The notes under the pieces are model-generated. The model saw only the letters and a list, made by a program, of their open reading frames with translations, made no database searches and was not told the origin of the DNA. Below, in pieces: positions 1-64,000 of a DNA stretch of 64,000 nt. How positions within the stretch are numbered: position 1 is the stretch's first letter; every line of letters starts with the position of its first letter. A program made the position numbers and the translations under genes. Source of the stretch: Macrostomum lignano (taxonomy: Eukaryota); NCBI GenBank assembly GCA_002269645.1, contig NIVC01003807.1:1-64000 (forward strand), given 5' to 3'.

Positions 1-423
1 CATTAAAACACAACACAATATAAAAAGTGCAACATGAACACAAATGATAATATAATGGTACCAACTAGCCTAAACTGGGAAACAGATGCTATATGGAACA
101 GATTTTTGCATACTAAAATGCAGATGCGGATGTGGATTACTACGCCTATTTTATGGAATCATGCAGATATAAATAGCAGATGCAGTTCTGTCTTGTCAAA
201 TTCAAAACACTGATTTATAGTCCTTGATTTTAACATGCTTATGCAGCCATTATTTTATATTTAGAAATTTTCACGAGATTTTTAAGAAAGCCATTACTAG
301 GCCTACATGTAATTTGCTTTAACTTGTCTTTAGCTATGAAAAGATGTGTTGCGTGCCGAATTTGCTTTTGCCGAATTTGTTGGTGTTAAATTTCTGTTGG
401 CGAATTTGTGTGCATCCAGCCTA

Positions 424-822
424 TAATGGTGATCCAAAAAATGGACAAACTTTGTAGTGAAACTATGCCAAGGCAATACAGTGAATCTTTACAGGCTCGC
501 AGCAAGTGAATACTGACACCTGTAAGATTTTTTCTGCCAACTTTGGAATGGATATCTTTATCCAGTTTCCTAAAATAGCCATTCTAAATTTAGCCAACAG
601 TCACTTTAACTTGAAGCCATAGACAGTAGATGTGTAATTGTAGAAACAACCAAAGACACTTTCAACTTAAAGCCAAAGACTATTTGGAATATTCATTCCA
701 AAGTTGGCAGAAAAAATCTTACAGGTGTCAGGATTCACCTGCTGCGAGCCTGTAAAGATTCACTGTATTGCCTTGGCACAGTTTCACTACAAAGTTTGTC
801 CATTTTTTTGGATCACCCGTTA
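424..822. mobile_element. Non-autonomous Tc1/mariner-like MITE with ~130-bp terminal inverted repeats
   Basis: 424-555 (taatggtgatccaaaaaatggacaaactttgtagtgaaact...ggaatg) is the near-perfect reverse complement of 690-822 (cattcc...gtttcactacaaagtttgtccatttttttggatcacccgtta). TA flanks both ends (422-423, 823-824). A TA TSD suggests the Tc1/mariner superfamily; the family call is an inference. Confidence 0.75.
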
Positions 823-1153
823 TACTATAGTTCGGATGGTGCAGCATGGTACGCCTAAAAATGCCAAAAATGCCACTTTTACATCGAAAAAATTGCGATA
901 AAAGGCTAGGCTTAAAGGCTTGTACGGATAGTATAGAACAAAATGCCAGTCAAATAAAATATCAAAGAAACCCTTTTTTAATTTTTTAAAAACTTTAAAA
1001 ACAAAAAACTTTTGTATCACATTTTAGATAAAGCAAAAACATTGTTACCAGCAATTTTTCGATTATAAAACAATTTTTCAAATTTTATATATCTTAAAAG
1101 TGACTTTTAAAATTGTAAATAAAAATGAAATATTTTGAAACTCTTCTTCTTGG

Positions 1154-1412
1154 GGTCTTTTCATATTGCTTGTTCTGGTTTCAGAACCAGAACCAATTTG
1201 TGAAGTATAACTTTTTGTCTTCATAACTAGAGGGAGATACGTGCTATAAAGTTTTTATTATTGAATGACAATCGCCAAGAAAAAAGTGAAAAATTGTGCT
1301 TAGTTAGGTTGTTAAGGCAGTCAAATATTAACAGAGTTTAATAGTTATACTGCTGTTTTTTCTTGGAATTCCGAACCGATTCTGGTTCTGGAATTGGTAA
1401 TATGAAAAGGCC
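1154..1412. mobile_element. Possible small degenerate MITE
   Basis: 14-bp inverted termini ggtcttttcatatt / aatatgaaaaggcc (13/14 match) with subterminal ccagaacc / ggttctgg motifs. No convincing TSD. Confidence 0.35.
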
Positions 1413-3211
1413 ATTGAATTGCATTGTCGTCGTCATCAGATTATTGTCGTGCCACTGTTTCATGGCTTGTTTTTATCTTTGCCACAAGACACAGTCTTGC
1501 CACATGATTTGCAAGTGGTAGTCAGAAAGTCTTGGGAAATTGTAAAATAGTCCCTAATTGCTGCACCTATCTGAGATGCCATTTTGCACCACAAATCACA
1601 ATATATGACAATATACTAAATTAGGTTTCTATTTCAAAATTTCAATTAGGATTTTGCAACTGGTACTAATAGGTATTAGGAAAGCCAGATGGTATTTCAT
1701 AAGGAAACTATTAACTTTTTTATATGAGCCTATTATATTGCTTTCTGGCTTATAGTTTTCAATCAATATAAAGCTATGCATAAGACTAGGCTATTTGGTA
1801 TTTGGGGGTTGCCAACTTGGGGGTTTGGAGTCAAATAATGAAAGGAAAGAGTGATAAGTAGAGCCCACAAGTTTAGATGACAAGGCAAACCCATAAAACT
1901 CCATTGCAAAGAGAAAGAGAGAGAAGGGGTTTAAAGTGGCAAACATTGAGGGACTGGGGGAAAGAAGAGGGGTTGGCTAAAGTGACAAACATAGAAGGAA
2001 GGGGGAGGAGTTGAATGGGGGCATATTTAGATTTGCCTCTTGGTTTTTTATATTAAGTTTATGGGCTTATTATCAATTTGTATAGATTCACTAATTGTTA
2101 CTTTGGTATGTCTAGTATCTTGTCCATGCCCTAGCAGTGCCTAGTCTAGACTCTAGTAGGCCTATTAACGTGATAAATCTCTGACCCACCTTCCAAGTTG
2201 TTACTTTCTTACCCTGTTTTGACTAAGTCACTGTAGATTGCAATGATTGCATTTAATTCAAGCATTCATCTAACCCAATAATGCAATTAGGATATAGGCC
2301 TACCCAAACCTTTTATAGAAAGTGCAACATTTGGGGGTTGCCGGTTGCCAACTTGGACTAGCAAGTTGGACTGCCATTAGCATAGCAAATGGTTCTAACA
2401 AATATTTATAATAAAATGAGCCTAAAATTTTGGGTATCAATGCATCAAAAACTATAATACTCAAAATTGAAACTATAGGCCTACCTGAGAATTTGCAATG
2501 AAAATGTCCAAAATGTTAGGTACTCAAAATTCTAGCCAAAAATTTAGGCAAAATCTCTAATCTCTAGATACTTATTTTATTTTATGCATGTTGCTTCTAT
2601 TATGTTTGCTATGACTCTTCTTTATAGGCCTATCTGACATGCCTGATGTCTGATGCTTCTTTTAGTCTGACATGGCACTTCTTTTGATATGTTTTATAAT
2701 GTTTTTTTATTTTTGACATAATGTTACTTTTATTTTTTACTAGAGGTTGGACAAATACCTTTATTTACACATGCATAAAAATTTTGTGATTTTATTTTTG
2801 TCAGACATGATGCACTAAGTTACATTATTGAATAAATTGCTTATTGGGCTAGAATTCTACTTTTTGGCTGTCTAAAATTGTTAAAAAAGGGGTTTAGCAT
2901 ATATAAGGCCAGATAGATAAACAGATAGCCTTAACTCAGATCTTAGAGATTTAGTACCTTGTGAATAGGTCTTATAGTTACTAATTGAGTTCTTAAATAT
3001 CTTTAAAATATCTTAAAATTTTTGAATAAATATTTTTGTTTTATCCTAATTTTTTATCTCAAATGAAAAATATTTTATTAGCAAATTCTTGCCTGATTTA
3101 TTTTTATTTCTACTAATTTTTATTGTTTACCATGTTGTTAATATTGAAGAACTAACTATTCCTATATATTCAAAATGAGTTTTCTCTATTTCTTTAGGTA
3201 TGTTATAGGTT

Positions 3212-6098
3212 TAGGGATTCCAAAATCCCAACAATTTACAATCCCAGGATTGAGAAATCCTGAAATCTTGATAGTTTAAAATCCTGGGATCAATAATCCC
3301 AGAAAATCCCAACTGAGAATAATCCTGGGATCCCACTTCAAAGTTCAAAAAAATCCTGGGATCCCAATATCAAATGTATTGAAACATCTGCATCCAGCTT
3401 CCACCACAACCACAAAGTAAGTAAAATAGTTAAAATTTTACTTATTAGTTTTAAAGCGTGAATTAATAAAAGATTAAAGGATTAAAGTAAATCAAGCATG
3501 ATTTATTTATCAACCCTACAATATCTTACAGAATCCTTAGAATGAAGAATCATTAGATCATTCTGTATCTTTCTGTATATTTCAGTATCATTTGTTAATG
3601 ACTCGTATTCTGTTGTAGCAGTTCAGAAATTTATCATTTCAGTTATCGTGATTTTTGGAAATGAGACAGAAGCATGCACAGCTTTGATAAGGTCTCATCA
3701 CCTAGGCGAGAACAAATCCGAGTCATCAAAATGGCAGTGGCAGAAAATGCCCTTTCTGCTTCAACACTAGTTGGTGCAATGGACAAAAGGGCACAGTTTA
3801 GCGTCATCAGCAGCTTGCCCAATTGGCCAGTAGATCGCATAAATTCTATTTTGCATCCAACTACACGTTCCACTTTACATTCTCGTCCTGCAGCATCAGA
3901 ACAGTTGCTGTCGCTGTCTGTCTCCAGCTTGTCCAACTCAGCATTGAGTCGCTCCGCCATTGTTAAGTTGTTGGACACTTCCTGTAGAGCCTGAGGCTGA
4001 GAGCCATTACTGTCACTGTACAAGAAAAAATAGAATTGAATTATATAACTATCAAATATTAAAAGTTGTGTATTTACACAATTTGATTACCTGAAGGCAG
4101 AAGTTCCTTGTGCTTCAGCAGCAAAGGTTGTGGCAGTGGATACTAGATCAAGGTTCTTAGCAATGGAGATTAGCATGGATTTTGCGGCATTAAATTCGGA
4201 ATTACTATTGGCAACGTAGCCTTTGCGCTTCAGAAACTGTAGAGCCAATAAGGTGCCACCCTGCCATTGAATAAAACGCTTTTCTAAAGCATTCAGTAAA
4301 TCATTGGCAAGTCTGCTTCTCTGAGATTGAAGCTCTTTAATAGCAAAGTTGAATGCAGCTCCAGCTTTGAGTAAATTATAACTATGGCTTGACAGCATAG
4401 TAACAATAAGACTTAGAGGCTGAAGTGCAGTGCACAGATCTCGAAGCTGCTCCAGATCTTCTAGTTTAAGTGGTGACTCTAATCCAAGATGAAGCATAGC
4501 ACTGTGCATGGACGCCTCCAACAGAAGAAAAATGCTGCACCATGTCAAGGAGCAAATTCCAATGTGTTTTGACATAAACAATAAGCTTAAGTTCCTTGCC
4601 ATGCTGAGCCCACACAAAGCTCTGGAGAGTGTCATTTCGCGTGGGGCTATGGTGAAAGATAAGAATCACTTCTCGATGATGATTAAATGACACTCTAATA
4701 TCGCTGCTGAATTTGATTTCCTTGGTATCATGGTCATTTACTGACCATTCAATATTGTCCTCTTCTATCTCTTCATCTTTGTCGTTGGACTGACGCCTGC
4801 TCAACAACATCTGGCTCAGTGGTCTCAGGTAGTTTTTGATTGTAGATTACGTCCAATATAGCAAGATGGATACCATGGGCGTGGCACTGTTGGTGCTCAA
4901 TTTTCAGTAGCCTGGTCAGTTTCACCATGACCAAAGCACCATCTGTGGTACACGCTATTAAATTTAATTATGTTAGTATAATAATTTATGTTAGCTTAGC
5001 ACTTCACTTTAAAATTTACTTTAATTTAAAGTTAAAATTAAAATAGGAGTGCAAAACATTATTACAGAATTTGATGCCATGGTACACTGAAATATTTGCA
5101 TTTAAGCATAAACAGGAGGGATATTAAATCAAAAAGTGCTAGCTGGTCTAGGATTCTAATCAATAAGATAAGCAATTTAAAAGTGTCTTGGCCCTCTTGG
5201 GACTAAGTTTTTTTTTAAGACAAAGTAATGAACCTAGAGTACTAGGTAGACCTCAGATGATTACAAGTTACAGTTACAACCATAGTCATACCTCCATAAA
5301 TACTACATTACTTACTGCTAGTATAGTAAGCAAGCTAGGCCTACTATATCTAGAAGTATATAAGTAAATACAGTGAGTAATAATAATAAATAATTTTGTA
5401 ACAATTTTATAATAATAATATTATTTATAATTATGATATTTATAATGATAGCTAATGGTCCAAACTAGTATATTTACGCAATAAACTTCTCTTTGCTTAG
5501 TTATTATACAAGTAGAAATAGAAGATTGTTTGATAATAATAAATAATATTTATCCATAAAAGATAATTGATAATAATTGATTACAACAAAAATAACTTGT
5601 TTTAATATAGGTTATATAGCTAGCTATACAATATCAATGTAAATTATCAAAGTGAATGTCATGTTTAATGCCACATTACAGTGTTAGACATCATGCAAGA
5701 CGCAACTCACAAACATGTGAAAATAAATTACACCTTACAAAACAAAAAAAATAAATTTCTGCTTGACAAACTGCTCTAACAAATTTTGCTGCTTTTTTAT
5801 GTGTGATTTCAATACAGACATGCAGACTGCAGTTGTATTATTTCATATTTTTTAAAGTTGAACCTTTTTTTCAAATTTTACATGATTATTTTAGTTGAAA
5901 CAAGAAAATTAAAATCAGTTTGAATCCCAAAACAATCCTGTGATTTAAGCCTTACAATCCTGGGATCCTAATCCCACACTGTTGTAATCCCAAAGATCAT
6001 AAATCCTGAAATTTCAAGTCCCAAAATATCCTGGGATTGAAATCCCGTGTTTTGAGGCTAAATCCTGCTATCCCCGGATCCCAGGATTGGAATGCCTA
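3212..6098 (-). mobile_element. hAT-superfamily DNA transposon (decayed, full boundaries preserved)
   Basis: TIRs TAGGGATTCCAA (3212-3223) and TTGGAATGCCTA (6087-6098), 11/12 match. Exact 8-bp TSD TATAGGTT at 3204-3211 and 6099-6106. Many subterminal aatcc/ctgggat motifs at 3220-3370 and 5920-6090. Internal hAT transposase remnants. Confidence 0.9.
3643..4810 (-). pseudogene. hAT transposase remnant (C-terminal half, frameshifted, one intron)
   Basis: ORF 3643-4023 carries the hAT dimerisation motif (LSIAPTSVEAERAFS...SRLGDETL). ORF 4466-4810 has KTHWNLLLDM (cf. hAT TRWNS). A frameshift near 4520 separates it from ORF 4087-4635. A GT-AG intron at 4090-4016 joins TTC AG|T GAC in frame. Confidence 0.8.
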
Positions 6099-7598
6099 TA
6101 TAGGTTTTAAAAAGAATGACTTTAGAAAGGTTTTAGAAAGAGTTCAATTTTCTTCAAACTTGGGCCATTTGATCAGAAATGTTTACTGTTTTTACTATGT
6201 TAATATTGGTAAATATTTTTGTTAGGTTCAATTATCTATAGTTCTGCATATATAGGTATTAAGTTGTATAGAAATATGATTAAGAATAAAATTATTTATT
6301 AAGTTATAAAAATTTAGACAATAAAAATTAATTTTTTAAAAGTTTTTTAACAAGGTAATTTAACTAAACTATAGTAAATACTTTCAAATATATGGTTGCA
6401 ATAACTAAGTAGTTTAAAATAAAAATAAAGGCCAGATGTCTACTTGCTTACTTTGCTTAGTTTTATAAGTAGTTTGAAAGTTTTAATACAATTTGCTATT
6501 AAGATTACAAAAACAATAATGATTGTTTCAAAAGAAAGATGTTTCAATCTACTGTCACAAACTAAACTAGAAGCCAACCCTCTAGCTTGGAAGGGCCTAT
6601 GCAGCATCATTTTGGTTAATGTGATTTTGATGTCACTCATTAAAAAATGAGGTGAATTCAGTTGAAGTGAAAGACAGATTCTCATCACTAAATTATTCTT
6701 TCAAATATGCTACAATGAGTAGAATGAGTCCTGATGGCACTGAATATTAATAATATTCAAATGATTGCACCATTATATGCTGCAAATTTCTCAATCCAGT
6801 TTAGTACCCTATCAGCCTACTTACAGTAGCATATACTGAGCCTATATGGACGCATAGATTTTAATATACATGTTATGCTAAATGATATGTTGGTCAACTA
6901 GCTATAATGATTTGTATAGCATCGTCACTGTTGTATTCACTGTTTTTTAAACTTTGTTTCGTTTTTTGGGACTCATTGAAAAGCATGCAGTGGATATTTT
7001 AGTTGGATTTCAGTTTTTACAGCTTTTTGAATGAATCACTAGTTGCTACGTTGCTGGCACCAATTCTTTCTCTTGCGGTGGTGCGGTCCTAGTATCAGAT
7101 TTCTTTATATTCAATCTGTTTGGCAACGTTCTCTTCGTCTCGTGTGTTTTTCTAATTCTCACCTTCCGCTGCTCCTTTTTCAGTTGGCGTTAATTATGCT
7201 AATTGATGGTGTTGTGGAGCTTTGACCGCAGTGACCTGTTCTGTTCTTGCGCCTGTGAGTGCGTGTGTGTAGGCGGATGCAGGCTTAGCCAGCTGCTTTT
7301 TGTTTTGTTTCACTTCTAATCCGCGTGCTTGTTGCGCTTGCACTTTCAGTTGCTTTTCTCTCTTTTTAAACATCCTCTTTATTAAGTGATTGTAGCCTTA
7401 AGTGAAAGTGAAAAGATGTCTATTTGATGTTTTTTGTCGGCATTTATCATGCGTCAAGATTGGGTTTCAGTTCACCTATCTAGATCGCTTGTGACTGTAA
7501 AATAAAGGCGCTGATTAACGCGTTAATTAATTATCTAGGCTAGTTTTACCAAAGTGTTACGAAGCAACCAGTGTTAATGTCCTTAAATGTTAGTGTTA

Positions 7599-8188
7599 CA
7601 GCCAAACTCCCAGATCCCCAGTTGCAGCCAAACTCCCAGATCCCCAGTTGCAGCCAAACTCCCAGATCCCCAGTTGCAGCCAAACTCCCAGATCCCCAGT
7701 TGCAGCCAAACTCCCAGATCCCCAGTTGCAGCCAAACTCCCAGATCATCAGTTGTTACAGCCAAGCTCCCAGATCCTCAGTTGTTTTAGCCAAACTCCCA
7801 GATCCTCAGTTGTTTTAGCCAAACTCCCAGATCCTCAGTTGTTTTAGCCAAACTCCCAGATCCTCAGTTGTTACAGCCAAACTCCCAGATCCTCAGTTGT
7901 TACAGCCAAACTGCCAGATCCTCAGTTGTTTTAGCCAAACTGCCAGATCCTCAGTTGTTACAGCCAAACTGCCAGATCCTCAGTTGTTACAGCCAAACTC
8001 CCAGATCCTCAGTTGTTACAGCCAAACTGCCAGATCCTCAGTTGTTACAGCCAAACTCCCAGATCCTCAGTTGTTACAGCCAAGCTCCCAGATCCTCAGT
8101 TGTTACAGCCAAACTCCCAGATCCTCAGTTGTTTTAGCCAAACTCCCAGATCCTCAGTTGTTACAGCCAAACTGCCAGATCCTCAGTT
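7599..8188. repeat. 26/29-bp minisatellite (cagccaaactcccagatcctcagttgtta) just upstream of INTS7
   Basis: About 21 tandem units. 26-bp units on the left switch to 29-bp units on the right. Confidence 0.95.
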
Positions 8189-8252
8189 ATATGTGGTTAA
8201 TGTATGTTGTGCATAACGTCTATATTTCAGCGTACAGTGAGTAGCTGGTCGC

Positions 8253-11200
8253 ATGGCGCTGGTACTAGAGTCTGAGAAGGACGCCAACTACCTGATTAAC
8301 GAGATCAACAACGGTCTCCGATCGAACGTGCCCGCCGAGCAGAGCCAGGCTCTATTAAAATTTCCAATCCTAGTGCACAGGTATCCATTCCCTGTAGTGA
8401 TCAATGCAATCTTTTCTAAGATTGTCGATCTATTCCGTGATGGTAGCAATTTTCAACGTCTGTCTATTCTATACGTGTGCCAGCAGTGCGCCCAACACCT
8501 GGACAGTAGCAAGGTGCGCAATAGCGATTACGTCATCAAGATAGTGCTAGGAGTGTGCCATTCAAACGATCCGTCAGCTAGAGCTCTGGCCGTTCGTCTG
8601 TTAGCCAGCTTGCCAGGCCTCACTGCAGACAACTGCTCTGTGCACAGCGCCGTCTGCTCCGCGCTCGACTCTCACTGGCCAGTTGAACTCGAAGCCGCCG
8701 TCTGGGCTACCCATCGTTTGGCGCCGCTATCGCCGGCGCTAAGCCGCGGCGCCGCTGACCGGCTATTAGCCTCGGTTGGCGATCTGCGCGTCGACCCGCG
8801 AACTAAACTGGCCCTGTACGCCGCCTGCTGCAGCCTCGGCCGGGCTGGCGGGGACGCCATTGGCCTGCTGTTGGACCGGCTTCGGGGCGAGCTGGCCGAC
8901 TGTCCGGCTACTGAGGCTCAGTCTGTGCTGCTCCGCGTGCTCACCAGACTGTCGCTGATGTCACCTGCTAGCCTGCCAGCCACCCTGCAGCTGCACTGCC
9001 GCCGACTACTGTCCGGCAAGCTGCCCGACGGTGACAACAGTGAAGCCAACGATGGCGACGACCGTGGGGACTCAGGGGGCGAGACTCGGCCTCGCCTTCG
9101 CCGAATCCTGCTAGCCAACCTGCTGGCCATGGCCGGTCCAGCCGCGGCGCACCACTGGACTCTGGCCGAGGTTTGCCGGCTTGTTCGTTTCATTGAGGCG
9201 GCGACGGCAACGGCTGCTGCGTCGTCGGCTACGCCAGCTGGCGCCGAGGATGCGTTGGTTGTCGATGACGGCCTGCAGGTAGCCGGCGCTTTGGCTCACG
9301 GAGACGCCTACCGCCTGCTGCTGGAGGCCGGACTGCTGCCTCTGCTGCGCCGGATTGTCTACGCCAATTCGGCTGATGGCGTCGGCATCGGTGTCGCCCT
9401 AGCGCTGGACGTCGCCGTCCGCATTGCCGTAGCAAACAGAGACGCCGATTTAGCTGAAGAGCTGGCGGCTCTGCTAACGGATCGATTGCCTCGTTCGGTT
9501 GCCGCCGCTGTCGAGCCGGCGCTCGATCGGTTGCTAGGCGCCTGGCACTCGTTGCTAGGCAGATTTCCTCACCTAGGCGACGTGTTGTTTACGCCTGATT
9601 TGTTAGCCGACTTGCTGAATGTCGGCGGCGGCGACGCTCAGCGGCGTCTGGCGATACGCGCTGTCCGGTGCCTCGCCAGCCTGACTGTCCGGTGCCGGCC
9701 GGGCATCGACTGTGCCGATTGGCTGGCCGGCTGGCTGAGCAAGCGCCAAGATGGCGCCGCCGCCGAGCAAATCGAGGCCGCCTGCGCGCTCCTGTTCAAG
9801 ACCGACTGTTGCAGGGTGGGGCGGCCATTGCCTAGTCAGGATGCCGCCGTGTTGAGCTCGCTGGGAGGGCTTAATAACTGGCAGGTAATTGACCGATATG
9901 TTGTAAATTCATTTTTGCTATAATAAACTTAGTAGCTGGAGATCTTTCGCATTTAATTTACAATTTTAGAGGTAGCAAATTTATGGGTTTCATAAAGTTT
10001 GGAAGATTCGGTATTGGAAGTTTCGAGATTGGAAGCTTCGAGATTGGGAAGATTCGGGATTGGGAAGATTCAGGATTGGAAGTTTCGGGATTGGAAGATT
10101 CGGGATTGGGAAGATTCAAGATAGGGAAGATTTGAGATTGGAAGTTTCGGGATTGGGAAGATTCAGGATTGGGAAGATTCAGGATAGGGAAAATTCGAGA
10201 TTGGAAGTTTCGGGATTGGGAAGATTCAGGATAGGGAAGATTCGAGATTGGAAGTTTCGGGATTGGGAGATTCGGGATTGGAAGTTTCGGGATTGGGAAG
10301 ATTCAGGATAGGGAAGATTCGAGATTGAAAGTTTCGGGATTGGGAGATTCGGGATTGTAAGTTTCAGGATTGGAAGAAAATTCGGGATTGGGAAGATTCG
10401 GGGCTGGGAAATTTCGGGGTAGAAAGATTGATTCGGGATGGGGAAGTTTTGGATTGGGATTTTCAAGATTGACAAGTTTGATGATTAAAGAACAAGGAAA
10501 TTTCTAATGCGTTTAGGCATCCTATTCGTAATTCGCCATAAGAATGTTTTTTTAACTCGCTCATTCCGCTTAGGCCTACCGCATCGCCCGGGCCGCCAGC
10601 AAGCACGGCCGCTTAGGCCTGGCCGGCCAGATCTTTGCCCAGCTAGTCAACAGCGCCCAGGAGCGGCCCGCTTTCTGGTTGCGCGGCCTCGCTCTACTCT
10701 GCCAGGCCGAGGCTAACGGCAGCGCCGGCTTCCAGGACGTCAACGAGGAGGATCCGCTGGCTCGACTGGACGAATGGTGCGAGCGACTGCGTGAGGCCCT
10801 GGCTAGCTTTGTGTCGGCTAACGGCACTGGCGGCGACCCTGGCGCTCTCTGGTTCCCTGTTGCTTTTGCCGGTTCGTGTCTGTCAACTGCTGTCATAAAA
10901 TTCTTCATTAAGCTACCAATAATGCCTTGAAATCTCTTATAACCTACCAATAATAAGCTGCCCTAAAGTCCTCTACAATCTATTCTAAAGTTTCTGTAAG
11001 TCGTCCTGACAATCTCTGATAATCCGACCTGAAAATCTCTGATAATCCGCCCTGACAATCTCTGATAATCCGCCCTGACAATCTCTGATAATCCGCCCTG
11101 ACAATCTCTGATAATCCGCCCTGGCAATCTCTGATAATCCGCCCTGTCAATCTCTGATAATCCGCCCTGACAATCTCTGATATTCCGACCTGACAATCTC

Positions 11201-13792
11201 TGATAATCCGCACTGACAATCTCTGATAATCCGCCCTGACAATCTCTGATATTCCGACCTGACAATCTCTGATAATCCGCACTGACAATCTCTGATAATC
11301 CGCCCTGGCAATCTCTGATAATCCGCCCTGACAATCTCTGATAATCCGCCCTGTCAATCTCTGATAATCCGCCCTGACAATCTCTGATATTCCGACCTGA
11401 CAATCTCTGATAATCCGCCCTGACAATCTCTGATAATCCGCCCTGGCAATCTCTGATAATCCGCCCTGACAATCTCTGATAATCCGCCCTGACAATCTCT
11501 GATATTCCGCCCTGACAATCTCTGATAATCTGCGCTGAATAATCGAGCCCCCGCCCCAACCTTTAAATCCAGGCCGCCGCTTCCACTTCGTCGCCGCCTG
11601 CCAGTCGTTCGCCACGCTTGCCTATCAGCTGCAGCCGGGCCGTCTGGCCGCTGTACAACTCGCCGCCGCCGCCGACGAAGCTGACGCCGAGGCGGCCGCA
11701 GCTCGCCGCCTACGAGCCGCCTGCGTGGACGCTGATCCTGGCAGCCTGGCGCAGGTGGACTGCCTGGCCTGGCAGATGACCGCGTTGGCCTCGCTAATGC
11801 GGGCTCTGGCCGCTTCCGATGCCGCAACGGATAATCCGCCTCCGCCGCTGCCGCTGATCATCCCGACACCGTCGGCTTCGCCAACTGAAGATGCCGATAA
11901 AGACGATCCGATGCTTGATGACGCAGATGCAGGCTCAGCGGAGTCTGCTGGTCAAGTTGCTTGGCAACGATCTCAGCTGCCGTACGCGTGCGCTACTCAG
12001 TGCCAGCTGATGCAGAGCATTGTTGACGCCTGCTGGGATCGGTGAGTGTTGCTGTTATTTTCTATCGAATCTCTGGCTATGCTATACAGTATGCGCCTTG
12101 GTTCTAGGGTTTAAAAGTACAAGTGGTCAGTTTTATTAATTAAAAGATCAACTCCAACCTTTCAGTCTTATTCTATTAGCTGTTACTATGCGGGTATGCT
12201 AGTATTGAGCATATTAAAGAACTTTGAACCCGTCTGGCACAGCCGTCAGCAGAAACCAACTAAGGCATATATACGTATATGTCTGTTTTCAGAGCGATTT
12301 CATTTTCTAGATTAGCAACAGGAGGTTAGCAACCGTGCTAGCTGATAACAAGTAGCGTGCGAAAGTGAGATTTTGCACGCGTTCTTTACCAACATAGATT
12401 TATTTTTGTTGCTAAAGTTTGTCTAGTGTTAAAAATATCGGTCTCTCAGTTCTATGTTGATTCGTCAACATAATGGAATAGGTATGCAAAAACATTATTG
12501 GAGGTACATAGGCCTGATTAGCAGTCAATTCGGTATATTATCATACCATAGAGAATACGCTCGCATGGGTCAGATTAGCCAAATCTATAAGATCATTTAG
12601 TAATCCATAAGCTAGATTAGCAATCCATAAGCTAGATTAGCAATCCGTAAGCTAGATTAGCAATCCGTAAGCTAGATTAGCAGTCAATTCGGTATATTAT
12701 CATACCATAGAGAATACGCTCGTATGGGTCAGATTAGCCAAATCTATAAGCTCATTTAATAATCCATAAGCTAGATTAGCAATCCATAAGCTAGATTAGC
12801 AATCCGTAAGCTAGATTAGCAATTCATAAGCTAGATTAGCAATCCATAAACTAGACTAGCAATCCATAAGCTAGATTAGCAATCCATAAGCTAGATTAGC
12901 AATCCATAAGCTAGATTAGCAATCCATAAGCTTGATTAGCAATCCATAAGCTAGATTAGCAATCCATAAACTAGACTAGCAATCCATAAGCTAGTAGATT
13001 AGCAATCCATAAGCTAGATTAGCAATCCATAAGCTAGACTAGCAATCCATAAGCTAGATTAGCAATCCATAAGCTTGATTAGCAATCCATGAGCTAGACT
13101 AGCAATCCATAAGCTAGATTAGCAATCCATAAGCTAGATTAGCAATCAATAAGCTAGATTAGCAATCCATAAGCTAGATTAGCAATCCATAAGCTAGATT
13201 AGCAATCCATTATCCATCAGCCACTTCTCCATCCTTCAGCCTTACCCAGCTACGCAGTCAGCACAGCCTAAACTCGCCAGCTGGTCGCGAGCTGCTACTG
13301 GAGACGCTGTGGCGCCTGCTCCGCTGCCCGTTCTGCTTGCCGCGCTATTTTTTCCAGCGCCTTCAGCGCACCAGAATCAGCCTGCACGTGACCCCGGCTC
13401 GCCGGGCGGCGGCCAATCCTGAGCCAGTCAAAGTCGGCGTAGACTACGTATTGAAAGTCGAAGGCGTTGTGGAGCAGACTGGCCCGGTTCTGCTCCGCAG
13501 ATTAGCCAGCGTCGCTGTCGTAGTTGCCGTCCGGCCGCACTCGACAGCCGCTAGCGGCTCCGACATCGCCGCCGGATTCGAGTCGGCAACATCTGCTAGA
13601 GGCGGCTGGCAGCAGCGGCTGACGGCTACGCTGCCAGTGCCAACAGACTATTTCAGCAAGCAGTTCGTGCTGAGCTTCAATCGGCGGCCGGGACTCTATC
13701 TTATTAAAGTACATGTGCACCCGATTGACAAGACCGGAGCTCAATGGAGCGCCGTTGAGAAGGAGAGAGTGTACGTGCGGGTCTCCAACTGA
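8253..13792 (+). CDS. INTS7: Integrator complex subunit 7; join(8253..9884,10574..10871,11573..12041,13240..13792), 983 aa
   Basis: The N-terminus (NGLRS...EQSQALLKFPILVHRYPFPVVINAIF...HSNDPSARALAVRLL) matches INTS7 as I recall it. Exon 2 AYRIARAASKHG...FWLRGL and exon 4 PRYFFQRLQRTRISL...LKVEGVV match later INTS7 blocks. All three introns are GT-AG with compatible phases (0, 1, 2), and the total of 2952 nt is divisible by 3. Confidence 0.93.
10005..10470. repeat. 15-16-bp degenerate minisatellite (ggattgggaagattc) in INTS7 intron 1
   Basis: Tandem gattgg(g)aag(a/t)ttc(g/a)g units. Confidence 0.9.
11006..11531. repeat. 23-bp minisatellite (ctgacaatctctgataatccgcc) in INTS7 intron 2
   Basis: About 23 tandem units, ending ~40 bp before the 11572 acceptor. 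Confidence 0.95.
12602..13210. repeat. 20-bp minisatellite (aatccataagctagattagc) in INTS7 intron 3
   Basis: Tandem units, interrupted once by the second copy of a 159-bp duplication (first copy from ~12521, second from ~12680). Confidence 0.93.
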
Positions 13793-13846
13793 CTTGGGGG
13801 GGGGGCAGATGGAAGAGTTACTGTTGAAGCTTTGCTTTTTTGTTCA

Positions 13847-13852
13847 AATAAA
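13847..13852 (+). terminator. Candidate polyadenylation signal of INTS7
   Basis: AATAAA 55 nt after the stop codon. Position only; no transcript evidence. Confidence 0.4.
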
Positions 13853-13880
13853 CTCTATTGCTCGCTACAAGGCAAGAAGG

Positions 13881-14872
13881 AATAGAAAGAATGGATTGTT
13901 AATCTATTGTCAACATCAGACGATAGAATAGAATGGATTGCTAATCTATTGTCAACATCAGAGGATAAAATAGAATGGATTGTTAATCTATTGTCAACAT
14001 CAGACGATAGAATATAATGGATTGTTAATCTATTGTCAACATCAGACGATAGAATATAATGGATTGTTAATCTATTGTCAACATCAGACGATAGAATATA
14101 ATGGATTGTTAATCTATTGTCAACATCAGACGATAGAATAGAATGGATTGCTAATCTTTTGTCAACATCAGAGGATAGAAAGAATGGATTGTTAATCTAT
14201 TGTCAACATCAGACGATAGAATAGAATGGATTGCTAATCTATTGTCAACATCAGAGGATAAAATAGAATGGATTGTTAATCTATTGTCAACATCAGACGA
14301 TAGAATATAATGGATTGTTAATCTATTGTCAACATCAGACGATAGAATATAATGGATTGTTAATCTATTGTCAACATCAGACGATAGAATATTATGGATT
14401 GTTAATCTATTGTCAACATCAGACGATAGAATAGAATGGATTGCTAATCTATTGTCAACATCAGAGGATAGAATAGAATGGATTGTTAATCTATTGTCAA
14501 CATCGGAGGATATAATAGAATGGATTTTTAATCTATTGTCAACATCAGAGGATAGAATAGAATGGATTGCTAATCTATTGTCAACATCAGAGGATAGAAT
14601 AGAATGGATTGCTAATCTATTGTCAACATCAGAGGATAGAATAGAATGGATTGTTAATCTATTGTCAACATCAGAGGATAGAATAGAATGGATTGCTAAT
14701 CTATTGTCAACATCGGAGAATAAAATAGAATGGATTTTTAATCTATTGTCAACATCAGAGGATAGAATAGAATGGATTGCTAATCTATTGTCAACATCGG
14801 AGGATAGAATAGAATGGATTTTTAATCTATTGTCAACATCAGAGGATAGAATAGAATGGATTGCTAATCTAT
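13881..14872. repeat. 41/42-bp minisatellite (aatggattgttaatctattgtcaacatcagaggatagaatag) downstream of INTS7
   Basis: About 24 tandem units. The ORF at 14368-14883 is a by-product of the 42-bp period. Confidence 0.95.
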
Positions 14873-15530
14873 CCCACCTCTAAAGACAAACTACTCGCAA
14901 GCATTTTATAGACACGCATTTATTATATGTGGATTTCATTAAAGGCTATTTCATGAATCTAATTATTGGGATTAACAAGTGGCAAATTATTATTTAGTGC
15001 TAGCCCAAGGCGCTAAAAATATATTTTCATTGTGGTGCATTAATATTACGGGCTTTTGTTTTTTAGGATTGTATTGAATTCATGTTAGTTGAATATGCTA
15101 GGCTATTAACTAGCTGTTAATAAATTTCATATTATACTCGTATATGACATTTTCAATCTGCATTATGTACCATTAGTAGTTGCTTTTGCTCGCATTTGCA
15201 GCGCATATGTTTCTGTTTATAAGTAAAAGCGTTTCTCTATTTTCTTTTGTCGACTTTGTCGACTTGCACCAGTCTTTTTTATTTGATATTTTTATTTGTT
15301 AGAAAGTATGACAGTCACATCGGCTACATAGTTACATATAGGAGTAAGCTACCATCATTCTAGTACGAATCGGGTTATTTATCTCCTATCATTCTGACGC
15401 TTACTTTTCCTTAAAAGTTTAGTGCATTATTGCATTGTCAAATTGTACACAGAGTTAATATAAATGAGAAATTATGAATATGAAATACTGTATAGAGATA
15501 GTTTATCCGCATATTTATTTATCGGCACTG

Positions 15531-16004
15531 TCATCGAGTACCCAGAGCCGCTGCGCAGCTGCCAGAGTGCGATCTGTAGCTGGCATCGGAGCTGCCGGCT
15601 GCAGCCAAGTCCTGCTGCGAAGCTGCCCGCCTGCGGCTCCGTCCGTTCAGGCTCGCCGTCTGCAGGCTGGCAACGGCCGACTGGGCGAGACGGATGTCTC
15701 GCATTCGCTGCTCCATCTCCTTGTCTAGCTGGCGCTGCCGTTCAACTAATCGATTTCTCTCTACGATGTTTAATGATCGGACCATGCGGCCCCGGTCCCG
15801 ATCGTAGCTGCTGGTCTCCCAGGTCACTTCTTCGCGTTTGTCTCGCTGCTGGCGCTGTCGGATCTCGTATAGCTCAGAGTTGGTTAGCTGCTGCTGTTGG
15901 TGATCTTGCGAAGCTGCTTGCTTGCTTCGACTTGCCGTGTTAAGTCCGTTGCTGCTGTTGTTGCTAAGCGTGATTCCTGGCATGTCGCGTGCAGCACTGG
16001 GCAT
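15531..16004 (-). CDS. Orphan intronless ORF, 157 aa, Q/R/E-rich probable coiled coil
   Basis: GC-rich island like the other exons; ATG start and stop present; non-repetitive. The peptide ERNRLVERQRQLDKEMEQRMRDIRLAQ looks helical. I recognise no family. Confidence 0.55.
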   Translation of the reverse strand: MPSAARDMPGITLSNNSSNGLNTASRSKQAASQDHQQQQLTNSELYEIRQRQQRDKREEVTWETSSYDRDRGRMVRSLNIVERNRLVERQRQLDKEMEQRMRDIRLAQSAVASLQTASLNGRSRRRAASQQDLAAAGSSDASYRSHSGSCAAALGTR

Positions 16005-16917
16005 GATGGCCCTATTATCTAAGGCTTGCGATTGTAGGATCTGTTCAGATTCCTTTTTTGAATAAGATAGTCGCTTTTTGTGGCTGGAATTGCGTCTTTA
16101 TTGGCTCGGCGGCGTCCCTATATATCTGTTTCTGAGTGTAATAAGCAGGAAATCTAAGAGTGACTTTCTTGGCAGTCGGCCAATGGGCCGCTGGGTTACA
16201 CAGCCAGTAAGATTCCAGCACTGGAGGCCAAGGAGAGTGTGAGCGAATCAATGTTCCCGAATCGTTTGTTGATAAAAACCTTGCTCAGCGCTAGCGAACC
16301 ACTTGAGCACAATTGACACATTGGCAAACAATTCAGCTAGCTATTTGCTCAGCTAGTCTGGCCCTGGATTTCAGATTGTGCGAAATGATTGACAAGGCAC
16401 TAAACTACAGGGTGGAAAGTTGCTATCTCAAAATAAGTCTCGCCTTTGGCCGTGTGATCTCACCTGTCGTCGGCGAAGTGTCTATTTTCATTTTTTTATT
16501 TGTCGCATCAGCACAATTTTTTCCAGAGTTTAACCACAACATTCGCTTTGAATTGACAAGTTGAAAAAGTGCAAATTAGTCCGGATTTGGGTGCAGTCCG
16601 CATTGCTGTTTATTTTTCACGCGCGCCCTAACTGAGTGGACCTGCTTGCTTGTGCTGCCATTGAAAAATCCAGATTTTTCCAGTTGCGTAATCTGATTCT
16701 CAGTCTGGCTAGAGATGCTGTGACTTTATTCCATCTTCCTATGCTAATTAGATTGACTTGCACGTTGAATCCAAGCAGCATTTTTAGCAATGCTTCACCT
16801 TGACATTCCGCTCCGTCACCTTGGGAAGCTGTGGGCTTCTAGTGGTTATTGTTTCGGCTATTTCCGCGACTTTCACTTTTGAAGTGTGAAATTACATCAA
16901 ATACTTTAATTCTAAGC

Positions 16918-19900
16918 TTAGCTTCCACCTCAGTAGCTCAGTAGTTTAGCTTCCGCCTCAGTAGCTCAGGAGTTTAGCTTCCGCCTCAGTAGCTCAGGAG
17001 TTTAGCTTCCATCTCAGTAGCTCAGGAGTTTAGCTTCCACCTCAGTAGCTCAGGAGTTTAGCTTCCACCTCAGTAGCTCAGGAGTTTAGCTTCCACCTCA
17101 GTAGCTCAGGAGTTTAGCTTCCACCTCAGTAGCTCAGGAGTTTAGCTTCCACCTCAGTAGCTCAGGAGTTTAGCTTCCACCTCAGTAGCTCAGGAGTTTA
17201 GCTTCCACCTCAGTAGCTCAGGAGTTTAGCTTCCACCTCAGTAGCTCAGGAGTTTAGCTTCCACCTCAGTAGCTCAGGAGTTTAGCTTCCACCTCAGTAG
17301 CTCAGGAGTTTAGCTTCCACCTCAGTAGCTCAGGAGTTTAGCTTCCACCTCAGTAGCTCAGGAGTTTAGCTTCCACCTCAGTAGCTCAGGAGTTTAGCTT
17401 CCACCTCAGTAGCTCAGGAGTTTAGCTTCCACCTCAGTAGCTCAGGAGTTTAGCTTCCACCTCAGTAGCTCAGGAGTTTAGCTTCCACCTCAGTAGCTCA
17501 GGAGTTTAGCTTCCACCTCAGTAGCTCAGGAGTTTAGCTTCCACCTCAGTAGCTCAGGAGTTTAGCTTCCACCTCAGTAGCTCAGGAGTTTAGCTTCCAC
17601 CTCAGTAGCTCAGGAGTTTAGCTTCCACCTCAGTAGCTCAGGAGTTTAGCTTCCACCTCAGTAGCTCAGGAGTTTAGCTTCCACCTCAGTAGCTCAGGAG
17701 TTTAGCTTCCACCTCAGTAGCTCAGGAGTTTAGCTTCCACCTCAGTAGCTCAGGAGTTTAGCTTCCACCTCAGTAGCTCAGGAGTTTAGCTTCCACCTCA
17801 GTAGCTCAGGAGTTTAGCTTCCACCTCAGTAGCTCAGGAGTTTAGCTTCCACCTCAGTAGCTCAGGAGTTTAGCTTCCACCTCAGTAGCTCAGGAGTTTA
17901 GCTTCCACCTCAGTAGCTCAGGAGTTTAGCTTCCACCTCAGTAGCTCAGGAGTTTAGCTTCCACCTCAGTAGCTCAGGAGTTTAGCTTCCACCTCAGTAG
18001 CTCAGGAGTTTAGCTTCCACCTCAGTAGCTCAGGAGTTTAGCTTCCACCTCAGTAGCTCAGGAGTTTAGCTTCCACCTCAGTAGCTCAGGAGTTTAGCTT
18101 CCACCTCAGTAGCTCAGGAGTTTAGCTTCCACCTCAGTAGCTCAGGAGTTTAGCTTCCACCTCAGTAGCTCAGGAGTTTAGCTTCCACCTCAGTAGCTCA
18201 GGAGTTTAGCTTCCACCTCAGTAGCTCAGGAGTTTAGCTTCCACCTCAGTAGCTCAGGAGTTTAGCTTCCACCTCAGTAGCTCAGGAGTTTAGCTTCCAC
18301 CTCAGTAGCTCAGGAGTTTAGCTTCCACCTCAGTAGCTCAGGAGTTTAGCTTCCACCTCAGTAGCTCAGGAGTTTAGCTTCCACCTCAGTAGCTCAGGAG
18401 TTTAGCTTCCACCTCAGTAGCTCAGGAGTTTAGCTTCCACCTCAGTAGCTCAGGAGTTTAGCTTCCACCTCAGTAGCTCAGGAGTTTAGCTTCCACCTCA
18501 GTAGCTCAGGAGTTTAGCTTCCACCTCAGTAGCTCAGGAGTTTAGCTTCCACCTCAGTAGCTCAGGAGTTTAGCTTCCACCTCAGTAGCTCAGGAGTTTA
18601 GCTTCCACCTCAGTAGCTCAGGAGTTTAGCTTCCACCTCAGTAGCTCAGGAGTTTAGCTTCCACCTCAGTAGCTCAGGAGTTTAGCTTCCACCTCAGTAG
18701 CTCAGGAGTTTAGCTTCCACCTCAGTAGCTCAGGAGTTTAGCTTCCACCTCAGTAGCTCAGGAGTTTAGCTTCCACCTCAGTAGCTCAGGAGTTTAGCTT
18801 CCACCTCAGTAGCTCAGGAGTTTAGCTTCCACCTCAGTAGCTCAGGAGTTTAGCTTCCACCTCAGTAGCTCAGGAGTTTAGCTTCCACCTCAGTAGCTCA
18901 GGAGTTTAGCTTCCACCTCAGTAGCTCAGGAGTTTAGCTTCCACCTCAGTAGCTCAGGAGTTTAGCTTCCACCTCAGTAGCTCAGGAGTTTAGCTTCCAC
19001 CTCAGTAGCTCAGGAGTTTAGCTTCCACCTCAGTAGCTCAGGAGTTTAGCTTCCACCTCAGTAGCTCAGGAGTTTAGCTTCCACCTCAGTAGCTCAGGAG
19101 TTTAGCTTCCACCTCAGTAGCTCAGGAGTTTAGCTTCCACCTCAGTAGCTCAGGAGTTTAGCTTCCACCTCAGTAGCTCAGGAGTTTAGCTTCCACCTCA
19201 GTAGCTCAGGAGTTTAGCTTCCACCTCAGTAGCTCAGGAGTTTAGCTTCCACCTCAGTAGCTCAGGAGTTTAGCTTCCACCTCAGTAGCTCAGGAGTTTA
19301 GCTTCCACCTCAGTAGCTCAGGAGTTTAGCTTCCACCTCAGTAGCTCAGGAGTTTAGCTTCCACCTCAGTAGCTCAGGAGTTTAGCTTCCACCTCAGTAG
19401 CTCAGGAGTTTAGCTTCCACCTCAGTAGCTCAGGAGTTTAGCTTCCACCTCAGTAGCTCAGGAGTTTAGCTTCCACCTCAGTAGCTCAGGAGTTTAGCTT
19501 CCACCTCAGTAGCTCAGGAGTTTAGCTTCCACCTCAGTAGCTCAGGAGTTTAGCTTCCACCTCAGTAGCTCAGGAGTTTAGCTTCCACCTCAGTAGCTCA
19601 GGAGTTTAGCTTCCACCTCAGTAGCTCAGGAGTTTAGCTTCCACCTCAGTAGCTCAGGAGTTTAGCTTCCACCTCAGTAGCTCAGGAGTTTAGCTTCCAC
19701 CTCAGTAGCTCAGGAGTTTAGCTTCCACCTCAGTAGCTCAGGAGTTTAGCTTCCACCTCAGTAGCTCAGGAGTTTAGCTTCCACCTCAGTAGCTCAGGAG
19801 TTTAGCTTCCACCTCAGTAGCTCAGGAGTTTAGCTTCCACCTCAGTAGCTCAGGAGTTTAGCTTCCACCTCAGTAGCTCAGGAGTTTAGCTTCCACCTCA

Positions 19901-22900
19901 GTAGCTCAGGAGTTTAGCTTCCACCTCAGTAGCTCAGGAGTTTAGCTTCCACCTCAGTAGCTCAGGAGTTTAGCTTCCACCTCAGTAGCTCAGGAGTTTA
20001 GCTTCCACCTCAGTAGCTCAGGAGTTTAGCTTCCACCTCAGTAGCTCAGGAGTTTAGCTTCCACCTCAGTAGCTCAGGAGTTTAGCTTCCACCTCAGTAG
20101 CTCAGGAGTTTAGCTTCCACCTCAGTAGCTCAGGAGTTTAGCTTCCACCTCAGTAGCTCAGGAGTTTAGCTTCCACCTCAGTAGCTCAGGAGTTTAGCTT
20201 CCACCTCAGTAGCTCAGGAGTTTAGCTTCCACCTCAGTAGCTCAGGAGTTTAGCTTCCACCTCAGTAGCTCAGGAGTTTAGCTTCCACCTCAGTAGCTCA
20301 GGAGTTTAGCTTCCACCTCAGTAGCTCAGGAGTTTAGCTTCCACCTCAGTAGCTCAGGAGTTTAGCTTCCACCTCAGTAGCTCAGGAGTTTAGCTTCCAC
20401 CTCAGTAGCTCAGGAGTTTAGCTTCCACCTCAGTAGCTCAGGAGTTTAGCTTCCACCTCAGTAGCTCAGGAGTTTAGCTTCCACCTCAGTAGCTCAGGAG
20501 TTTAGCTTCCACCTCAGTAGCTCAGGAGTTTAGCTTCCACCTCAGTAGCTCAGGAGTTTAGCTTCCACCTCAGTAGCTCAGGAGTTTAGCTTCCACCTCA
20601 GTAGCTCAGGAGTTTAGCTTCCACCTCAGTAGCTCAGGAGTTTAGCTTCCACCTCAGTAGCTCAGGAGTTTAGCTTCCACCTCAGTAGCTCAGGAGTTTA
20701 GCTTCCACCTCAGTAGCTCAGGAGTTTAGCTTCCACCTCAGTAGCTCAGGAGTTTAGCTTCCACCTCAGTAGCTCAGGAGTTTAGCTTCCACCTCAGTAG
20801 CTCAGGAGTTTAGCTTCCACCTCAGTAGCTCAGGAGTTTAGCTTCCACCTCAGTAGCTCAGGAGTTTAGCTTCCACCTCAGTAGCTCAGGAGTTTAGCTT
20901 CCACCTCAGTAGCTCAGGAGTTTAGCTTCCACCTCAGTAGCTCAGGAGTTTAGCTTCCACCTCAGTAGCTCAGGAGTTTAGCTTCCACCTCAGTAGCTCA
21001 GGAGTTTAGCTTCCACCTCAGTAGCTCAGGAGTTTAGCTTCCACCTCAGTAGCTCAGGAGTTTAGCTTCCACCTCAGTAGCTCAGGAGTTTAGCTTCCAC
21101 CTCAGTAGCTCAGGAGTTTAGCTTCCACCTCAGTAGCTCAGGAGTTTAGCTTCCACCTCAGTAGCTCAGGAGTTTAGCTTCCACCTCAGTAGCTCAGGAG
21201 TTTAGCTTCCACCTCAGTAGCTCAGGAGTTTAGCTTCCACCTCAGTAGCTCAGGAGTTTAGCTTCCACCTCAGTAGCTCAGGAGTTTAGCTTCCACCTCA
21301 GTAGCTCAGGAGTTTAGCTTCCACCTCAGTAGCTCAGGAGTTTAGCTTCCACCTCAGTAGCTCAGGAGTTTAGCTTCCACCTCAGTAGCTCAGGAGTTTA
21401 GCTTCCACCTCAGTAGCTCAGGAGTTTAGCTTCCACCTCAGTAGCTCAGGAGTTTAGCTTCCACCTCAGTAGCTCAGGAGTTTAGCTTCCACCTCAGTAG
21501 CTCAGGAGTTTAGCTTCCACCTCAGTAGCTCAGGAGTTTAGCTTCCACCTCAGTAGCTCAGGAGTTTAGCTTCCACCTCAGTAGCTCAGGAGTTTAGCTT
21601 CCACCTCAGTAGCTCAGGAGTTTAGCTTCCACCTCAGTAGCTCAGGAGTTTAGCTTCCACCTCAGTAGCTCAGGAGTTTAGCTTCCACCTCAGTAGCTCA
21701 GGAGTTTAGCTTCCACCTCAGTAGCTCAGGAGTTTAGCTTCCACCTCAGTAGCTCAGGAGTTTAGCTTCCACCTCAGTAGCTCAGGAGTTTAGCTTCCAC
21801 CTCAGTAGCTCAGGAGTTTAGCTTCCACCTCAGTAGCTCAGGAGTTTAGCTTCCACCTCAGTAGCTCAGGAGTTTAGCTTCCACCTCAGTAGCTCAGGAG
21901 TTTAGCTTCCACCTCAGTAGCTCAGGAGTTTAGCTTCCACCTCAGTAGCTCAGGAGTTTAGCTTCCACCTCAGTAGCTCAGGAGTTTAGCTTCCACCTCA
22001 GTAGCTCAGGAGTTTAGCTTCCACCTCAGTAGCTCAGGAGTTTAGCTTCCACCTCAGTAGCTCAGGAGTTTAGCTTCCACCTCAGTAGCTCAGGAGTTTA
22101 GCTTCCACCTCAGTAGCTCAGGAGTTTAGCTTCCACCTCAGTAGCTCAGGAGTTTAGCTTCCACCTCAGTAGCTCAGGAGTTTAGCTTCCACCTCAGTAG
22201 CTCAGGAGTTTAGCTTCCACCTCAGTAGCTCAGGAGTTTAGCTTCCACCTCAGTAGCTCAGGAGTTTAGCTTCCACCTCAGTAGCTCAGGAGTTTAGCTT
22301 CCACCTCAGTAGCTCAGGAGTTTAGCTTCCACCTCAGTAGCTCAGGAGTTTAGCTTCCACCTCAGTAGCTCAGGAGTTTAGCTTCCACCTCAGTAGCTCA
22401 GGAGTTTAGCTTCCACCTCAGTAGCTCAGGAGTTTAGCTTCCACCTCAGTAGCTCAGGAGTTTAGCTTCCACCTCAGTAGCTCAGGAGTTTAGCTTCCAC
22501 CTCAGTAGCTCAGGAGTTTAGCTTCCACCTCAGTAGCTCAGGAGTTTAGCTTCCACCTCAGTAGCTCAGGAGTTTAGCTTCCACCTCAGTAGCTCAGGAG
22601 TTTAGCTTCCACCTCAGTAGCTCAGGAGTTTAGCTTCCACCTCAGTAGCTCAGGAGTTTAGCTTCCACCTCAGTAGCTCAGGAGTTTAGCTTCCACCTCA
22701 GTAGCTCAGGAGTTTAGCTTCCACCTCAGTAGCTCAGGAGTTTAGCTTCCACCTCAGTAGCTCAGGAGTTTAGCTTCCACCTCAGTAGCTCAGGAGTTTA
22801 GCTTCCACCTCAGTAGCTCAGGAGTTTAGCTTCCACCTCAGTAGCTCAGGAGTTTAGCTTCCACCTCAGTAGCTCAGGAGTTTAGCTTCCACCTCAGTAG

Positions 22901-25900
22901 CTCAGGAGTTTAGCTTCCACCTCAGTAGCTCAGGAGTTTAGCTTCCACCTCAGTAGCTCAGGAGTTTAGCTTCCACCTCAGTAGCTCAGGAGTTTAGCTT
23001 CCACCTCAGTAGCTCAGGAGTTTAGCTTCCACCTCAGTAGCTCAGGAGTTTAGCTTCCACCTCAGTAGCTCAGGAGTTTAGCTTCCACCTCAGTAGCTCA
23101 GGAGTTTAGCTTCCACCTCAGTAGCTCAGGAGTTTAGCTTCCACCTCAGTAGCTCAGGAGTTTAGCTTCCACCTCAGTAGCTCAGGAGTTTAGCTTCCAC
23201 CTCAGTAGCTCAGGAGTTTAGCTTCCACCTCAGTAGCTCAGGAGTTTAGCTTCCACCTCAGTAGCTCAGGAGTTTAGCTTCCACCTCAGTAGCTCAGGAG
23301 TTTAGCTTCCACCTCAGTAGCTCAGGAGTTTAGCTTCCACCTCAGTAGCTCAGGAGTTTAGCTTCCACCTCAGTAGCTCAGGAGTTTAGCTTCCACCTCA
23401 GTAGCTCAGGAGTTTAGCTTCCACCTCAGTAGCTCAGGAGTTTAGCTTCCACCTCAGTAGCTCAGGAGTTTAGCTTCCACCTCAGTAGCTCAGGAGTTTA
23501 GCTTCCACCTCAGTAGCTCAGGAGTTTAGCTTCCACCTCAGTAGCTCAGGAGTTTAGCTTCCACCTCAGTAGCTCAGGAGTTTAGCTTCCACCTCAGTAG
23601 CTCAGGAGTTTAGCTTCCACCTCAGTAGCTCAGGAGTTTAGCTTCCACCTCAGTAGCTCAGGAGTTTAGCTTCCACCTCAGTAGCTCAGGAGTTTAGCTT
23701 CCACCTCAGTAGCTCAGGAGTTTAGCTTCCACCTCAGTAGCTCAGGAGTTTAGCTTCCACCTCAGTAGCTCAGGAGTTTAGCTTCCACCTCAGTAGCTCA
23801 GGAGTTTAGCTTCCACCTCAGTAGCTCAGGAGTTTAGCTTCCACCTCAGTAGCTCAGGAGTTTAGCTTCCACCTCAGTAGCTCAGGAGTTTAGCTTCCAC
23901 CTCAGTAGCTCAGGAGTTTAGCTTCCACCTCAGTAGCTCAGGAGTTTAGCTTCCACCTCAGTAGCTCAGGAGTTTAGCTTCCACCTCAGTAGCTCAGGAG
24001 TTTAGCTTCCACCTCAGTAGCTCAGGAGTTTAGCTTCCACCTCAGTAGCTCAGGAGTTTAGCTTCCACCTCAGTAGCTCAGGAGTTTAGCTTCCACCTCA
24101 GTAGCTCAGGAGTTTAGCTTCCACCTCAGTAGCTCAGGAGTTTAGCTTCCACCTCAGTAGCTCAGGAGTTTAGCTTCCACCTCAGTAGCTCAGGAGTTTA
24201 GCTTCCACCTCAGTAGCTCAGGAGTTTAGCTTCCACCTCAGTAGCTCAGGAGTTTAGCTTCCACCTCAGTAGCTCAGGAGTTTAGCTTCCACCTCAGTAG
24301 CTCAGGAGTTTAGCTTCCACCTCAGTAGCTCAGGAGTTTAGCTTCCACCTCAGTAGCTCAGGAGTTTAGCTTCCACCTCAGTAGCTCAGGAGTTTAGCTT
24401 CCACCTCAGTAGCTCAGGAGTTTAGCTTCCACCTCAGTAGCTCAGGAGTTTAGCTTCCACCTCAGTAGCTCAGGAGTTTAGCTTCCACCTCAGTAGCTCA
24501 GGAGTTTAGCTTCCACCTCAGTAGCTCAGGAGTTTAGCTTCCACCTCAGTAGCTCAGGAGTTTAGCTTCCACCTCAGTAGCTCAGGAGTTTAGCTTCCAC
24601 CTCAGTAGCTCAGGAGTTTAGCTTCCACCTCAGTAGCTCAGGAGTTTAGCTTCCACCTCAGTAGCTCAGGAGTTTAGCTTCCACCTCAGTAGCTCAGGAG
24701 TTTAGCTTCCACCTCAGTAGCTCAGGAGTTTAGCTTCCACCTCAGTAGCTCAGGAGTTTAGCTTCCACCTCAGTAGCTCAGGAGTTTAGCTTCCACCTCA
24801 GTAGCTCAGGAGTTTAGCTTCCACCTCAGTAGCTCAGGAGTTTAGCTTCCACCTCAGTAGCTCAGGAGTTTAGCTTCCACCTCAGTAGCTCAGGAGTTTA
24901 GCTTCCACCTCAGTAGCTCAGGAGTTTAGCTTCCACCTCAGTAGCTCAGGAGTTTAGCTTCCACCTCAGTAGCTCAGGAGTTTAGCTTCCACCTCAGTAG
25001 CTCAGGAGTTTAGCTTCCACCTCAGTAGCTCAGGAGTTTAGCTTCCACCTCAGTAGCTCAGGAGTTTAGCTTCCACCTCAGTAGCTCAGGAGTTTAGCTT
25101 CCACCTCAGTAGCTCAGGAGTTTAGCTTCCACCTCAGTAGCTCAGGAGTTTAGCTTCCACCTCAGTAGCTCAGGAGTTTAGCTTCCACCTCAGTAGCTCA
25201 GGAGTTTAGCTTCCACCTCAGTAGCTCAGGAGTTTAGCTTCCACCTCAGTAGCTCAGGAGTTTAGCTTCCACCTCAGTAGCTCAGGAGTTTAGCTTCCAC
25301 CTCAGTAGCTCAGGAGTTTAGCTTCCACCTCAGTAGCTCAGGAGTTTAGCTTCCACCTCAGTAGCTCAGGAGTTTAGCTTCCACCTCAGTAGCTCAGGAG
25401 TTTAGCTTCCACCTCAGTAGCTCAGGAGTTTAGCTTCCACCTCAGTAGCTCAGGAGTTTAGCTTCCACCTCAGTAGCTCAGGAGTTTAGCTTCCACCTCA
25501 GTAGCTCAGGAGTTTAGCTTCCACCTCAGTAGCTCAGGAGTTTAGCTTCCACCTCAGTAGCTCAGGAGTTTAGCTTCCACCTCAGTAGCTCAGGAGTTTA
25601 GCTTCCACCTCAGTAGCTCAGGAGTTTAGCTTCCACCTCAGTAGCTCAGGAGTTTAGCTTCCACCTCAGTAGCTCAGGAGTTTAGCTTCCACCTCAGTAG
25701 CTCAGGAGTTTAGCTTCCACCTCAGTAGCTCAGGAGTTTAGCTTCCACCTCAGTAGCTCAGGAGTTTAGCTTCCACCTCAGTAGCTCAGGAGTTTAGCTT
25801 CCACCTCAGTAGCTCAGGAGTTTAGCTTCCACCTCAGTAGCTCAGGAGTTTAGCTTCCACCTCAGTAGCTCAGGAGTTTAGCTTCCACCTCAGTAGCTCA

Positions 25901-28900
25901 GGAGTTTAGCTTCCACCTCAGTAGCTCAGGAGTTTAGCTTCCACCTCAGTAGCTCAGGAGTTTAGCTTCCACCTCAGTAGCTCAGGAGTTTAGCTTCCAC
26001 CTCAGTAGCTCAGGAGTTTAGCTTCCACCTCAGTAGCTCAGGAGTTTAGCTTCCACCTCAGTAGCTCAGGAGTTTAGCTTCCACCTCAGTAGCTCAGGAG
26101 TTTAGCTTCCACCTCAGTAGCTCAGGAGTTTAGCTTCCACCTCAGTAGCTCAGGAGTTTAGCTTCCACCTCAGTAGCTCAGGAGTTTAGCTTCCACCTCA
26201 GTAGCTCAGGAGTTTAGCTTCCACCTCAGTAGCTCAGGAGTTTAGCTTCCACCTCAGTAGCTCAGGAGTTTAGCTTCCACCTCAGTAGCTCAGGAGTTTA
26301 GCTTCCACCTCAGTAGCTCAGGAGTTTAGCTTCCACCTCAGTAGCTCAGGAGTTTAGCTTCCACCTCAGTAGCTCAGGAGTTTAGCTTCCACCTCAGTAG
26401 CTCAGGAGTTTAGCTTCCACCTCAGTAGCTCAGGAGTTTAGCTTCCACCTCAGTAGCTCAGGAGTTTAGCTTCCACCTCAGTAGCTCAGGAGTTTAGCTT
26501 CCACCTCAGTAGCTCAGGAGTTTAGCTTCCACCTCAGTAGCTCAGGAGTTTAGCTTCCACCTCAGTAGCTCAGGAGTTTAGCTTCCACCTCAGTAGCTCA
26601 GGAGTTTAGCTTCCACCTCAGTAGCTCAGGAGTTTAGCTTCCACCTCAGTAGCTCAGGAGTTTAGCTTCCACCTCAGTAGCTCAGGAGTTTAGCTTCCAC
26701 CTCAGTAGCTCAGGAGTTTAGCTTCCACCTCAGTAGCTCAGGAGTTTAGCTTCCACCTCAGTAGCTCAGGAGTTTAGCTTCCACCTCAGTAGCTCAGGAG
26801 TTTAGCTTCCACCTCAGTAGCTCAGGAGTTTAGCTTCCACCTCAGTAGCTCAGGAGTTTAGCTTCCACCTCAGTAGCTCAGGAGTTTAGCTTCCACCTCA
26901 GTAGCTCAGGAGTTTAGCTTCCACCTCAGTAGCTCAGGAGTTTAGCTTCCACCTCAGTAGCTCAGGAGTTTAGCTTCCACCTCAGTAGCTCAGGAGTTTA
27001 GCTTCCACCTCAGTAGCTCAGGAGTTTAGCTTCCACCTCAGTAGCTCAGGAGTTTAGCTTCCACCTCAGTAGCTCAGGAGTTTAGCTTCCACCTCAGTAG
27101 CTCAGGAGTTTAGCTTCCACCTCAGTAGCTCAGGAGTTTAGCTTCCACCTCAGTAGCTCAGGAGTTTAGCTTCCACCTCAGTAGCTCAGGAGTTTAGCTT
27201 CCACCTCAGTAGCTCAGGAGTTTAGCTTCCACCTCAGTAGCTCAGGAGTTTAGCTTCCACCTCAGTAGCTCAGGAGTTTAGCTTCCACCTCAGTAGCTCA
27301 GGAGTTTAGCTTCCACCTCAGTAGCTCAGGAGTTTAGCTTCCACCTCAGTAGCTCAGGAGTTTAGCTTCCACCTCAGTAGCTCAGGAGTTTAGCTTCCAC
27401 CTCAGTAGCTCAGGAGTTTAGCTTCCACCTCAGTAGCTCAGGAGTTTAGCTTCCACCTCAGTAGCTCAGGAGTTTAGCTTCCACCTCAGTAGCTCAGGAG
27501 TTTAGCTTCCACCTCAGTAGCTCAGGAGTTTAGCTTCCACCTCAGTAGCTCAGGAGTTTAGCTTCCACCTCAGTAGCTCAGGAGTTTAGCTTCCACCTCA
27601 GTAGCTCAGGAGTTTAGCTTCCACCTCAGTAGCTCAGGAGTTTAGCTTCCACCTCAGTAGCTCAGGAGTTTAGCTTCCACCTCAGTAGCTCAGGAGTTTA
27701 GCTTCCACCTCAGTAGCTCAGGAGTTTAGCTTCCACCTCAGTAGCTCAGGAGTTTAGCTTCCACCTCAGTAGCTCAGGAGTTTAGCTTCCACCTCAGTAG
27801 CTCAGGAGTTTAGCTTCCACCTCAGTAGCTCAGGAGTTTAGCTTCCACCTCAGTAGCTCAGGAGTTTAGCTTCCACCTCAGTAGCTCAGGAGTTTAGCTT
27901 CCACCTCAGTAGCTCAGGAGTTTAGCTTCCACCTCAGTAGCTCAGGAGTTTAGCTTCCACCTCAGTAGCTCAGGAGTTTAGCTTCCACCTCAGTAGCTCA
28001 GGAGTTTAGCTTCCACCTCAGTAGCTCAGGAGTTTAGCTTCCACCTCAGTAGCTCAGGAGTTTAGCTTCCACCTCAGTAGCTCAGGAGTTTAGCTTCCAC
28101 CTCAGTAGCTCAGGAGTTTAGCTTCCACCTCAGTAGCTCAGGAGTTTAGCTTCCACCTCAGTAGCTCAGGAGTTTAGCTTCCACCTCAGTAGCTCAGGAG
28201 TTTAGCTTCCACCTCAGTAGCTCAGGAGTTTAGCTTCCACCTCAGTAGCTCAGGAGTTTAGCTTCCACCTCAGTAGCTCAGGAGTTTAGCTTCCACCTCA
28301 GTAGCTCAGGAGTTTAGCTTCCACCTCAGTAGCTCAGGAGTTTAGCTTCCACCTCAGTAGCTCAGGAGTTTAGCTTCCACCTCAGTAGCTCAGGAGTTTA
28401 GCTTCCACCTCAGTAGCTCAGGAGTTTAGCTTCCACCTCAGTAGCTCAGGAGTTTAGCTTCCACCTCAGTAGCTCAGGAGTTTAGCTTCCACCTCAGTAG
28501 CTCAGGAGTTTAGCTTCCACCTCAGTAGCTCAGGAGTTTAGCTTCCACCTCAGTAGCTCAGGAGTTTAGCTTCCACCTCAGTAGCTCAGGAGTTTAGCTT
28601 CCACCTCAGTAGCTCAGGAGTTTAGCTTCCACCTCAGTAGCTCAGGAGTTTAGCTTCCACCTCAGTAGCTCAGGAGTTTAGCTTCCACCTCAGTAGCTCA
28701 GGAGTTTAGCTTCCACCTCAGTAGCTCAGGAGTTTAGCTTCCACCTCAGTAGCTCAGGAGTTTAGCTTCCACCTCAGTAGCTCAGGAGTTTAGCTTCCAC
28801 CTCAGTAGCTCAGGAGTTTAGCTTCCACCTCAGTAGCTCAGGAGTTTAGCTTCCACCTCAGTAGCTCAGGAGTTTAGCTTCCACCTCAGTAGCTCAGGAG

Positions 28901-31900
28901 TTTAGCTTCCACCTCAGTAGCTCAGGAGTTTAGCTTCCACCTCAGTAGCTCAGGAGTTTAGCTTCCACCTCAGTAGCTCAGGAGTTTAGCTTCCACCTCA
29001 GTAGCTCAGGAGTTTAGCTTCCACCTCAGTAGCTCAGGAGTTTAGCTTCCACCTCAGTAGCTCAGGAGTTTAGCTTCCACCTCAGTAGCTCAGGAGTTTA
29101 GCTTCCACCTCAGTAGCTCAGGAGTTTAGCTTCCACCTCAGTAGCTCAGGAGTTTAGCTTCCACCTCAGTAGCTCAGGAGTTTAGCTTCCACCTCAGTAG
29201 CTCAGGAGTTTAGCTTCCACCTCAGTAGCTCAGGAGTTTAGCTTCCACCTCAGTAGCTCAGGAGTTTAGCTTCCACCTCAGTAGCTCAGGAGTTTAGCTT
29301 CCACCTCAGTAGCTCAGGAGTTTAGCTTCCACCTCAGTAGCTCAGGAGTTTAGCTTCCACCTCAGTAGCTCAGGAGTTTAGCTTCCACCTCAGTAGCTCA
29401 GGAGTTTAGCTTCCACCTCAGTAGCTCAGGAGTTTAGCTTCCACCTCAGTAGCTCAGGAGTTTAGCTTCCACCTCAGTAGCTCAGGAGTTTAGCTTCCAC
29501 CTCAGTAGCTCAGGAGTTTAGCTTCCACCTCAGTAGCTCAGGAGTTTAGCTTCCACCTCAGTAGCTCAGGAGTTTAGCTTCCACCTCAGTAGCTCAGGAG
29601 TTTAGCTTCCACCTCAGTAGCTCAGGAGTTTAGCTTCCACCTCAGTAGCTCAGGAGTTTAGCTTCCACCTCAGTAGCTCAGGAGTTTAGCTTCCACCTCA
29701 GTAGCTCAGGAGTTTAGCTTCCACCTCAGTAGCTCAGGAGTTTAGCTTCCACCTCAGTAGCTCAGGAGTTTAGCTTCCACCTCAGTAGCTCAGGAGTTTA
29801 GCTTCCACCTCAGTAGCTCAGGAGTTTAGCTTCCACCTCAGTAGCTCAGGAGTTTAGCTTCCACCTCAGTAGCTCAGGAGTTTAGCTTCCACCTCAGTAG
29901 CTCAGGAGTTTAGCTTCCACCTCAGTAGCTCAGGAGTTTAGCTTCCACCTCAGTAGCTCAGGAGTTTAGCTTCCACCTCAGTAGCTCAGGAGTTTAGCTT
30001 CCACCTCAGTAGCTCAGGAGTTTAGCTTCCACCTCAGTAGCTCAGGAGTTTAGCTTCCACCTCAGTAGCTCAGGAGTTTAGCTTCCACCTCAGTAGCTCA
30101 GGAGTTTAGCTTCCACCTCAGTAGCTCAGGAGTTTAGCTTCCACCTCAGTAGCTCAGGAGTTTAGCTTCCACCTCAGTAGCTCAGGAGTTTAGCTTCCAC
30201 CTCAGTAGCTCAGGAGTTTAGCTTCCACCTCAGTAGCTCAGGAGTTTAGCTTCCACCTCAGTAGCTCAGGAGTTTAGCTTCCACCTCAGTAGCTCAGGAG
30301 TTTAGCTTCCACCTCAGTAGCTCAGGAGTTTAGCTTCCACCTCAGTAGCTCAGGAGTTTAGCTTCCACCTCAGTAGCTCAGGAGTTTAGCTTCCACCTCA
30401 GTAGCTCAGGAGTTTAGCTTCCACCTCAGTAGCTCAGGAGTTTAGCTTCCACCTCAGTAGCTCAGGAGTTTAGCTTCCACCTCAGTAGCTCAGGAGTTTA
30501 GCTTCCACCTCAGTAGCTCAGGAGTTTAGCTTCCACCTCAGTAGCTCAGGAGTTTAGCTTCCACCTCAGTAGCTCAGGAGTTTAGCTTCCACCTCAGTAG
30601 CTCAGGAGTTTAGCTTCCACCTCAGTAGCTCAGGAGTTTAGCTTCCACCTCAGTAGCTCAGGAGTTTAGCTTCCACCTCAGTAGCTCAGGAGTTTAGCTT
30701 CCACCTCAGTAGCTCAGGAGTTTAGCTTCCACCTCAGTAGCTCAGGAGTTTAGCTTCCACCTCAGTAGCTCAGGAGTTTAGCTTCCACCTCAGTAGCTCA
30801 GGAGTTTAGCTTCCACCTCAGTAGCTCAGGAGTTTAGCTTCCACCTCAGTAGCTCAGGAGTTTAGCTTCCACCTCAGTAGCTCAGGAGTTTAGCTTCCAC
30901 CTCAGTAGCTCAGGAGTTTAGCTTCCACCTCAGTAGCTCAGGAGTTTAGCTTCCACCTCAGTAGCTCAGGAGTTTAGCTTCCACCTCAGTAGCTCAGGAG
31001 TTTAGCTTCCACCTCAGTAGCTCAGGAGTTTAGCTTCCACCTCAGTAGCTCAGGAGTTTAGCTTCCACCTCAGTAGCTCAGGAGTTTAGCTTCCACCTCA
31101 GTAGCTCAGGAGTTTAGCTTCCACCTCAGTAGCTCAGGAGTTTAGCTTCCACCTCAGTAGCTCAGGAGTTTAGCTTCCACCTCAGTAGCTCAGGAGTTTA
31201 GCTTCCACCTCAGTAGCTCAGGAGTTTAGCTTCCACCTCAGTAGCTCAGGAGTTTAGCTTCCACCTCAGTAGCTCAGGAGTTTAGCTTCCACCTCAGTAG
31301 CTCAGGAGTTTAGCTTCCACCTCAGTAGCTCAGGAGTTTAGCTTCCACCTCAGTAGCTCAGGAGTTTAGCTTCCACCTCAGTAGCTCAGGAGTTTAGCTT
31401 CCACCTCAGTAGCTCAGGAGTTTAGCTTCCACCTCAGTAGCTCAGGAGTTTAGCTTCCACCTCAGTAGCTCAGGAGTTTAGCTTCCACCTCAGTAGCTCA
31501 GGAGTTTAGCTTCCACCTCAGTAGCTCAGGAGTTTAGCTTCCACCTCAGTAGCTCAGGAGTTTAGCTTCCACCTCAGTAGCTCAGGAGTTTAGCTTCCAC
31601 CTCAGTAGCTCAGGAGTTTAGCTTCCACCTCAGTAGCTCAGGAGTTTAGCTTCCACCTCAGTAGCTCAGGAGTTTAGCTTCCACCTCAGTAGCTCAGGAG
31701 TTTAGCTTCCACCTCAGTAGCTCAGGAGTTTAGCTTCCACCTCAGTAGCTCAGGAGTTTAGCTTCCACCTCAGTAGCTCAGGAGTTTAGCTTCCACCTCA
31801 GTAGCTCAGGAGTTTAGCTTCCACCTCAGTAGCTCAGGAGTTTAGCTTCCACCTCAGTAGCTCAGGAGTTTAGCTTCCACCTCAGTAGCTCAGGAGTTTA

Positions 31901-33199
31901 GCTTCCACCTCAGTAGCTCAGGAGTTTAGCTTCCACCTCAGTAGCTCAGGAGTTTAGCTTCCACCTCAGTAGCTCAGGAGTTTAGCTTCCACCTCAGTAG
32001 CTCAGGAGTTTAGCTTCCACCTCAGTAGCTCAGGAGTTTAGCTTCCACCTCAGTAGCTCAGGAGTTTAGCTTCCACCTCAGTAGCTCAGGAGTTTAGCTT
32101 CCACCTCAGTAGCTCAGGAGTTTAGCTTCCACCTCAGTAGCTCAGGAGTTTAGCTTCCACCTCAGTAGCTCAGGAGTTTAGCTTCCACCTCAGTAGCTCA
32201 GGAGTTTAGCTTCCACCTCAGTAGCTCAGGAGTTTAGCTTCCACCTCAGTAGCTCAGGAGTTTAGCTTCCACCTCAGTAGCTCAGGAGTTTAGCTTCCAC
32301 CTCAGTAGCTCAGGAGTTTAGCTTCCACCTCAGTAGCTCAGGAGTTTAGCTTCCACCTCAGTAGCTCAGGAGTTTAGCTTCCACCTCAGTAGCTCAGGAG
32401 TTTAGCTTCCACCTCAGTAGCTCAGGAGTTTAGCTTCCACCTCAGTAGCTCAGGAGTTTAGCTTCCACCTCAGTAGCTCAGGAGTTTAGCTTCCACCTCA
32501 GTAGCTCAGGAGTTTAGCTTCCACCTCAGTAGCTCAGGAGTTTAGCTTCCACCTCAGTAGCTCAGGAGTTTAGCTTCCACCTCAGTAGCTCAGGAGTTTA
32601 GCTTCCACCTCAGTAGCTCAGGAGTTTAGCTTCCACCTCAGTAGCTCAGGAGTTTAGCTTCCACCTCAGTAGCTCAGGAGTTTAGCTTCCACCTCAGTAG
32701 CTCAGGAGTTTAGCTTCCACCTCAGTAGCTCAGGAGTTTAGCTTCCACCTCAGTAGCTCAGGAGTTTAGCTTCCACCTCAGTAGCTCAGGAGTTTAGCTT
32801 CCACCTCAGTAGCTCAGGAGTTTAGCTTCCACCTCAGTAGCTCAGGAGTTTAGCTTCCACCTCAGTAGCTCAGGAGTTTAGCTTCCACCTCAATAGCTCA
32901 GGAGTTTAGCTTCCACCTCAATAGCTCAGGAGTTTAGCTTCCACCTCAATAGCTCAGGAGTTTAGCTTCCACCTCAATAGCTCAGGAGTTTAGCTTCCAC
33001 CTCAGTAGCTCAGGAGTTTAGCTTCCACCTCAGTAGCTCAGGAGTTTAGCTTCCACCTCAATAGCTCAGGAGTTTAGCTTCCACCTCAGTAGCTCAGGAG
33101 TTTAGCTTCCACCTCAGTAGCTCAGGAGTTTAGCTTCCACCTCAGGAGTTTAGCTTCCACCTCAGTAGCTCAGGAGTTTAGCTTCCACCTCAGTTGCTC
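16918..33199. repeat. 16.3-kb satellite of a 28-bp unit (AGTTTAGCTTCCACCTCAGTAGCTCAGG), ~580 copies
   Basis: Line pattern recurs every 420 bp (15 units) without visible change. Variants appear only at the edges: ccgcc/ccatc at ~16950-17015, ctcaatag at ~32890-33065, one shortened unit at ~33140. Confidence 0.98.
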
Positions 33200-33348
33200 G
33201 AAAATTTTTAGTATGCTAAGCTTTTACAACTAGTGTTAAAGTTTATATACTCGCAAAATCATTCTTAAAACCTTCCTGCTGTAAATCGCAAACCCGACTA
33301 GAGTAGTAAATAGTTGTACATTAGTATTAATAATATTAGTAATAAATA

Positions 33349-36300
33349 ATGCAGCGGCGGCAATCGTCAACTAGAATTAGTCGCAGCAGAGCTGCCGCCG
33401 CCGCAGCCGCTGCTGCTGCCGCTGCTTCCCCGGCAAAGAAAGCTGCAAAAGCAGTGGACGAAGACTCCATCACCAACAAAAGCAACGGCAGCAGCAGCAG
33501 CAGTAAAGAAAACGTATCAACGCGGCGCAGCAGAACTCGACGAAACGCCTCCGCCTCCGCTGGCAACGCAGACGATGTAGACGAACCAGCGTACGTGTCG
33601 CCGCGCAAGAAGGCTCGGCTGGCCAAGGCGGAGAATCCGGCCTCGGCCGACGCCGCCAAGTCGGACGCCGAATCGTCGCCAGACGCCTCAGTTGGCAGGC
33701 GCAACATAAAGCGGATTATGCAGGCTAAGGACATCTCCCAGGCTACTAAGAAGGCTCAAATTGCAGAGAGGGTTAGAGTTTTTGATAATATGAACTGTGC
33801 TCCGCCCTTGCTGCAAAAGTCCTCTCGCCTTATTTACAATCGCCCTCTCGCCTGATTGAGAATCGCCCTCTCGCCTGATTGAGAATCGCCCTCTCGCCTG
33901 ATTGAGAATCGCCCTCTCGCCTGATTGAGAATCGCCCTCTCGCCTGATTGAGAATCGACCTCTCGCCTGATTGAGAATTGCCCTCTCGCCTGATTGAGAA
34001 TCGACCTCTCGCCTTATTTACAATCGCCCTCTCGCCTTATTTACAATCGCCCTCTCGCCTTATTTACAATCGCCCTCTCGCCTTATTGAGAGTCGTCCTC
34101 TCCTTATTGAGATATAGGTGATCGCCCTGCAGCCTCATGGGGAATCGCCCTGCAGCCTCATAGGGAATCGCCCTGCAGCCTCACAGGCAATCGCCCTGCA
34201 GCCTCATAGGGAATCGCCCTGCAGCCTCACAGGGGAATCGCCCTGCAGCCTCATAGGGAATCGCCCTGCAGCCTCATTGGGAATCGCCCTGCAGCCTCAT
34301 AGGGAATCGCCCTGCAGCCTCATTGCGAATCGCCCTGCAGCCTCACGGGGAATCGCCCTGCAGCCTCACGGGGAATCGCCCTGCAGCCTCACGGGGAATC
34401 GCCCTGCAGCCTCATAAGGAATCGCTCTGCAGCCTCACGGGCAATCGCCCTGCAGCCTCATAAGGAATCGCTCTGCAGCCTCACGGGCAATCGCCCTGCA
34501 GCCTCATAAGGAATCGCCCTGCAGCCTCATTGGGAATCGCCCTGCAGCCTCATTGGGAATCGCCCTGCAGCCTCATTGCGAATCGCCCTGCAGCCTCACG
34601 GGGAATCGCCCTGCAGCCTCATTGGGAATCGCCCTGCAGCCTCATTGCGAATCGCCCTGCAGCCTCACGGGGAATCGCCCTGCAGCCTCACGGGGAATCG
34701 CCCTGCAGCCTCATTGGGAATCGCCCTGCAGCCTCATTGCGAATCGCCCTGCAGCCTCACGGGGAATCGCCCTGCAGCCTCGTGGGGAATCGCCCTGCAG
34801 CCTCACGGGGAATCGCCCTGCAGCCTCATTGGGAATCGCCCTGCAGCCTCATGGGGAATCGCCCTGCAGCCTCATTGGGAATCGCCCTGCAGCCTCATTG
34901 GGAATCGCCCTGCAGCCTCATTGCGAATCGCCCTGCAGCCTCACGGGGAATCGCCCTGCAGCCGCAAATCACTCTCCGCCATCTCAGGAACGCCTTCGCC
35001 GAATTGCGGAGCGCCAAAAGCAGCAGCGCCGGCAACCGCAGCGACACGAGCCAGAGGTGTCGGTGGAAGAGTCGGACTCGGAGACCAAGGTCGAGCTGGA
35101 TGAAAAGTCAGTTGTTGAGAAAAAGCACAAGCGACGGCCAGCTAGGCAGTCGCTGTCGCCGCCGCCGCCACCGCCCCTAGCGTTGGAGCGAGCGCCAGAC
35201 ACCGGGGAGTCCTTAGTAGACGTGGCACCTCGCGTCTGTCGGCATCTGAAGCCGCACCAGGCGGATGCGGTGCAGTTCCTATACGATTGTCTATTCGAGA
35301 GTGCAGCGGAGACCCGGCGCGGATCTGCTGGGTCAGGCGCCCTGCTGGCACACTGCATGGGCCTCGGTAAGAGCCTGTCAGTGATTGCTTTTCTGCACGC
35401 TGTGATGCGCCGCTGCAGTCCGAAGGCGCCGCTTGGCGCTCGCTCCGCTCTGATTGTCTGTCCGCTGAATGTGGCGCTGAATTGGACTAACGAGTTCCGA
35501 ATGTGGCTAGGCGATGAAGCTACTCAAAGACGGTGCGAAAGCGCTTTTTTCATTTTTCTCTGGCTCAGATTCCACCAATAGCAATTCCTGGGCTGAGTTG
35601 GGTGCTCAGATTCCCCCAATAGCAATTCATTGGCTGAGTTGTGTGCTCAGATTCCCCCAATAGCAATTCATTGGCTGAGTCGTGTGCTCAGATCCCCCCA
35701 ATAGCAATTCAGTGGCTGAGTTGTGTGCTCAGATCCCCCAATAGCAATTCAGTGGCTGAGTTGTGTGCTCAGATTCCCCCAATAGCAATTCAGTGGCTGA
35801 GTTGTGTGCTCAGATTCCCCAATAGCAATTCAGTGGCTGAGTTGTGTGCTCAGATTCCCCAATAGCAATTCAGTGGCTGAGTTGGGTGCTCAGATTCAGC
35901 AAGCAGCAGCTGATTTCACAAACCGGCCAACTGTAGATTCGGCGAGTCCCGTTACCTATCCGCGAGCTGACCAGCATGCGACTGGGTAGCGATCGATTGA
36001 CCGCCTGCCGAGAATTTATGGAGACTGGCGGCGTGCTTATTGTTAATTACGATATGTTTCGCAATTTGGCTCAGGTAATTCATTGTCTACATTATTTCTT
36101 AGGGTAAACGGCAAGAGTAACTATACCTGCAATACAAGTAGAAGATTCTTCGCAATCGGATTAGTGCATAGCTTGACAATCGAATGCCCCGCCTGCTCAA
36201 GGGTCGCGGCCTGTCTAACAAGCGGAAGCAGCGCGAACTTTATCGCCGAGCACTGCTGGACCCAGGCCCGGACATTGTGGTCTGCGACGAAGGTCACGTG

Positions 36301-39300
36301 CTCAAATCTGGCGCCACCGGCTTATCCAAAGCCATGTGCGAGATTCGAACCAAGCGTAGGATTGTGCTGACCGGCACGCCGCTGCAGAACAATCTGATTG
36401 AATACTATACCATGGTTAGCTTTGTTAAGCCTAGCCTGCTGGGTACGCAGAAGGAGTTCGCTAACAGGCAAGTTTTATCAATAAAAATTAGTTGATTGCA
36501 CCTGCCCCAATGGCCAGATGTGCAACCGACAGCTCAGCCGCAGCTATTGTGCGGCGCATCTGAAGGCTGAGTATTGTTCTTTGGCGCTGACAATGCCGGA
36601 CATTTGTCTGAGAATTGTTCTTTGGCGCTGACAATGCCGGACATTTGTCTGAGAATTGTCCTTTGGCGCTGGCAATGCTGGACATTTGTCTGAGAATTGT
36701 CCTTTGGCGCTGGCAATGCCGGACATTTGTCTGAGAATTGTCCTTTGGCGCTGGCAATGCTGGACACTTGTCTGAGAATTGTCCTTTGGCGCTGGCAATG
36801 CCGGACATTTGTCTGAGAATTGTCCCTTGGCGCTGACAATGCCGGACATTTGTCTGAGAATTGTCCTTGGCGCTGACAATGCCGGACATTTGTCTGAGAA
36901 TTGTTCTTTGGCGCTGGCAATGCCGGACATTTGTCTGAGAATTGTCCCTTGGCGCTGACAATGCCGGACATTTGTCTGAGAATTGTCCTTGGCGCTGACA
37001 ATGCCGGACATTTGTCTGAGAATTGTCCTTTGGCGCTGACAATGCCGGACATTTGTCTGAGAATTGTCCTTTGGCGCTGAAAATTGGCTCTAGAAAATGT
37101 TATAGCTGTCCGCTATGATCTGAAAGTATTGGGAGTGGAAGTGTCTAAAATCTCCTTGCTCCATCCTATTCCCGCTCAGATTCGTGAATCCCATCAACAA
37201 TGGCCAGCACTCGGACAGCACCGCCTTTGACGTTCAGCTGATGAAGCGCCGGGCCCACGTTCTGCACAAAATGTTGTCCGGCTGCGTGCATAGGCGGGAC
37301 TACACCGCGCTGACCAAGTACCTGCCGCCAAAGCACGAGTTTATTATCAATATCAGGCTGGGTGAAGTGCAGGAACAGTTGTATAGGAAATACCTGGACC
37401 AGGTGCGACCGCTGCTATTTAGCCATTCGGTGTCGCTGTTTGCCGATCAACAGGTGAGAATTACTGTTGGATTAGTTAGAAACGGAAGGGGCTGTGTGCA
37501 ACCTGGCGCAATTCACACAACCGGCGAGAGGCATTGCTGCCCATTCCGCCGACTCCCCTACATGTAAGCAGGCACACAAGCGCGCGGATACGTACGCAGT
37601 CATACGCACAGGCACACACTCACACGGGAGTGTACAGCGGCCCTAACTTTATTTATCGTTAGGCATGTACACTTCACTGTGCCTTGGGGGTTGGCCCTCA
37701 AGGCCGTTAATTGCACGAGCAGAGCCAAGCCGAGATTCCAATTTAGCCAGAAACAAATGTGACTGCACTTGGAATCGAGCCTGGGCCGCTGGCACATCAA
37801 TACAATATGAGTGTAACTCGCTAAAAAAACTTCTAGCACTACTTACAACCTAGTAGTATCTGAGTGGTAAAGCGTCTAACTTTCGTGTCTCTCGGGCCAA
37901 CTTATCTTTTATATAGAATATAAAAGTTTTCAACTCCCAACCTGAGCACTACTTACCATGAGTAGTATAATAATAAATGCCGCAGGTTCTCTACCGGGTG
38001 TGGACCCATCCGCACTTGCTGAAGCTACACGAAGAGGAGGCGGCCAAGCGGGACCGGTGGACCAGCAGCGAGGACGACGAGGAGGACGACGATGAAGAAG
38101 ACGGAGAGCAAAGAGAAGACTCGGGAGACAGCGATGAGGATGCAGATGACAACAGCGATGACAGCAGACGTCCGGTGAAGCACCGGCGCCGTCGTTGGCT
38201 CGGCAGCAGCGACGACAGCAGCGAGAGCAGCAGCGCGGCGGACAGCAGCAGCGCCGACGAGGTCGTTACCGGCTGGTCGACGCGAAGTCGCGGCAGCAAA
38301 GGCGCTGAAGCGGCCGACAATGCCGCAGCCGCACAGGCGATTGTCCAGCCGGCGCGGCCGCCGCAGTGGTGGCACCCCATGTACACGGACTCCATGGCTG
38401 ATGATGTCTCCCTAAGCGGCAAGCTGCACATTCTATTCAGCCTATTGCGCTCGTTTGAAGAGCACGGCGATAAAACTTTAGTATTCTCGCAGAGCCTTCT
38501 ATCGCTGGACATTATTGAACACTTTCTTGACAAGCTGGGCATTGGCCAGCCTGGCGAGGACTATCTGCGTCTGGACGGGTCCACTTCGGCCGCCAGTAGG
38601 AAGTCCATGTCCGAGGCGTTCAATAAGGAGAGCGACACTCGACTGAGGCTATTTCTAATCAGCACCAAAGCTGGCGGGCTGGGTGAGCGATGCTTTTTTT
38701 ATAGTCCTAGTTAATTAGGCTATTAATTTTCCATTACTGCCGCTTGAAGTAGGCTGGATTGAAAAGGCGAAAAGGCTCAAATGTGACTGCCAAATAAACG
38801 GTCACATTTGAGGGTCAAAAGTGTGACACATTGACACAATGTGACACAATGTCACATTTTTACGGTCACAAAAAAAAGTTGTGACCGTCCCACTTTTATA
38901 CGTGAATGATAATAACAATAATTGCATTTACTTTTACTGCCGCTATGAGTAGATTAGTGCATCCATAGCAAACTAAATTTTAGTTACAAAATTTTATCAA
39001 TGATTAAAAATCGCCGAATCTCCCACAAATTAATCTTGTTTGAGCCTAACAGTCATTATTAACGCTCCAACGAGGTCCCTCCCCCACCCCAAATCGCGCA
39101 GGCGTGAACCTACCCGCGGCTAATCGCGTCGTGATATTCGACGTCAGCTGGAATCCGTCGCACGACATCCAGTCGATATTTCGCACCTACCGGTTCGGCC
39201 AGACCAAGCCGGTATTCGTGTACAGACTGGTAGCCCAGGGCACTATGGAGGAGAAGATCTATAGCAGGCAGGTGAACAAACAGTCGCTAGGCTTTCGCGT

Positions 39301-42283
39301 TATCGACGAGCACCAGATTAATCGGCACTTCAGCGCTGCCGATCTCGTCCAGCTGTACACCCTGACTGTGGACCGATTCGATCCGAGCATTGACGCTAGG
39401 AAGCGTTTTGACCTGCCCGCTGATGGTGTCCTGGCTGGTGAGTGTGCAGTCTGGATTCTAGACCGATATGTATCGAAAACACTGTAAATTAGACTATATA
39501 GTCCAGTCGGTTCAAAAACCGTTACTTTGGTTTGCTAACTGCTAGCTACACGAGTTAATGATAAACATGAATGCTAATGAATAATTAAGTGGCTAAAATA
39601 ATTTACAAACTTGCACCTACACTCGGAACATATATAACAGCTTTTTACTTCCAGTTGAGTAGTAAGAGAGAACGCATAGGCTATTTTAAAAAATAAATGC
39701 AGCTGAAATTCTACTGATAAGTTTAGAAGCCAAGATTTTGCAGTCGTAAAAAACTTGCTAATTGGTTCATCTATAATAATGTACATTAGCCAGAGCCACT
39801 GAGATGTACATGGCAGCCAACTTTAGGCTGGAAAACACCGAGAAAGGCAATGAAACTTGGGCGGCCAATTTTAAATTTCGGGGTATGGGTTTTGTGTGGA
39901 AAGACGCAATTCGAGAGCTTATGTTGGGGGAAGGGGGGGGGTTAAGAGTTAATAAATAAACCTTGTCTTGAAAAAACAATACATTAAGTGGTTTTGGTTA
40001 GCTTACTACTGAACTGAATAGTAGCTTACACGCAAATGTGCTGAGTGGCCCATCTAGTTATTTTCTTTTTTAAGCGGTCTGTATGGTCGGGTCGGTTATC
40101 AGCAATATCTCGACCAGAGTGGATCAGAAGGCTTTAAACAGGGGTCAGCAACCTCCGGTCCGCGGGCCATACGCAGCCCTCAAAGCCTCTCTATCCGGCC
40201 CTCAGGTCCTTTGAAACTTCACAATGGCAATCCGGCCCGCTCAAGCTTTGTGTCTCTGCTCAGCTCTGTCTCTTCTCTCTTCTTTACCCTCTCCCCCCTC
40301 TCTCCCCTCTCCCCTCTTCTTCTCTCCCCTCTCCCTTCTCTTCTTTCCCCTCTCCCTTCTCTTCTTTCCCCTCTCCCTTCTCTTCTTTCCCCTCTCCCCT
40401 CTCTTCTTTCCCCTCTCCCTTCTCTTCTTTCCCCTCTCCCCTCTCTTCTTTCCCCTCTCCCTTCTCTTCTTTCCCCTCTCCCTTCTCTTCTTTCTCCTCT
40501 CCCTTCTCTTCTTTCCCCTCTCCCTTCTCTTCTTTCTCCTCTCCCTTCTCTTCTTTCCCCTCTCCCTTCTCTTCTTTCCCCTCTCCCTACTCTTCTTTTC
40601 CCTCTCCCTTCTCTTCTTTCTCCTCTCCCTTCTCTTCTTTCCCCTCTCCCTTCTCTTCTTTCCCCTCTCCCTTCTCTTCTTTCTCCTCTCCCTTCTCTTC
40701 TTTCCCCTCTCCCTTCTCTTCTTTCCCCTCTCCCTTCTCTTCTTTCTCCTCTCCCTTCTCTTCTTTCCCCTCTCCCTTCTCTTATTTCCCCTCTCCCTAC
40801 TCTTCTTTTCCCTCTCCCTTCTCTTCTTTCTCCTCTCCCTTCTCTTCTTTCCCCTCTCCCTTCTCTTCTTTCCCCTCTTCCTTCTCTTCTTTCCCCTCTC
40901 CCTTCTCTTCTTTCCCCTCTCCCTTCTCTTCTTTCCCATCTCCCTTCTCTTCTTTCCCCTCTCCCTTCTCTTCTTTCCCCTCTCCCTTCTCTTCTTTCCC
41001 ATCTCCCTTCTTTTCTTCTCTCCTCTCTTCTCCCCTCCCCTCTCTCTCTATCTCTCTTCCTCTTCCCTCTCTCCCCTCTTCTCTCTTTTACGACGTATCT
41101 TTTCTCTCATATCATTCCCCGCCTCTCCTCTCCTCTCATCTTTCGTCTTCCATTCCCTTTTCTTTCCACTCTCATCTGGCCCGCAGACAAGAGCTGCATT
41201 CCCTATCTGGCCCTTTAGGTAAAAAAGTTTGCCGACCCCTGGCTTAAAAATTGCGTTGAGGTAATGGGGACTTCGTTGAGAAAAGCCTCTCAGCACTTAT
41301 ACTCAGCAACATTGAAAAGTCGCCACCCTTTGCCCCAGTGAGCAGTGTCTTTCTAGCAGCGTCTATCACCTGGCCAACCATTTTGATATTTAAAAAATGC
41401 TTGAAAAAAACTATGAAAACATGGCGGAAGCTTCAATCCGTCTAATCTTCGCCCTCCGCTCCTCCCGATCCCTCCTCACCCAGCCCAAAACTCTGCGTCG
41501 CGTGGCGCAAGTTGCGTCACTCAAAAGTTAATACTGAACTAGAATTTACTGCGCACTCTCAAAGGTGGCGACTGTTTTTAGGGTCAAAAGGTACACTATG
41601 TACTTTAGCAAGCTGTGTAGCCAACACGAATCAATCAGTGAAGCTGAGCTCTGAAATGAAGGATCGCACAGGAAAATCCGCTAAGAATTGCCATAGAAAT
41701 CAAGGCCGTCCCATTTGAACCCGCAGACCTGCTGGCCAGTGAGGCCCGCTGGATAGCCAGCTACCACCTGCACGACTCGCTGCTAGAGAACGTAGAAAGC
41801 GAGCTGCTCACCGATGAGGAGCGGCAGCAGGCCTGGCAGGAGTACGAGCAGGAGAAGCACGCGCCAAAGGCTCGGCCGCAGCCACCGCCGCAACCGCAAC
41901 AGACAGCTGCCACGGAGGACGGGCCGAGCTCTCCTGAGCAGCAGCTGCGGCACAGCGCCACCGTAGCGAATTTCTCCGGCTCTGCCGCCGCCCTGCAGCA
42001 GCAGCCGCAAAAGCCGCCACAGCCGCCGCCTCGGGCTGCCAGCTCAGCCGCCCTGCTGCAGCAGCCGCAGCCGGCAATGAACCCTGAGCGGCAGCAGATT
42101 ACCAATCTGCAGCTGCAGTATCCGCTGCAGTTTCTGAATATTCGCAACCAGGTGAATCAGCAGCGGACTGACTTGGCAGACAAGCCGGCCGAACTGGACC
42201 GCTTAGCCTATCGCTATCTGCTGGACTTTCTGCGCAAACAGCAGGAGCAGCGGCTGCAGAAACTGCAACAGCAGAATCAGTGA
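33349..42283 (+). CDS. ATRX: ATRX/XNP SNF2-family chromatin remodeller; join(33349..33771,34988..35532,35975(or 35937)..36074,36202..36467,37180..37453,37986..38682,39102..39437,41727..42283), ~1065 aa
   Basis: ATRX-type motifs: KRIM...AER|[131 protein letters not shown]...[17 protein letters not shown]. Phases match except for the intron 2 acceptor, which is ambiguous. Intron 4 is GC-AG. An alternative exon 5 donor exists at 37403. Confidence 0.92.
33826..34110. repeat. 23-bp minisatellite (gaatcgccctctcgcctgattga and the variant acaatcgccctctcgccttattt) in ATRX intron 1
   Basis: Tandem units of two related variants. Confidence 0.9.
34121..34963. repeat. 23-bp minisatellite (gaatcgccctgcagcctcatggg) in ATRX intron 1
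   Basis: About 36 units, ending ~25 bp before the true acceptor at 34987. Confidence 0.95.
35564..35897. repeat. 40/41-bp minisatellite (ctcagattcccccaatagcaattcagtggctgagttgtgtg) in ATRX intron 2
   Basis: About 8 units, each with an internal ctcag...ctgag inverted pair. Confidence 0.92.
36580..37080. repeat. 40/41-bp minisatellite (ttggcgctgacaatgccggacatttgtctgagaattgtcct) in ATRX intron 4
   Basis: About 12 tandem units. Confidence 0.95.
39620..40062. mobile_element. Unclassified TIR element, copy 1 (ATRX intron 7)
   Basis: Shares the internal sequence and the right end (ttactactgaactgaatagtagcttacacgcaaatgtgctgagtggcccatctagttatt) with the copies at 43883-44279 and 50200-50520. The left end is degenerate. 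Confidence 0.75.
40139..41241. mobile_element. hAT-type MITE expanded by an internal 21-bp satellite
   Basis: Termini CAGGGGTCAGCAACCT / AAGTTTGCCGACCCCTG. Flanks gctttaaa (40131-40138) and gcttaaaa (41242-41249) give an 8-bp TSD with 1 mismatch. Homologous to 59858-60085. Confidence 0.85.
40310..41010. repeat. 21-bp pyrimidine-rich minisatellite (ctctcccttctcttctttccc) inside the MITE
   Basis: About 33 units. They generate the spurious LLSPLPS / KKRRERG ORFs. Confidence 0.95.
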
Positions 42284-42584
42284 TCTAATCAGCTTGTCAC
42301 AACTGACGATTGTGAAACTTTTTTATTAACATGTTATTCACGAAATTCTTTCTACCCCGTAATGGGTTAGCAGTTTTTTTATAGAAACTATTAATAAGGC
42401 ATGCTTTCCTGTTTTTAAGGCCTGTCGGCTCGGTATTGCTTAGTTATATTGTTATACTAGCTAAATTGTAGTGGCTATTAATCAAAGTACACGCCTATGA
42501 TATCAATTAGCGCTTTGTTATGTACACTGACAAGCGCCAATCCGAAAATAAGTTGGTGTAAAAACCCACTTAACGAGAGAATCC

Positions 42585-43497
42585 AGCCAATCAGCTCATT
42601 CCAGGCTCAGAATCATTCAGCCAATCAGCTGATTCCCGTCTCACAATCCAGCCAATCAGCTGATTCCAGGCTCACAATCCAGCCAATCAGCTGATTCCAG
42701 GCTCACAATCCAGCCAATCAGCTGATTCCAGGCTCATAATCCAGCCAATCAGCTGATTCCAGGCTCAGAATCCAGCCAATCAGCTGATTCCAGTCTCAGA
42801 ATCATCCATTAATCAGCTGATTCCAGGCTCAGAATCATCCAGCCAATCAGCTGATTCCAGGCTCATAATCCAGCCAATCAGCTGATTCCCGTCTCACAAT
42901 CCAGCCAATCAGCTGATTCCAGGCTCATAATCCAGCCAATCAGCTGATTCCCGTCTCACAATCCAGCCAATCAGCTGATTCCAGGCTCACAATCCAGCCA
43001 ATCAGCTGATTCCAGTCTCAGAATCATCCATTAATCAGCTGATTCCAGGCTCAGAATCATCCAGCCAATCAGCGGATTCCAGGCTCAGAATCATCCAGCC
43101 AATCAGCTGATTCTAGGCTCAGAATCATCCAGCCAATCAGCTGATTCCAGGCTCAGAATCATCCAGCCAATCAGCGGATTCCAGGCTCAGAATCATCCAG
43201 CCAATCAGCTGATTCCAGGCTCAAAATCCAGCCAATCAGCTGATTCCCGTCTCACAATCCAGCCAATCAGCTGATTCCAGGCTCACAATCCAGCAAATCA
43301 GCTGATTCCAGGCTCAATCCAGCCAATCAGCTGATTCCAGTCTCAGAATCATCCATTAATTAGCTGATTCCAGGCTCAGAATCATTCAGCCAATCAGCTG
43401 ATTCCCGTCTCACAATCCAGCCAATCAGCTGATTCCAGGCTCACAATCCAGCCAATCAGCTGATTCCAGGCTCACAATCCAGCCAATCAGCGGATTT
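42585..43497. repeat. 31/34-bp minisatellite (cagccaatcagctgattccaggctcacaatc) downstream of ATRX
   Basis: About 28 units, each with the 12-bp palindrome AATCAGCTGATT. Confidence 0.95.
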
Positions 43498-43882
43498 CAG
43501 GCTGGCAATAGATGCTATTTTTCGAAGGTACGAGGGTAAATAGGCGAGTAACAAAGCTGCCAACAAAACTCATATTTAGCTTGATTATTCCAGAATCAAT
43601 TATTCTCCTTATTCCAGATCATTCTGTACTACGAGCTCGTATTAGTAGTATGATTATTTCAAGTGTAACTATTTGCTTACCTGCTGTGTGGCTTTTGGCC
43701 GCCTGTTCCCCCGCTGCTGATAACAGCTAATCCGGTCTCAGCCTCTCAGGTGTCTCAAGTCTGTCTATTCAGCAAAGCATTTTCGCGCAGTGTGACAGTG
43801 CTGTGTAAAACGCATGGTTTAATATGATGTAATGTTGTATAATATACGCATACTATGGGACCTAGTCCATCACAGATACTAA

Positions 43883-44279
43883 AATAACCAGATGGGCCAC
43901 TCAGGCATATATATTGATACTTGGTAAAACAGCTTTCTACTTTCAGTTCAGTAGCAAAGAAGAATACATAAGCTGTTATTAAAAAAAGCCAGCTGAAACG
44001 ACTTTGATAATTCAAGCAGGCCCAAGCTTGCAGGCATAAACAGCTGGCTAATTGGTTTAGCAATAATGTACACTGAAAATAAAGAATTCCGAGAAAGGCA
44101 ATAAAAGTTGGGGCGGGGCGTTGGTGGTGTGGAAAGGCGCGGTTGGAGGGTTTAGGCTGGGGGTAAGAGCCAATAAATGAGCCTTGGCTTTAAAAATACA
44201 TTAAAATGCTTCAGTTTAACTTACTACTGAACTGAAAGTAGCTTACACGCAAATGTTCTGAGTGGCCCAGCTAGTTATT
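43883..44279. mobile_element. Unclassified TIR element, copy 2 (best preserved)
   Basis: Left end aataaccagatgggccactcag...ctactttcagttcagtag is inverted relative to the right end ctactgaactgaaagtag...ctgagtggcccagctagttatt. Confidence 0.8.
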
Positions 44280-45002
44280 CTAGTATCTGTGAGTCCAGCT
44301 GGCTCTCTATGATCAGATATACAGCATAAATCGATCATTAATAGAGTCCAAAGACAGGATCAACTAGGGCAGAAAATGCTATATATATTGTAAAACAATC
44401 TTTAATTTTCTTAAATAAATATGCAATACGATAAACCCCAACACAATTTTAATATAGCATACATATTGTGTATTGTTGGTAAAACAATTAGTAATTTAGT
44501 GTCTATAATATCTGGTTGCTTTATTGATGATATAAATTTATTTTTATATCATTTTTATATGCATTTTATATTTTACGAGTTTAAAAAGTCCGCGACCTCT
44601 CGGTTAAGAGTATCACGATGAATACATTACGAGGTGTAACAAATACCATGGATTAAAATTATCGGCAAGCATGCGTTGATAATATTGGCATTGGCACCAA
44701 ACTGACTCTCGTTTGTCATACAACACTAGCTGCAAAGCTGTATTATTACAGGGAGATAAAAGGCATTCTACCGATTGAATACTTTCACCGCGACATACTC
44801 GTATGCTTATGCAATAGCTAGAAGACGGAAGCTAATAAGCACTCACTGGAGACCGGCGGTTTTTTATGCACAATGCACGTGCACCGTTAGGAAGTTTTGA
44901 GTGTTTGAGCACATTTGAGCATTCGTAATTGTTTTCCTGAATTTTAAGTTTATACTGCATTTGTCAGTGAAGTTGATAAATAACCCGATCTAGCGGAGAA
45001 TT

Positions 45003-45928
45003 CGCTGCAGCCACAGCACTGCACTCGGCCATAGACAATAAAGCCAATCAAGTGCAGACTCCCCATTCCCTGCAGCAACAGCAGCCACAGCACTGCACTC
45101 GGCCATAGACAATAAAGCCAATCAAGTGCAGACTCCCCATTCCCTGCAGCAACAGCAGCCACAGCACTGCACTCGGCCATAGACAATAAAGCCAATCAAG
45201 TGCAGACTCCCCATTCCCTGCAGCAACAGCAGCCACAGCACTGCACTCGGCCATGGACAATAAAGCCAATCAAGTGCAGACTCCCCATTCCCTGCAGCAA
45301 CAGCAGCCACAGCACTGCACTCGGCCATAGACAATAAAGCCAATCAAGTGCAGACTCCCCATTCCCTGCAGCAACAGCAGCCACAAGCACTGCACTCGGC
45401 CATAGACAATAAAGCCAATCAAGTGCAGACTCCCCATTCCCTGCAGCAACAGCAGCCACAAGCACTGCACTCGGCCATAGACAATAAAGCCAATCAAGTG
45501 CAGACTCCCCATTCCCTGCAGCAACAGCAGCCACAGCACTGCACTCGGCCATAGACAATAAAGCCAATCAAGAGCAGACTCCCCATTCCCTGCAGCAACA
45601 GCAGCCACAGCACTGCACTCGGCCATAGACAATAAAGCCAATCAAGTGCAGACTCCCCATTCCCTGCAGCAACAGCAGCCACAGCACTGCACTCGGCCAT
45701 AGACAATAAAGCCAATCAAGAGCAGACTCCCCATTCCCTGCAGCAACAGCAGCCACAGCACTGCACTCGGCCATAGACAATAAAGCCAATCAAGTGCAGA
45801 CTCCCCATTCCCTGCAGCAACAGCAGCCACAGCACTGCACTCGGCCATAGACAATAAAGCCAATCAAGTGCAGACTCCCCATTCCCTGCAGCAACAGCAG
45901 CCACAGCACTGCACTCGGCCATAGACAA
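45003..45928. repeat. 74-bp minisatellite (cagccacagcactgcactcggccatagacaataaagccaatcaagtgcagactccccattccctgcagcaacag)
   Basis: About 12.5 units. The ORF track shows near-identical ORFs staggered by 74 bp. Confidence 0.97.
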
Positions 45929-46534
45929 TTAAGTCAGTCAAATGTGGGCATATAGAAATAGTTGTCAATTTAGAGTACTGTGTAAACAAACCGGCATCCA
46001 ATGAATTCTGCACTATTGTCAAGCTGTCCAATGAAGGCAATCTAGACACTGAGTCTTTATTTTAACCTGAAAATCGCACGATTATTGAGAAAAGTAAAAC
46101 AATGAATAGCATATATTGATGAGAATTGCTCTGCTAATCCAGCCACTTCCCGGAATCTACAGTGGAGCTGATAGTGAGGGTGATACACTCGTATCTTGCT
46201 GCGCCCGAACGGACTCGCTGTCAGCTCTTTGTCAACCTATTATTTAGTAGGTGATTTTCTCTTACAGATAAATTGCAAACTAATAAGTGTAAAGCCCGGT
46301 TAACACTACTGTTAGTAGCTCTGCAGGTCAGATAGGATTGAAATTCAAGTTTTTTCATTGTTTTTTCTTTATTTTCAAGTCAATAAACATCTCCGTCAGT
46401 CTTAAAAATGTTGTTCGTCGCCATTCGGGCTCAGCAAAGTACAATTTAATACCATAGCAAATATACGAGCGGATAAACACGCTAGGCAGATTAATATTAA
46501 AACTGTAAAAACAGATATCAGCAGTTGCTAATGA

Positions 46535-49500
46535 TCACTCGATGGAAGGCAGCGGCCCCACCCCGGCAGCCAGCCGGTGCACCGCCTCCGCCACCTGCAG
46601 CGCCAGCTGGTCCGCCAGCTCCCTGGTTGCGCCCTCAGCGTACACCCGGACAACATCCTCCGTGCCGGACGGGCGGACAAAAGCCCGGCCACGCTGGGTG
46701 GCCGCCACCAGGTCATCTATGACCGGCTGCAGTCCCTCCGGCAGCACGCAGCGCCGCTCGGCATCCGTGGTGGTCACCGCCGACCTGTTGGCGACCGACA
46801 CCTTCAGCTGGCGGCTGGGCAGGTCCGTGTAGCAGGCGTTCCACTCGGCCGCGCCCCAGCCCGCCTCGGCCAGCGCGTGCTCCACTGCGAGCAGCACAGA
46901 GACTGCGTCACCCACCTGCGGCAGTGAGAGCGGGAGATGCTTGAGCCTGACCTCTGCTGACACTAAATATGCCTGTCCCTGACACCTCTGCTGACACTAA
47001 ATATGCCTGTCTCTGACACCTCTGCTGACACTAAATATGCCTGTCCCTGACATCTCTGCTGACACTAAATATGCCTGTGTCTGACATCTCTGCTGACACT
47101 AAATATGCCTGTGTCTGACATCTCTGCTGACACTAAATATGCCTGTGTCTGACATCTCTGCTGACCATAAATATGCCTGTGTCTGACACCTCTGCTGACC
47201 ATAAATATGCCTGTGTCTGACATCTCTGCTGACCATAAATATGCCTGTGTCTGACACCTCTGCTGACCATAAATATGCCTGTGTCTGACATCCCACACTG
47301 AAATTGCTGAGTCCTGACCCCCTATCACAGAAAGCTTTCAACCCCAGACCCCGAGCACAAGCGCGCCGCAGCCCACCGTCTCATTGATCAGATCCATCAC
47401 CAGGCGCAGTTCTCGAGCCGCTTCAACTTTCTCGCCAGCCTCGCCCTCACTGTCGGCAGCGACGGCCAAAATAGCCGATCGAGCCCGGTCGCTGAACAGC
47501 ACAGTGCCGTGACCGTTGGCCTCAAAATAAACGCCGATGTCGAAGTCTTTGGCCCGCTTGTGCAGATGCTTGACGCCGGTTGGCACGCAAGCCACCGCCA
47601 CGCCCAGCTGTTCGGCGAGGTAGCGGGTGGACTCGGCGTTGGCGTAGGCGGTCTGCACCAGGCCGGTGTTCAGATTCAGCCCGGCCGCTCGGATCCGCCC
47701 GATCAGGTAGGCGGCGAGCAGGGCCGCCTGCTTGTCGCCGTCCAACATCTGCGCGATGGCGATGGCGATTATTCGGTTAGTTGGTGTTTATTAATTTTTG
47801 TTTACTGGTTAATTTTAGTTCATTTGGTGAATTCTTTTTGTCGATTTTTTGCTTACTTGCTAATTTTAGCTTACTTGTTGATTTTTAGTGTATTTGTTGA
47901 TCTTAGTTGATTTGTTGATTTTAGCTTACTGTTGATTTTTAGTGTATTTGTTGATTTTAGTTGATTTGTTGATTTTAGCTTTCTTGTTGATTGTGTTTAT
48001 TTGTTGATTTTAGCTTACTTGTTGATTTTTAGTGTATTTGTTGATTTTAGTTGATTTGTTGATTTTAGCTTTTTTGTTGATTTTAGTTGATTTGTTGATT
48101 TTAGCTTTCTTGTTGATTTTAGCTGATTTGTTGATTTTAGCTGATTTGTTGATTTTAGCTGATTTGTTGATATTAGCTGATTTGTTGATTTTTAGTTTAT
48201 TTGTTGATTTTTAGTTGATTAGTTGATTTTTAGTTGATTTGTTGATTTTTAGTTTATTTGTTGATTTTAGTTGATTTGTTGATTTTAGTTGATTTGTTGA
48301 TTTTAGCTTTCTTGTTGATTTTAGCTGATTTGTTGATTTTAGCTGATTTGTTGATTTTAGCTTACTTGTTGATTTTTAGTTTATTTGTTGATTTTAGTTG
48401 ATTAGTTGATTTTTAGTTGATTTGTTGATTTTTAGTTTATTTGTTGATTTTAGTTGATTTGTTGATTTTAGTTGATTTGTTGATTTTAGCTTTCTTGTTG
48501 ATTTTAGCTGATTTGTTGATTTTAGCTGATTTGTTGATTTTAGCTGATTTGTTGATTTTAGCTGATTTGTTGATTTTTAGTTTATTTGTTGATCTTTGTT
48601 GATTTGTTGATTTTAGTTGATTTGTTGATTTTAGCTGGCTAATTTTTTGTTTTTCGTTGATCTTTGTTTATGTGTAAGGTTCTTTGTTCATTTGTTGATT
48701 TTTGTTTATGTGTAAGTTTTTGTTTACTTGTAGAGTTTTTTGTGTAGGGTTTTTTGTTTATTTGTAATTTTTTATTTATAGCTTTTTGTTTACTCGTATT
48801 TGTAGGCATATTTTTGTAGTTTTTTAGTTAAGTTGAGTTTTTCTGTAGCTGTTTGTTGATGTGAAGCCGTTTTATTATTTCAATTTTTGTCTATTTTCAG
48901 TCTTCTTGTTGATTTGCAGCTTTTTCATTTGCATTTTTTCTAATCTTGCCTTGTATTTTAAAGCAGAAGCCCCTCATTCTCACCTGGAACTGGCCCTCGG
49001 AGTCGCAGTAGAAATAGATTATCCTATCAGCATCGCCATCGAACGAAGCCCAGCGCTGCCCCGGCTCGAACTGCAGGCCCCGGCCCTCCGGGAAGCGCAT
49101 CTGCACTTTGACGAAGTCCGCACCGCACCTGCGGGTGGGGGCACACATGAAATACTGACAGTCACTCATGAAATACTGACAGTCACACATGAAATACTGA
49201 CAGGCACACATGAAATACTGACAGGCACACATGAAATACTGACAGTCACACATGAAATACTGACAGGCACACATAAAAGACAAAGAAACAGTCACATTAA
49301 AGGACAGAGAACCAAACGTAAAAGACAGGCAAACCCAGATATTAAAAAAGACAGACAAATAAAGACGGACAAACAGACATTAAGGGCAGACGAACAGACA
49401 TTAAGCGCAGGTAAAAAATACAAGGTGAGCCCGGTGCAGTCACCTATAATTAAGCTCGCCATCGCCGCTATTATGCACAACCAGGCGCAGGTGCTCGCCA

Positions 49501-50991
49501 AGAAGCGGCGCCAACTGCGCCAGCGCCCCGGCGCCAACTCCGTTAGCGGCGTCGATGTGAACGCTGCGAGGACCGGCGCCGCCGCCGCCCTTTAGCGACC
49601 TTCTCTCGGCCAGTCGGACAAAAGCGCCGGCCAGTTTCTCGGCGTAACCGGACAGGCTCGGCCGGCCGTAAGCCGGGTTGTTGGTGCAGGCCACAATGTA
49701 GTGCAGCTGCGGAGTTGTGAGCACGCCCAGCTGCTCAGCCACAGCCAGCTGTTCGTCATCGGCTTCATCAGTGCCGGCCGGATTGCAGGCGCGAACTCCG
49801 GCGGCCACAGCCTCGGCCAGGCTGGGCGAGGATTTGCGCGAATCGTGTCCGACCAGAACTCGGCCGCGCCTGGACGGACGGAAGAGATGAGGGTGAAACT
49901 GGTTAACTGTCCTACTGGCCTAGTGGTCAGAGCGTCGGACTCACCACCGAAAGGTCGGGGGTTCGATTCCCGACCCATTCGGAGCAATTTGTGTCCTTGA
50001 GCAAGACACTTAACTCTGCATTGCTTCAGTTCACCCAGCTGTAAAATGGGTGCCAGCATTAGCTGGGGTAATTGAGGCTGTGTGGAGACCCCCCAGTCCT
50101 TGGACTGAACAGCCGTACGCAGCCTTCAGATGCGCCGCGCAATAGCTGCGGCTGAGCTGTCGGTTGCACATTTGGCCCAATTGGGGCCAACCCCAAGCTT
50201 ACTCAGGCATATATACTTAGTAAAACTGCTCACTACTTCCAGTACAGTAGCAAGGAAGAATTCAAGGCGCAATTGCAAAGTACATTAGCCAGCGCCACTG
50301 TGAATGTACATGACAGCTTTAGGCTGAAACCACCGAGAAAAGCAAAAAAAAATGGGCGGCCGGGGCGGCGGGGTTGAGGTTTTGTTCGGAAAGGCGCAAT
50401 GGGGGAGGGTTTAAGCTTAAGAGCCAATAAAGAGCCAATTGTGTTTAAAAATATTTGAAATTGCTTCTGTTTAACTTACTACTGAACTGAATAGTAGCTT
50501 ACACGCAAATGTGCTGAGTGAGGAAAAGCCTACCTAGCAACAAACTGAGCCGTGGTTATGAATTCGCTATCGTGCAGAGTGCTCAACAGCACGTGAAGAT
50601 GATTCCTCAGCTCGGTGTCTAACGCGTTCACCAGTCCGCTGGCGATCGGCTCCCATTCAACCGGCAGCATGTCGCCATTGGGCTCGACCAGTTTGACGCC
50701 GTTGTCATGCTCGGGATTGTGGCTGGCCGTCACCATCACGCCGACTGCTTGCCCGTGCAGAGATCGCGACCTCAGAGCGGCCAGCACTCCCATGCGAAAC
50801 ATGATGTAGTCCATTTGGCCCGCGTCCGCTCGCATCCGGAAGCCGGCGGTGCCGTAGGCCACGTGACCATGCAGCTGCGGATGCCTGTAGGCGCCGGAGC
50901 AGGCCGTCTGGCACACGGAGTTCACCAGGGCGTCAACCGAGGCTGGTGGCGGCAGCACCGCCGAGTTTCTGTTGTGCGACTGTTGAGTCAA
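46535..50991 (-). CDS. PGM3: Phosphoacetylglucosamine mutase; complement(join(46535..46915,47377..47748,48984..49128,49444..49869,50534..50991)), 593 codons, no initiator ATG found
   Basis: Motifs YGTAGFR, GVMVTASHNPEHDNGVKL (catalytic Ser), LTTPQLHY, DAANGVGA, CGADFVK, SFDGDADR, DGDK, GVKHLH, GVYFEANGHGTV, RAFVRPSGTEDVVRVYAE. Four GT-AG introns in compatible phases (2, 2, 0, 0); total 1782 nt. Confidence 0.95.
46950..47290. repeat. 34-bp minisatellite (ctgacacctctgctgacactaaatatgcctgtgt) in PGM3 intron 4
   Basis: About 10 units. Confidence 0.93.
47850..48640. repeat. Degenerate T-rich ~18-bp repeat (ttgttgattttagctgat) in PGM3 intron 3
   Basis: Dense recurrence of ttgttgatttt(t)ag units. 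Confidence 0.88.
49142..49272. repeat. 21-bp minisatellite (cacatgaaatactgacagtca) in PGM3 intron 2
   Basis: About 6 units. Confidence 0.9.
49909..50175 (+). mobile_element. tRNA-derived SINE with a CORE/Deu-like central domain, antisense in PGM3 intron 1
   Basis: Pol III A box tggcctagtgg (49916-49926) and B box ggttcgattcc (49960-49970), followed by tgtgtccttgagcaagacacttaactc...cacccagctgtaaaatgggt, which resembles conserved SINE central domains. It lacks a proper tRNA acceptor stem. Confidence 0.8.
50200..50520. mobile_element. Unclassified TIR element, copy 3 (PGM3 intron 1)
   Basis: Same internal sequence as copies 1 and 2. The right TIR is truncated at ctgagtg, 13 bp from the intron 1 donor. 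Confidence 0.75.
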
Positions 50992-51000
50992 CTGGAAATA
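50992..51000 (-). promoter_or_regulatory. 3' splice (probably trans-splice) acceptor TATTTCCAG| immediately before the PGM3 reading frame
   Basis: The acceptor is in phase 0 with the PGM3 frame. There is an in-frame stop at 51036-51034 and no in-frame ATG between it and the acceptor. Confidence 0.7.
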
Positions 51001-51050
51001 TTGCGGGTTTTGAATGCGACTGCCGTCTCTGTCTCAACTCTCATAGGATC

Positions 51051-51863
<813 letters not shown>

Positions 51864-52384
51864 TAGGCAGCCAAATTGAATGAAAACCGTGAAGCACGAA
51901 GTGTTAAGATATAGAAAAGTGTTTATAAACCGGTCTATATATTGCAACAGCTGGTTAAAAATGCTTTAATAAGCTTGAGAATTCAAACAGGCAGAACAGA
52001 ACGCAGTACACTATTAGCGTAGAAAACACAGTACACAATAGAAAAATAACATTAATATAATGCAAATGCTTGCATGGTGAAATATAAATTCAGAGTATTA
52101 AAGTTAATTAATAAACTTGATTAGTTGTTAACCAGTAAAACTTAGGAGTTGAGTCATGAGTCAAGACAGCACCCTTATTGCATTAGTTGGCATTAAAGAC
52201 AGCGATATATATCATAAATAATATAGTAAAAAATAGAAAATGCATATCGCCAATCAGCCGGGCCAAGTGTAAAAAAGAACATTGAGCTTCCTAATGGCAG
52301 TAAGTGAATTATAAAAATGCTTAATCATTTTTTGCGTAATAATCGTTAATCCAATTGTATTAACTTCGAACAGATTATTCCAGG

Positions 52385-63719
<11,335 letters not shown>

Positions 63720-63921
63720 CTGAGGAAGTTGGTGAGAAATAAATAAGAAAAACTAGGCCACTGATTAGGTTAATTAATAGTCCGTGTTGATTTCGTAGGA
63801 ATCGATACATAAACGGGAATATACAGCTGGAGAAATGAATAGGAGCAGACTCAGCAGACACATAAAAAGATACAAACCAGAAAAAAGTGAGATAAGACAG
63901 GTCCAAAGAAACAGATAGGAG

Positions 63922-64000
63922 GAGACACAGGTGTGAAGAGACACAGGTGTGAAGAGACACAGGTGTGAAGAGACACAGGTGTGAAGAGACACAGGTGTGA
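63922..64000. repeat. 16-bp minisatellite (gagacacaggtgtgaa), runs off the window
   Basis: Five units visible. Confidence 0.9.

What the first reader, a model, noticed from the sequence alone, without database searches (positions are those of the whole stretch)
50833..51036. PGM3 has no initiator ATG: start codon probably donated by a spliced leader
Seen: the reading frame begins exactly at a strong acceptor (tatttccag|TTG ACT CAA, phase 0). An in-frame TGA sits 15 codons upstream (51036). The first in-frame ATG (50835, codon 53) lies after the conserved YGTAGFR motif, so starting there would truncate the enzyme. Known: flatworm spliced leaders end in AUG, and in Schistosoma this AUG can serve as the initiator Met. 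Inference: SL-AUG|UUG ACU CAA gives MLTQQSHNR..., making an essential UDP-GlcNAc pathway enzyme obligately dependent on trans-splicing for translation.
Basis: partly seen in the sequence, partly recalled or inferred. Interest (0 to 1): 0.8.

Follow-up and report, generated by a model that had tools for sequence, protein, structure and literature searches.

The report
Flatworm PGM3 start codon from spliced leader
This Macrostomum lignano gene for an essential sugar-nucleotide enzyme has no start codon of its own and almost certainly gets it from the AUG at the end of the trans-spliced leader, a trick already known in flatworms.

Summary
The window is Macrostomum lignano (assembly Mlig_3_7, contig NIVC01003807.1). 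PGM3/AGM1 lies on the minus strand as five GT-AG exons (50991-46535, 593 codons). Its frame opens at the acceptor caatatttccag|TTG. An in-frame TGA lies 15 codons upstream. The first genomic in-frame ATG is codon 53, after the YGTAGFR motif.

- The M. lignano spliced leader (SL) ends in ...TTATTGCATG.
- My spliced model is identical to GenBank PAA49712.1/PAA61556.1. That protein is flagged 'partial' and starts at this same TTG. The annotation cut transcripts at SL-read peaks.
- In two of the four assembled copies of the locus, the bases before TTGACT have been replaced by the last 9 or 11 nt of the SL. Mlig_3_7 was polished with RNA-seq, so this is a footprint of SL|TTGACT reads.
- The SL AUG is the first AUG of the mature mRNA, is in frame, and gives MLTQQSHNR...

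Initiation at that AUG is inferred, not shown.

The mechanism has been known in flatworms since Cheng et al. 2006. This is a new member of a known kind and of modest interest. Two practical by-products: a 'partial' GenBank protein that is probably complete, and an RNA-polishing artefact at trans-splice sites in Mlig_3_7.

The parts
50992..50997 (-). 3' splice (trans-splice) acceptor TTCCAG, preceded by caatat
   Evidence: Read directly. It fits the M. lignano trans-splice acceptor motif [T/C]TNCAG (PMC8629364). In two sister copies it is overwritten by the SL 3' end. It is kept in the window copy and in L006.
50534..50991 (-). PGM3/AGM1 exon 1 (codons 1-153, phase 0 at its 5' end, donor AG|gtaggc)
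   Evidence: The GenBank CDS of PAA49712.1/PAA61556.1 starts at its first base.
49444..49869 (-). PGM3 exon 2
   Evidence: The spliced product is identical to PAA49712.1.
48984..49128 (-). PGM3 exon 3
47377..47748 (-). PGM3 exon 4
46535..46915 (-). PGM3 exon 5, with the TGA stop at 46537-46535
46368..46373 (-). AATAAA, the likely PGM3 poly(A) signal
   Evidence: Read directly; its function is inferred.
51034..51036 (-). In-frame TGA in the outron, 15 codons upstream of codon 1
50988..51044 (-). Out-of-frame ATG-initiated 18-codon ORF in the outron. Trans-splicing at 50991 removes its ATG.
50836..50856 (-). Codons 46-52, YGTAGFR, the conserved N-terminal motif of phosphoacetylglucosamine mutases
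   Evidence: Present (with Y occasionally replaced) in all orthologues inspected.
50833..50835 (-). First genomic in-frame ATG (codon 53)
50953..50958 (-). Near-cognate GTG (codon 12) and CTG (codon 13), at the point where composition turns coding-like. A possible site of the lost ancestral ATG and a possible rival start.
   Evidence: for the composition and codon-usage shift. The ancestral-ATG idea is inference.
51053..51863 (-). (CTGT)n microsatellite filling most of the outron / RTEL1-PGM3 spacer
   Evidence: TRF: period 4, 203 copies.
52385..52564 (-). Last coding exon and stop codon of the upstream same-strand gene RTEL1 (Mlig027287)
   Evidence: the C-terminus ...[11 protein letters not shown] of PAA52858.1.
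51965..51970 (-). ATTAAA, a candidate RTEL1 poly(A) signal
   Evidence: its function is inferred.

Best explanation
The PGM3 (phosphoacetylglucosamine mutase) pre-mRNA of Macrostomum lignano is SL trans-spliced at the acceptor ending at 50992. This discards an outron that holds the (CTGT)n array, an out-of-frame ATG and an in-frame TGA. The mature mRNA begins CGGUCUCUUACUGCGAAGACUCAAUUUAUUGC-AUG|UUG ACU CAA CAG.... The SL's terminal AUG is the first AUG on the message and is in frame. It is used as the initiator and gives a 594-residue enzyme starting MLTQQSHNR.

Shown here:
- the organism and its SL sequence;
- the intact gene;
- the absence of a usable genomic ATG;
- a transcript-based annotation that starts at the junction;
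- an SL-sequence footprint at the junction in sister copies.

Inferred:
- initiation at the SL AUG;
- PGM3 is the downstream gene of an RTEL1-PGM3 polycistron;
- codons 1-11 are a former 5'UTR absorbed into the ORF after a native ATG was lost near codon 12/13 (now GTG CTG).
For: (1) Identity. The 593-aa spliced model equals PAA49712.1/PAA61556.1 'BOX15_Mlig008588g1, partial [Macrostomum lignano]'. L002 from NIVC01003807.1 is identical to the window over 10,457 bp.

(2) The SL ends in ATG and has no other ATG. The Macrostomum SL's final ATG is noted as a likely start codon in PMC10468722.

(3) Three GenBank gene copies start their 5'-partial CDS at the first base after the acceptor. The annotation pipeline (TBONE) cut transcripts at peaks of SL-containing reads. 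An uncut transcript would have extended the open frame 14 more codons to the TGA.

(4) Four assembled copies were compared. The window/L002 and L006 have ...caatatttccag|TTGACT. L001 has ...caatATTGCATG|TTGACT, and L003/L004 have ...cgcTTTATTGCATG|TTGACT, the last 9 and 11 nt of the SL. Background divergence between copies is 0.1-0.4% in exons and about 0.8% in the flank. L001 differs from the window at only those three bases across the roughly 280 aligned non-repeat columns at the junction.

(5) Mlig_3_7 was polished with Pilon using STAR-mapped RNA-seq. A +1/-1 extension of the SL into the native outron peaks at exactly 9 nt, which is the extent overwritten in L001. An older-assembly model of the L003-type copy translates the native ...NPQYFQ|LTQQ.

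(6) In the mature mRNA the next AUGs are out of frame (32-codon ORF) or at codon 53. Orthologue N-termini align to about codon 17-18, and Candida AGM1 residue 5 aligns to codon 28. A codon-53 start would therefore delete conserved structure.

(7) No credible upstream ATG exon with a phase-0 donor exists in the 1.4 kb up to the RTEL1 stop.

(8) Precedent: the SL AUG is in frame in 28% of S. mansoni trans-spliced mRNAs and required by more than 40 cDNAs, and its use is conserved in Echinococcus.
Against: - No RNA read, cDNA or peptide was seen directly. The SL footprint is indirect.
- The sequences M+LTQQ... (both allelic forms) are not in the 15-billion-protein collection.
- The SL AUG has a poor Kozak context (U at -3, U at +4), so leaky scanning is likely.
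- Codons 1-17 have weak coding signal: codon log-odds 0.20, against 1.19 +/- 0.35 for the rest of the CDS and below the lowest window there. They have no counterpart in orthologues. Near-cognate GTG/CTG at codons 12/13 sit exactly where the coding signal begins, so a non-AUG start cannot be excluded.
- The acceptor motif alone is expected by chance with p of about 0.15.
Confidence: 0.8

Rival explanations
1. The mRNA is SL trans-spliced at 50991, but the functional start is a near-cognate codon (GUG codon 12 or CUG codon 13, or UUG codon 1). The SL AUG is skipped, or used only partly, because of its weak context.
For: - The coding-like composition and codon usage begin at about codon 11.
- Orthologue Met positions align to codon 17-18.
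- The SL AUG has U at -3 and U at +4.
- Non-AUG starts in SL-bearing mRNAs are reported for nematodes (PMC9851317).
Against: - The SL AUG is the first AUG, lies 32 nt from the cap and is in frame.
- Sole reliance of a housekeeping enzyme on a non-AUG start is rare.
- GTG and CTG have only G at -3 and C at +4.
Confidence: 0.1
2. A cis-spliced upstream exon carrying the ATG is joined to the 50991 acceptor. It could lie in the AT-rich 51864-52385 stretch, or be an RTEL1 exon giving an RTEL1-PGM3 fusion.
For: - A weak candidate exists: ATG CCA ACT AAT GCA ATA AGG|gtgctg at 52193-52173.
- An 1804-aa RTEL1-PGM3 fusion model exists in UniRef (A0A1I8I4V1).
- Parasitic flatworms share acceptors between cis- and trans-splicing (PMC12582326).
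Against: - No candidate has a good donor (best score 2 of 6).
- The fusion model uses a different, very poor intron (GATT|gttgac ... gacagag|ACGG, no pyrimidine tract). It looks like an ab initio artefact caused by the missing ATG.
- The SL suffix, not an exon sequence, was written at the junction in two copies.
- The transcript-based annotation ends at the acceptor.
Confidence: 0.04
3. Translation starts at Met53 and gives an N-terminally truncated protein, or the locus is a decaying or mis-assembled copy (for example an indel that hides the frame of the ATG at 51044).
For: - Met53 is the first genomic in-frame ATG.
- One copy (L006) has a 1-bp deletion in exon 1.
- The ATG at 51044 would come into frame with a single inserted base.
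Against: - A Met53 start removes YGTAGFR and about 30 residues that align to solved AGM1 structures.
- The 593-codon frame is intact and identical or nearly so in three copies, with 4 synonymous to 1 conservative change in exon 1.
- All four copies share the same frame relation upstream.
- The composition upstream of 50991 is non-coding.
Confidence: 0.03
4. The SL-derived ATTGCATG/TTTATTGCATG in copies L001 and L003 is real DNA. It would come from cDNA-mediated conversion of the 5' end by a trans-spliced mRNA, so those copies have regained a genomic ATG and no longer need the SL.
For: The sequences are in the deposited assembly. They would create an in-frame genomic ATG TTG ACT.
Against: - RNA-seq polishing is documented.
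- The extent in L001 equals the alignment-score optimum.
- Introns and the upstream flank are untouched.
- An older assembly model of the L003-type copy reads the native sequence.
- The change destroys the AG acceptor without providing a promoter.
Confidence: 0.03

Closest known systems
Flatworm mRNAs that use the SL 3'-terminal AUG as initiator methionine (Cheng, Cohen, Ndegwa & Davis 2006, J Biol Chem 281:733, as summarised in PMC9851317, PMC12582326 and PMC3510090)
   Same: - The SL ends in ...UUGCAUG.
- The acceptor is in phase 0 with the main ORF.
- There is no stop between the SL AUG and conserved sequence.
- There is no native AUG upstream of the conserved N-terminus.
   Different: The documented cases are in Neodermata (Schistosoma, Echinococcus). 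This one is in a free-living, early-branching macrostomid. Use of the AUG is inferred here, not assayed. The N-terminal extension is 17 residues and looks like recruited 5'UTR.
slORFs: ORFs created by start codons in spliced leaders of nematodes, Oikopleura and trypanosomes (slORFfinder, PMC9851317)
   Same: The start codon is supplied in trans by the leader, and genome-only annotation misses it.
   Different: Those leaders mostly supply near-cognate NUG codons, and the ORFs are often alternative or overlapping. Here a canonical AUG starts the main, conserved ORF.
[quoted passage not shown]
   Same: - YTNCAG acceptor.
- A conserved housekeeping gene.
- A same-strand upstream gene, with a repeat-inflated spacer that shrinks to a few hundred nt or less once repeats are subtracted.
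   Different: Those papers do not discuss SL-AUG-dependent ORFs. The gene is deposited as 'partial'. Operon membership was not tested here.
Phosphoacetylglucosamine mutase AGM1/PGM3 (e.g. Candida albicans 2DKA, Aspergillus 4BJU, human PGM3)
   Same: 47-54% identity across the five orthologues inspected that span at least 92% of the query. Catalytic motifs TASHNP, DGDADR, EANGHG and RPSGTED are present, along with four Pfam domains.
   Different: It has a 17-residue non-homologous N-terminal extension and no genomic initiator codon.

Membership tests
SL-AUG-initiated flatworm mRNA (Cheng et al. 2006 class) | The organism has an SL RNA whose exon ends in AUG | tested here: met
   The organism was identified as M. 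lignano. Its SL is CGGTCTCTTACTGCGAAGACTCAATTTATTGCATG (PMC8629364), with a single ATG at nt 33-35.
SL-AUG-initiated flatworm mRNA (Cheng et al. 2006 class) | The SL is joined to this mRNA at a defined acceptor | tested here: met
   The evidence is indirect but specific. The transcript-based partial CDS starts at the first base after the AG in three GenBank copies. An SL suffix of 9 or 11 nt is written over the acceptor in two of the four copies of an RNA-seq-polished assembly. No raw read was seen.
SL-AUG-initiated flatworm mRNA (Cheng et al. 2006 class) | [quoted passage not shown] | tested here: met
   AUG|UUG ACU... gives a 594-codon ORF.
SL-AUG-initiated flatworm mRNA (Cheng et al. 2006 class) | No native in-frame AUG can give an N-terminus matching conserved orthologues | tested here: met
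   The first in-frame ATG is codon 53, after YGTAGFR. Orthologue N-termini align to codons 17-28.
SL-AUG-initiated flatworm mRNA (Cheng et al. 2006 class) | Translation actually initiates at the SL AUG | not testable with these tools
   This needs N-terminal proteomics, initiation-site ribosome profiling or a reporter assay.
Phosphoacetylglucosamine mutase (AGM1/PGM3), alpha-D-phosphohexomutase superfamily | Four-domain architecture and catalytic motifs: phosphoserine loop TASHNP, metal loop DGDADR, sugar loop EANGHG, phosphate loop RPSGTED | tested here: met
   Pfam PF02878, PF21405, PF21404 and PF00408 are on record for the product. The motifs are read directly in the translation. The best PDB match is 2DKA AGM1, E = 9e-26 for exon 1. 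Full-length orthologues reach E = 1e-160.
Downstream gene of an M. lignano operon | A same-strand upstream gene, a repeat-adjusted intergenic distance under 1 kb, and a trans-spliced downstream gene (criteria of PMC8629364) | tested here: inconclusive
   From the RTEL1 stop at 52385 to the acceptor at 50992 is 1,393 nt. Subtracting the 811-nt (CTGT)n array leaves 582 nt, or about 150 nt measured from the ATTAAA at 51970. A polycistronic precursor was not observed.

The most novel reading that the evidence does not exclude
The SL-derived ...(T)TTATTGCATG immediately upstream of TTGACT in two of the four PGM3 copies might be genuine genomic sequence. [quoted passage not shown] That would be a snapshot of how an SL-dependent gene regains (or loses) its own start codon.
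Probability: 0.03. Interest if true: 0.7.

Novelty: new member of a known kind. Interest (0 to 1): 0.33.

Why it matters
SL-donated initiator codons have been accepted flatworm biology since 2006, so the mechanism is not new. Four points give it some value.

1. It is a concrete, well-supported case in Macrostomum, a free-living and early-branching flatworm model. This suggests that dependence on the SL AUG is not confined to parasitic Neodermata.
2. It explains why GenBank and UniProt carry this essential enzyme only as 'partial' or as a spurious RTEL1-PGM3 fusion. Pipelines that trim the SL before ORF calling will systematically lose such start codons.
3. It ties production of a UDP-GlcNAc pathway enzyme to trans-splicing, which is testable in a species with transgenesis.
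4. The by-product may be of more practical use. RNA-seq polishing of Mlig_3_7 wrote SL sequence over a native acceptor. If that happened at other trans-splice sites, it could mislead promoter, CRISPR or splice-site work there.

Tried and rejected
- Rfam scan of the window: no family, and no SL RNA gene. Pattern scans for an SL RNA gene (ATG|GTRAG plus an Sm site) found only one chance hit, antisense to an SNF2 intron.
- Homology searches with exon 1 and with the full protein gave nothing above about 60% identity (54% for the full protein), which suggested an unsampled organism. That was misleading. The M. lignano PGM3 proteins sit in a 90% cluster whose representative is RTEL1, because a fusion model links the two.
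- The third protein search, with the INTS7 exon, returned nothing, although Pfam recognises it.
- Exact look-ups of window ORFs failed: the exon-1 ORF, a 499-aa ORF and the INTS7 exon.
- The exact sequences M+LTQQ..., the Met53 start, the TTG or GTG starts, the SL-extended form and the exon-1 ORFs are not in the collection.
- The representative-library search found only about 50% relatives, plus an error-ridden 76% entry that appears to be M. lignano again, so no other Macrostomum orthologue could be compared.
- Enumeration of upstream ATG...GT phase-0 exons gave no credible candidate.
- The codon-usage test of codons 1-17 was ambiguous, falling between intron and CDS values.
- SL-suffix matches of 7-8 nt elsewhere in the loci, including ATTGCATG|GCTAG upstream of RTEL1 in all three copies, are at chance level and were not interpreted.
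Full report
**1. Observation.**
The gene reads on the minus strand. The sequence is ...gcattcaaaacccgcaatatttccag|TTG ACT CAA CAG TCG..., with the AG at 50993-50992 and the first codon at 50991.

- The frame is open upstream only to the TGA at 51036-51034, 15 codons away, and has no ATG in that stretch.
- The first in-frame ATG is at 50835 (codon 53), immediately after Y-G-T-A-G-F-R (codons 46-52).
- An out-of-frame ATG at 51044 opens an 18-codon ORF that stops at 50990-50988.
- From 50991 the gene can be spliced through four GT-AG introns into a 593-codon ORF ending at 46535.
- It carries the phosphohexomutase motifs TASHNP, DGDADR, EANGHG and RPSGTED.
- It matches AGM1/PGM3 of many animals and fungi. 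The five orthologues inspected that span at least 92% of the query are 47-54% identical.

The acceptor sequence alone is not strong evidence. YTNCAG occurs at 0.28% of positions, so a phase-0 match somewhere in the 59 available codon boundaries has a chance expectation of about 0.17. Three other phase-0 CAG sites lie within the first 40 codons.

**2. Where a start is needed.**
Orthologues begin 20-29 residues before YGTAGFR. For example, MSVEELYSQATSVALKQHPK... of a barnacle lines up with ...A-SVDALVNSVCQTACSGAYRHPQ... here. Their Met corresponds to about codon 17-18, and residue 5 of Candida AGM1 (2DKA) aligns to codon 28. A Met53 start would remove the conserved motif and about 30 structured residues. 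Some start upstream of codon 46 is therefore required, and the genome offers no in-frame ATG.

**3. Search for a cis solution.**
Upstream on the same strand lie three things:

- an 811-bp (CTGT)n array (51053-51863);
- about 520 bp of AT-rich sequence;
- the last exon and stop codon (52385) of RTEL1.

I enumerated every ATG followed in phase 0 by GT in this 1.4 kb. This gave only microsatellite-derived noise and one weak candidate, MPTNAIR AGG|gtgctg at 52193-52173.

Codon-usage scoring shows that codons 18-44 are typical coding sequence (log-odds 1.25). Codons 1-17 are intermediate (0.20, below every window of the remaining CDS but above 95% of intron windows). The 17 codons upstream of the acceptor are non-coding (-0.61). 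The compositional switch lies near codon 11, next to GTG (12) and CTG (13).

**4. Identity of the organism.**
Homology searches gave nothing closer than about 60%, and exact ORF look-ups failed. An exact look-up of the spliced product without a Met succeeded. It equals GenBank PAA49712.1/PAA61556.1, 'hypothetical protein BOX15_Mlig008588g1, partial [Macrostomum lignano]'. A second gene, PAA52859.1 (Mlig033967g1, one L-to-I change), starts with the same LTQQSHNR.

The genomic locus L002 (GCA_002269645.1, NIVC01003807.1) is identical to the window over 10,457 bp.

The earlier searches missed these proteins for a specific reason. A UniRef fusion model (A0A1I8I4V1, 1804 aa, RTEL1 joined to PGM3) links both families into one 90% cluster, and that cluster's representative is RTEL1.

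**5. The leader.**
M. lignano trans-splices about 30-39% of its genes to a single 35-nt SL, CGGTCTCTTACTGCGAAGACTCAATTTATTGCATG. The acceptor motif is [T/C]TNCAG (PMC8629364; PMC5730564). The site here, TTCCAG, fits. The SL has one ATG, at its 3' end. [quoted passage not shown]

**6. Evidence that the SL is joined at 50991.**

(a) The GenBank models come from a pipeline (TBONE) that cuts transcripts at peaks of SL-containing reads and then calls ORFs. The 5'-partial CDS begins at the first base after the AG in all annotated copies. An uncut transcript would have given an ORF extending 14 codons further, to the TGA.

(b) Four assembled copies of the locus could be compared.

| Copy | Sequence before TTGACT |
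|---|---|
| window/L002 | ...cccgcaatatttccag |
| L006 (NIVC01002422.1) | ...cccgcaatatttccag |
| L001 (NIVC01002019.1) | ...cccgcaatATTGCATG |
| L003/L004 (NIVC01003174.1) | ...cccgcTTTATTGCATG |

The last two carry the terminal 9 and 11 nt of the SL.

- Elsewhere the copies differ at 0.1-0.4% of exon positions and about 0.8% of flank positions.
- L001 differs from the window at only these three bases across the roughly 280 aligned non-repeat columns at the junction.
- Chance cannot produce three (L001) or five (L003) clustered substitutions that all convert to the SL sequence.
- The native outron happens to share TATT-C--G with the SL end. A +1/-1 extension of the SL into it peaks at exactly 9 nt, the extent overwritten in L001.
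- The older-assembly fusion model belongs to the L003-type copy (it shares NAID and DCIP) and translates the native ...NPQYFQ|LTQQ.

The simplest reading is that SL-bearing RNA-seq reads ending ...TTATTGCATG|TTGACTCAACAG were aligned across the junction and 'corrected' the genome in two copies. That is a footprint of the predicted trans-spliced mRNA.

**7. Mechanism.**
The mature 5' end is the SL followed by exon 1.

| AUG position (nt) | Frame | ORF |
|---|---|---|
| 33 (SL AUG) | in frame | 594 codons, MLTQQSHNRNSAVLPPPASVDALV... |
| 157 | out of frame | 32 codons |
| 192 | in frame | starts at Met53 |

Trans-splicing also removes the outron's out-of-frame ATG and its in-frame stop.

By the scanning model, and by precedent, the SL AUG is the initiator. 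PMC9851317 reports, citing Cheng et al. 2006, that the SL AUG is in frame in 28% of S. mansoni trans-spliced mRNAs and required by more than 40 cDNAs. PMC3510090 reports that its use is conserved in Echinococcus.

This step is inferred. The AUG's context is poor (U at -3, U at +4), so some leaky scanning or near-cognate initiation at GUG12/CUG13 is possible.

The weak coding signal of codons 1-11, together with GTG/CTG being one substitution from ATG, suggests a history. A native ATG near codon 12-13 may have become dispensable once the in-frame SL AUG was present, and was then lost. This is speculation; the one difference among copies in this stretch is synonymous.

RTEL1's candidate poly(A) signal (ATTAAA at 51970) lies about 150 nt from the acceptor once the microsatellite is subtracted. 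That falls within the repeat-adjusted spacing used to call M. lignano operons. PGM3 may therefore be the downstream gene of a dicistron, which was not tested.

**8. Comparison and novelty.**
This is the class described by Cheng et al. 2006, and it passes every feature that could be tested here. Only actual initiation at the SL AUG could not be tested. It is a new member (PGM3, in a macrostomid) of a known kind.

The ab initio models in UniProt illustrate the annotation cost:

- the RTEL1-PGM3 fusion through an implausible intron;
- a Met-less model with a frame-fixing micro-intron;
- truncated models.

**9. Verdict.**
My confidence is about 0.9 for trans-splicing at 50991 and about 0.8 for the SL AUG being the main start. 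Interest is modest at 0.33, because the mechanism is textbook for flatworms. The assembly-polishing artefact and the mis-annotated 'partial' proteins are the more actionable by-products.

Noticed in passing
L001:2992-3000 and L003:2990-3000 (= L004:14254-14264), against window 50992-51000 and L006:17531-17539: Two of the four assembled copies of the PGM3 locus in Mlig_3_7 have the SL 3' end (TATTGCATG / TTTATTGCATG) written over the native acceptor TATTTCCAG. This is most likely an artefact of Pilon polishing with RNA-seq. It destroys the AG and creates a spurious genomic ATG. The same may have happened at other trans-splice sites in this assembly.
   Followed up: yes
protein cluster of P0241-P0249: An 1804-aa UniRef model (A0A1I8I4V1) fuses RTEL1 to PGM3 through an implausible intron (GATT|gttgac ... 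gacagag|ACGG). It links both families into one 90% cluster whose representative is RTEL1, which hid the M. lignano PGM3 proteins from the homology searches.
   Followed up: yes
window 50992-52387, minus strand: RTEL1 (Mlig027287; exons from beyond 64000 down to the stop at 52385) is followed on the same strand by PGM3. After subtracting the 811-bp (CTGT)n array, the spacer is 582 nt, or about 150 nt measured from the ATTAAA at 51970. This fits published M. lignano operon criteria.
   Followed up: partly
window 16918-33199 and throughout: A 16.3-kb array of a 28-bp unit (TTAGCTTCCACCTCAGTAGCTCAGGAGT, 582 copies, 99% identity) lies immediately upstream of an SNF2 (ARIP4-like) gene. Minisatellites with 12-74-bp units occupy three of the four PGM3 introns and much of the intronic and intergenic sequence elsewhere. 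Array lengths differ between the gene copies (PGM3 spans 4.5, 5.1 and 6.6 kb).
   Followed up: partly
window 8222-8255 (+); L004-L006:1490-1503: INTS7 (ATG at 8253) has a YTNCAG-type acceptor, tatatttcag|, ending at 8230, 22 nt upstream of its ATG. An SL AUG joined there would be out of frame and would open a 15-codon uORF. RTEL1 copies have ...ctatcaag|ATGACC, where an SL AUG would be in frame directly before the native ATG.
   Followed up: no
L006:17540-17924: The fourth PGM3 copy (NIVC01002422.1) lacks one G in exon 1 (GGGCAAGCA-TCGGCGTG against window 50752-50735). This is a frameshift that is either an assembly error or a decaying copy.
   Followed up: no
window 3643-4810, minus strand: Remnant of a hAT-family transposase (weak match to the C-terminal dimerisation domain, E = 9e-4) in the AT-rich region upstream of INTS7.
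   Followed up: no
window 57555-57734 region, against P0243: The GenBank RTEL1 model for this contig (PAA49713.1, 848 aa) ends in ...[16 protein letters not shown].... This looks like read-through into an intron when compared with the 1252-aa model of the sister copy, so the RTEL1 annotation here is probably truncated.
   Followed up: no
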